Below, one piece after another: positions 1-64,000 of a DNA stretch of 64,000 nucleotides (position 1 is the first letter of the stretch; each line of letters starts with the position of its first letter). The notes beneath the pieces were generated by a model. That model was not told the origin of the DNA. It ran no database searches and saw only the letters and a list, made by a program, of their open reading frames with translations. The translations under genes were made by a program, and so were the position numbers. The DNA lies in assembly GCA_040954595.2 (NCBI GenBank), contig CM082586.2, positions 2,237,124-2,301,123 on the forward strand, given 5' to 3'. This DNA comes from Balanoglossus misakiensis. Taxonomy: Eukaryota > Animalia > Hemichordata.

Positions 1-3000
1 GAGAACAAAAATCTATAGCATCTTCATTGAAATCTTAGTGCAATTCATAAATTCTAAGGACCAAGTCAATTATGGCCATAATCACAGTTCATCTTTGCCC
101 ATGTACATATGTGTATAAGTAGGAAATTAGCCAAATTTCATAAAATACGACTACAAGCTGACTATTAGTGCTCCAATCACTTCAAATGAACATCTAGTTT
201 TGATTAAATGGGAGATTTTTTCAAAATGGAATGGCCATTTTCGTGATTAACAATTTTCATGATCACAGGGGGAAAATGTTGATCGACTTGTCTATTTTGT
301 GGGATTATTCAAAAATTATCTTGATGTGATTTTGCTGGAGATAATGTAATCTACTGGAGAATGAATTTGATAGCGTGCACTGAAACTCAATAAGTAATGT
401 TGGTAGAGGAGCGCTTTCTTGTGGCATTTGGTTTTCGAGAATTGGGCGTTTTCACTCTCTGTTTGTATTTGGCCCTAGGGTTTTTCTCTTTTTTGTCTAG
501 ATTATGTTTTATTCATCCAAATACGAGTGATATGGCAATTTTTGTCTCTTGATACAGTTTTTGACATAGAGGAAGGTGCAGTGGACAATTGTGTCTCTAG
601 ATTATCCCTTACAGATATTAAGAGTCGTGAAACTTATCTACCTAAAACTGAAGTAGAAAACTATGTGGGCTGTGAGTACCATCACGAGATATGATAAAAA
701 CATTAAAGGTAATACGTGCCTCGAAAATCAAAGTCTCAAACTTTTAATCATATTTTGGCAAACTTCTCTCATGTATTCTCTGTGTAGCATTGTTCAACTG
801 GTGAACATGCTGTATAGTTACCTTCAACCTGATTTCTTCCACAAATTGGCCTCCTGTTTTGAAGCCAGCAGACCATATTTCAGTTTTCATGGCGAGTGCA
901 TTCCCTTTGAAAGGTTGAAGCATTGATATTTGAAGCTGTTACACCCACATATGAATAAATGTCACAATGGATCCTCTGTCATGTGTGCAATCTTTTCAAG
1001 AAACAGAGAGGAAAAAATAAAAGATATGGCTATAATTATGGGAATCTTTTCAGCCTTTCTATTCATCAACCATCCTACGCTGTGATTGATATGAAGTTTT
1101 ACTAATAATGCGACTAATGGCTTTCACTTTTTAAAAGAAGGGAATGCCACTTTATCTGGCAGTTATGAAATGAGATCAGTTCATATGCAAATGACCAGCT
1201 ATTGACTGCAGCATGTCCTTTGGAAACAAAGGTTTTCTGACAGGGAACGACACGTCATTTGTGGTATTTTGTTCAAAGTCATTATCACAAACCACTCTGG
1301 AGGACAATATAAGTGGAAGAAATGCATTTTCATAAAAGAAACAACTGTGTCTGATGATTATTACGCGTTCAGTACCATCTGGGCAGGATGGTATAAACAC
1401 CACTTGGATACGGTCACTTTGCGTGATTGCATATGTGACTCGCAATTGAATATTTTTTCTCGTTTTGAAATGAGGACCGTGTTCACCTGTTGTTTGTTGC
1501 CGTTACATTTGCAACCTTGTCATAATTGTCATCCATTCTGTGACCTTGCAGATGTCTTTCAGAGAATATCTGCTGCACTTCCCCATATGCAATAAAGATG
1601 AAATTCAAACAACAACAAAAACTCATCAGGCACAGTGATTTAAACCTTCCATTTCATTGTTTAATTTAACTTAAGGAAACATAATTCCCTCATCCCATGC
1701 TCTCCTATTCTTTCTTTGTTGTGAAGATAATGTCAAAGAAGCAAAAACAAATTAGAGGCAGGAAAAATAGACCCAAATATCAAATCACCATAAAATACAA
1801 TATGGCAGATCATATATTAATGTTGTGATTGATGACTTTAATAGTGTGACCTGCTTTTCATCTCTGATACGGTGCTCTAAATATTTCATAGACTGTCCTC
1901 GGAATATTGGTTTTAATATGCACAGGGGGAACTGTACTGGACCGTACGACTAAACCACATAATTACTGATACACCCATCTTTTACGAGCCGGGTTATAAA
2001 TATTGTGATGTTATTGCTGTGCAGTGTGGATGCAACAATATGTTACGGCAGAAAGGTCAAGGGTCATAAAAAGTATAACATTGTGGCAATAACATGCTAG
2101 AAGCCAAATACATTATATTCCATAAGGTGTCCTGTCACATTGTGTTGATCAGATCCTGTCTGTGCGGAGTATGTTAACTTTGTTTTTTTAAGCTGCCAAT
2201 TTTTGTCTTATTTTCATGATCTTACTTTCAAACTTACTTAGATTGGTCCCTTGTGATGAGGTTACTGATGGACATGCACACACATATTATCAAAGCTTTA
2301 TGATCAAATATTAAAAAAATTCCCATGCACCGTCACCGTTTTTCTTTACATGTATTTTATTGCCTCATATCAGATTACGGATGGCTGGTAAATTTATGGT
2401 TGTGTTTGAATCAAATGTAAACTTTGAAGTAAATTAAATTCTTGTGACAATATTGGCACTGTGATCGAATGGCAACAACTGCATGTCAGTTGAAGCATTG
2501 CAAAATATGAACAGTGCATTATGATAATTAAGGACAAGAGTATGTTGTGGATAAACAAATTAAAAGTAAACAAATTATTGTTCCAACAGAAGCTTAAAAT
2601 GATAAATTGATACCAAGCAGTAATTCTGATGGTGGAGTTTAAACTGCCGGCTGTTCCAGGATAGAAATATATATTTACATTGTGGTGTGTTGGAGCGTGG
2701 CATTTTTTGATGTTTTAATATCTCTGGGAGAATATTCCATGTCACCAAGCATGCAAGCAACATGTAATGCAAGCTGATCAGACACTTACAACGCATAGCA
2801 AGTACATTGCTCCATTTTCATGTCACTTCGTCTAAATTAAGTTGTTATCAAATATCTCTCAGTGACTAATTCGAGCTGTATGATCATGGTGTTAGTTTTG
2901 CTTTTGAAATTGTTCAAATATTCTGTACTGTAGCTCAGGCAGATCAGTTTTCAGATCATTGGTGTTAACAGAGTCAAGTCTTTGTGTATAATTTGGTGAT

Positions 3001-6000
3001 TGCAATTTTGCCATCAGGATGAAAATATTGTACGTGTGCGTTTTTGTGCAAATGTGCACATCATAAGTACATTCAGTACAAGACATATTAAATAAGACAC
3101 ACAAAGTCAAAGTTTTAATTAAACTGGGAATATTTAATGTACGTAATATTTTCTTTATACAAGAAGCTGTCCAAGTCATTTGCTGGAGCATGTTATCTTG
3201 TGATGTTCTAATATCCTGCCGTGAATAATGATAAGCAGTGCATTCTTAATCAAGGCACTTCAGCAGGTCTTTGAGTGACGTACTCCATCTTGGATGATGC
3301 GCAAAATTTTCACCGACTGATTTTCCAGTCTGGTGGAAAAATTAGTTTCAGAAATCAGACGCAGTATATATTGAGAATGGCAATTCTATAAAGTCAGATG
3401 ATATAGTTGTTTGGACCACAAATCATGAAGTACAGATATAAAACACAACTGTGCATTAGCCGGGTAAAGCTCACAAGCTGATTCCGTCGCCGATCCAGAT
3501 GAACGAGTGACCGACAAGGATGAACACTCCGCGCCGGGCTTATTTGCAAATTAGCATAATTACCTGGATCAGCGATGAAGTACTTTAACGTGTTGTTGAA
3601 TGTTTAACAGCCATTATGGTTAACGTCTGACAGGAAATCAGCATTCTTGTGGGTTTTTTGCCCCCGTATTGACTGACTGCAGTCAGTGTGACACAGACTG
3701 GCCAGTCCATTAGTCTTGGTGATGGACAGCACTCCGTGGCTTTTCTTCAGAATTCAGCGCGCTCATCAGTATGCGTGGGTCATCAGGGCATTCATCTTAA
3801 TAACGTTGCAACATTGCCAGTTGAATGCTGCTCCTCTGTTGTGCGTGGGATCCCACACTGGGTTAATGTGTGAACCAGCCCTTCCTTAAAACATGGTAGA
3901 AATGTTGTTTCTCTCTCTCTCTCCACTGTAACTGCATGAGAGCCCATTAGCCTTGCATTCAACTTTAGGGTCTCTTGTGGGAGAGGCTACCAAAAGAAAG
4001 CCACAACTCAAAATGTGAAATAATGTTCATTTGTTAGTTGTATGGACATCTCAAGGTTATTTTTATGCTTCAAACAGTGCATTTTACCCATGTGGTTTAT
4101 AATTTGTTCACAAAATGAATTACTTTACATAGTTAAAAGTTTGATAAAAAAGTGATAAAAGAAACGTGTGATGGGCATATGAGACAAAAAATACCAGTCA
4201 ACAAAATAAACAAACAGTGATAGCTAGTGGCAGAAGTTTATTCTAGGACATATTATATACCAGACTACCTACACATATATCTGTTTTCACACAGGGCCTA
4301 ACTTCTGAAGTAAAAAGAAAATTCTATAGACTGATGAGTTTATGCACCTGACACATACACACGATATGTTGGCGCTATCTACCATATTGTTTCTTTTTAA
4401 CATTCAGGAAACAAATTTGCAAAGAAACTGTTACCGATACACATATACTTTTATGCAAACAATGGCGTTTGAGGCAAAGCATAGCAACAGAGAGAGATCA
4501 AGACACGACTCAGAAATTAATGCTTTTTTAACGGAAAAAAACTTGCGAGCTTTTCTTTCATATTGCATTGTTCTGCATGCAGGCATTTATCAAAGGAAAA
4601 TTCTCAGGTGCCAGTTTTATTGATTTTTTCCCTCTTTCTCCTGTGAAGGATTTTTTTCTCATTCTATAATAAAAGAACAAAGTTCACAGAATGGTATTAC
4701 ATGGGAGAGCTTTCTTACAAAAGGAGGTATGGCTCTGAATAGTATAATTTCTATGTAGTCTTATTTTTCAGGCATGGCTTTGTATTCTGTCAATCATTAA
4801 AAACAAAAAAAATGAGACATAGATTCACTGACAATATACACAAGTTTCAGACTGTTTTGTTAAAATGACCATAGATTACACACAGTGACAGTTATGTCTT
4901 TTTCAAGTAAATTTTCCCAAATCCAAATCAGGCACTTTTACAATACAAATCACAAATCACCTCTGCAATGATTAATTTTGATGGCATAGAAATAGAATTC
5001 ATAGAAAGCATTCCCCTGATATATCAATTCTTTTATGTATGAAATTTATGTGACCTAGAAAATTGTGATTAAAAATATGTTGTCACGAAACTCACAAGGT
5101 ACTCTAAGGAGAAATTAAATGGCTGTGGTGAATTCTGTCTCATCTCTAGAATATTTCCTCAAAATCTTGTCAGCATTATTGCAACTCACGTCTTCTAAGA
5201 AATTGCAACAGCCACGAACAGACTACATTAACATTTTCAATCAGGACTGTTTTCTGAAGGTAATGCTTTAGACAATCTTACTTAACCAGTCAGGGGCTGG
5301 CTGGTCACGTTTTTCATCAACACCATTCGTGCCAGTTTTGTATCATTCTGAAAAAAATATGTCGTTAAGGAAATTGACAAGTACGTGTAGGTTGGATATG
5401 ATTGGCTGGAGACTGATGGTTGAATAATATACTAATGTGGTTGAAAAATATTAAATAAATGCTGTTTTTGAGAGTTAAGTATGGAGAATTCTACCCAACA
5501 GTTAATTGGTCAGCAAGATGAGCTATCAATGTTTTCCGAAAGCTTCGAGGATAGAAAATAAAACGCGAGGTTCAGAATCGAGAGTCGGGTTGTTGTTTTC
5601 AGTGGTTCTACAATGAACATGCATCAAGCAAAATAAATCTAGCTGTTGCGTTTACTAATTTAGAAGCTCATTTCCTATACATGGATGTGTATCCCTAGCT
5701 TGGCCAGAAATAGGCTTCTACCACATCTGCCAATCACCGGTCGTTGCCTCAAACAGACTGAGGGGGAGACATTTATCGACTGCGTCTCTTGGTCCAAAAC
5801 ACTTCATATAATTAGGTGCCAACAAATAAGGGTGATGATCATGTTGCTTTGATCTCAACACGAGGAAAATCTTCATTTTTTAGCATTAAAGAGCAGTTTC
5901 TGTTTTTTAATCAGTAGAATGTGGTTTAGAGAGAGTGTTCAATGGTGCTGCACAGTGCGTGTTTGTTGTCCTTCTGTCTGTCAACGTTAATAATTTCAAT

Positions 6001-9000
6001 AAAAATTTTACTGTACTGACAGTTCTTAAATGGTTTAGGATTATTATGACTTTGAAAGCAAATAACTCAAAGATGGGTTGATTTCGTGTCTTCAAATCAA
6101 ACGGCTGTTTTACTTCTCTTCATTATTCGGCTTACGGAGAGTATGTCTTGTCTGAGTGGCTGCCCGTCTCCTGTAACCATGGCGATAAGACGTGGCAGTG
6201 GCACATCTCTCCACCTGATCCAGCTCTGACAACACCTAGGAAGCAAATCTGCATTTTCCTGTCGGATGATGCGGGCGAGCGTTGCCAAGCAACAGGTGAA
6301 AGTGATGTCGGGGATTAGAAGGCATCTATACATGGGCTGTCAAAGCTGAGCTCAAGGTCTCTGTGTTGCCTTCACACATAAGCTCCATCCACACAGCCAC
6401 TCTTTATGAAAATTAATTTGCAGAATGAAGGATTTTTTTCGCCTACTACTGAAAACATAAAAAATGACCTTTATCGAAGTTGTCCTAAATAACCGTACTA
6501 TCCAATATGTCAATGGTTTTACACAGAAATCAGCGAAGTGGAATTTACGATTTCTTCATCTTCAGAAAAAAAATCAAATGTTCTTTCACAGTCGAAGGTA
6601 ACTGACAAGTTGCATGCTTCTTAATCTTCGCCTCGAGGTTTTTTCATTTTGACAATTATGCAACATATTTTTCTCCCTTTGACAGAACCGAACACTGCCG
6701 TTGTAATTTCCTGTTGAAATTTCCGAGGCCAAAAATGCTGTTATGTAGTTAATTGCCTCCTCCACTTTTCTGAATAGAATTTTCCTGAAGTGGAAAAGAA
6801 TTCTCCTTGGCAAACAGCTGCAAAATTCCATTGGTGATGGACGATCAAAAAAAGTGCTTCGGCACAAGTCAAATGATTAAGGTGATGGAAAGGTTGTAGC
6901 AGTCACCTACCTACCTTGATGTGTGGTAGTTTCTACAGACACTGCATAATTTACTGCGCAACTAATCTGTCAGCGATGTTCATTTTCAACATTTTCTGAC
7001 TCAGTGGTGTGAGATTGGCTATGCTATACAGATATGTCCTATTCGGTTAGCAATAAAATTACAATAACCACTTGTTAGGAAAAATAGCATTTATTGATTT
7101 GAGATCAGCGATTAAGCGACATGGGATTCAGATAATAAAATGTTTATTTGTAATAGTTAGATAACCTTACTTGATTACTGTTTTGAGGTCAACTGAACCA
7201 TGGCCGGAGGTTACATAAAGAGAAGACAAAGTACAAAGTCATTATGCGTACATCAGCAGGGTTCGAGATCGGGAATATCCAGCATTTTCAAGCGCAATCC
7301 TACAAAGAAGGGGACTTAAAGGGGAAAAACAAAAATGGCGGACTTTTAGGCACAGTTCATTTGATTTGTTCGTCTCACCGTCTCTTGCTACCTGTGCAGT
7401 TATGTGACATCTCAACTTGTTTGCATTCCCCAAGGCTTGGCCAGAAAATTGATGAGGATGCGGGAGAGGTGGTTGCCAGGCGACCGAGCTATCATCCCTC
7501 TAGTTGTTCACCCGATGATGAGCTCAAGAGACGCAGAATCATTTAGTCTATTAGTAGAAGGCCACGGTATATTTTTTTTAACCTGAAAGGTTTTTCCAGG
7601 CATGTAGGTAAAGAAAATCCCTGTCTTGAATTTCAATGGAATGTTCCACTTCATGAGATGTAGAAACACAATTATTTGGATTTGGTTAGCCGTTCATGGG
7701 GAGTTGATTTCTCTACATTTCCGTGAAAAGGAGATAAAAATTTAGCGGTGAGATTATTCCCATGCAGTCCTATGTAGTAAACCCATCATATGTCACATTA
7801 GGGTGATGATGTGCTTTCATAGTACCTTTCACTCCTGTTTTCCTCCATAGAGTTCAATTTTATCATAGAAAACAATTTGTATTTGGACCAAACCATGGAG
7901 GCCATTTGATTCTTGCAGTGTTTGAATTATATACACCTCTCCTGTGAAAAGTTGCTTAACGCAAATTAATTTTGATTTGGTTTGATCTGATGTCTCAGAG
8001 AAAAAAACTGGACCAAATGTCAAATTAAATGCGTAAAAGGTGCACTGTCAGGTCAAACGTGTATCTTGGTCGTTTAGAGGTTAATGACAGTAGGTTGATT
8101 AATCCTTTAAGTACAAGATGATGGTGAATTCAATTTCTCAGAAACCCCATTTGATCAAGTCAAATGTTGAACTAGGTCAGAGGTTACAGTGTCTTCAATG
8201 AAATCAGAGCAAATTTTAAATGTGATTGTTAATGTGCTGTTTGAGTCGGGGTGCAGGCGACAGTTGCATGGCGATTGAGTGTGTCGGCCAATCAAGTTGT
8301 GAGTTAGTATGTGCATGGCGCACTGTTGGTGGTAACCAATCCGCAGTGTTTTCAAAAGTCTGTGCAGTCCATTTGCTGAGATAAAGTGCATCTTGGGAGT
8401 ACGGGGGTCACCGTGCCAGCTTTGACATTGTGCTTGTGTTAACATGTCAAACTTAAAGATATAGCTTTGCCGGCTCTGTGTGGAATAATTCATAAATCAA
8501 TGTTGGTTGACTAAACATGGGACCTGCACGCTCAGCTCTCCTGAGCAGCACCGAGAAAGTAGTTCACTGGATGATATATTTGATTAGTGAATTAATCATT
8601 CTTCTGTCGTTTTTATGAGGAATTCTGAGTTTGATGCGAGAAAGTATGGTTTCTTTTTAGTTTTCGGTGAATAAACCTTTGCAGACAAGCAGACTAGTTT
8701 GCATAGCCACTTTGCGTATTGTGTGCAGCAGATGAAATGCTTTGCCAAATGATGCCATAATATTTTGCGATCGAGCAAGGGGGTAAAAAATAAAAAAAGG
8801 AGGTCCCATGCAAATCCTCTTAGGGATGGAAATAATCACACAGCCTGAAAATCTTGATAATAAGCTTTTCTTTGTAGTAATTATTTTCATAAATTAAATG
8901 TGAGCGGCTGTGTATTCTTTTGTCTGTCATTTTGTGTGGTTCATTTCAAATATTTCAATTTGCCAACAAAAAGCGATTCTTTGATTATCTGACTTTATTC

Positions 9001-11456
9001 TGTAGTTGTGTATGCTGCTGTTCACGTCACCATGGCAACCCAACCTACAGTTGATTGATTTCATTACACGTTTGTTGATTTTTTTTAGCCAGCAGTGCTT
9101 TCAGTGGATTACTGGGGCTGCCTTGGAAAAATACACATCGTCGTTAGGGTCAGAGGTCACCAAAGCACCATCCCTGGGGGAATGATGGGTAAAAGGGGTT
9201 TATCTCCCTGCTGTTTTTCATGAACTGAAATTAAATTGCTGTGCATTTGGAAAATGTACAGACAGCATACAAGGCTTGAAGCCAAAATAAACCAATCATA
9301 ACCATATTAATGAAAATTCAAAATTTGAATGTTCTGTTTATGAAAACATTTTTTGCAGCCATGATTTATTGATAATTTAACCAAGACAAGAGATAAAATG
9401 AGATTTTATTTATTCCTGAAAATATAGCAAGCCTGTAAATTATCAGCAAATAACCTTGTATATAAAATGCTCTATCAAATTTGCTGCCCTCCAGAAAGTC
9501 AACCATATTAGCTTTCTTTGAAAGCATCTTTTGTGTTGATGTGCATACTGTTATTGGTGATATTACACCTTATATTTAATAAGAGTCAAAGACCTTCCTG
9601 AAATGAGATATGCAGCCATTTACTTTTCCATGACCTTTGTTAACATGTTACATTAATTACTGTCAAAGGTTAATAATACTAAGTACTATGGTATTTTTGT
9701 CGTCAGAATTTTTTCATGTGATCTCTGACCCGACAACCATATTATCATGCAAAGTTGACAGGCTTGTATGCTAGGGCTATGAGTTAGTATCTGTATGTTC
9801 AGATTTGAGAGAAATGGATATATGTATACATGAAGGTCTCAGATGTTTCTCTTTAGTGCCATCAGTGTGAGACAGAGGAGAATGCAGTCACAATCAGGCA
9901 TCGATAAGGTGTTTATGTATATATACCTTTCATTAAGCTTATTTAGATGGACCAATTTAAGTTGGAAAATAAAATCATGAAAATAATGCAAAAAGTGGCA
10001 GCTCTAGAAGCTTTAAAAATTGACAATGCCAATAGATGAACTACATCTTAGTTTTGAGTCGTTACAAGAACAAGGACCTCCGATCGTTAATGGAATATGT
10101 AACCCTGGAGGGTCGACACACTTAATGCTTGATGCTTTTAAAACTTTTCTGCCAAGGGTGTCTGTAAACAACGGGGAAGCAATGTAAATGCACTTTGAAG
10201 AGTTTAATTTGCAATGAAGCTGGACTAGCAGTGGTTTTTAGTCTTTAACCGCGAGCCTCTTGTACTCTTCCTGAGGTTAGAGATGTGCGAACGGAGGTTT
10301 AATTGGTCTAGCTGGGAAAGATCAAAACCTGCCGTGACCCCATCTTTCACCTTCAGATTTGTGATGTGCCTTACCTGACCCCCCCCCCTCCTCCCCATCT
10401 TTCATAGTCATGAACTAGAATGGAAATATATTCTACATGACAAGATGTAGAAACTAGCAAAATAGGAGAGTAAGACAGATGATATAAATCTGCAAAAATC
10501 TAGGTCAAAGGGGATTAAGAAAAAAAAGCAAATAATTAAAAATAGAGAGGCTTGAAAGTAAAATACAAAAATATACATTAGCCTAACAATCCTATGGTTT
10601 GTCAAGGTACATGTACCGGTACTTATAGCCGTGGACCCAGTTTGATTATGTGTATATAAATTATTTTATTCAGTTTTTGTTTTGTTGGCTTTATTTGCAC
10701 CATTTCCATCGACATTATGGCAATGGAAGCATGTGATCCAAGTTATTGCAGGGGGAAAAACTCCATTTACTGCATTGTTAGCATCAAACAGCTTGTCTAC
10801 TTAAGAACTATATCAAGTCCATCTATCGGGTCCTTAACGAGCGCTTGAGAGAACGGAATGTGGCTTGGAACACCTTCGGTGGAAATGATGGTCAGTCTCA
10901 GGGGACCTGAGATGTATCCTGGGCTATCTTATCACATCAATATCAGCAGAGAACCTCAGATGTCCAAGTGACTATGACAAGACTCCTACAGAAGTGTTAC
11001 ATCAAGGTTGGCTCAGTGAAGCCTGTGTGTTGGTCGGTCTCAATCTCCCTCAGCAACTGTTGCTTAGCAACCATTATTTCAAAATAAAGTGCCTGTTAGA
11101 AATTTGGCAGTGTTACACAACACATGTAGGTCTTAAGTACATGGAAATTACTTTGTATACTTTGTAAATGTTCTACTTTAGCACTAAATGTTATGAAAAT
11201 ATTGAACATAATATTTCTATTGCTGAAAAGTCATTTAATGCTTGAATTTCCAAAATGTTATTAAAATTCTACGGCTTCAGGATGTTAGTTGTACAGTTAT
11301 GATATAAGTGTGTTTATCTATTAGGTCTGACAGACAATAGTAATGGGCTTGTTCATGCTTGCCTGGACAGCTGTCACAGCTGATAAATATTTTCGGTATT
11401 TAATACAATATCTTCCATGATGGACCAGGGATTTTATATTGCTGCAGTTGCATTAA

Positions 11457-11803
11457 AGGGACAAAGTCTCTCTCCAGCTGTCCCTTTTCTATTAATTATG
11501 TTTGATACAAGACACTGGTTATGTTAATGTAAATGTGGATATATAGTGAATCAATGATCAACCACACAAAACTTCCATCCCACTTGTATGATATGAGAGT
11601 AAAAACTCGCCCAAAATGAATAAATGGTAAAGAACGATTATTCATTTTGGCGAGTTTTTTCACTCTCATGTCTACAACCGGGATGGAAGGTGTGTGGTAG
11701 AACGTTGATTCACTACATATCCACATGTAGAATTACATAAATGGTGTCTTGTATCAAACATAATTCATGGAAAAAAGGGCAGTGAGAGAGAGACTTTGTC
11801 CCT
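11457..11803. mobile_element. Fully palindromic MITE, Kolobok/T2-like (TTAA TSD)
   Basis: ttaa|AGGGACAAAGTCTCTCTC...GAGAGAGACTTTGTCCCT|ttaa; the two halves are imperfect reverse complements over ~170 bp. Confidence 0.8.
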
Positions 11804-14800
11804 TTAAATGTCACTGTGTTCAAATTGAAAAAGAGGGGAAAGCCTAGTGGCCTCAATACTTGCCAGTCTGATATTGAATTATTTTTACTGTAGTACCATG
11901 GTGAAATATTCAAAAAACATGTGCAAAATAGAATCCTGAACTGTTTGCTATATCACTTGCAAAAGAGAGAATTAGAAATAAGATAATCCCTCTTTTAATT
12001 CAGTAATTGCTCCTAGGGGGTGGTAGGCATAGCGCCAGTCCTTTGATGGAAGAACTTCAAAGGAAATGGCGCAACCTCGGAGTGTAATGATGACAGTTAG
12101 ACATGAAAGAAAGAAAAAAATGCAAGAGCCCCCGTAAATACATGTACATGCCGATACTTAATGCAGCCACTCGAGATAATGTTCAACTGAGGGACGCCGC
12201 CAAACACAGTGGACATGGCTTCAGTTTCATTATGAGATTTTCAGTGAGGTACTTCGGTGGTTCTGGAGAGCAGCCTTTTAACCCGCCATAGATAACACTG
12301 ACTCGCCGAGTAACGAAAATACCATAAGCACTTATACTTCTTGTTGTGGAGTTGGGAGATATCTGGTTACCAACAAAGCTGTCCTGGAGTGTGCAAATGT
12401 GGATATGGCTTAATTGTAGCTGCTTAGCCATTCTAGCTGATATACTTTGATCTACTGCAGGTTTCAACACTTATGGCACCTCATCTCACCGTAGTATTCG
12501 TACAGCTGGGTTTTAGAAAATTTGATTTTGAACAATATAGTAAAGTTTGTAAAGTAGTCATGATTTGAGCTTACCCATTTTTGTCCTAAAAGTGGTATTA
12601 TAATACATGCAACATGTACCTTTGTAATATAATTTTAGCAGAGTTATAATGCTTGCTATCTTAAATGCATTGTGCTGTTTTGTATTAGGTTTAAACTGAA
12701 CCCCTCCACCACAATTGGTTGGTCCTGAAAATCATTGTTTTCTATAGTAAAGTTGGTAACCTCTACAGAGAGACGCAGGGGTGAAAGGGTGAGTGAAAAT
12801 GAGGGTTTAGTAAAGTATTACAGTCTGTAAAAATGTAATAGAGGACACTTGTGTGCACGTTTATCCTTTTACTGTTTTCAGAGCCCAGTTTGTAAGTCCT
12901 ATTTACTGCCATGTGTGTCTGCATGGCTAACTAAATTTAAATCCCTACTTTTGCTGTAATTTCCATACACAAATGAGCAATCAATGCAGTGACTCACCAA
13001 AATGCACAATCACATCTTTTTATATATGATTCTTTTTTTTCAAAATAAGTTGGAGCTCTTGTAAGCTATATATTATATATATATATAAAATAGAGGACCT
13101 CTGGTTGTCATTTGTGAATGCAATTTTGCAAACAAGAGGGCTGACAGCCACAGAATGCATTTGCAGTGTGTGGGAGAGTGTATAAGTCTTGCGGAGGTGG
13201 TCATGTTGAGATTGCATGGGTATGTAGGCGTAGTGAAAGAGCCAGGAAATTTTCTTGTTGTTGACATTTAACAAATGCCAGATATGTTAGACGATATACC
13301 TTCCGTAGGAGTAGAAGCACACAAATAAAGGATTATGTGTACATATAATATAATACAATACACATGTATATACATAATATAATTATATATGTGTTTGTAC
13401 ATTTAGTGTGTGTGTGTGTGCATGGGTGTGTTTGCATTAAAAAATATTACTTGTATATTAAAAAAAGAAGATGTATGTGTGACTGAGTGTTTATTACTGA
13501 AAAATTAGAAAAGGCAATGCAAAACATATTTCAGAAATTTGAAGATTGTATTTATTTGTAAAGGGACAGTGTCTTTCTTTAAAATATACAAATGTAACAT
13601 TGTATTATAATTTATAAGGCATATTTTGCCATGCAGTATACGTGGGATGGCTTATGCCGCCATTTTTTACATCTGAGCTTAAGGCAAGGTCATTTGAAGG
13701 TCATGACTTCGTTGTCTGTCATGTCAACCTGACCCTTGACTATTGGTAATCAAAGGTATAGAGTGGAATGACATTTAGAAGGAAACATTCGCCCGGTGGT
13801 GATGTAAATGCAGGGTCTGGAGGTTTTAGCTGAAATCAGTGTTTTTATCACAAGGAATTAACATGTAATTTGCATTCAGACACACTGAGAACGTAAATTT
13901 GTTATTGGAGGATGCTATATTTGCATCAATCACAGATTTAAGCCATCACCATCAAACTCAAATTTACAGGAGCACAATTCATTGTTTTGCTTGATAATTA
14001 CAAATTTTTAACAACAAAAAACGATTCTCTGCCCTTTTAAAAAAATGAAACAGTTTAATGATAATTGCTTGAAAAGAGGCTGGAGTATAAAGTGAATGAA
14101 TAGTGAATTCATAATAAAGCCATCACCATCACCCATCTATCAAAGTTACCCTGTGCCTAGCTTTGCATTCATCTATGTTCATAATTCCATGACCTGCGGA
14201 TTGAAACTATCTATTTGGAGCGTGAAGATAAAACGACTGTAGATTGTTGCATTATTTATATTGATCTGGGGCAATGTCTCTACCGCATCGATGATGAATT
14301 GCCTAGTCGGTCAGTGAACGGTAAATATCTCCAGACCCTAATGAGCTCATTGCTCTCAATAAAGCAAGGTCTCATCGCCCTGAGTTAGGCAGGTCAAATG
14401 TAGGGTACGTCGAGCTGGATATGGTTAAGTGTATCCTACGGTATAGTCTTGTTGTATATTTTTTTAAAGTCTTGTATATGTCAATATTTAGGGGGGCCTT
14501 GATTCCTATAAATATTTGGCTTGCCTGTGACATTTCACCTGGTGACAGTTCCCCGGGCGATTAAGGTCATGTTCAGAAATTGTGGAATATTTACACTCTT
14601 GATGAAATCATTGATGTGCCTTGCATTTTACAAGAAACTGAAGCAGTGATCAGTTTCAGCCCTGATTGGCTGAAAGCTGGACTGTGCACCTGGCAAAAGT
14701 TGAACTACCCAACCAGATTAGTTGTCTTAGAACCTTGGTTTTACGCAGTCAGCAAACGCGTACCAGAATCTCTCATTAGAGTCACGCACGTGATACTAAA

Positions 14801-16411
14801 TTAAGAGGGCATTGTTTCTCTGACATAAAAATGTCAGTCTCAAATCAGTCAAGATTTTTTTAAGTACCCGTCATCAAATGCCGCCATTTGTCTTAATACC
14901 CACTTCACCAGTTCATGATGCAGTTCCCAGAAAATTTTATGTCAGATCTAAACAATGATGAATTATAATCTCTTAAGGCTTATGATACATGACAGCCTAT
15001 TTGCTACCAGATAACCCATTAAAGGTTTTCAATCAAATGTAAAAGATCATATGGATTCGCAATACATCAAAATATAACAATTTTCAAAATCGCGTTCGTC
15101 TTGATGATATTCTATGATACATCCCGGAGTTAAATTGAAAATAAAAGCAATAAAAGTTGTCTGCTTAACGAAACATGGCTGTTCATAGTTTTAACATTTC
15201 CATAAAGATGTAAAGGCCATATTTCTGCCTTTTTTGTTTTTATGAGTGTGAAGTGATTCCAGGGTGTTTGTTTTAACGACGGAATAAATTACAATTAACC
15301 AGTCTGGTACGCTGTTTGTGTTTAAAGTGCAAAATCATAAACACTGAGCTCGGCTGAGCATGATTTTGAGAAGTATTAGGTTGGCAACAGAAAGTAGGTC
15401 ACTCATCTGGTAATGAAACACACTGTAACATGACAGACTTTTCGTATTTTGGTTTATTTCTAATCGTAAAAAACTATTGGTCATGGTAGAGTGAATAACT
15501 TCAGAACCAGCTGATTACATTGTCAGGGGTTGCAGATTGTTTGAGTTTAAGTAGGGTTTCTGGGTATGTGGCTTCTTCAGTGTGTTTGAAAGCTGAGTGT
15601 AATTTATGAGTCTTCTTTGCTGGCATTACAAATTGCTTGCATCTTGGAAGTACAAGTTCAAAGTTCTTTGGTTGAACTGCTGCTGCTGAAATGTGCGGTT
15701 CAATCATGGCAGTGTACGTGTGGGGATAAACATGTTTAAAACATTTTGTAGCTAAATTAACCAGTTGTCGAACAAACTTTTTTAATTTCAAGCGCAATTT
15801 GCTCTTGGTGCCAAGAAGGTAATGGAAGACTAACGCGTAATTAACTGGCAAATTGGCCAGAAATATGTGAGGAGGTACCATCAGTTTGCACTCTGGGATA
15901 GAGCATCGATTTATTCAGAGCTAGATCTCAGTGTAGCCTGGGATAATTTTCTCTGCCCATCGTAGGACAGAAAATTCATGCCTGATTTTGTTGTGTGTTC
16001 TTGGAATTTTGATGTGTTCTTTGAATATTGATGCGTTCATTGAATCCTGGCACATGGATCTGATTGCATTCTTGGGAGGAATTTTTGATAACAGAGTGCA
16101 ATTGTATGTGTTCTTGAAAAGCTGATGTGCCATGGCATTGGATGTTAAGTTAATTGCAAGCGGATGTCGGTGAATTCTTTGAGACAAATTTACGCGTAAT
16201 GCAGTTGGGACATGCATTATTTTTGCAAGCTGTTCAGAATTTGTTCACAGAATATTGTATGCGTAATGTTTACGCTTGGTGAAAACGAAAGAATTTTATC
16301 CTTGATAAAGAGGGCGTCTTTTGTTACACCACGTAATATCTACGGGTATTGCCTTCATTTATGAATGAATTGTAAATACTGAACATTTCTTCACTGTTTT
16401 CTTTCTTACAG

Positions 16412-16502
16412 ATTTTTGGTGATTTTCGGGTGCCTTGTTCTCAGTGTTTTTGCTACGATTAAAAATTATTATGATATCTGCAATTCGGTGCTCTTTTTTT
16501 TG
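16412..16502 (+). CDS. KCNQ: KCNQ exon (S1 end to S2 start), 91 nt
   Basis: ttacag|A TTT TTG...TTG|gtaagt; [30 protein letters not shown]. Confidence 0.95.
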
Positions 16503-19500
16503 GTAAGTGAAAACTCCAACGACTTTAACTTATGTTTGTGAGTTTGAGAAGTTCTGTAGAAAGTGGTGTTTTCTGTGTTTTGAAGACAGTTAAACAGACA
16601 ATGTTTACCATCTGTTTTGCCATGAAAGAAACCAAGAGCATAATGAAAAGGAAATGAATGATTTGTTTTATCTCTTTGCAGGAAGTGGCTATCGTCATTT
16701 GGTTTTCTATTGAATTTGTTCTACGGGTTTGGTCAGCAGGCTGTAGGAGTCGGTACCAAGGCCTTTCAGGAAGACTCAGATTCGTTAAAAGGCCTCTTTG
16801 TATTCTAGGTAAGTAGTAAACAGCTTAACAACTAACAATGGTTGAACAACAACAGTACCTTGTAGGTGGAATGGTTACAATCAATGTGCACCAAGGAGAA
16901 ACAGTTGGCTAGTCTGAAATTACGTGTAAAAAAACAGGCCATTTACTGATCATAATTAAAGTATAGAGATACAATCCAAATCTATCAAGTGGCAACTGCT
17001 TGGTTTTCATTCTTGTATGCTTGATGCGCATGTGTGTGTGTGTGTATAAATCTACAGTTTTATATTATAATGTCATTAAAAAATTAACTGTTGCTATTGA
17101 TGATTATTTTACAGATATCATAGTAATGGCTGTATCAGTTATTATCATCTCCATAGGAACCTCAGAACGAGCGTTTATAGCTTCGGCGCTTCGGGGGTTG
17201 AGGTTCCTGCAAATTTTGCGTTTAGTGAGAGTCGACAGAAGAGGGGGTACTTGGAAATTATTAGGCTCAGTTGTATGGGCCCATAGACAGGTAAGCCAGA
17301 ATTAATGATAACCATTGTGAATTTCTCAAGATGGCTGTTACACCAATCTTATAGCCATGTACATGGATTCCAGCCATGCAGTTGAAAAACAAAGTTGAAC
17401 CAGGAGATGATTAGAGGAAGAATTATGAGCTTGTCATTTCTAATGTATATTTGTCATGTCTCTATCGCTGTCTTTCCCCTCTCTCTCTATCTCACTCCCT
17501 CCTCATCTCCTCTCCTCCCTCTCTGTTTTGTTTCATTTCAGGAACTGATCACAACATGGTACATAGGCTTTCTCAGTCTCAGCGTACTGTCTTTCCTAGT
17601 CTACAATGCAGAAATGGACACAAACAAAGAAGATTTTAAAAATTTTGCCGATGCAATGTGGTGGGGTTTGGTAAGTTTTCAGCAGTATCAAATCTCAGAT
17701 CCAAAAACATGATTGGCACTAACATTTATGGAAGAGCAAACTCTTTTTTGGTTTATGGACGCCTAACAATGTTCTGTGAATTCACAGGTAACCCTGACGA
17801 CCGTAGGATACGGTGACAAAGTTCCAGAAACTTGGCTTGGAAAATTAGTAGCGGCAGTATTTTTCGTCGTCGGTATTTCTTTCTTTGCTCTACCAGCTGT
17901 AAGTATTTTCACCCGACGGAGAAAGGAAGCCACCTCTCCCTGTTGCTCCAGAAAAAAAATAAGAAAAATATAAACTTATTTCTTGACAAAAAGACGATTT
18001 CAATTGTGGAGCAACATGGGAAGTTGTTTAATATCTATATGTCCATGCATGTTGGTGCATCGTTCATCTCTTTGTCACATTTTCTCTATTTATTTTGTGC
18101 CTGTCTTTTTATTATTTTTTTGCATCACACGCCATCTCATTTCTCGCATTCCGCCCTAATTGTGTTATCAAATTCCTACTAACATTTCATCAATATCAAA
18201 GAGCTCAGTAGATATGTAAGACATGAAATTGTGACGCGTTTGCGGAGTTCAAATTCTTTCATAGTGTCATTTTAGTCACAAGTTTTGGTGCAAAATTTCC
18301 AAAATGGTGAAACTCTTTTCCCACTTGACTGAACAATGCATGGAAATTGTAGTATTGGTGACAATTTAGCGAATGATCAATTTTCAAAGTTTTTTTAAAC
18401 ATTTGAAAAGATGTAGAGAAGGATGAATAAGTCTTAAGACCCGAATCTATGTTATTCTCAGCACTGTAAAAAACACACAACTTCTACTTGCACCTTTTTT
18501 GTCATTGTGCTTTTTTATTCTAAAATCTGACTGACTTTTTGGCACCTCTTCTGGGTTAACCACTTTTTGTCTCTCTGAAGTTTTTTTGTGATACATGTTG
18601 ACTGTTTTCTTGCACTTTTTGGATGTTTTGACCACTTTTTTGAAGTCTCAGTGCAGTAATTTTTAACTTTGTTAACTGTACTGTTCTCTTCTGAATCTAA
18701 GGCCCCCACTTTCTCTGCATCATGGATCAATCTCGTTATTTTGTATGGGGTGTTGATTCCATGTTGCGGTGAAAATGGGGGTGGCAGGTTTTAAGGTTGA
18801 TAACTTTCTACTGGTATGAGCTCAGTCATCTGTTCATCTCCATATTAGGCAATTCTGGAGGGGGTACTTCATAAAAACGCATGATTCATTTGCATAGCCA
18901 TCAAAATCATCCAATCCCAGCTCAAGACCCTGGGCAAATCTGCCCAGGGTCCCCTACATCTGACTAACAATCACATCTCACTGGTGGTGGTGTTCCCCAG
19001 CTTGCATGTAGTCCCTGTTTCATTTTGCAAAAAAAGCAAAATACATTTACTAAACTGACTATAGTGACATTCTCTGTAGTTGCCTGCTTGCCAGTTTTAG
19101 AAAACTTTCTCTATTAATATAGTGTGCATCTCGAAAACCAATTAGTCTTACACTTTTTCTCATATTTTGCTAAAGGTTTACCTTCAGATAAATCTCTCTT
19201 AGAATCAATGAAATTTATTAGTCACAGTACAAAATTTTGAATGAGAGTGATAGCGATTGGTACAGGAAATGATTTATACTTTCGGCAAGCTTGATCAAAA
19301 TTCAGACATCATGAATCAATTTTGTATACTTAAAAAAATATGCCATTTTTATAGGCATTCAAGAAGTTTTCAATATATTTTCATATGATTTGTACAATAA
19401 AGTTTAAGAAAAAACCCATATCAGAACAGATTCCAGTTCAAGATAACTCACTTCAAAGTGGTTTGATATTAGATCTTTCACAATTTAGTTGAAGATTTTG

Positions 19501-22500
19501 TCATGAAAAAGTATTTACTCTGAAAACATAAAGCATGCGGAATAAAAGAGAATGTCATTTTTTGTCCATGCCACTGATTGGAATTAATTTTACTGTAGGG
19601 TATTCTAGGCTCAGGGTTTGCCCTTAAGGTACAACAACAACAGCGTCAAAAACATTTCTTACGAAGACGCCATCCAGCAGCTGAGCTCATACAGGTTAGT
19701 AAACTCCCTGTCGGCGGAGAAACCCCCACCGTATTCAGTCGCTTTTTGTACTTTCTAATCTAGGGTATTCTGGGCTCAGGTTTTGCCCTAAAAGTTCAGC
19801 AACAACAACGTCAAAAACATTTCTTACGAAGACGCCATCCCGCTGCCCAACTTATCCAGGTAGGTAATGTGAACCCAAGATTTAGGTTTCGAGAAAAATT
19901 CCCTCGTCTGCGAAATAAATCATTGTACATGTCAAACATGTCTATAGTGGCCAGTCAAGGAACTTTCCTAAATTGGCCTTTATAGACAGGTCAGTTAATG
20001 TTCATGTTAAATGCACAGGGACTGTAACAAAGTGGCCACTATATAGAGGTGGCCACTTACACAGGTTTGACTGTATGCAAATCCTACCAAGGCCTTGAGA
20101 CAAGGGAATTTTTCAGGCTACTGGTCTTGTGTTTTCGTGGAAATGGGTTAGGTAAGTGAGGTTCTCTGCAGATGCTAAAAAATCCAACTGTGATTAGATT
20201 TACAAATCTAGTATCTGTACAGTTTGCTTGTAATTTCTTTATTGTCTTTCCTTAATTGAAATTCATGAAGCATCTAATTGTAGCTTGTGTATAAACCATC
20301 CAGCATCTCAATGGTTTCTTAACAACATAAATACATGTAGGTATCAGATCAATGCTATTTTCAAGAAGTGTGCATTCACATTTTCGAATTTCTGTTCCTT
20401 TTTTATAGTGCGTATGGCGTTGCTATGCAGCAGATCCATGTTCGATGTCAGTAGCTACATGGAAACCCCATTTGAGACCAGTTAGTAGTCCCACCACGTA
20501 AGTACTCACACGACGCTGGTTCAGCCAGACCCCGACAGCACCCTTGTATTAATGAAAGTTTCATTATTTGTGTTCCTGGTTTATTTGTAGCGGTACATGA
20601 TAACGTTTTAAGCATATCAGTATACTCCCATGTATGTGTATTGACGGCCATTTAAGATAAGTCCAGACCCCTTGGTGACTCCATGGTGACCTATGACATC
20701 ATTCAGAAGTTTTCTTCTGAGTCTAATATGGGTTAAAGGTACTTGTATATGGTCTACATTAAGAGGCATGTCTTTCAAAGTGAGCTAATAATCATGTGGT
20801 CATGAAACACTAATAAGTTTTGCATCCTCAAAATATCTGGCCAAATTTCTAGTCTTTAGTGAAATCTGCAGCTATAATCATTCAGGTGTTTGTCTACTCT
20901 TAAGGGTGTACAGATGGTTAAGTTGTAAGGGGTGAAGTTTTTTTTATTGTGGATTTATGGACTCTCTTTTATAAGTGTTATTAAAAAGCTGTATTTAAAT
21001 TATAGAGTTATCATAATTTTGAAATATAATGCTGTGTCAGAATTTCGTTCGCTAATGGCAGAAGTAGTTCAGTATTGTCAGTTTAAACCTGTGAGACGTT
21101 CAGTGTTCTCATCTGCTGTCTGATTGGCTGATGACACTCTTGTGACATTCCATCAGCCAATGAATGTCAAGTTCTCATGTATGTGCAGCAAAGTATAGAG
21201 GAGAAATGAAATCAGTGAAAACTAAACAGATCGTTCCATCATACAGTGTGGCTCAGTAATTGTGATTTGTTCCAAACTTTAACTTTTGTTTGGAAATGAA
21301 AAGTCTTGCAGAAAGTGTGCTAAAATTTTCCACGTTTTTATTTCGGCCCAAATTTAGTGTTGATATCGAGCTCCTCTGTAACACTCTCTGTTTTCTTTTG
21401 TTTTAACATTCTGTATATTTCAGGTACCGAACATCAGTTCTTCTTCGGTAACTATAATAACATACACTGTAATCACTCTAACAATTCAACATTGTCTATA
21501 GTCCCACACACCGTGCAATCTGTGATGTCGTTCCCTTATAGACCTCTCTATCGCAGAGCGACATCCAATGACGTCTTCCGTTTTATTTTGTCTTGGATGT
21601 GGCTCTCATGATAGTGTCATGCGTGTACCTGCCTGCAATATCGTAGACATCAAAACGTAAACTTAGATGTAGATAGTCATTATCTCTCCTTTTTTGCACA
21701 GTGTGTTCTGCACGATGAAAAAGTTTAGCATTGTGTCGATATATGTCATTTTTTGTCTCAAGTTTGTGTATACTGTATTGGACAATGTGCATCTCACAGC
21801 CGATAGGGCCAAAACGAATTTTCGTTGTGTTTCTGAATTTTTCACTGACTTGAAAGCATGGCATTCGATCAGTTATGGAATCTGGGCTGTTGATTTTAAT
21901 TTTAAAAAACATGCATCCATACCCCTGGTAGACTGAAAGCGCTTTAAGGATGTACGATCAGTAAAATTGAAAGTATTCATTAATTCAAAATTTAAGAGAA
22001 AAATAAAGGAACACTATTAAAGTCAGCTTACAAATCTCCTGAGAATTGACGATTATTTACTTTGTACTGTTTCTGTTATTCAGGCCTGACGTTACAAGGT
22101 AAGCCTCAACAACAAACAAACACTGGCAAAATTCTTCATGTGTTCAAAAAAAAATAAGCAGGATACGAAAAAGACAAGAGAGAGAATTAAGTTCCTCGCA
22201 TGCAGATTGGCCTGTCCCGGCAGTACAGGTGCAAAGTGAAGCAATATGTAAATTGAAGCAGAATATGTAAATTGGAACTGAATCTGGAAATTGAAGCCAA
22301 CATAAAAAGCATGTACATTGTTCTTGTTGTAACTTTTGCCCATCAAAGTTTTATCCAAAAACTGACTGCGTTTATTTGTCTTTAAGATACCAATCACAAC
22401 GATCACCAGTCAAGACAGGCAACTCCTTTCCTCGGTGAGAAAAATAGAAATTTATAAACTCGAAAGTGTTCATGGTGTCTTTACACGACAGATATGAAAA

Positions 22501-25500
22501 CGAACAAACAAACATGAGGATTAGGAAGGGTTTGAGGAGCTCGACATGTAATTTAGAACTGTCAGACATCCCATAGCGTACAAACATCGCTGTCCTTATA
22601 GGACATGCACAGTGGTGATAAAAGTGAATTGCACATGCCATGGAAAAGTTCACATTGAATATGGGATGAAGTTATCAGCTGTGTTACCATAGCAACCACC
22701 ACTGACCTTTCGTCACAGTACTTTGAAGAATATTTCCCACACACACTTCCTTGTTGTCTGTGCATATGTCAGGCATATTTTCTGAAACTATTATATGCTT
22801 ATATATGTACCGAAGCAGTACTGGTTCCGAATTCAATAATTCCCAGATGCATTTCACCAATTCCCATGAAATACATAAATGCACCCTGTGATGATGTGAA
22901 TACGGACAGTTATTGGCATCATTTCTCAGTCATTTACACGTGGTAGATAGCAGAGAATTACATTTTGTCTTAATTGGTTGTATTAGTAGAGTGATTACAG
23001 TGTGAATGTACAAATTATTTGTCTCTAAGTTCTTCATATCAGACAACCAAATACCTATATATCATCATGATGAAAAAGCCTCACATTTGATCTCTGTTCT
23101 TTTTTTTTCATCCCCTATGATGTAAATAGTTCCATCTGAATATTACATGTTTGGTTGTGCATGTGTGCTTTCTTGCAGACAACGGACGAATCCTAGTCTC
23201 ATCTCACGTCTTTCAACAAAAAGAAAAATTGGAAGCCCCATGGTTAAGAGGCACAATTTACAACATGATCCGCTGAAGAAGTCGCACAGCCACGACTTGG
23301 AGGTGGACGGCATCAGCAAGAGTTCACTCAGTCTCCACGACGGTCACGGACCATTATCACGCAATCAGGACTCTTTGTATTCGAAAAATCGTGACGAGGG
23401 TGAGTTGTCATGGTTTTTGTGGATCGAGTGAGGCTGTTTGGTCGGGCATCGATTGTTGTGTCGTTTGTCGTACGACTGAAATTGAATGTGAAAGGTAGTA
23501 TTTCGAGTGAATGCAACATTGCTTGCCCAGATGTTGTGATGTTTGCTAAATGCTTTGTGTTCATTTGGGAGTTTTTTTGCTAATTGTTTGAATTTAATCA
23601 TCATTCCATGCCACACACCCCTCCCCTTCAATCCAACAGCATGTTCAGATCATGTGACCATCTACCAGGTCTTGTTTTTATTCAAGTAATAGGAAAGCAT
23701 TACATCCTGATTTTAATCAGTTCTCATGCATAAGCAGACATATCTAGCAAGTCCCACTTCCCACAATGCAACATCGGACAGGTAAATTTGAATGGAAATG
23801 AATAAATTAGTAACTTAATAGCAATTTTATAGTCAGCGTTGTTGGAATCATGTAGTGGGTCACTTGATGTTGCTATAGCAACAGAGTGTGTACAGAATCA
23901 GTGGATTAGATAATGAGAATACACAAGAGTTTGCGTAAGTATTTTATTAGCGTTGTGCTAAAGGTAAAAAGGTTCCGCCAAACACTGCGCTCTTCAGAGT
24001 AATCACAGTTTGAAAAGCTTCTTGAACTGTGCACTTAGAGTTTGCAAGTTACCTGGAAAACTTCAAGTCCCACTTGAAGTAACACAGACCAGTCTTTGCC
24101 AGTCAGAAATGAAATTGTTTGCACAAAATCGGTGATCAATATAATTACTACAAAAATGTGGCCCATAATTCTGAAGGTATATTGTCTTTCTCCTTTGACA
24201 CTTGGACATGTTTTTTATTAAAAAGGGTTGCAATCACTTCTACTATGCATCTACCCATAAATGGTTAAAAAAAAGACCAATAATATGTCAGTAGTATTGC
24301 ATTTCAATTTATAGTAAACTCAAATATGCTAGTATCACCTCCATGTAATTACCATTTCCGTCACCCATCACCAAAACATGTCATACACAATCCTCCATGC
24401 TTAGCTTCCCCTTTGTTCCACACCGAGCAAAATTTCAGCCAAAGATTTCTTTTTCTTCATTTATTTACGTTGTCAAGATGTTTCAAATGGAAGCGGAGGT
24501 AATTACTATTCCATCGGTGTGTTGTGGCCAGTGCACGTGCATGTGCACACACACACACATCACACAAGGAGGCACATTTTTTTCATTCTTTGCATGTTCA
24601 TTGTGCGGTGTTCATGCAGTCCTTCACTGATTTCTGTCTAACCCTGTATGCGTCTTTGGTGATCATTTTCATAATAGGATGGTGTCTGTGTTTGTTCGTT
24701 TCTCTGTCTGGATCCACAAATAAATCTGTGAAACTTAAACCCTTTCACCACCATGGTTTGGTCCAAATCCATTCTTTCAGTGCTTTAGTGGTACCTCTTT
24801 GGAGGGAACTGGGGGTGAAAGGGTTAATTTCTGTCTTTCTCTCGCAACACTTTTTCTTTTTTCCAGGTTCTTGCAAATTTATGGTGTTCACTCTGATTAT
24901 CTGTATTCCTCTATTGTTCAATTCTTTGAAGGGATTTGACACAAGTAACCTGATTGGCCAGAATGTGGCCCTCCCTATGACATGAGCCAATGGTGGCTGA
25001 TTTTCAAAGGCAACAATTTTTCTTGCCATTGATTGGATAAACTGGGCTGCATGAAGTAGACACTAGCCAATCAGGTTTCTTGACATAAACATAGATTTCT
25101 TTTCAACCGGACATTTCTCATATATGGGTGCTTCATGACAATCATCTTTTCACCGTATCTCTTATTCAAGTCTGTGGCGAAATAAATTTGATATTTTGTC
25201 ACTTTCACTAAGATTTTCTGCTCAGAAGTGGTAAAGAAATGAACTTAAATATGTTGCGTGCAGGATGAAAGTAAAGTGACGTACATAATTTCCATTTGTA
25301 GCTCTGTTAGTCAGTTTTCAACAAAGTCTCTTGACATGTAAACGTAAAACGCTTGCACTAATCGAAGAATGGTTATACTAGCTGGTCATATGCGGTCAAT
25401 GCAAGGTCCAGATCCAAGGTGTATTAAAATAATCAAATGCATGCTAACATGGCAAAAATGGTGACATTATACTGTCTTAAATATAAAATCAAAATAATCC

Positions 25501-27092
25501 TTTCCCAAATTTGTGACCACTGTTTGGTTGTAGCATCGCAGGGGTTTCTGAAGTTAATTAAGCGCCGTGTCGTAGATCACGAGATAGCAGGCATGGCAGT
25601 CAACTTCAGTGGCACCTGTGGTGTTTTCACGCAAATTGTTCTGTAGAAATCTCACTCGCTCAATTCTGTTATATTCAACCCAACAGACAGCATAAAAGAG
25701 ATTGACGAACCAGCCCAGGTGTACACGGCCCCCGAGCCAGTATTGCAAACGTCTGAGTGGTTTGTGACGCAGAACATAGCAGCTCTCAGAAGATTGCTGG
25801 GTAAGTGAAGTCAAGTTTGTAGTCATATTTTCATGAATCTACAGTATTTCCACATCCCCCTCCAAAAGAAATATAATACTGTAAGCATGTTCGAACTGAT
25901 GATTCTTTAAATTCTGATGACAGACAATAAAAATTCTCACTTTTTCAATTTATTTCCTTTCAGATGATGACGAAACACTTGGACTGACAAGACTTACAGA
26001 GCCTCACAAAAATGCTATTCGCGCTGTCCGAAAAATAAAATATTTTGTTGCTCGAAGGAAATTTAAAGAGGCATTCCGGCCGTACGATGTCAAAGACGTC
26101 ATTGAGCAATACTCAGCTGGCGCTGCTGAAATGCAATGTCGACTGAAAGCCATCCAGTCAAGGTGAGCCTCGTACACTGCAGCTTTCCTGTTATGAATCC
26201 CTTTGGATTTCACAATTTCACTGTCAAAATGTGGTGCAACATTTGTATCAATTTCGCACATTTTTCCTATTTTCCCCTTAATTTTAGACCAAGTGGACAT
26301 AATTATCCATTGCCTGCAGGTCTTGATCAAAATTTTAGAAAAAAATATGGTATTTGAGTTAATTTTGTGAAAAATAATGACAAGTTGACTATGGTCTTGA
26401 AAGGGTTAAAAGTATACCGCATCTGTGCAGAATTAGCCACAGTTGCCATGGAAAGATGAAATCTAGCCAATCACAGACAACTAAACATTATGCTTTTTGT
26501 TCCTTTCTATAGGTTGGATGAAATCCTTGGCCGGCAGGAAGGCAAAAACGGATACGAGTTGTACAACACCAAGGTTCCCATGATCACCAGGGTGGTGAAA
26601 ATCGAAAAGAAGGTCAACATGGTTGACCGGAAGTTGGACATGTTGATTGAACTTTACCGCGACGAGCGGCAGGAGAAACTCAAGCAGCAACAACAGAGCG
26701 ATAATCAGGGTGATCAGAGCGGGCAGGATAGCGACAAGGAGAGCAAGGACCCGCCGGCCCAGACGTCCCGAAATAGACGACTCGGCCGTGCCAGGAAGTT
26801 ATCCAGAGTGAAATCAGAGGGCTATCGCGCGCACGAAAATAACTCTGAACGACCGGAGCGAACCGGTCCCCGAGTTGAGTTCCGCAAGTTATCCGATTCC
26901 CAGCCGAGTATTCCTTCATCTGTGGACCTGGATAACATACAGAATGTGGCAAACACTCTCTCGCAGCCCTCGATTACGATGGAGGGCCAGAGCGAGTCGA
27001 GTATGTCGCTACCGACCACGAACGTTAAAGGAGTCGGGCGGGGGCAGAGCATTCCGGACTACGAGAATGCAATTGATGACACACGAGTCTAA
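16412..27092 (+). CDS. KCNQ: KCNQ/Kv7-family voltage-gated potassium channel (multi-exon, 5'-partial; overall span)
   Basis: Spliced GT-AG exons with consistent phases encode S1-S6, S4 '[31 protein letters not shown]', pore 'TTVGYGD', S6 '[18 protein letters not shown]', helix A 'LIQCVWRCY', helix B/C '[15 protein letters not shown]' and a helix D coiled coil. Stop TAA at 27090-27092. Exact paralog not assignable. Confidence 0.97.
16682..16808 (+). CDS. KCNQ: KCNQ exon (S2, S2-S3 linker), 127 nt
   Basis: ttgcag|GAA...CTA G|gtaagt; [42 protein letters not shown]. Confidence 0.96.
17115..17290 (+). CDS. KCNQ: KCNQ exon (S3-S4, S4-S5 linker), 176 nt
   Basis: ttacag|AT...CAG|gtaagc; [59 protein letters not shown]. 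Confidence 0.97.
17542..17670 (+). CDS. KCNQ: KCNQ exon (S5, turret, pore helix), 129 nt
   Basis: tttcag|GAA...TTG|gtaagt; [43 protein letters not shown]. Confidence 0.97.
17788..17898 (+). CDS. KCNQ: KCNQ exon (selectivity filter, S6), 111 nt
   Basis: tcacag|GTA...GCT|gtaagt; [37 protein letters not shown]. Confidence 0.97.
19599..19694 (+). CDS. KCNQ: KCNQ S6-gate/helix-A exon, copy a (96 nt; probably mutually exclusive with copy b)
   Basis: ctgtag|GGT...CAG|gttagt; [32 protein letters not shown]. Confidence 0.92.
19764..19859 (+). CDS. KCNQ: KCNQ S6-gate/helix-A exon, copy b (96 nt; probably mutually exclusive with copy a)
   Basis: atctag|GGT...CAG|gtaggt; [32 protein letters not shown]. 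Confidence 0.92.
19928..20073. mobile_element. Tc1/mariner pogo/Tigger-type MITE (degenerate)
   Basis: ta|catgtcaaacatgtctatagtggcc...ggtggccacttacacaggtttgactg|ta; CAGTCAAACCTGT-type TIR with TA flanks. Confidence 0.7.
20409..20497 (+). CDS. KCNQ: KCNQ exon (rest of helix A / IQ motif), 89 nt
   Basis: ttatag|TGC...AC|gtaagt; [29 protein letters not shown], completing IQxxWR. Confidence 0.95.
21424..21447 (+). CDS. KCNQ: Candidate KCNQ microexon, 24 nt (phase 2-2)
   Basis: Long pyrimidine tract, tttcag|GTACCGAACATCAGTTCTTCTTCG|gtaact; open in the KCNQ frame (YRTSVLL). Confidence 0.5.
22084..22098 (+). CDS. KCNQ: Candidate KCNQ microexon, 15 nt (phase 2-2)
   Basis: tttgtactgtttctgttattcag|GCCTGACGTTACAAG|gtaagc; strong donor, open in frame (PDVT). 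Confidence 0.65.
23179..23399 (+). CDS. KCNQ: KCNQ helix A-B linker exon, 221 nt
   Basis: ttgcag|A CAA...GAG G|gtgagt; [25 protein letters not shown]...SKNRDE; bridges phase 2 to phase 1 as the flanking exons require. Confidence 0.88.
24478..24498 (+). CDS. KCNQ: Candidate KCNQ microexon, 21 nt (phase 1-1)
   Basis: tttctttttcttcatttatttacgttgtcaag|ATGTTTCAAATGGAAGCGGAG|gtaatt; in frame DVSNGSG. Confidence 0.55.
24735..24827. mobile_element. ~90 bp piggyBac-like MITE (TTAA/CCC termini); dispersed family
   Basis: ttaa(a)ccctttcaccaccatggtttggtcc...gggggtgaaagggttaa; related copies near 7824-7901, 12697-12792, 31328-31380, 58138-58226 and 58788-58873. Confidence 0.7.
25687..25800 (+). CDS. KCNQ: Candidate KCNQ cassette exon, 114 nt (phase 1-1)
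   Basis: caacag|AC AGC...CTG G|gtaagt; open frame [38 protein letters not shown]. Confidence 0.65.
25964..26162 (+). CDS. KCNQ: KCNQ exon (helix B and helix C), 199 nt
   Basis: tttcag|AT...AG|gtgagc; [66 protein letters not shown]. Confidence 0.96.
26513..27092 (+). CDS. KCNQ: KCNQ terminal coding exon (helix D assembly coil and tail)
   Basis: ctatag|G TTG GAT...; LDEILGRQ...[25 protein letters not shown]...IDDTRV*; matches ORF 26490..27092. Confidence 0.93.
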
Positions 27093-27518
27093 CAGAGGTC
27101 ATATGATCTGAAACAGCACTACCCAGGGAGCCATATGTGGTCCAAATATCTTGCCAAAAGTAATACAAGTGTAGAGACAGCATTGCAAGGTTTACAACCG
27201 ATCGCGCCCCTGCCATTCCCCTAGAATGGAATAACCTGTTATTCATTGTTGTGATGGACTGGTTTATTTTACAGGAAATAGGGGAGTGGTGGGGTTTACA
27301 CTCAAGTCGGGAAAAGTACAGGTATCTTCCTGAAGTAATTTTTTAATGATAACAAACCCCAAAATCACATTTTATTCAGAGTGCGAATAGTGTGGGTGCG
27401 TTTCTCAATGACTGAAGAACTGTATGTGTGCTGAAAGATTGTTAAAAGTTTTGGAAAACAACATCATTTTTTTTTCACTTTCATCCAAATTTAACACTGA
27501 ATATATCACCCATTCTTA

Positions 27519-28702
27519 GGGACCGTTCAGTTTTTACGGCAGGGGGGGGGCTGGCAAGTTTGTGTCATCGGTTCTCAAAATCAGGCCGACCCCCCCTTCA
27601 CCCAGCCCCAAAAAATGATGACCCCCCCTTTGACAGACCCAAAAATATGATGACCCCCCCCCCACGCCGAAAACATTCGCCGTCCTGATCCTATGTATAC
27701 ACTGTATGCAATAAAGGGAATGGGGCTCCTCACCCCTCAATTATAAATTTCTTAAAGTAATTGAATTATTTAATAATATCGTTGCAATAAAGAAATCTAT
27801 TAACAAAATAAAATGACAAGTCACTACAATAGTTGGTAGAATTGGTAAAACAAGAAAAGTGGCGGGGGTGGGCGTGGGAGGGGGTGTCCCCCTCCGACAT
27901 AAGAAAAATTTGTAAAACACGGTGCTCAAAGTTGCATTTTAATGAACTCAAAAGCAAATAAAGTCAATGTTAGGCAGGACGAATTTTGATTTTGCCACTC
28001 CACTCAAAGTAAGCATAGGGGTGGGGTGGGAATAAGTCTGCCCTGGTACACTATACAAACCAGCGGATAAATGATATGATATGTTGCATAGAATGTAGGG
28101 GGTGGGTGTGGGAGGGGGTGTCCCCCTCCCACATAAGAAAATTTTGTAAAATATGTAGCTCAAAGTTGCATTTTTATGAACTCAAAAGCAAATTCATCTC
28201 AACGTTTGGGAGGACCAATTTTATTTTTTGCCATTCCACTCAAAGTTAGAAGATTTGGCGTCATCTTCGTCATGACATCATTTATAAAACTTCCAGCATA
28301 TAGAAGATGCAGCACGAAACTATCAGTTATGCAAAATGGTTTAAACGTTATTCTCCTTTATGTATTAACTTTGTTAAATATTATCATCAGTGGGTTTGGG
28401 GTGGCAAGCACTCTGCCCTGGTAGAATAGTCAAACCAGCAAAAATCGATATGTTGCAAAGAATGTAGGGGGTGGGTGTGGGAGGGGGTGTCCCCACTCCC
28501 ACGTTAGAAAATTTTGTAAAATAAAGGGCGCGAAACTGCAATTTTGAGGACTCAAAAGCAAAAGTTTGGTGGCAAAAGTATGTGACCCCCCCCTAAACGT
28601 TTAAAAAAAACAGATGACCCCCCCCTTTTGGACTTCAAAATTCAAGTGACCCCCCCCTGGATTTTGCCGGCCCCCCCCCGGCCGTAAAAACTGAACGGTC
28701 CC
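27519..28702. mobile_element. Non-autonomous PIF/Harbinger-type DNA transposon (1184 bp) in the presumed KCNQ 3' UTR
   Basis: Perfect 22-bp TIR GGGACCGTTCAGTTTTTACGGC / GCCGTAAAAACTGAACGGTCCC followed by G/C runs; TTA duplicated on both flanks (27516-27518, 28703-28705); three internal G-rich repeats near 27864, 28098 and 28467; no transposase ORF. Confidence 0.9.
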
Positions 28703-31327
28703 TTAGTATCACTCTTCACAGTCAAAAAACATCAGGGTTTTATTTTGGAATATTCAACTTTCACTGAAAAAAAACAAAACTAAGATAAGCAAACTTAGTA
28801 CTCTACTGTAATAACGAGGCTTCTTGTCAGATAATTAGTTTATTATAGTAAACACTACATGAGAAACAAACGCTGTATCATATGCCAATTTTAGAAATAT
28901 TGTATTTATTTCGTTTTGTACCGCACCAGAAACTACAAGTTGTTTAGGAATTTTTTTGCTACATATTGTAATGTTCACCATTGCATCGACTTTCAAACGT
29001 GCAATTTTCTTATATTTTCATGTGACAAGTTTACTGATTTTTGGCAAAATGCATACCGGCCGAAGTTCCTTACAAGCACGACTCAGTGCGTAGTAAATGT
29101 TTTTAAAAATTCAGAGAATTTCCCATATGTAGTCTGCACAAGACATTATCCAGCATTCAGCTTTTGAAAGGTCATACTGATGTCAAATTATTCATGTTTT
29201 ATACACATATATGCTCTATAATGTTGTAAATAATATCACTCTATAGGGCGTGGCTAGTTTTTACAATTTATATGTTAACGAGTCACTTAATCAGGTTATG
29301 ATTTTTGAAGGAATAAGTTATTCTTTTAATACATACGTACATACACACACACACACACATGAATGCCCCTATATACATCCACACACACGGATATTCATGC
29401 AATGCACACAAATCCATGTACGCTGTATCAACACATAGACAACAATAGATTAATAGACCAGTAGCTTATACATTTTTAATTTTGCCAGGTTTGGCCACTC
29501 CAGTGGCAATACTTCTCCACTTCAGACTTCCGGTGATGGTTACGGCAGAATTTACAAAAAAAAATCTTTACATTTGGAATTTTAAGTATCTGTACATTCT
29601 GTTTCTTCTGTTGCTTAGTAACCTATGTCAAAGAGCATCCAGATTCTGTGGAGACTCACAGTGTGTGATAGTAGGAGAGGATGATTTCCTTTTTAATTGT
29701 GGAGATGGGTTTTCTTTCTATCTCCATATATTGACTGTGCCCACATTCCAAAATGCTTCTCACGGAAATATTTCAAAGTACATGTTTAGCTTGTCAGGTT
29801 GTCTGTTGTTCAACAGTTAAAAAGAAACATGTTTTAAGAATTGCAGAGTGTAATTTCCAGAAGAAAATAAGAGAGAAAGGACACACGAATACAATTTTTA
29901 CAAAAAATGACAAGTTCACATTTGTTTCATCTTTCATCAAGTATTGCGTACAATTCATTTGATACTAATGTGCTCTGAAAAAAATAGTTGATAAATTCTG
30001 CAATATCGTGTCACCTAAAAAAAACAGCAACTCTCTCTCTCTGCTTCTCCAGTGCATACTTTTCAGTAGAGAGGCATTTTATTTCTCTTTACAGACTTTG
30101 TCATTTAGAAGTGCTTTTAACAATGATCTTTCTGCTTGATGCGTCCGACTAAGGGGCCAAAGATGGCCAGTTCTTTGCGAGAAACGGTGTTGCTACGGTG
30201 ACGGTGATTATTAAGTTAATTTTTTAGATAGTTTAATAATAGCAATTAGTTGAGTTGAGGTTTCTGAAGATTTACTGATAGTGGCCGGGTTTTATTAGTG
30301 CAGAAGTGGTTTGCATTTATTTGGTTATATTAAGGTAAATAGGGTGTTTTATGAAATATAAAGTTTCAATATTATGCGTCCCCCTACACCACATCGACTG
30401 CCCTAAAGCTGTTTCGACCCTCATTTCATCAACTGCAAATGGTTCTATGCATTGAAATGATTTCCTTGTCTGGTCTTGATATTTATCTAACTTGTTTGAA
30501 CTTCCTTGCAAGTTAGAGTTCCATTGACAGAATCTTAACAGAAGCATAAACGTAGAAAATGCACCAAGACACACGAACTAAGACACTCACTGACGAAACA
30601 TACATTCTCATGCACTCACACCTGCGTACGGACACAGTGAAAATTTAAAAAAAAATTCAGAATTTGAATATTGTATGAGTGGAATTTAACTAGAATATTA
30701 CGGCTGAATGCTGCCAATTTATGAAGTTGTACAGATTTGTTCATATTTTGACCAATCAGTAACACTATTTCTCATTATGTAATTTTTCTCTTCAAAGTAG
30801 TATTTGAAATGTAAATTTCATAGAGTAATCGTCAAATCAAGGCAGGCCTTGGACCAGGCAGCAAATTATGATATATCCTCCCATATCTCCCAGTTCTTAG
30901 AATTTAGCCAACTTAGGGATAAAAAAATCAATAAAAAGATTTCCCAGTTTTTAGGCAAATAAATACAGATTCTGGCCTGTGCAAGAGTTGGGTCTCCTTT
31001 ATTTCATGTCTTTGTACATTTTGTGGTCATTTCTGGAAGCACATGTCATTTTCTGTCATTTATAGTGTGTTTATAGGGGCAAAAAAAAGCAATAGGTAGC
31101 AGGCGATTGACTCCTTAATGTAGCCTGCCCACCCCCATTTGCTCCACAAAGTATTCCGACCCACCTTAGTCAAACTGTTAGGACTGCACTTATTTCTGGG
31201 GGAAAACTGGGGTGGACAGGTTGCTGTGTAAGTAATTTTTCTATCAATTTCTGGTGTATCTCATTTCACTACATACTCCAGCTCATTCTAGCTTGAACAC
31301 TTGAGAGGACTGAAGGAGACATGTTTT

Positions 31328-31380
31328 TTAACCCTTTCACCACCATGGACCTCGATAGAGGGAACTGGGGGTGAAAGGGT
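31328..31380. mobile_element. Internally deleted copy of the ~90 bp TTAA MITE
   Basis: ttaaccctttcaccaccatgg...gagggaactgggggtgaaagggt; shares both ends with 24735-24827. Confidence 0.65.
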
Positions 31381-32331
31381 CAGAGCAGAGGAAATTATTT
31401 GGCAAACCTTTGTGGTTATTGTGAGAAAAAATAATGCAGATGCTATGGGTGAAGCAGTTAAAACCACCCATTCATGAACACACATTGTTGGAGTTTTTGT
31501 ATCTATTTGTCATGTATTTTATACAGGACTAGTGTTAGGCAATTTTTCTAGGCTGATCAACTTGCCGATCAAGAGAATTTTTGTTATCCTAAATTTAATT
31601 TGCAACATCACTTCTCACAACAGTGATGGAATATTTAACAGCCATGAGTTGGGAAAAAGTGTTTGTGAGAAAAAAAATTGAAGTGTTGTATTAAGATGTA
31701 TCTTTTATAATCTGAGCATGCGTGTAAGAAAAAACAGTTGTAGACTAGTAAGCTTTTTTCCTAACAATGTGTGTGACAGCATTCTGCTTGTTGCGTGCCC
31801 TCATTCACATTTTGAGACTGGGCCAGCAAAATGTTCCATCAAATGACAGGTCAAAGGTCAGGTTAAAGGTCAGGAAACCATGACGGGCCACTTTGATGCT
31901 GGATGCTCAATACAGAACAGAACAGTCAAAAATCTGCCAGATAATTTCCCTCTCCACCCACAGTGACCTAGTCTGTCAAATTTGCTTCTCGTAAGACGAA
32001 CTGGTAATGCCATAGTGAAGAACCCCCATTTATAACCCACAATGTATATGTATATAAATATATATATATATATATAGAATGACTTCCCTTATTCTAGAGA
32101 TTTATGTTTTTTCTACAGCGGTTGAAAATGTGATTCCTCTTATCTGATCTGCCAAATGTCAAATATTTGCTTAAAAAAACAAGAACTTTTTTCTCCTACA
32201 TGGATTTTCTGTAAATGAGAATATGCTGTGTATATTTAATATAAGTTAGTACACAGGCACCACGCAGGTAAGATTTACTAATGACATATTATAATTTGGC
32301 TTTGTAACCTGACCAAAGTCATTTTTATCAA

Positions 32332-32400
32332 ATTAAATTAAAATATTTCTGAAAGCATCAAGATGGTGTGCGTTTTCTTTGTCGTGAGAGTGTGTATGGC
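32332..32400 (+). terminator. Probable distal KCNQ poly(A) signal and GU-rich downstream element
   Basis: Overlapping ATTAAA hexamers at 32332-32337 and 32337-32342, upstream TGTA motifs, downstream ggtgtgcgttttctttgtcgtgagagtgtgt. Confidence 0.55.
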
Positions 32401-32409
32401 TGGTTCCTT

Positions 32410-35400
32410 TAAAAAAATGACAAAATCCGAAGACTCGCAAATTAAATTTTTTTTTTACTTTTTCATAGGTTTCATGAGCTATAACCCATGAAAAACGTCC
32501 AAAAATGACAAAAGACCAAAATTCTCAAATTCGAGAATTTGTGACTTTTTCGCAGTATTCATGGGCTGTAACCAATGAAAAACGTCCAAAAAATGAAGAA
32601 ATTTCGAAGTTTCGCAAAGTCGAAAAATCGTCATTTTTTGATGATTTTCATGAGCTATAACCCATGGTTTTTAAAAAAAAATGAAGACATTTTGATATTT
32701 CGCAAAGTCGAAAAATTGTCATTTTTGGATGATTTTCATGAGCTATAACCCATGGTTTTTTCAAAAAAATGAAGAAATTTTGATATTTCGCAAAGTCGAA
32801 AAATTGTCATTTTTGGATGATTTTCATGTGCTATAACCCATGGTTTTTTCAAAAAAATGAAGAAATTTTGATATTTCGCAAAGTCGAAAAATTCTCATTT
32901 TTTGATGATTTTCCTGAGCTATAACCCATGGTTTTTATGAAAAAATCACCAAATTTCGAAAATTCCCAAAGTCGAAAAATGGTCGATTTTTCGCGATTTT
33001 CCTGAGCTATAACCCATGGTTTTTATGAAAAAATCACCAAATTTCGAAAATTCCCAAAGTCGAAAAATGGTCGATTTTTCGCGATTTTCCTGAGCTATAA
33101 CCCATGGTTTTTGTCAGAAAACCACCAAATTTCGAAAATTCGCAAAGTCGAAAAATTGTCATTTCTGGATGATTTTCCTGAGCTATAACCCATGGTTTTT
33201 TTAAAAAAATGAAGAAATTTTGATATTTCGAAAAGTCGAAAAATTGTCATTTCTGGATGATTTTCATGAGCTATAACCCATGGTTTTTTCAAAAAAATGA
33301 AGAAATTTTGATATTTCGCAAAGTCGAAAAATTGTCATTTTTGGATGATTTTCATGAGATATAACCCATGGTTTTTTCAAAAAAATGAAGAAATTTTGAT
33401 ATTTCGCAAAGTCGAAAAATTCTCATTTTTTGATGATTTTCCTGAGCTAAAACCCATGGTTTTTATGAAAAAATCACCAAATTTCGAAAATTCCCAAAGT
33501 CGAAAAATGGTCGATTTTTCGCGATTTTCCTGAGCTATAACCCATGGTTTTTATGAAAAAATCACCAAATTTCGAAAATTCCCAAAGTCGAAAAATGGTC
33601 GATTTTTCGCGATTTTCCTGAGCTATAACCCATGGTTTTTGTCAGAAAACCACCAAATTTCGAAAATTCGCAAAGTCGAAAAATTGTCATTTCTGGATGA
33701 TTTTCATGAGCTATAACCCATGGTTTTTGTCAGAAAACCACCAAATTTCGAAAATTCGCAAAGTCGAAAAATTGTCATTTCTGGATGATTTTCATGAGCT
33801 ATAACCCATGGTTTTTGTCAGAAAACCACCAAATTTCGAAAATTCGCAAAGTCGAAAAATTGTCATTTCAGGATGATTTTCATGAGCTATAACCCATGGT
33901 TTTTGTCAGAAAACCACCAAATTTCGAAAATTCGCAAAGTCGAAAAATTATCATTTCTGGATGATTTTCATGAGCTATAACCCATGGTTTTTGTGAGAAA
34001 ACCACCAAATTTCGAAAATTCGCAAAGTCGAAAAATTGTCATTTCTGGATGATTTTCATGAGCTATAACCCATGGTTTTTGTCAGAAAACCACCAAATTT
34101 CGAAAATTCGCAAAGTCGAAAAATTGTCATTTCTGAATGATTTTCATGAGCTATAACCCATGGTTTTTGTCAGAAAACCACCAAATTTCGAAAATTCGCA
34201 AAGTCGCAAAATTCTCGTTTCTGGATGATTTTCATGAGCTATAACCCATGGTTTTTGTCAGAAAACCACCAAATTTCGAAAATTCGCAAAGTCGAAAAAT
34301 TGTCCTTTCTGGATGATTTTCATGAGCTATAACCCATGGTTTTTGTCAGAAAACCACCAAATTTCGAAAATTCGCAAAGTCGAAAAATTGTCATTTCTGG
34401 GTGATTTTCATGAGCTATAACCCATGGTTTTTGTCAGAAAACCACCAAATTTCGAAAATCCGCAAAGTCGAAAAATTGTCATTTCTGGGTGATTTTCCTG
34501 AGCTATAACCCATGGTTTTTGTCAGAAAACCACCAAATTTCGAAAATTCGCAAAGTCGAAAAATTGTCATTTCTGGGTGATTTTCATGAGCTATAACCCA
34601 TGGTTTTTGTCAGAAAACCACCAAATTTCGGAAATTCGCAAAGTCGAAAAATTGTCATTTCTGGATGATTTTCATGAGCTATAACCCATGGTTTTTGTCA
34701 GAAAACCACCAAATTTCGAAAATTCGCAAAGTCGAAAAATTGTCATTTCTGGGTGATTTTCATGAGCTATAACCCATGGTTTTTGTCAGAAAACCACCAA
34801 ATTTCGAAAATTCGCAAAGTCGAAAAATTGGCATTTCTGAGTGATTTTCATGGGCTATAACCCATGGTTTTTGTCACAAAACCACCAAATTTCGAAAATT
34901 CGCAAAGTCGAAAAATTGTCATTTCTGGATGATTTTCATGAGCTATAACCCATGGTTTTTGTCAGAAAACCATCAAATTTCGAAAATTCGCAAAGTCGAA
35001 AAATTGTCATTTCTGGGTGATTTTCATGAGCTATAACCCATGGTTTTTGTCAGAAAACCACCAAATTTCGAAAATTCGCAAAGTCGAAAAATTGTCATTT
35101 CTGGGTGATTTTCATGAGCTATAACCCATGGTTTTTGTCAGAAAACCACCAAATTTCGAAAATTCGCAAAGTCGAAAAATTGTCATATCTGGATAATTTT
35201 CGTGAGCTATAACCCATGGTTTTTGTCAGAAAACCACCAAATTTCGAAAATTCGCAAAGTCGAAAAATTGTCATATCTGGATAATTTTCGTGAGCTATAA
35301 CCCATGGTTTTTGTCAGAAAACCACCAAATTTCGAAAATTCGCAAAGTCGAAAAATTGTCATTTCTGGATGATTTTCATGAGCTATAACCCATGGTTTTT

Positions 35401-38400
35401 GTCAGAAAACCACCAAATTTCGAAAATTCGCAAAGTTGAAAAATTGTCATTTCTGGGTGATTTTCATGAGCTATAACCCATGGTTTTTGTCAGAAAACCA
35501 CCAAATTTCGAAAATCCGCAAAGTCGAAAAATTGTCATTTCTGGGTGATTTTCCTGAGCTATAACCCATGGTTTTTGTCAGAAAACCACCAAATTTCGAA
35601 AATTCGCAAAGTCGAAAAATTGTCATTTCTGGGTGATTTTCATGAGCTATAACCCATGGTTTTTGTCAGAAAACCACCAAATTTCGGAAATTCGCAAAGT
35701 CGAAAAATTGTCATTTCTGGATGATTTTCATGAGCTATAACCCATGGTTTTTGTCAGAAAACCACCAAATTTCGAAAATTCGCAAAGTCGAAAAATTGTC
35801 ATTTCTGGGTGATTTTCATGAGCTATAACCCATGGTTTTTGTCAGAAAACCACCAAATTTCGAAAATTCGCAAAGTCGAAAAATTGGCATTTCTGAGTGA
35901 TTTTCATGGGCTATAACCCATGGTTTTTGTCAGAAAACCATCAAATTTCGAAAATTCGCAAAGTCGAAAAATTGTCATTTCTGGGTGATTTTCATGAGCT
36001 ATAACCCATGGTTTTTGTCAGAAAACCACCAAATTTCGAAAATTCGCAAAGTCGAAAAATTTTCATTTCTGGATGATTTTCATGGGCTATAACCCATGGT
36101 TTTTGTCAGAAAGCCATCAAATTTCGAAAATTCGCAAAGTCGAAAAATTGTCATTTCTGGATGATTTTCATGAGCTATAACCCATGGTTTTTGTCAGAAA
36201 ACCATCAAATTTCGAAAATTCGCAAAGTCGAAAAATTGTCATTTCTGGGTGATTTTCATGAGCTATAACCCATGGTTTTTGTCAGAAAACCACCAAATTT
36301 CGAAAATTCGCAAAGTCGAAAAATTGTCATTTCTGGGTGATTTTCATGAGCTATAACCCATGGTTTTTGTCAGAAAACCACCAAATTTCGAAAATTCGCA
36401 AAGTCGAAAAATTGTCATATCTGGATGATTTTCGTGAGCTATAACCCATGGTTTTTGTCAGAAAACCACCAAATTTCGAAAATTCGCAAAGTCGAAAAAT
36501 TGTCATATCTGGATAATTTTCGTGAGCTATAACCCATGGTTTTTGTCAGAAAACCACCAAATTTCGAAAATTCGCAAAGTCGAAAAATTGTCATTTCTGG
36601 ATGATTTTCATGAGCTATAACCCATGGTTTTTGTCAGAAAACCACCAAATTTCGAAAATTCGCAAAGTTGAAAAATTGTCATTTCTGGGTGATTTTCATG
36701 GGCTATAACCCATGGTTTTTGTCAGAAAACCATCAAATTTCGAAAATTCGCCAAGTCGAAAAATTGTCATTTCTGGATGATTTTCCTGAGCTATAACCCA
36801 TGGTTTTTGTCAGAAAACCACCAAATTTCGAAAATTCGCAAAGTCGAAAAATTGTCATTTCTGGGTGATTTTCATGAGCTATAACCCATGGTTTTTGTCA
36901 GAAAACCACCAAATTTCGGAAATTCGCAAAGTCGAAAAATTGTCATTTCTGGGTGATTTTCATGAGCTATAACCCATGGTTTTTGTCAGAAAACCACCAA
37001 ATTTCGAAAATTCGCAAAGTCGAAAAATTGGCATTTCTGAGTGATTTTCATGGGCTATAACCCATGGTTTTTGTCAGAAAACCATCAAATTTCGAAAATT
37101 CGCAAAGTCGAAAAATTGTCATTTCTGGGTGATTTTCATGAGCTATAACCCATGGTTTTTGTCAGAAAACCACCAAATTTCGAAAATTCGCAAAGTCGAA
37201 AAATTTTCATTTCTGGATGATTTTCATGGGCTATAACCCATGGTTTTTGTCAGAAAGCCATCAAATTTCGAAAATTCGCAAAGTCGAAAAATTGTCATTT
37301 CTGGATGATTTTCATGAGCTATAACCCATGGTTTTTGTCAGAAAACCATCACATTTCGAAAATTCGCAAAGTCGAAAAATTGTCATTTCTGGGTGATTTT
37401 CATGAGCTATAACCCATGGTTTTTGTCAGAAAACCACCAAATTTCGAAAATTCGCAAAGTCGAAAAATTGTCATTTCTGGGTGATTTTCATGAGCTATAA
37501 CCCATGGTTTTTGTCAGAAAACAACCAAATTTCGAAAATTCGCAAAGTCGAAAAATTGTCATATCTGGATGATTTTCGTGAGCTATAACCCATGGTTTTT
37601 GTCAGAAAACCACCAAATTTCGAAAATTCGCAAAGTCGAAAAATTGTCATATCTGGATAATTTTCGTGAGCTATAACCCATGGTTTTTGTCAGAAAACCA
37701 CCAAATTTCGAAAATTCGCAAAGTCGAAAAATTGTCATTTCTGGATGATTTTCATGAGCTATAACCCATGGTTTTTGTCAGAAAACCACCAAATTTCGAA
37801 AATTCGCAAAGTTGAAAAATTGTCATTTCTGGGTGATTTTCATGGGCTATAACCCATGGTTTTTGTCAGAAAACCATCAAATTTCGAAAATTCGCCAAGT
37901 CGAAAAATTGTCATTTCTGGATGATTTTCATGAGCTATAACCCATGGTTTTTGTCAGAAAACCATCAAATTTCGAAAATTCGCAAAGTCGAAAAATTGTC
38001 ATTTCTGTGTGATTTTCATAAGCTATAACCCATGGTTTTTGTCAGAAAACCACCAAATTTCGAAAATTCGCAAAGTCGAAAAATTGTCATTTCTGGATGA
38101 TTTTCATGGGCTATAACCCATGGTTTTTGTCAGAAAACCATCAAATTTCGAAAATTCGCAAAGTCGAAAAATTGTCATTTATGGATGATTTTCATGAGCT
38201 ATAACCCATGGTTTTTGTCAGAAAACCATCAAATTTCGAAAATTCGCAAAGTCGAAAAATTGTCATTTCTGGGTGATTTTCATGAGCTATAACCCATGGT
38301 TTTTGTCAGAAAACCGCCAAATTTCGAAAATTCGCAAAGTCGAAAAATTGCCATTTCTGGATGATTTTCATGGGCTATAACCCATGGTTTTTGTCAGAAA

Positions 38401-38568
38401 ACCACCAAATTTCGAAAATTCGCAAAGTCGAAAAATTGTCATTTCTGGATGATTTTCATGAGCTATAACCCATGGTTTTTGTCAGAAAACCACCAAATTT
38501 CGAAAATTCGCAAAGTCGAAAAATTGTCATTTCTGGATGATATTCATGAGCTATAACCCATGGTTTTT
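32410..38568 (+). repeat. Left arm: diverged edge monomers, D- and C-type copies, then homogeneous 88-bp A-type monomers
   Basis: A unit agctataacccatggtttttgtcagaaaaccaccaaatttcgaaaattcgcaaagtcgaaaaattgtcatttctggatgattttcatg. Confidence 0.95.
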
Positions 38569-41500
38569 ATTTTCAAAATTTGGCCATTTTTCACAAAAAT
38601 CATGTGTTATAGCCCATGAAAATCATCAAAAAATCACAATTTTCCGACTTTTTTAATTTTCAAAATTTGGCCATTTTTCACAAAAATCATGGGTTATAGC
38701 CCATGATTTTCATCAAAAAATCACAATTTTCCGACTTTTTTAATTTTCAAAATTTGGCCATTTTTCACAAAAATCATGGGTTATAACCCATGATTTTCAT
38801 CAAAAAATCACAATTTTCCGACTTTTTTAATTTTCAAAATTTGGCCATTTTTCACAAAAATCATGGGTTATAGCCCATGAAAATCATCAAAAAATCACAA
38901 TTTTCCGAATTTTTTAATTTTCAAAATTTGGCCATTTTTCACAAAAATCATGGGTTATAACCCATGATTTTCATCAAAAAATCACAATTTTCCGACTTTT
39001 TTAATTTTCAAAATTTGGCCATTTTTCACAAAAATCATGGGTTATAGCCCATGAAAATCATCAAAAAATCACAATTTTCCGACTTTTTTAATTTTCAAAA
39101 TTTGGCCATTTTTCACAAAAATCATGGGTTATAGCCCATGATTTTCATCAAAAAATCACAATTTTCCGACTTTTTTAATTTTCAAAATTTGGCCATTTTT
39201 CACAAAAATCATGGGTTATAGCCCATGATTTTCATCAAAAAATCACAATTTTCCGACTTTTTTAATTTTCAAAATTTGGCCATTTTTCACAAAAATCATG
39301 GGTTATAGCCCATGATTTTCATCAAAAAATCACAATTTTCCGACTTTTTTAATTTTCAAAATTTGGCCATTTTTCACAAAAATCATGGGTTATAGCCCAT
39401 GATTTTCATCGAAAAATCACAATTTTCCGACTTTTTTAATTTTCAAAATTTGGCCATTTTTCACAAAAATCATGGGTTATAGCCCATGATTTTCATCAAA
39501 AAATCACAATTTTCCGACTTTTTTAATTTTCAAAATTTGGCCATTTTTCACAAAAATCATGGGTTATAGCCCATGATTTTCATCAAAAAATCACAATTTT
39601 CCGACTTTTTTAATTTTCAAAATTTGGCCATTTTTCACAAAAATCATGGGTTATAGCCCATGATTTTCATCAAAAAATCACAATTTTCCGACTTTTTTAA
39701 TTTTCAAAATTTGGCCATTTTTCACAAAAATCATGGGTTATAGCCCATGATTTTCATCAAAAAATCACAATTTTCCGACTTTTTTAATTTTCAAAATTTG
39801 GCCATTTTTCACAAAAATCATGGGTTATAGCCCATGAAAATCATCAAAAAATCACAATTTTCCGACTTTTTTAATTTTCAAAATTTGGCCATTTTTCACA
39901 AAAATCATGGGTTATAGCCCATGAAAATCATCAAAAAATCACAATTTTCCGACTTTTTTAATTTTCAAAATTTGGCCATTTTTCACAAAAATCATGGGTT
40001 ATAGCCCATGATTTTCATCAAAAAATCACAATTTTCCGACTGTTTTAATTTTCAAAATTTGGCCATTTTTCACAAAAATCATGGGTTATAGCCCATGATT
40101 TTCATCAAAAAATCACAATTTTCCGACTTTTTTAATTTTCAAAATTTGGCCATTTTTCACAAAAATCATGGGTTATAGCCCATGATTTTCATCAAAAAAT
40201 CACAATTTTCCGACTTTTTTAATTTTCAAAATTTGGCCATTTTTCACAAAAATCATGGGTTATAGCCCATGATTTTCATCAAAAAATCACAATTTTCCGA
40301 CTTTTTTAATTTTCAAAATTTGGCCATTTTTCACAAAAATCATGGGTTATAGCCCATGATTTTCATCAAAAAATCACAATTTTCCGACTTTTTTAATTTT
40401 CAAAATTTGGCCATTTTTCACAAAAATCATGGGTTATAGCCCATGATTTTCATCAAAAAATCACAATTTTCCGACTTTTTTAATTTTCAAAATTTGGCCA
40501 TTTTTCACAAAAATCATGGGTTATAGCCCATGAAAATCATCAAAAAATCACAATTTTCCGACTTTTTTAATTTTCAAAATTTGGCCATTTTTCACAAAAA
40601 TCATGGGTTATAGCCCATGATTTTCATCAAAAAATCACAATTTTCCGACTGTTTTAATTTTCAAAATTTGGCCATTTTTCACAAAAATCAAGGGTTATAG
40701 CCAATGATTTTCATCAAAAAATCACAATTTTCCGACTTTTTTAATTTTCAAAATTTGGCCATTTTTCACAAAAATCATGGGTTATAGCCCATGATTTTCA
40801 TCAAAAAATCACAATTTTCCGACTTTTTTAATTTTCAAAATTTGGCCATTTTTCACAAAAATCATGGGTTATAGCCCATGAAAATCATCAAAAAATCACA
40901 ATTTTCCGACTTTTTTAATTTTCAAAATTTGGCCATTTTTCACAAAAATCATGGGTTATAGCCCATGAAAATCATCAAAAAATCACAATTTTCCGACTTT
41001 TTTAATTTTCAAAATTTGGCCATTTTTCACAAAAATCATGGGTTATAGCCCATGATTTTCATCAAAAAATCACAATTTTCCGACTGTTTTAATTTTCAAA
41101 ATTTGGCCATTTTTCACAAAAATCATGGGTTATAGCCCATGATTTTCATCAAAAAATCACAATTTTCCGACTTTTTTAATTTTCAAAATTTGGCCATTTT
41201 TCACAAAAATCATGGGTTATAGCCCATGATTTTCATCAAAAAATCACAATTTTCCGACTTTTTTAATTTTCAAAATTTGGCCATTTTTCACAAAAATCAT
41301 GGGTTATAGCCCATGATTTTCATCAAAAAATCACAATTTTCCGACTTTTTTAATTTTCAAAATTTGGCCATTTTTCACAAAAATCATGGGTTATAGCCCA
41401 TGATTTTCATCAAAAAATCACAATTTTCCGACTTTTTTAATTTTCAAAATTTGGCCATTTTTCACAAAAATCATGGGTTATAGCCCATGATTTTCATCAA

Positions 41501-44500
41501 AAAATCACAATTTTCCGACTTTTTTAATTTTCAAAATTTGGCCATTTTTCACAAAAATCATGGGTTATAGCCCATGAAAATCATCAAAAAATCACAATTT
41601 TCCGACTTTTTTAATTTTCAAAATTTGGCCATTTTTCACAAAAATCATGGGTTATAGCCCATGATTTTCATCAAAAAATCACAATTTTCCGACTGTTTTA
41701 ATTTTCAAAATTTGGCCATTTTTCACAAAAATCAAGGGTTATAGCCAATGATTTTCATCAAAAAATCACAATTTTCCGACTTTTTTAATTTTCAAAATTT
41801 GGCCATTTTTCACAAAAATCATGGGTTATAGCCCATGATTTTCATCAAAAAATCACAATTTTCCGACTTTTTTAATTTTCAAAATTTGGCCATTTTTCAC
41901 AAAAATCATGGGTTATAGCCCATGAAAATCATCAAAAAATCACAATTTTCCGACTTTTTTAATTTTCAAAATTTGGCCATTTTTCACAAAAATCATGGGT
42001 TATAGCCCATGATTTTCATCAAAAAATCACAATTTTCCGACTTTTTTAATTTTCAAAATTTGGCCATTTTTCACAAAAATCATGGGTTATAGCCCATGAT
42101 TTTCATCAAAAAATCACAATTTTCCGACTTTTTTAATTTTCAAAATTTGGCCATTATTCACAAAAATCATGGGTTATAGGCCATGATTTTCATCAAAAAA
42201 TCACAATTTTCCGACTTTTTTAATTTTCAAAATTTGGCCATTTTTCACAAAAATCATGGGTTATAGCCCATGAAAATCATCAAAAAATCACAATTTTCCG
42301 ACTTTTTTAATTTTCAAAATTTGGCCATTTTTCACAAAAATCATGGGTTATAGCCCATGATTTTCATCAAAAAATCACAATTTTCCGACTGTTTTAATTT
42401 TCAAAATTTGGCCATTTTTCACAAAAATCATGGGTTATAACCCATGATTTTCATCAAAAAATCACAATTTTCCGACTTTTTTAATTTTCAAAATTTGGCC
42501 ATTTTTCACAAAAATCATGGGTTATAGCCCATGAAAATCATCAAAAAATCACAATTTTCCGACTTTTTTAATTTTCAAAATTTGGCCATTTTTCACAAAA
42601 ATCATGGGTTACAGCCCATGATTTTCATCAAAAAATCACAATTTTCCGACTTTTTTAATTTTCAAAATTTGGCCATTTTTCACAAAAATCATGGGTTATA
42701 GCCCATGATTTTCATCAAAAAATCACAATTTTCCGACTTTTTTAATTTTCAAAATTTGGCCATTTTTCACAAAAATCATGGGTTATAGCCCATGATTTTC
42801 ATCAAAAAATCACAATTTTCCGACTTTTTTAATTTTCAAAATTTGGCCATTTTTCACAAAAATCATGGGTTATAGCCAATGATTTTCATCGAAAAATCAC
42901 AATTTTCCGACTTTTTTAATTTTCAAAATTTGGCCATTTTTCACAAAAATCATGGGTTATAGCCCATGATTTTCATCAAAAAATCACAATTTTCCGACTT
43001 TTTTAATTTTCAAAATTTGGCCATTTTTCACAAAAATCATGGGTTATAGCCCATGATTTTCATCAAAAAATCACAATTTTCCGACTTTTTTAATTTTCAA
43101 AATTTGGCCATTTTTCACAAAAATCATGGGTTATAGCCCATGATTTTCATCAAAAAATCACAATTTTCCGACTTTTTTAATTTTCAAAATTTGGCCATTT
43201 TTCACAAAAATCATGGGTTATAGCCCATGATTTTCATCAAAAAATCACAATTTTCCGACTTTTTTAATTTTCAAAATTTGGCCATTTTTCACAAAAATCA
43301 TTGGTTATAGCCCATGATTTTCATCAAAAAATCACAATTTTCCGACTTTTTTAATTTTCAAAATTTGGCCATTTTTCACAAAAATCATGGGTTATAGCCC
43401 ATGATTTTCATCAAAAAATCATAATTTTCCGACTTTTTTAATTTTCAAAATTTGGCCATTTTTCACAAAAATCATGGGTTATAGCCCATGATTTTCATCA
43501 AAAAATCACAATTTTCCGACTTTTTTAATTTTCAAAATTTGGCCATTTTTCACAAAAATCATGGGTTATAGCCCATGAAAATCATCAAAAAATCACAATT
43601 TTCCGACTGTTTTAATTTTCAAAATTTGGCCATTTTTCACAAAAATCATGGGTTATAGCCCATGATTTTCATCAAAAAATCACAATTTTCCGACTGTTTT
43701 AATTTTCAAAATTTGGCCATTTTTCACAAAAATCATGGGTTATAGCCCATGATTTTCATCAAAAAATCACAATTTTCCGACTTTTTTAATTTTCAAAATT
43801 TGGCCATTTTTCACAAAAATCATGGGTTATAGCCCATGATTTTCATCAAAAAATCACAATTTTCCGACTTTTTTAATTTTCAAAATTTGGCCATTTTTCA
43901 CAAAAATCATGGGTTATAGCCCATGAAAATCATCAAAAAATCACAATTTTCCGACTTTTTTAATTTTCAAAATTTGGCCATTTTTCACAAAAATCATGGG
44001 TTATAGCCCATGATTTTCATCAAAAAATCACAATTTTCCGACTGTTTTAATTTTCAAAATTTGGCCATTTTTCACAAAAATCATGGGTTATAGCCCATGA
44101 TTTTCATCAAAAAATCACAATTTTCCGACTTTTTTAATTTTCAAAATTTGGCCATTTTTCACAAAAATCATGGGTTATAGCCCATGATTTTCATCAAAAA
44201 ATCACAATTTTCCGACTTTTTTAATTTTCAAAATTTGGCCATTTTTCACAAAAATCATGGGTTATAGCCCATGATTTTCATCAAAAAATCACAATTTTCC
44301 GACTTTTTTAATTTTCAAAATTTGGCCATTTTTCACAAAAATCATGGGTTATAGCCCATGATTTTCATCAAAAAATCACAATTTTCCGACTTTTTTAATT
44401 TTCAAAATTTGGCCATTTTTCACAAAAATCATGGGTTATAGCCCATGATTTTCATCAAAAAATCACAATTTTCCGACTTTTTTAATTTTCAAAATTTGGC

Positions 44501-47500
44501 CATTTTTCACAAAAATCATGGGTTATAGCCCATGAAAATCATCAAAAAATCACAATTTTCCGACTTTTTTAATTTTCAAAATTTGGCCATTTTTCACAAA
44601 AATCATGGGTTATAGCCCATGATTTTCATCAAAAAATCACAATTTTCCGACTTTTTTAATTTTCAAAATTTGGCCATTTTTCACAAAAATCATAGGTTAT
44701 AGCCCATGATTTTCATCAAAAAATCACAATTTTCCGACTTTTTTAATTTTCAAAATTTGGCCATTTTTCACAAAAATCATGGGTTATAGCCCATGATTTT
44801 CATCAAAAAATCACAATTTTCCGACTTTTTTAATTTTCAAAATTTGGCCATTTTTCACAAAAATCATGGGTTATAGCCCATGAAAATCATCAAAAAATCA
44901 CAATTTTCCGACTTTTTTAATTTTCAAAATTTGGCCATTTTTCACAAAAATCATGGGTTATAGCCCATGAAAATCATCAAAAAATCACAATTTTCCGACT
45001 TTTTTAATTTTCAAAATTTGGCCATTTTTCACAAAAATCATGGGTTATAGCCCATGATTTTCATCAAAAAATCACAATTTTCCGACTTTTTTAATTTTCA
45101 AAATTTGGCCATTTTTCACAAAAATCATGGGTTATAGGCCATGATTTTCATCAAAAAATCACAATTTTCCGACTTTTTTAATTTTCAAAATTTGGCCATT
45201 TTTCACAAAAATCATGGGTTATAGCCCATGATTTTCATCAAAAAATCACAATTTTCCGACTTTTTTAATTTTCAAAATTTGGCCATTTTTCACAAAAATC
45301 ATGGGTTATAGCCCATGATTTTCATCAAAAAATCACAATTTTCCGACTTTTTTAATTTTCAAAATTTGGCCATTTTTCACAAAAATCATGGGTTATAGCC
45401 CATGAAAATCATCAAAAAATCACAATTTTCCGACTTTTTTAATTTCCAAAATTTGGCCATTTTTCACAAAAATCATGGGTTATAGCCCATGATTTTCATC
45501 AAAAAATCACAATTTTCCGACTTTTTTAATTTTCAAAATTTGGCCATTTTTCACAAAAATCATAGGTTATAGCCCATGATTTTCATCAAAAAATCACAAT
45601 TTTCCGACTTTTTTAATTTTCAAAATTTGGCCATTTTTCACAAAAATCATGGGTTATAGCCCATGATTTTCATCAAAAAATCACAATTTTCCGACTTTTT
45701 TAATTTTCAAAATTTGGCCATTTTTCACAAAAATCATGGGTTATAGCCCATGATTTTCATCAAAAAATCACAATTTTCCGACTGTTTTAATTTTCAAAAT
45801 TTGGCCATTTTTCACAAAAATCATGGGTTATAGCCCATGATTTTCATCAAAAAATCACAATTTTCCGACTTTTTTAATTTTCAAAATTTGGCCATTTTTC
45901 ACAAAAATCATGGGTTATAGCCCATGATTTTCATCAAAAAATCACAATTTTCCGACTTTTTTAATTTTCAAAATTTGGCCATTTTTCACAAAAATCATGG
46001 GTTATAGCCCATGATTTTCATCAAAAAATCACAATTTTCCGACTTTTTTAATTTTCAAAATTTGGCCATTTTTCACAAAAATCATGGGTTATAGCCCATG
46101 ATTTTCATCAAAAAATCACAATTTTCCGACTTTTTTAATTTTCAAAATTTGGCCATTTTTCACAAAAATCATGGGTTATAGCCCATGATTTTCATCAAAA
46201 AATCACAATTTTCCGACTTTTTTAATTTTCAAAATTTGGCCATTTTTCACAAAAATCATTGGTTATAGCCCATGATTTTCATCAAAAAATCACAATTTTC
46301 CGACTTTTTTAATTTTCAAAATTTGGCCATTTTTCACAAAAATCATGGGTTATAGCCCATGATTTTCATCAAAAAATCATAATTTTCCGACTTTTTTAAT
46401 TTTCAAAATTTGGCCATTTTTCACAAAAATCATGGGTTATAGCCCATGATTTTCATCAAAAAATCACAATTTTCCGACTTTTTTAATTTTCAAAATTTGG
46501 CCATTTTTCACAAAAATCATGGGTTATAGCCCATGAAAATCATCAAAAAATCACAATTTTCCGACTGTTTTAATTTTCAAAATTTGGCCATTTTTCACAA
46601 AAATCATGGGTTATAGCCCATGATTTTCATCAAAAAATCACAATTTTCCGACTGTTTTAATTTTCAAAATTTGGCCATTTTTCACAAAAATCATGGGTTA
46701 TAGCCCATGATTTTCATCAAAAAATCACAATTTTCCGACTTTTTTAATTTTCAAAATTTGGCCATTTTTCACAAAAATCATGGGTTATAGCCCATGATTT
46801 TCATCAAAAAATCACAATTTTCCGACTTTTTTAATTTTCAAAATTTGGCCATTTTTCACAAAAATCATGGGTTATAGCCCATGAAAATCATCAAAAAATC
46901 ACAATTTTCCGACTTTTTTAATTTTCAAAATTTGGCCATTTTTCACAAAAATCATGGGTTATAGCCCATGATTTTCATCAAAAAATCACAATTTTCCGAC
47001 TGTTTTAATTTTCAAAATTTGGCCATTTTTCACAAAAATCATGGGTTATAGCCCATGATTTTCATCAAAAAATCACAATTTTCCGACTTTTTTAATTTTC
47101 AAAATTTGGCCATTTTTCACAAAAATCATGGGTTATAGCCCATGATTTTCATCAAAAAATCACAATTTTCCGACTTTTTTAATTTTCAAAATTTGGCCAT
47201 TTTTCACAAAAATCATGGGTTATAGCCCATGATTTTCATCAAAAAATCACAATTTTCCGACTTTTTTAATTTTCAAAATTTGGCCATTTTTCACAAAAAT
47301 CATGGGTTATAGCCCATGATTTTCATCAAAAAATCACAATTTTCCGACTTTTTTAATTTTCAAAATTTGGCCATTTTTCACAAAAATCATGGGTTATAGC
47401 CCATGATTTTCATCAAAAAATCACAATTTTCCGACTTTTTTAATTTTCAAAATTTGGCCATTTTTCACAAAAATCATGGGTTATAGCCCATGAAAATCAT

Positions 47501-49540
47501 CAAAAAATCACAATTTACCGACTTTTTTAATTTTCAAAATTTGGCCATTTTTCACAAAAATCATGGGTTATAGCCCATGATTTTCATCAAAAAATCACAA
47601 TTTTCCGACTTTTTTAATTTTCAAAATTTGGCCATTTTTCACAAAAATCATAGGTTATAGCCCATGATTTTCATCAAAAAATCACAATTTTCCGACTTTT
47701 TTAATTTTCAAAATTTGGCCATTTTTCACAAAAATCATGGGTTATAGCCCATGATTTTCATCAAAAAATCACAATTTTCCGACTTTTTTAATTTTCAAAA
47801 TTTGGCCATTTTTCACAAAAATCATGGGTTATAGCCCATGAAAATCATCAAAAAATCACAATTTTCCGACTTTTTTAATTTTCAAAATTTGGCCATTTTT
47901 CACAAAAATCATGGGTTATAGCCCATGAAAATCATCAAAAAATCACAATTTTCCGACTTTTTTAATTTTCAAAATTTGGCCATTTTTCACAAAAATCATG
48001 GGTTATAGCCCATGATTTTCATCAAAAAATCACAATTTTCCGACTTTTTTAATTTTCAAAATTTGGCCATTTTTCACAAAAATCATGGGTTATAGGCCAT
48101 GATTTTCATCAAAAAATCACAATTTTCCGACTTTTTTAATTTTCAAAATTTGGCCATTTTTCACAAAAATCATGGGTTATAGCCCATGATTTTCATCAAA
48201 AAATCACAATTTTCCGACTTTTTTAATTTTCAAAATTTGGCCATTTTTCACAAAAATCATGGGTTATAGCCCATGATTTTCATCAAAAAATCACAATTTT
48301 CCGACTTTTTTAATTTTCAAAATTTGGCCATTTTTCACAAAAATCATGGGTTATAGCCCATGAAAATCATCAAAAAATCACAATTTTCCGACTTTTTTAA
48401 TTTCCAAAATTTGGCCATTTTTCACAAAAATCATGGGTTATAGCCCATGATTTTCATCAAAAAATCACAATTTTCCGACTTTTTTAATTTTCAAAATTTG
48501 GCCATTTTTCACAAAAATCATAGGTTATAGCCCATGATTTTCATCAAAAAATCACAATTTTCCGACTTTTTTAATTTTCAAAATTTGGCCATTTTTCACA
48601 AAAATCATGGGTTATAGCCCATGATTTTCATCAAAAAATCACAATTTTCCGACTTTTTTAATTTTCAAAATTTGGCCATTTTTCACAAAAATCATGGGTT
48701 ATAGCCCATGAAAATCATCAAAAAATCACAATTTTCCGACTTTTTTAATTTTCAAAATTTGGCCATTTTTCACAAAAATCATGGGTTATAGCCCATGATT
48801 TTCATCAAAAAATCACAATTTTCCGACTGTTTTAATTTTCAAAATTTGGCCATTTTTCACAAAAATCATGGGTTATAGCCCATGAAAATCATCAAAAAAT
48901 CACAATTTTCCGACTGTTTTAATTTTCAAAATTTGGCCATTTTACACAAAAATCATGGGTTATAGCCCATGAAAATCATCAAAAAATCACAATTTTCCGA
49001 CTTTTTTAATTTTCAAAATTTGGCCATTTTTCACAAAAATCATGGGTTATAGCCCATGATTTTCATCAAAAAATCACAATTTTCCGACTTTTTTAATTTT
49101 CAAAATTTGGCCATTTTTCACAAAAATCATGGGTTATAGCCCATGAAAATCATCAAAAAATCACAATTTTCCGACTTTTTTAATTTTCAAAATTTGGCCA
49201 TTTTTCACAAAAATCATGGGTTATAGCCCATGATTTTCATCAAAAAATCACAATTTTCCGACTGTTTTAATTTTCAAAATTTGGCCATTTTTCACAAAAA
49301 TCATGGGTTATAGCCCATGATTTTCATCAAAAAATCACAATTTTCCGACTTTTTTAATTTTCAAAATTTGGCCATTTTTCACAAAAATCATGGGTTATAG
49401 CCCATGATTTTCATCAAAAAATCACAATTTTCCGACTTTTTTAATTTTCAAAATTTGGCCATTTTTCACAAAAATCATGGGTTATAGCCCATGATTTTCA
49501 TCAAAAAATCACAATTTTCCGACTTTTTTAATTTTCAAAA
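38569..49540 (-). repeat. Central domain: 87-bp B-type monomers, opposite orientation to the left arm
   Basis: B unit aaaaatcatgggttatagcccatgattttcatcaaaaaatcacaattttccgacttttttaattttcaaaatttggccatttttcac. Confidence 0.95.
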
Positions 49541-52500
49541 ATCGGCCATTTTTCGACTTTGGGAATTTTCGAAATTTGGTGATTTTTTCATAAAAACCAT
49601 GGGTTATAGCTCAGGAAAATCGAGAAAAATCGACCATTTTTCGACTTTGGGAATTTTCGAAATTTGGTGATTTTTTCATAAAAAGCATGGGTTATAGCTC
49701 AGGAAAACCGAGAAAAATCGACCATTTTTCGACTTTGGGAATTTTCGAAATTTGGTGATTTTTTCATAAAAACCATGGGTTATAGCTCAGGAAAATCGCG
49801 AAAAATCGACCATTTTTCGACTTTGGGAATTTTCGAAATTTGGTGATTTTTTCATAAAAACCATGGGTTATAGCTCAGGAAAATCGCGAAAAATCGACCA
49901 TTTTTCGACTTTGGGAATTTTCGAAATTTGGTGATTTTTTCATAAAAAGCATGGGTTATAGCTCAGGAAAATCGCGAAAAATCGACCATTTTTCGACTTT
50001 GGGAATTTTCGAAATTTGGTGATTTTTTCATAAAAAGCATGGGTTATAGCTCAGGAAAATCGAGAAAAATCGACCATTTTTCGACTTTGGGAATTTTCGA
50101 AATTTGGTGATTTTTTCATAAAAAGCATGGGTTATAGCTCAGGAAAATCGAGAAAAATCGACCATTTTTCGACTTTGGGAATTTTCGAAATTTGGTGATT
50201 TTTTGATAAAAACCATGGGTTATAGCTCAGGAAAATCGCGAAAAATCGACCATTTTTCGACTTTGGGAATTTTCGAAATTAGGTGATTTTTTCATAAAAA
50301 CCATGGGTTATAGCTCAGGAAAATCGCGAAAAATCGACCACTTTTCGAGTTTGGGAATTTTCGAAATTTGGTGATTTTTTGATAAAAACCATGGGTTATA
50401 GCTCAGGAAAATCGCGAAAAATCGACCATTTTTCGACTTTGGAAATTTTTGAAATTTGGTGATTTTTTCATAAAAACCATGGGTTATAGCTCAGGAAAAT
50501 CGCGGAAAATCGACCACTTTTCGAGTTTGGGAATTTTCGAAATTTGGTGATTTTTTCATAAAAAGCATGGGTTATAGCTCAGGAAAATCGCGAAAAATCG
50601 ACCATTTTTCGACTTTGGGAATTTTCGAAATTTGGTGATTTTTTCATAAAAAGCATGGGTTATAGCTCAGGAAAATCGCGAAAAATCGACCATTTTTCGA
50701 CTTTGGGAATTTTCGAAATTTGGTGATTTTTTCATAAAAAGCATGGGTTATAGCTCAGGAAAATCGCGAAAAATCGACCATTTTTCGACTTTGGGAATTT
50801 TCGAAATTTGGTGATTTTTTGATAAAAACCATGGGTTATAGCTCAGGAAAATCGCGAAAAATCGACCATTTTTCGACTTTGGGAATTTTCGAAATTTGGT
50901 GATTTTTTCATAAAAACCATGGGTTATAGCTCAGGAAAATCGCGAAAAATCGACCATTTTTCGACTTTGGGAATTTTCGAAATTTGGTGATTTTTTCATA
51001 AAAACCATGGGTTATAGCTCAGGAAAATCGCGAAAAATCGACCATTTTTCGACTTTGGGAATTTTCGAAATTTGGTGATTTTTTCATAAAAACCATGGGT
51101 TATAGCTCAGGATAATCGCGAAAAATCGACCATTTTTCGACTTTGGGAATTTTCGAAATTTGGTGATTTTTTCATAAAAACCATGGGTTATAGCTCAGGA
51201 TAATCGCGAAAAATCGACCATTTTTCGACTTTGGGAAATTTCGAAATTTGGTGATTTTTTCATAAAAACCATGGGTTATAGCTCAGGAAAATCGCGAAAA
51301 ATCGACCATTTTTCGACTTTGGGAATTTTCGAAATTTGGTGATTTTTTCATAAAAACCATGGGTTATAGCTCAGGAAAATCGCGAAAAATCGACCATTTT
51401 TCGACTTTGGGAATTTTCGAAATTTGGTGATTTTTTCATAAAAAGCATGGGTTATAGCTCAGGAAAATCGAGAAAAATCGACCATTTTTCGACTTTGGGA
51501 ATTTTCGAAATTTGGTGATTTTTTCATAAAAACCATGGGTTATAGCTCAGGATAATCGCGAAAAATCGACCATTTTTCGAGTTTGGGAATTTTCGAAATT
51601 TGGTGATTTTTTCATAAAAACCATGGGTTATAGCTCCGGAAAATCGCGAAAAATCGACCATTTTTCGAGTTTGGGAATTTTCGAAATTTGGTGATTTTTT
51701 CATAAAAACCATGGGTTATAGCTCCGGAAAATCGCGAAAAATCGACCATTTTTCGACTTTGGGAATTTTCGAAATTTGGTGATTTTTTCATAAAAACCAT
51801 GGGTTATAGCTCAGGATAATCGCGAAAAATCGACCATTTTTCGACTTTGGGAATTTTCGAAATTTGGTGATTTTTTCATAAAAACCATGGGTTATAGCTC
51901 AGGAAAATCGAGAAAAATCGACCATTTTTCGACTTTGGGAATTTTCGAAATTTGGTGATTTTTTCATAAAAACCATGGGTTATAGCTCAGGAAAATCGCG
52001 AAAAATCGACCATTTTTCGACTTTGGGAATTTTCGAAATTTGGTGATTTTTTCATAAAAACCATGGGTTATAGCTCAGGAAAATCGCGAAAAATCGACCA
52101 TTTTTCGACTTTGGGAATTTTCGAAATTTGGTGATTTTTTCATAAAAACCATGGGTTATAGCTCAGGAAAATCGCGAAAAATCGACCATTTTTCGACTTT
52201 GGGAATTTTCGAAATTTGGTGATTTTTTTCATAAAAACCATGGGTTATAGCTCAGGAATATCGCGAAAAATCGACCATTTTTCGACTTTGGGAATTTTCG
52301 AAATTTGGTGATTTTTTCATAAAAACCATGGGTTATAGCTCAGGAAAATCGCGAAAAATCGACCATTTTTCGACTTTGGGAATTTTCGAAATTTGGTGAT
52401 TTTTTCATAAAAACCATGGGTTATAGCTCAGGAAAATCGCGAAAAATCGACCATTTTTCGACTTTGGGAATTTTTGAAATTTGGTGATTTTTTCATAAAA

Positions 52501-55500
52501 AGCATGGGTTATAGCTCAGGAAAATCGAGAAAAATCGACCATTTTTCGACTTTGGGAATTTTCGAAATTTGGTGATTTTTTCATAAAAACCATGGGTTAT
52601 AGCTCAGGAAAATCGCGAAAAATCGACCATTTTTCGACTTTGGGAATTTTCGAAATTTGGTGATTTTTTCATAAAAACCATGGGTTATAGCTCAGGAAAA
52701 TCGCGAAAAATCGACCATTTTTCGACTTTGGGAATTTTCGAAATTTGGTGATTTTTTCATAAAAACCATGGGTTATAGCTCAGGAAAATCGCGAAAAATC
52801 GACCATTTTTCGACTTTGGGAATTTTCGAAATTTGGTGATTTTTTCATAAAAACCATGGGTTATAGCTCAGGAAAATCGCGAAAAATCGACCATTTTTCG
52901 ACTTTGGGAATTTTCGAAATTTGGTGATTTTTTCATAAAAACCATGGGTTATAGCTCAGGAAAATCGCGAAAAATCGACCATTTTTCGACTTTGGGAATT
53001 TTCGAAATTTGGTGATTTTTTCATAAAAACCATGGGTTATAGCTCAGGAAAATTGCGAAAAATCGACCATTTTTCGACTTTGGGAATTTTCGAAATTTGG
53101 TGATTTTTTCATAAAAACCATGGGTTATAGCTCAGGAAAATCGCGAAAAATCGACCATTTTTCGACTTTGGGAATTTTCGAAATTTGGTGATTTTTTTCA
53201 TAAAAACCATGGGTTATAGCTCAGGAAAATCGCGAAAAATCGACCATTTTTCGACTTTGGGAATTTTCGAAATTTGGTGATTTTTTTCATAAAAACCATG
53301 GGTTATAGCTCAGGAATATCGCGAAAAATCGACCATTTTTCGACTTTGGGAATTTTCGAAATTTGGTGATTTTTTCATAAAAACCATGGGTTATAGCTCA
53401 GGAAAATCGCGAAAAATCGACCATTTTTCGAGTTTGGGAATTTTCGAAATTTGGTGATTTTTTCATAAAAACATGGGTTATAGCTCAGGAAAATCGCGAA
53501 AAATCGACCATTTTTCGACTTTGGGAATTTTCGAAATTTGGTGATTTTTTCATAAAAAGCATGGGTTATAGCTCAGGAAAATCGCGAAAAATCGACCATT
53601 TTTCGAGTTTGGGAATTTTCGAAATTTGGTGATTTTTTCATAAAAAGCATGGGTTATAGCTCAGGAAAATCGCGAAAAATCGACCATTTTTCGACTTTGG
53701 GAATTTTCGAAATTTGGTGATTTTTTCATAAAAACCATGGGTTATAGCTCAGGAAAATCGCGAAAAATCGACCATTTTTCGACTTTGGGAATTTTCGAAA
53801 TTTGGTGATTTTTTCATAAAAACCATGGGTTATAGCTCAGGAAAATCGCGAAAAATCGACCATTTTTCGACTTTGGGAATTTTCGAAATTTGGTGATTTT
53901 TTTCATAAAAACCATGGGTTATAGCTCAGGAAAATCGCGAAAAATCGACCATTTTTCGACTTTGGGAATTTTCGAAATTTGGTGATTTTTTTCATAAAAA
54001 CCATGGGTTATAGCTCAGGAAAATCGCGAAAAATCGACCATTTTTCGACTTTGGGAATTTTCGAAATTTGGTGATTTTTTCATAAAAACCATGGGTTATA
54101 GCTCAGGAAAATCGCGAAAAATCGACCATTTTTCGACTTTGGGAATTTTCGAAATTTGGTGATTTTTTCATAAAAACCATGGGTTATAGCTCAGGAAAAT
54201 CGCGAAAAATCGACTATTTTTCGACTTTGGGAATTTTCGAAATTTGGTGATTTTTTCATAAAAACCATGGGTTATAGCTCAGGAAAATCGCGAAAAATCG
54301 ACCATTTTTCGACTTTGGGAATTTTCGAAATTTGGTGATTTTTTCATAAAAACCATGGGTTATAGCTCAGGAAAATCGCGAAAAATCGACCATTTTTCGA
54401 CTTTGGGAATTTTCGAAATTTGGTGATTTTTTCATAAAAACCATGGGTTATAGCTCAGGAAAATCGCGAAAAATCGACCATTTTTCGACTTTGGGAATTT
54501 TCGAAATTTGGTGATTTTTTCATAAAAACCATGGGTTATAGCTCAGGAAAATCGCGAAAAATCGACCATTTTTCGACTTTGGGAATTTTCGAAATTTGGT
54601 GATTTTTTCATAAAAACCATGGGTTATAGCTCAGGAAAATCGCGAAAAATCGACCATTTTTCGACTTTGGGAATTTTCGAAATTTGGTGATTTTTTCATA
54701 AAAACCATGGGTTATAGCTCAGGAAAATTGCGAAAAATCGACTATTTTTCGACTTTGGGAATTTTCGAAATTTGGTGATTTTTTCATAAAAACCATGGGT
54801 TATAGCTCAGGAAAATCGCGAAAAATCGACCATTTTTCGACTTTGGGAATTTTCGAAATTTGGTGATTTTTTCATAAAAACCATGGGTTATAGCTCAGGA
54901 AAATCGCGAAAAATCGACCATTTTTCGACTTTGGGAATTTTCGAAATTTGGTGATTTTTTCAAAAAAACCATGGGTTATAGCTCAGGAAAATCGCGAAAA
55001 ATCGACCATTTTTCGACTTTGGGAATTTTCGAAATTTGGTGATTTTTTCATAAAAACCATGGGTTATAGCTCAGGAAAATTGCGAAAAATCGACTATTTT
55101 TCGACTTTGGGAATTTTCGAAATTTGGTGATTTTTTCATAAAAACCATGGGTTATAGCTCAGGAAAATCGCGAAAAATCGACCATTTTTCGACTTTGGGA
55201 ATTTTCGAAATTTGGTGATTTTTTCATAAAAACCATGGGTTATAGCTCAGGAAAATCGCGAAAAATCGACCATTTTTCGACTTTGGGAATTTTCGAAATT
55301 TGGTGATTTTTTCATAAAAACCATGGGTTATAGCTCAGGAAAATCGCGAAAAATCGACCATTTTTCGACTTTGGGAATTTTCGAAATTTGGTGATTTTTT
55401 CATAAAAACCATGGGTTATAGCTCAGGAAAATCGCGAAAAATCGACCATTTTTCGACTTTGGGAATTTTCGAAATTTGGTGATTTTTTCATAAAAACCAT

Positions 55501-56313
55501 GGGTTATAGCTCAGGAAAATCGGGAAAAATCGACCATTTTTCGACTTTGCGAATTTTCAAAATATCGTCGATTTTTGAAAAAACCATGGGTTATAGCTCA
55601 GGAAAATCATCAAAAAATGAGAATTTTTCGACTTTGCGAATTTTCAAAATTTCGTCGATTTTTGAAAAAAACCATGGGTTATAGCTCATGAAAATCATCC
55701 AGAAATGACAATTTTTCGACTGCGAAATATCAAAATTTCGTCGATTTTTGAAAAAAAACATGGGTTATAGCTCATGAAAATCATCCAGAAATGACAATTT
55801 TTCGACTTTGCGAAATATCAAAATTTCTTCATTTTTTTTTAAAAAACCATGGGTTATAGCTCATGAAAATCATCCAGAAATGACAATTTTTCGACTTTGC
55901 GAAATATCAAAATTTCTTCATTTTTTTAAAAAAACCATGGGTTATACCTCATGAAAATAATCCAGAAATTTCCATTTTTCGATTTTGCGAAATATCAAAA
56001 TTTCTTCATTTTTTTAAAAAAACCATGGGTTATAGCTCATGAAAATCATCCAGAAATGTCAATTTTTCGACTTTGCGAATTTTCAAAATTTCGTCGATTT
56101 TTGAAAAAAACCATGGGTTATAGCTCATGAAAATCATCCAGAAATGACAATTTTTCGACTGCGAAATATCAAAATTTCGTCGATTTTTGAAAAAAACCAT
56201 GGGTTATAGCTCATGAAAATCATCCAGAAATGACAATTTTTCGACTTTGCGAAATATCAAAATGTCTTCATTTTTTTGAAAAAACCATGGGTTATAGCTC
56301 ATGAAAATCATCC
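49541..56313 (-). repeat. Right arm: 88-bp C-type monomers, then D-type edge monomers
   Basis: C unit aaaaaccatgggttatagctcaggaaaatcgcgaaaaatcgaccatttttcgactttgggaattttcgaaatttggtgattttttcat; D-type (aaatatcaaaatttcttcattttt) near 55800-56313. Confidence 0.95.
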
Positions 56314-56499
56314 TCTACGTCCTCTCTGCCTAACTTGCATATGCTTATTCCATCAGCTATGCTACTTCATATTTGCTACAACTTGGATTATGTCGTGAGA
56401 ATGTTTACATATAAGACTTCAATACACATTCATCAGTATAGTCCATAGAGAGTCACTCGCAATAGTCATTTTGTATGAACGAAACTTTGTCAGGACAAA

Positions 56500-56558
56500 T
56501 CCAACTGGACAGAAAGTACACAAAAGCCTATAGAATTATCTTTACAAAATACTTTATT
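56500..56558 (-). terminator. Probable GGT7 poly(A) signal
   Basis: AATAAA on the - strand (tttatt at 56553-56558) followed by GU-rich ggcttttgtgtactttctgt on the - strand. Confidence 0.55.
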
Positions 56559-57779
56559 TCTTTCACCACATAATATATACATATTAGTTCACAATATAAT
56601 AATTTCAGTGATTAAGTTGCACCTGTCATATTTTGGCTGAACATTCTAATCTCTTGTACCATGTGTAAAGTAACATAAACACTGGAAAAATAGACCAGTG
56701 AGGGTATTCTTACACCTAGTTAGGAGTTTAAAACGAGAGCTTCTTAATTCAGAAAATAAACCTATTCTGGTATATATATGTACATGTAGTTAAAATATAC
56801 TTAATTTGCATAAGTTGGTAACTTATAATATTGCCCATTGAGGGCAGCAGAAAAGATTACTGACTCCATGTTATTACTCATTTACATGACCTGATTATTA
56901 CACTCTCTTTTTAACTTGTCCTTCAGCACAAAGTATAGAATTACTCTATACCAGTCGTACATCATGTAAATAGTTCATTCATAGCATAGCATGGTAGGGT
57001 TTGACTGTAAACAAAGGTCAAAATACTTCAAAAATGGGGCAGTGACTTGTTAAGCAGTAAACAGCAATGAACCATCTTGGAGACCTGTACCCTGTGTTTA
57101 CCAATACCGATGTGAAATTGAGACACTTAGCAGCCAATTGTTCTGGCCTTTAAATTTCCTACAATATACTTTAAAAGATATAAATTTTGAAAAACATATC
57201 ACAAAATGTGACTTTAGTGCATAGAATGACAAAGCAAATCTACTGCAGGATTGGTAAATTGACAGAAATATACAAAAATAAACATTTTTGAAAATACAAG
57301 CTTGAAAAAAGAACAGCATTACAAATACATACGATAGTGTGGTAATCTGAAAATTATAGGTGTTAACAAGCATTATAAAGATTCCACTAAACAGTAAGAC
57401 AGTTGAATGCAAGTTCAAAAATATAAATGCTTGATACATTTCCAAGGGCTCGGGCCAAGGGATGAATTTATCAAGTTAGAAATATTACTAACATCTACAA
57501 CATTGTTTGTGAGGAATTTTACATCACAATAATATCTCTCAAGATATATGAAGCCATGGTTATTATACTTTACATTTTAATGATGGTTTTATACAAATAT
57601 TACCTGCTGGATATAAACATTGCTTTTCGTGCTTCACAAGTTTTATTAAAAAGTTCACCAGTTTATGGGTAATGACAAGAAGCCATACACCCCTTGTATT
57701 CTACAGTGGTATACTCCACCCAGGATCAAATGGACCATATCATTGATACTTTGGGGGGTGACGGGGTCGAGGTAAATGA

Positions 57780-57943
57780 TCAAAACACCACAGCACCTGA
57801 GCCTTTTTTTCTAGTGTCGCTGTACGCAGACAATCTGTCGTTCTTTTTCATAGCGACCATGAATTGATTTCCCAGTTCTTGTCTGGTGACCACTTTGTGT
57901 CCGCAGTTTTCAAGTCTTTCCAATATGGCAGCAGGTACCTTCT
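57780..57943 (-). CDS. GGT7: GGT7-like terminal coding exon
   Basis: KVPAAILERLENCGHKVV...LSAYSDTRKKGSGAVVF*; TGA at 57782-57780. Confidence 0.92.
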
Positions 57944-60900
57944 CTGAAAGGCGGACACAGAAATAGAGCAAAAACATCAGTGCAAAAATAATACACCCAA
58001 GGTGAATTAACCAACCACAGCAAAGGAAATGAACAAGGTATAGTACAATGGGTATTTATTATATGTGAAATAATTCTATGAGTGTCAGAAATTGACTCGA
58101 TACAAATCAGATCATGGCTATTAGTTAGAATGCTACTTTAACCTTCTCATCCAATTTCCCCGTACAGAGGTCCAACACTGCCATTTTGAATACTATAGGA
58201 CTGAACCATAGTGGTGAAAGGGTTAAATAGGGAGTTTGCAGCACTACCGGTATACAAGAATGTCACCTACCTTCCACGTAAACCTGATTCGGCACAAGCT
58301 GATGATGGAGTCTCGGCTTGTCGACACTATCTTTGGCATTGCTGCCAAACGACAGAATATCCAGAAATACTTGTGCAGCGCCTGTGGTGATCATAGTTCC
58401 ACCGTCACCCCCGAGGGCGATCCTTGGCATGCATGGCTGGGATTCTTGTAAAGCTATCAGGGGTACGGTCGATGACTGTGGTCTTTTGTTGGGCTCAATG
58501 TAGTTGGACTGTGTATTAAATAAAATAATTTATCAGTTCTATGAATTTCCATCACACACTGCAAAAGCGACCAAGCTTATGACCAAAATTATTTTTTTGA
58601 ATCTCTATCTTACCTCACTGACGGTCAGGTGTGGCTCATCTGGGTGTTTATTTGGCCAATCAAAATCAGACATCTCATCGTTCAGCAATATGCCACTGTC
58701 AGTGACAACAGCACTACCAAACCTGGAGTTGACAGTGCTGTAAGAAAAAAATGGCACTGCTATTGTAAGGATAGCCTCTCTTTGGAGTTTCCACCCCCAT
58801 TTCCCTATGTAGCGGTCCAACTTTACCACAGAAACAATAAGTTTGGCACGAACTATGGCGATGAAAGGGTTAAATGGTATTACCTTGTGACCGCCACCAT
58901 ATTGTCATCTGGATCAATGACTGTAACTGTTGCTGTACCCTGCGACAATGCTGGGAAATAAGGACCGTAATGTGCGGGAGGGTAGGTTTTCTCATCATCG
59001 ATTTTATCTCTGATCTTGGCAGCTGTGTCTTTGCTGTGGAATAAAACAAGGTGGAAAGAAATCGTATGGAGTTTGATAGAAAATATATGAATTGAACTAT
59101 TACGGAGAATGTATTCATGACAGATAACTAGCAAGGAACTTCTTGTTCTTGAGATCATTCTCCTGGAATTTGTGCACGATGATTGCACTGCCATTCTCCA
59201 AAAGAATTCTACAGCGTTTTTACCTGGTCATTATGTCTGTGAGATTCTGGACATCAGTAGAATATTCCGGATCTCCAATCTGACTCCGTTGTGCGTACGC
59301 ATACTTGAAAGCCTGGAAAATAATGTTACAGTAATTATTGTTCGCATTTCAGTAGTGTCACAAAGTTGTGGTAAATGTTACGAGCAATACCAACACAGTA
59401 AGAAATAACATGAATGGACTTTTCATATATGGTAAAAAAGTAAAAAGTAAAAATCTGAGACAAGAAATTATGAATCACGTACCTCTACCATTCTATGATG
59501 TGTCAGAGGGTCGTTCTGTAACTCCCTTGTTAAATTGTAGCCCTCCATGATGTTGGTGATGGACATGAACACTGCTCCACCTGATGGCTCTGGTACTAAG
59601 TACACCTGGTAATCTGGAAAAAATCAACAAGAAATAATGAAGAAGTTGTGCTTTAGGTGGTATAGCGCCCCCCAGTGGCAAGAAAAAAATTTGAGGTCCT
59701 TTACATTGAGTTGCATAATATCAGTTTTCTTGTATTTCTTGCGCTGGCAGCTCAGTCTACAGTATTTCCAGTTTCATGTTTACATGAATTATTAATAATC
59801 AGTATAATTACCGTGATAGGTTGTCTGCAGGGGTGTTTTCATCTCAGCTTGGTAGTTGGCCAGGTCCTCTTTTGTTAAGATTCCTCCTGCCTGTTTGACC
59901 TGCATAGAGAATTGAACACATGCATTAACTTCACTGGCATTACCACAGCGGGTGAGACTGGATGTGAAGTACCATGTCGAAGTCTGCTTTGATAAGATGA
60001 TGTACCTGTCAAATATCATGAAAGCTCAAAATGGCACAGTACACATGAATTCATCACAGTATATATGGGTACTCACAGCAACTATGATCTCATCAGTCAG
60101 GTTACCCTTGTAAAAAGCATCAGCACCATCATCAGCAATGATCTGCAGAACTCGGGCAAGATCTGGCCTCTTCATAGCATCACCCTCTTTGACTGACATT
60201 CCACCAGGCATGAGAGCGTCTCGAAGTCTCCTTGAGTAGGCCATCCTGTCACCTTCTGATGCAATGCTGTCAACTGAAGTGACATACAGAAACTGAGTTG
60301 TATACGGTATATACATTAAAAATTATATACCCTATTTGTAGTACATGTATTTTATTACATTGACCGAGTATTCGTATGACATTCACCACAATGTTGATTT
60401 ATATTCCCTATTGCATCCTGAAGGCATTAAACAATTTTCAACAATGGTTTTATATCGTCACATTAACATCCTGACCCCAGATGACCTTGATGAAAATTAA
60501 GCTCGCAAGGATATACTTTCCTCAGTGTCCGACTGCAAGAACGCATTGCCAACTCAGCATGTAAAACAGATGATAACAAATATCACAAGTGTAGTTTCCT
60601 GAATTTATTCATTCATTTCATCTTCTAAATCGCAGACAGAAAAATGGATTTGTGCAACAGCTGGTATTTCTAAACACATATGTTCAATACCACATTTATA
60701 AACCCAACAGTAATCAACCAAAGCTATTTAGATCTTGTTGAGAACCATTATCCAGATCTAAATTGTTCATCAATGCAAATCCACCATCTGTCTGAAATTA
60801 ACCCCAGGGGTAGAGGGCCACTGCATTGGTGAACAAACAGGATTTTAAAATGCTGACATATTAATCAATATGTTATAATGCTGGCCATCTCCAACTAAAT

Positions 60901-62635
60901 GAATCACATATTGTACAAGAAGTATATAATCAAATTGCATTTTTGTTATCAAATCATTTTATACTACATTTCAAAGGATAACAAATTGCTGTAATAATGT
61001 CAGCAAATCTTAAACAGCATAAGTATAAGCTCACTAATCTGGTTTACAGAGATGTTCTATGCAGTTTTTTTACATGGTTCATGATGGAACTCAGAAAGAC
61101 TTTAGACAAGCTTATATGAACAAAAAAAATATCAGACACAGCAATTTAACAAACATACTATTTTAGCCTGGGAACTATTTTTTGCGTACCTGTGTGACCT
61201 GTCATATTAAAACCATCTCTGGCGAGTTTTATAGCAGGCTGGAATAACTCAGACCATGCCAGTCTGAAAGAAGAAATAGAGTCACAAACATTAACAAAAT
61301 TATTTTCACTTAGTATACAGATCACCTAGGAATATAAACGTGTTTAGCTGTATGGGAAATAGATTTCGGATCACTAACAAAGTCTACCAGCTTTTTAATA
61401 ATCTTTACTTATTTTGCTGGGAGCTGCACACCACAGTAATGCTAAATGTGGGCTTTCTATCTGCTTTTTCTACCAGCTTTTTGCTATATTTTTATTTCGA
61501 GATCTGCATAGGAGTGGGAGGCTAAATATAGGTTAGGTAAACTCACTTAAATCGGGCTCCACAATTTACATGTGTTGCAATGAGGGTTAGAAGCAGCGAA
61601 TATGCAATTACCCTGCAACAAAGAACATCATCACACATACCTGCCATATTTCTTGGAAGCCATCTCCATTCCCCGGAGTTCTCCCGGAACAGCTACAGCC
61701 AGTCCTCCCTGGGAATTCAAATAAATCCCACAATTATTTGGATGCTGTATATATACACTATTTCAAGCAGTAACGCAAAAAATTCATCTGATCCTGATCA
61801 GGGGAAAAAAGACCTGATCAGCTTTTTCTGATAAAATTCCATTGAAGATCTACTTACAATCTTTGCAAGTGTAGAATTACTGGCGTACATATCTTGAGTC
61901 GCCGCTGCAGGAGCTGTCTCACGGAAATCAATAGCCACTGTGGATGTCTTGTCTTTTATTATCATGAACCCACCTCTGAAAACAGAAAATGATACAATGA
62001 TATAAAACTGCCCATATGTGGAATAAAATATATATTTCGCTACACATGTTTCACTGTATATATACTTGCTTTCTACTTTTTTTCAACGGTACATGTACAT
62101 GTATGAATGATAAAAAAAAATCAACAAATTTAAATAACACTTACCCTCCAATGCCTGAACTCTCTGGATTAACAACTCCCAGACACAGAAGGGTTGCTAT
62201 GGCAGCATCAACTGCATGGCCCCCTTGCTTGAGAACATTCACACCAACCTGAGAACACTGTTTCGCTCCACACGAAACAGCGCCGTGTGGGCTCACCTGT
62301 AAGAGTGTCAAAATGTGAGGAGAAAAAATTAAATTTTCTGATAAGCATATAAAAATGTCAAAGCTTGATAAACACTGCATAAAGTTTATTTGTGGCTAGA
62401 AAACTCACCTGTCTTGGACCAAAACAAATATGGAGGACGAGGGCCGTTGTTATGGAGAATGCAAATGTTATGCAGCAGATGATGATTATTTTCAGACCCT
62501 TCTCTTTCTGTTGTTGCGTTGGAATCTGTTTGAATTCTTCAAGAGGTAGAAGCGATGTCTCCCCGTTGTCAAGATGAGATTCTTCCGACTCGTGCCTTTC
62601 TCTTGAAAGATGATGCCGTTCTTGTAGAAGTGCAC
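57780..62635 (-). CDS. GGT7: Gamma-glutamyltransferase / glutathione hydrolase 7-like (12 coding exons; start exon not identified; overall span)
   Basis: Type II TM 'GLKIIIICCITFAFSITTALVLHICFG'; motifs '[31 protein letters not shown]', 'IDFRETAP', 'VAVPGELRG', 'G-TATVTVIDPDDNMVAVTSTVNSRFGS', 'GILLNDEMSDF', 'PRLHHQLVPN'. All junctions are GT-AG with consistent phases. The TM context and 'PDD' loop resemble GGT7 (recalled, not searched). Confidence 0.92.
58138..58226. mobile_element. Copy of the ~90 bp TTAA MITE in a GGT7 intron
   Basis: ttaaccttctcatcc...aaccatagtggtgaaagggttaa. Confidence 0.6.
58271..58508 (-). CDS. GGT7: GGT7-like exon
   Basis: SNYIEPNKRPQSSTVP...IALGGDGGTMITTG...PRLHHQLVPNQVYVE. 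Confidence 0.93.
58614..58737 (-). CDS. GGT7: GGT7-like exon
   Basis: TVNSRFGSAVVTDSGILLNDEMSDFDWPNKHPDEPHLTVSE; possible alternative in-frame donor 9 nt inside (exon ending at 58623). Confidence 0.92.
58884..59033 (-). CDS. GGT7: GGT7-like exon with the autocleavage site / catalytic Thr
   Basis: KDTAAKIRDKIDDEKTYPPAHYGPYFPALSQG-TATVTVIDPDDNMVAVT; Thr codon at 58934-58936. Confidence 0.93.
59224..59312 (-). CDS. GGT7: GGT7-like exon
   Basis: AFKYAYAQRSQIGDPEYSTDVQNLTDIMT. Confidence 0.92.
59483..59613 (-). CDS. GGT7: GGT7-like exon
   Basis: YQVYLVPEPSGGAVFMSITNIMEGYNLTRELQNDPLTHHRMVE. Confidence 0.92.
59812..59899 (-). CDS. GGT7: GGT7-like exon
   Basis: VKQAGGILTKEDLANYQAEMKTPLQTTYH. Confidence 0.92.
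60077..60273 (-). CDS. GGT7: GGT7-like exon
   Basis: DSIASEGDRMAYSRRLRDALMPGG...RPDLARVLQIIADDGADAFYKGNLTDEIIVA. Confidence 0.92.
61190..61263 (-). CDS. GGT7: GGT7-like exon
   Basis: LAWSELFQPAIKLARDGFNMTGHT. Confidence 0.92.
61641..61708 (-). CDS. GGT7: GGT7-like exon
   Basis: GGLAVAVPGELRGMEMASKKYG. Confidence 0.93.
61858..61975 (-). CDS. GGT7: GGT7-like exon
   Basis: GGFMIIKDKTSTVAIDFRETAPAAATQDMYASNSTLAKI. Confidence 0.93.
62145..62296 (-). CDS. GGT7: GGT7-like exon
   Basis: [50 protein letters not shown]; tacag|...|gtaagt. Confidence 0.94.
62409..62635 (-). CDS. GGT7: GGT7-like exon (cytosolic N-terminus and TM anchor)
   Basis: tcccag|GT GCA...CAG|gtgagt; no in-frame ATG, so the start lies further upstream. 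Confidence 0.88.
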
Positions 62636-64000
62636 CTGGGATGAGAATGAAGGTCAAGGTTATTCACTAATACAACACTGATGATTTCACTGGACATGTC
62701 AACATTCTTAAGGAGTAGAACAAGAAACTGTCGTTGATACACAGAATAAATATACTGAAATTTATATCAAAAGTTAGAGCGACTGTCCATTTAATTGTGT
62801 CATCATGTTTATCTTGTCTAGTGAATATACCTCAGGTGCCGTGGGAATACATCTGACCTGACAGCAAGAATAAAAATGAATTTTTATGCTATACACATAC
62901 ACTGGTGATCTATGTATGCTAACCATGGGAATCCAACAGACAGCACGTATATTCACCTAAGATGAAATCTGCAGTCTGACTACTAATAAACATTTTTCGT
63001 TACAAAGGGATTAATAGACTTGTTTTCAAGTTGAAAAATCCCATTTGTATTCATCACAGCTGACTTCAAACTGATGTGTTTCATCGAGCAAATTAGTCAG
63101 CACTTAAAAGGCACACACAAGTCATTTGTAAATTCATTTTCAGATATTTTGGGGGCTGATGGGTAAATACTGTTTAAACATCTCAAGGACAATTTCAAAT
63201 TCATGATAACACTATGAGTTCTCTACCGTCTTATTTTGATGAGAAATACAGTTTTCATTTTATTTTAACTCAGTGCATCCTCAAGATCATCATGAGTCCG
63301 CTTTGAAATCTGAAGACACAATCTTCGAGTTGGCATCTAATTTTCTTGGAAAATCACACGTCAATTTCATCGCCATTAATCATGAGAGGTTTCAATACTC
63401 TCGCTGATTCCACTGAAGGCAGTATACATCTGCCTATCTAGTTAAATTTGGTAATCACCGAGAGAATGGAATGTCTTGAGGAAATATCTGGATTTTTCCG
63501 GATCATGGGTGATTCAAAATGTATGCATAACCTGAGCAGGCCGACCTAGTTTAGAATACATTCTATGTTGGATTGACGTCCCAATGGTATTATAAATATA
63601 AATTTGCATTACATTTCTATTCAAGTCTGACTATCAAAGAAGCAGTGACATAGTGAATACACACATATAAAAAAGATAAGAGATTTAAATCGAATTATAT
63701 ATACAAATAACAAGCACTATATTAGTATGAAGCAATTGCTAATGTATTTGACAGCATTGGTATGCTTAGATATTGGAATCGAATTGCTTGGGTCCCCACA
63801 TAATATACTAAAGCAGTTAGTCACATATACAGTGACCTGCTTATTATGGATGACATTTGCAAGACATGGCTGACTGTGTTGCTAATTTTAGTCTGGCGTG
63901 ACAGCAAACATGGGACTCGAAAATGAGAGAGGGTGTTGGTTTTCAGTGTATGAAGGCAAGTGAAATCAATGAAATAGGAGAAACAAATGTGTATTGTTCA

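What the first reader, a model, noticed from the sequence alone, without database searches (positions are those of the whole stretch)
19599..19859. Tandemly duplicated KCNQ gate/calmodulin-helix exon: a near-silent mutually exclusive pair differing by one charge (E/Q)
Seen: two intact 96-nt phase-0 exons, each with its own AG and GT. They encode [28 protein letters not shown][E/Q]LIQ and differ at 14 nt: 12 synonymous codon changes plus GAG/CAA. The intron between them is 69 nt, while every other intron traced in the two genes is at least 105 nt. Known: this segment is the S6 gate, the basic post-S6 PIP2-contacting stretch and the start of the helix-A IQ motif that binds calmodulin in Kv7 channels; short intervening introns can enforce mutually exclusive splicing sterically. 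Inference: both copies are old and under strong purifying selection, and splicing toggles a single charge two residues before the IQ. This could tune CaM/Ca2+ or PIP2 regulation. Including both would keep the frame but duplicate the gate, so exclusion cannot rely on NMD. I do not recall such a pair in vertebrate KCNQ genes.
Basis: partly seen in the sequence, partly recalled or inferred. Interest (0 to 1): 0.82.

Follow-up and report, generated by a model that had tools for sequence, protein, structure and literature searches.

The report
One-charge exon swap in acorn-worm KCNQ
An acorn-worm gene for a KCNQ (M-current type) potassium channel carries two intact, very old copies of the exon for the channel gate and the start of its calmodulin-binding helix, differing by one residue (glutamate or glutamine), and likely splices in one or the other to make two channel versions that are predicted to differ subtly in calmodulin or lipid regulation.

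Summary
Observation confirmed. Two 96-nt phase-0 exons, each with AG/GT, lie 69 nt apart and differ at 14 nt: 12 synonymous codons plus GAG/CAA; dN/dS is about 0.013. The host is an acorn worm, sister to Ptychodera flava. The pair is old: 13 of 13 P. flava RefSeq isoforms carry one copy (9 E, 4 Q, none both), four equal-length pairs differ only by E381Q, and an old Saccoglossus model holds both copies in the same E-then-Q order. That puts it in the enteropneust ancestor, more than 370 My ago. Echinoderm proteins show one form per species. No RNA runs were listed, so splicing in this species is inferred. Steric exclusion fits the anatomy but is untested. The toggled site aligns to KCNQ1 S373, KCNQ2 338 and KCNQ3 E377, but is also the exon's most variable column across animals, so the effect may be small. 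It is a new member of a known kind, closest to the Nav 5A/5N Asp/Asn swap. The scan noted a similar pair in Lingula KCNQ (e1-10670670); I also saw duplicated pore/S6 exons in amphioxus and schistosome KCNQ.

The parts
17788..17898 (+). Upstream common exon (selectivity filter and most of S6), ends in phase 0
   Evidence: tblastn of hemichordate KCNQ proteins; GT/AG and frame check
18807..18833 (+). Upstream-intron stretch complementary to the 3' end and 5' splice site of copy a (12-nt perfect core at 18814-18825); candidate masking element, weak lead
   Evidence: duplex -27.0 kcal/mol with copy a versus -13.8 with copy b; 72 of 2000 shuffles and 1 of 30 real control stretches reach 12 nt; found after the fact, conservation untested
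19599..19694 (+). Exon copy a: S6 gate, basic post-S6 stretch, start of helix A, Glu form
   Evidence: matches KCNQ chains at E about 1e-10; identical peptide in P. flava, Glandiceps and Saccoglossus E models
19695..19763 (+). 69-nt intervening intron; shortest of 23 introns traced; no YTNAY branch-like motif except one 5 nt from the acceptor; every A at least 18 nt from the acceptor lies at most 43 nt from the donor
19764..19859 (+). Exon copy b: same segment, Gln form
   Evidence: identical peptide in 4 P. flava isoforms and in the second copy of the old Saccoglossus model
20409..20497 (+). Downstream common exon (rest of helix A and TW helix)
16412..27092 (+). Traced part of the host KCNQ gene (KCNQ2-5-type; N-terminal exon not found)
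   Evidence: 91% identity to P. flava over 638 aa; P. flava orthologue scores 536 bits to KCNQ5, 467 to KCNQ4, 462 to KCNQ2, 450 to KCNQ1, 435 to KCNQ3

Best explanation
The acorn-worm KCNQ gene carries a tandemly duplicated exon for the S6 gate and the start of calmodulin-binding helix A, with Glu in the first copy and Gln in the second, and likely includes one copy per message to make two equal-length channel subunits that are predicted to differ modestly in calmodulin or PIP2 coupling. Shown: both copies are intact and under purifying selection, and relatives have the same pair. Inferred from annotation of P. flava: either-or use. Inferred from a tree and a published date: the duplication arose once in the enteropneust ancestor, over 370 My ago; Q is probably the older residue because sea urchins and sea cucumbers have Q. 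Inferred from anatomy: the 69-nt intron puts any usable branch point of copy b within about 45-55 nt of copy a's donor, so the two copies probably cannot be joined. Untested: that the charge at this helix-A position, on or beside the calmodulin C-lobe interface and near the hinge that flips on PIP2 binding, tunes gating or trafficking.
For:: 12 of 13 changed codons synonymous, dN/dS about 0.013. P. flava isoforms from one contig are 9 E, 4 Q, 0 both of 13; pairs X1/X2, X8/X9, X10/X11 and X12/X13 differ only by E381Q. Those models also contain micro-exons of about 8 codons whose matches are in the window at 21425 and 24474, which suggests they rest on RNA evidence (inference). Saccoglossus model XP_006820358.1 has both copies, E then Q; its newer model XP_077868035.1 has only E; tree (Saccoglossus,(Glandiceps,(Ptychodera,window))). 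PMC11175523 (passages) places Harrimaniidae outside a ptychoderid-spengelid split of more than 370 mya; branch-point geometry. PMC7969005 and PMC5740500 (passages) give a steric threshold of about 50 nt. One search aligns the site to KCNQ1 373, KCNQ2 338 and KCNQ3 E377. PMC6359610 (table passages) lists KCNQ1 S373P and KCNQ2 A337G and L339R as helix-A/C-lobe disease variants. PMC7518097 (passages) shows that changes at the adjacent A337 alter PIP2 modulation.
Against: No read-level splice evidence from this species or its relatives was available. RefSeq isoforms are predictions. The only Glandiceps model and the newer Saccoglossus model show E alone. Position 29 is the most variable column of the exon: 9 different residues among 21 unique peptides, 2.75 bits. 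S373P is a proline, so it says little about the side chain. A search for papers naming at least 3 of calmodulin, KCNQ, S373, G338, E377, N352 found 2 papers, neither on this site by title or abstract. The 50-nt threshold is from mammals; C. elegans splices introns of about 40 nt (PMC4165533 passages), and I could not measure acorn-worm minimum intron size or see whether the short intron is conserved.
Confidence: 0.6

Rival explanations
1. The pair is real and mutually exclusive, but E versus Q hardly matters for the protein. The two copies are kept because they carry different splicing signals, for example giving cell-type control of exon inclusion, and the residue difference rides along.
For: The site tolerates G, S, N, E, T, A, Q, M and I across animals. 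Differences cluster in the last codons beside the donor (codons 26-31 all differ) while 10 central codons are identical at the DNA level (permutation p about 0.02, after the fact), which hints at nucleotide-level constraint or gene conversion.
Against: E in the first copy and Q in the second are the same in this species and in Saccoglossus, and both residues persist in Ptychodera, across more than 370 My, although synonymous sites between the copies have diverged (dS about 1.07). A single Asp/Asn swap carries the functional effect in Nav1.1 exons 5A/5N (PMC3196094 abstract).
Confidence: 0.22
2. The isoforms are real and tuned, but exclusion is enforced by RNA pairing or splicing factors rather than by steric clash; the 69-nt intron is spliceable and a little double inclusion occurs.
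For: An upstream-intron stretch at 18807-18833 pairs with the 3' end and donor of copy a (-27.0 kcal/mol) much better than with copy b (-13.8). RNA structure controls SCN9A exons 5a/5b (PMC12772994 passages). An old Saccoglossus model joins the two copies, though that is a prediction.
Against: The pairing is marginal: 72 of 2000 shuffles and 1 of 30 real control stretches reach a 12-nt complement, and its core holds an 8-nt palindrome seen 5 times in the window. The 69-nt intron shows no unusual pairing with either flank (38 and 39 of 100 shuffles as strong).
Confidence: 0.15
3. One copy is an unused pseudo-exon, or the duplication is an assembly artefact.
For: A tree-shrew KCNQ3 model (ELW57131.1) shows two identical tandem copies of this same exon, probably an artefact of that kind. 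No reads were seen here.
Against: The copies differ at 14 nt, almost all silently; flanking introns are unalike; two other acorn-worm genera have both residues in independent assemblies.
Confidence: 0.03

Closest known systems
Nav channel exons 5A/5N (SCN1A, 2A, 3A, 8A, 9A) (PMC3196094 abstract; PMC12772994 passages)
   Same: Ancient tandem duplicated exons in a voltage-gated channel, used either-or, nearly identical in protein, with an acid-to-amide swap; in Nav1.1 the Asp-to-Asn change alone reproduces the functional difference.
   Different: Different channel family and site (S3-S4 linker, not gate and calmodulin helix); Nav1.1 copies differ at three residues, these at one; the Nav case has measured function and developmental regulation, this has neither.
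[quoted passage not shown]
   Same: Same class: homologous either-or exons, enriched in ion channels and repeatedly evolved in different lineages; the Cacophony event likewise falls in a partner-binding helix.
   Different: No KCNQ occurrence in the held supplement of PMC8373072 or in the main text of PMC9741552. Copies here differ by 1 of 32 residues.
Human KCNQ2 mutually exclusive cluster 1817 in Hatje et al. 2017 (PMC5740500 supplements)
   Same: Mutually exclusive exons in a KCNQ gene.
   Different: A different, C-terminal exon with strongly diverged copies; not the gate/helix A exon.
OGDH exons 4a/4b and other sterically enforced pairs (PMC7969005 passages)
   Same: Frame-neutral pair with a short intervening intron and candidate branch points under about 50 nt from the donor.
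   Different: Branch points are mapped in OGDH and are distant from the acceptor; here they are only inferred from the tiny intron.

Membership tests
Tandem duplicated exon substitution (homologous mutually exclusive exons) | Two adjacent homologous exons of like length and phase with intact splice sites | tested here: met
Tandem duplicated exon substitution (homologous mutually exclusive exons) | Both copies under purifying selection and conserved in relatives | tested here: met
   dN/dS about 0.013; E and Q forms in Ptychodera and Saccoglossus proteins
Tandem duplicated exon substitution (homologous mutually exclusive exons) | Each copy is spliced singly between the common exons (bridging junction reads) | tested here: inconclusive
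   No runs listed. Indirect: 13 of 13 P. flava RefSeq isoforms have exactly one copy
Tandem duplicated exon substitution (homologous mutually exclusive exons) | No joining of the two copies in transcripts | tested here: inconclusive
   0 of 13 P. flava isoforms join them; 1 of 2 Saccoglossus models (the older prediction) does; no reads
Sterically enforced mutually exclusive pair | Donor-to-branch-point distance below the spliceosome's limit (about 50 nt in mammals) | tested here: inconclusive
   All A residues at least 18 nt from the acceptor are at most 43 nt from the donor; one A at 56 nt is 13 nt from the acceptor. Branch point not mapped; limit unknown for hemichordates
Frameshift/NMD-enforced mutually exclusive pair | Double inclusion shifts the frame or brings a stop | tested here: not met
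   a+b form is open, 675 aa versus 643 aa over the traced exons
KCNQ (Kv7) channel, KCNQ2-5 type | Six-transmembrane Kv core with GYGD filter plus KCNQ C-terminal domain; orthology to hemichordate KCNQ | tested here: met
   orthologues carry PF00520 and PF03520. Subfamily rests on best score to KCNQ5; no KCNQ1 row was in my tree

The most novel reading that the evidence does not exclude
The pore-to-helix-A stretch of KCNQ is a repeated target of independent exon duplication across invertebrates: gate/helix A in acorn worms and, by another note of this scan, Lingula; filter/S6 in amphioxus and schistosomes. The acorn-worm pair would be the minimal case: one charge at the KCNQ3-E377/KCNQ2-338/KCNQ1-S373 site, held for over 370 My, lets one gene build mixed E/Q tetramers with graded calmodulin/PIP2 coupling, doing by splicing part of what vertebrates do with KCNQ2/KCNQ3 heteromers, and marking an unstudied tuning residue in human Kv7 channels.
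Probability: 0.3. Interest if true: 0.72.

Novelty: new member of a known kind. Interest (0 to 1): 0.5.

Why it matters
Evolution has run a one-residue experiment at the joint between the KCNQ gate and its calmodulin-binding helix and kept both outcomes for hundreds of millions of years. The same position differs among human Kv7 paralogues (Glu in KCNQ3, Asn in KCNQ5, Ser in KCNQ1) and sits between residues mutated in epilepsy and long-QT syndrome, yet my search found no study of its side chain. The pair gives a direct, cheap test of whether this charge tunes calcium/calmodulin or PIP2 control. The class of event is well known, and the isoforms already stand unremarked in RefSeq for P. flava, which limits the surprise.

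Tried and rejected
No whole genome is held for this window. No RNA holder was listed for 17110-27100; this is no evidence on expression, and no reads could be laid. Metagenome scan (best 80 of 128 loci kept, many redundant, flanks up to 2.5 kb): all 80 have one copy of the segment and none has the acorn-worm peptide, so no relative's DNA was obtained and gene conversion, intron-size conservation and RNA-pairing conservation could not be tested. Search of 50% representatives: no acorn-worm transcript fragment and no further double-copy protein among the new hits; the multi-stretch hits checked were intron read-throughs or other repeats. Spider T/N variation at the same site was considered as a parallel pair and dropped: N and T track species or separate scaffolds, with no equal-length T/N pair from one locus among the members listed. 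The tree-shrew KCNQ3 tandem copy is identical in protein and was set aside as a likely artefact. Docking/selector pairing of the 69-nt intron with either flank is no better than shuffles. The first tree used a window model with two wrong exon ends and is superseded. No structure or complex prediction was run: it would not resolve a Glu/Gln difference. Literature searches gave no paper describing this pair by title or abstract; the library lacks most subscription papers. The supplement held for PMC9741552 was one short file without KCNQ and may omit its event tables, including the Drosophila list; the supplements of bioRxiv 10.1101/2025.09.21.677649, which hold invertebrate KCNQ sequences, are closed.

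Full report
Observation. The window holds two 96-nt exons at 19599-19694 (a) and 19764-19859 (b), each with AG before and GT after, in the same frame and 69 nt apart. They differ at 14 nt in 13 codons; 12 are synonymous and one is GAG (Glu) against CAA (Gln) at codon 29 of 32. Counting sites gives dS about 1.07, dN about 0.014 and a ratio of about 0.013; the chance of at most one replacement among 14 neutral changes is 8.5e-8. Similarity ends within about 11 nt of the exon edges. The common exons end at 17898 and begin at 20409. Forms with a, with b, with both and with neither all stay open over the traced exons (643, 643, 675 and 611 aa), so a frameshift cannot enforce exclusion. The 69-nt intron is the shortest of 23 traced: 10 other KCNQ introns of 117-2681 nt and 12 introns of about 104-917 nt in the neighbouring gene, traced by eye.

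Host and gene. The best full-length relatives of the S4 exon are acorn-worm KCNQ proteins. The spliced window model is 91% identical to Ptychodera flava, 84% to Saccoglossus kowalevskii, 83% to Glandiceps talaboti and 54-56% to echinoderms. A quick tree of 8 rows joins it to Ptychodera (support 99) inside (Saccoglossus,(Glandiceps,(Ptychodera,window))). The P. flava orthologue scores highest against KCNQ5 among solved structures. Invertebrates mostly have one gene of each KCNQ subfamily (bioRxiv 10.1101/2025.09.21.677649, passages). The exon aligns to human KCNQ1 345-376, KCNQ2 310-341 and KCNQ3 349-380, so the toggled residue is KCNQ1 373, KCNQ2 338 and KCNQ3 377; the printed alignments show Glu in KCNQ3 and Asn in KCNQ5. 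Sturgeon KCNQ2 has Gly; Gly in human KCNQ2 is recalled.

Conservation and use. All 13 members of the P. flava cluster are RefSeq isoforms from one contig. Nine carry the E peptide, four the Q peptide and none both. Four equal-length pairs differ only by E381Q. RefSeq models are read from the genome (established practice, recalled), so P. flava must have both exons. These isoforms also vary in micro-exons of about 8 codons, with matches in the window at 21425 and 24474; such exons are hard to predict without RNA data, so the models are probably evidence-based (inference). An older Saccoglossus model, XP_006820358.1, contains both copies in tandem, E then Q, exactly as in the window; the newer model has E only; the single Glandiceps model has E. 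Harrimaniidae branch outside Ptychoderidae plus Spengelidae, whose split is given as more than 370 mya (PMC11175523, passages), so shared descent dates the pair to at least that age. Among 34 echinoderm proteins, 31 carry the segment, each once: 16 Met, 14 Gln and 1 aberrant model, with Met in starfish and a brittle star and Gln in sea urchins and sea cucumbers. Of 419 proteins held, 327 carried the segment and 2 had it twice: the Saccoglossus model and a tree-shrew KCNQ3 model with identical copies. The pair looks acorn-worm-specific on present evidence, which is annotation-based. No RNA runs were listed, so I have no junction reads.

How exclusion likely works. Copy b has no YTNAY branch-like motif except one 5 nt from the acceptor, while copy a has one at 21 nt. 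Every adenosine at least 18 nt from b's acceptor lies at most 43 nt from a's donor; one further A is at 56 nt, 13 nt from the acceptor. A donor-to-branch distance under about 50 nt is the proposed steric limit in mammals (PMC7969005 and PMC5740500, passages). That fits, but the limit is lower in animals with tiny introns (about 40-nt introns in C. elegans; PMC4165533, passages) and is unknown for acorn worms. If the intron is retained, its acceptor TAG is in frame and stops the protein. I found no special pairing of the short intron with its flanks. A 12-nt perfect complement to the 3' end of copy a lies at 18814-18825 and extends over a's donor (-27.0 kcal/mol against -13.8 for b). It is marginal (72 of 2000 shuffles; 1 of 30 real stretches), found after the fact, and may help choose between copies; it is a lead only. 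Ten central codons are identical in DNA (permutation p about 0.02), a hint of gene conversion or a shared splicing element.

What the swap may do. The residue lies at the start of helix A. A review table lists KCNQ1 A371T, A372D, S373P and L374H and KCNQ2 A337G and L339R as helix-A variants at the calmodulin C-lobe interface (PMC6359610, table passages). Changes at KCNQ2 A337, the preceding residue, cut current and alter PIP2 modulation, and the authors place it near the pivot of the helix A-B/calmodulin flip (PMC7518097, passages). The proximal part of helix A bends when calcium loads the C-lobe (PMC7072864, passages). A charge change here could plausibly shift these couplings. Against a large effect, this is the most variable column of the exon: 9 residues among 21 unique peptides. 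For an effect of some size, the E-first, Q-second arrangement is the same in this species and Saccoglossus while silent sites between the copies have diverged.

Comparison with what is known. This belongs by anatomy and conservation to tandem duplicated exon substitutions, which are enriched and convergent in voltage-gated channels (PMC9741552, section 16 and passages). The closest working model is Nav1.1 exons 5A/5N, where a single Asp-to-Asn change reproduces the functional difference (PMC3196094, abstract). KCNQ does not occur in the held supplement of the human catalogue (PMC8373072). Human KCNQ2 has a mutually exclusive cluster in a different, C-terminal exon (PMC5740500, supplements). 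Five searches listed no paper on this pair; I saw listings and abstract starts only, and subscription papers are mostly missing.

Wider pattern. The scan holds an unreviewed note of a gate/helix A pair in Lingula KCNQ whose copies cannot both fit the frame (e1-10670670). I did not retrieve Lingula sequence. In 73 of 73 metagenome loci with an acceptor before this segment the exon runs on past IQ (80 loci in all, the other 7 lacking that acceptor), so a longer, non-triplet exon in Lingula and an independent origin are plausible. Amphioxus isoforms and three schistosome models show duplication of the preceding filter/S6 exon. Together these suggest that this part of KCNQ has been duplicated several times.

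Verdict. The feature is real, old and very probably used either-or (about 0.9). The full account with steric exclusion and functional tuning is less sure (0.6). It is a new member of a known kind. Interest 0.5: a clean, testable one-charge switch at a medically relevant joint of Kv7 channels, in a class of event that specialists already expect in ion channels.

Noticed in passing
proteins P0136/P0145, P0033/P0158, P0148/P0155, P0021/P0163 and others (Branchiostoma RefSeq isoforms): Seven of seven equal-length isoform pairs compared differ at 9-10 residues confined to the preceding filter/S6 exon, including TT versus LT just before the GYGD filter. This looks like a second, more divergent mutually exclusive pair in amphioxus KCNQ, seen in more than one Branchiostoma assembly.
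   Followed up: partly
proteins P0354, P0355, P0362 (Schistosoma curassoni, Trichobilharzia szidati, Schistosoma mansoni models): Three models hold two diverged tandem copies of the filter/S6 exon, while other schistosome models hold one: a likely independent duplicated pair in blood flukes.
   Followed up: partly
loci L007-L080: In all 73 loci with an acceptor AG directly before the GILG segment, the reading runs on past IQ with no intron. The 96-nt exon unit therefore seems not to exist in these animals (protostome-like peptides), so the Lingula pair noted by the scan probably arose separately.
   Followed up: partly
window 21425-21448 and 24474-24497: Matches to micro-exons that are alternatively included in P. 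flava isoforms, in the linker between helices A and B.
   Followed up: partly
window 32470-56310: A satellite array of about 24 kb with 87-88-nt units at 95-97% match, in blocks that switch strand near 38.6 kb. It separates the KCNQ gene from the next gene.
   Followed up: no
window 57779-62635, minus strand: A gamma-glutamyltransferase-like gene (named from recalled motifs, not searched), at least 13 exons.
   Followed up: no
window 11453-11807 and 27512-28709: A 355-nt near-palindrome (81%) and a 1.2-kb element with 46-nt terminal inverted repeats and internal repeats: likely non-autonomous DNA transposons.
   Followed up: no
protein P0182 (Tupaia chinensis KCNQ3, ELW57131.1): Two identical tandem copies of the same 32-residue exon in one model; probably an assembly or annotation artefact, but it shows that a mammal has the same exon boundaries.
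   Followed up: no
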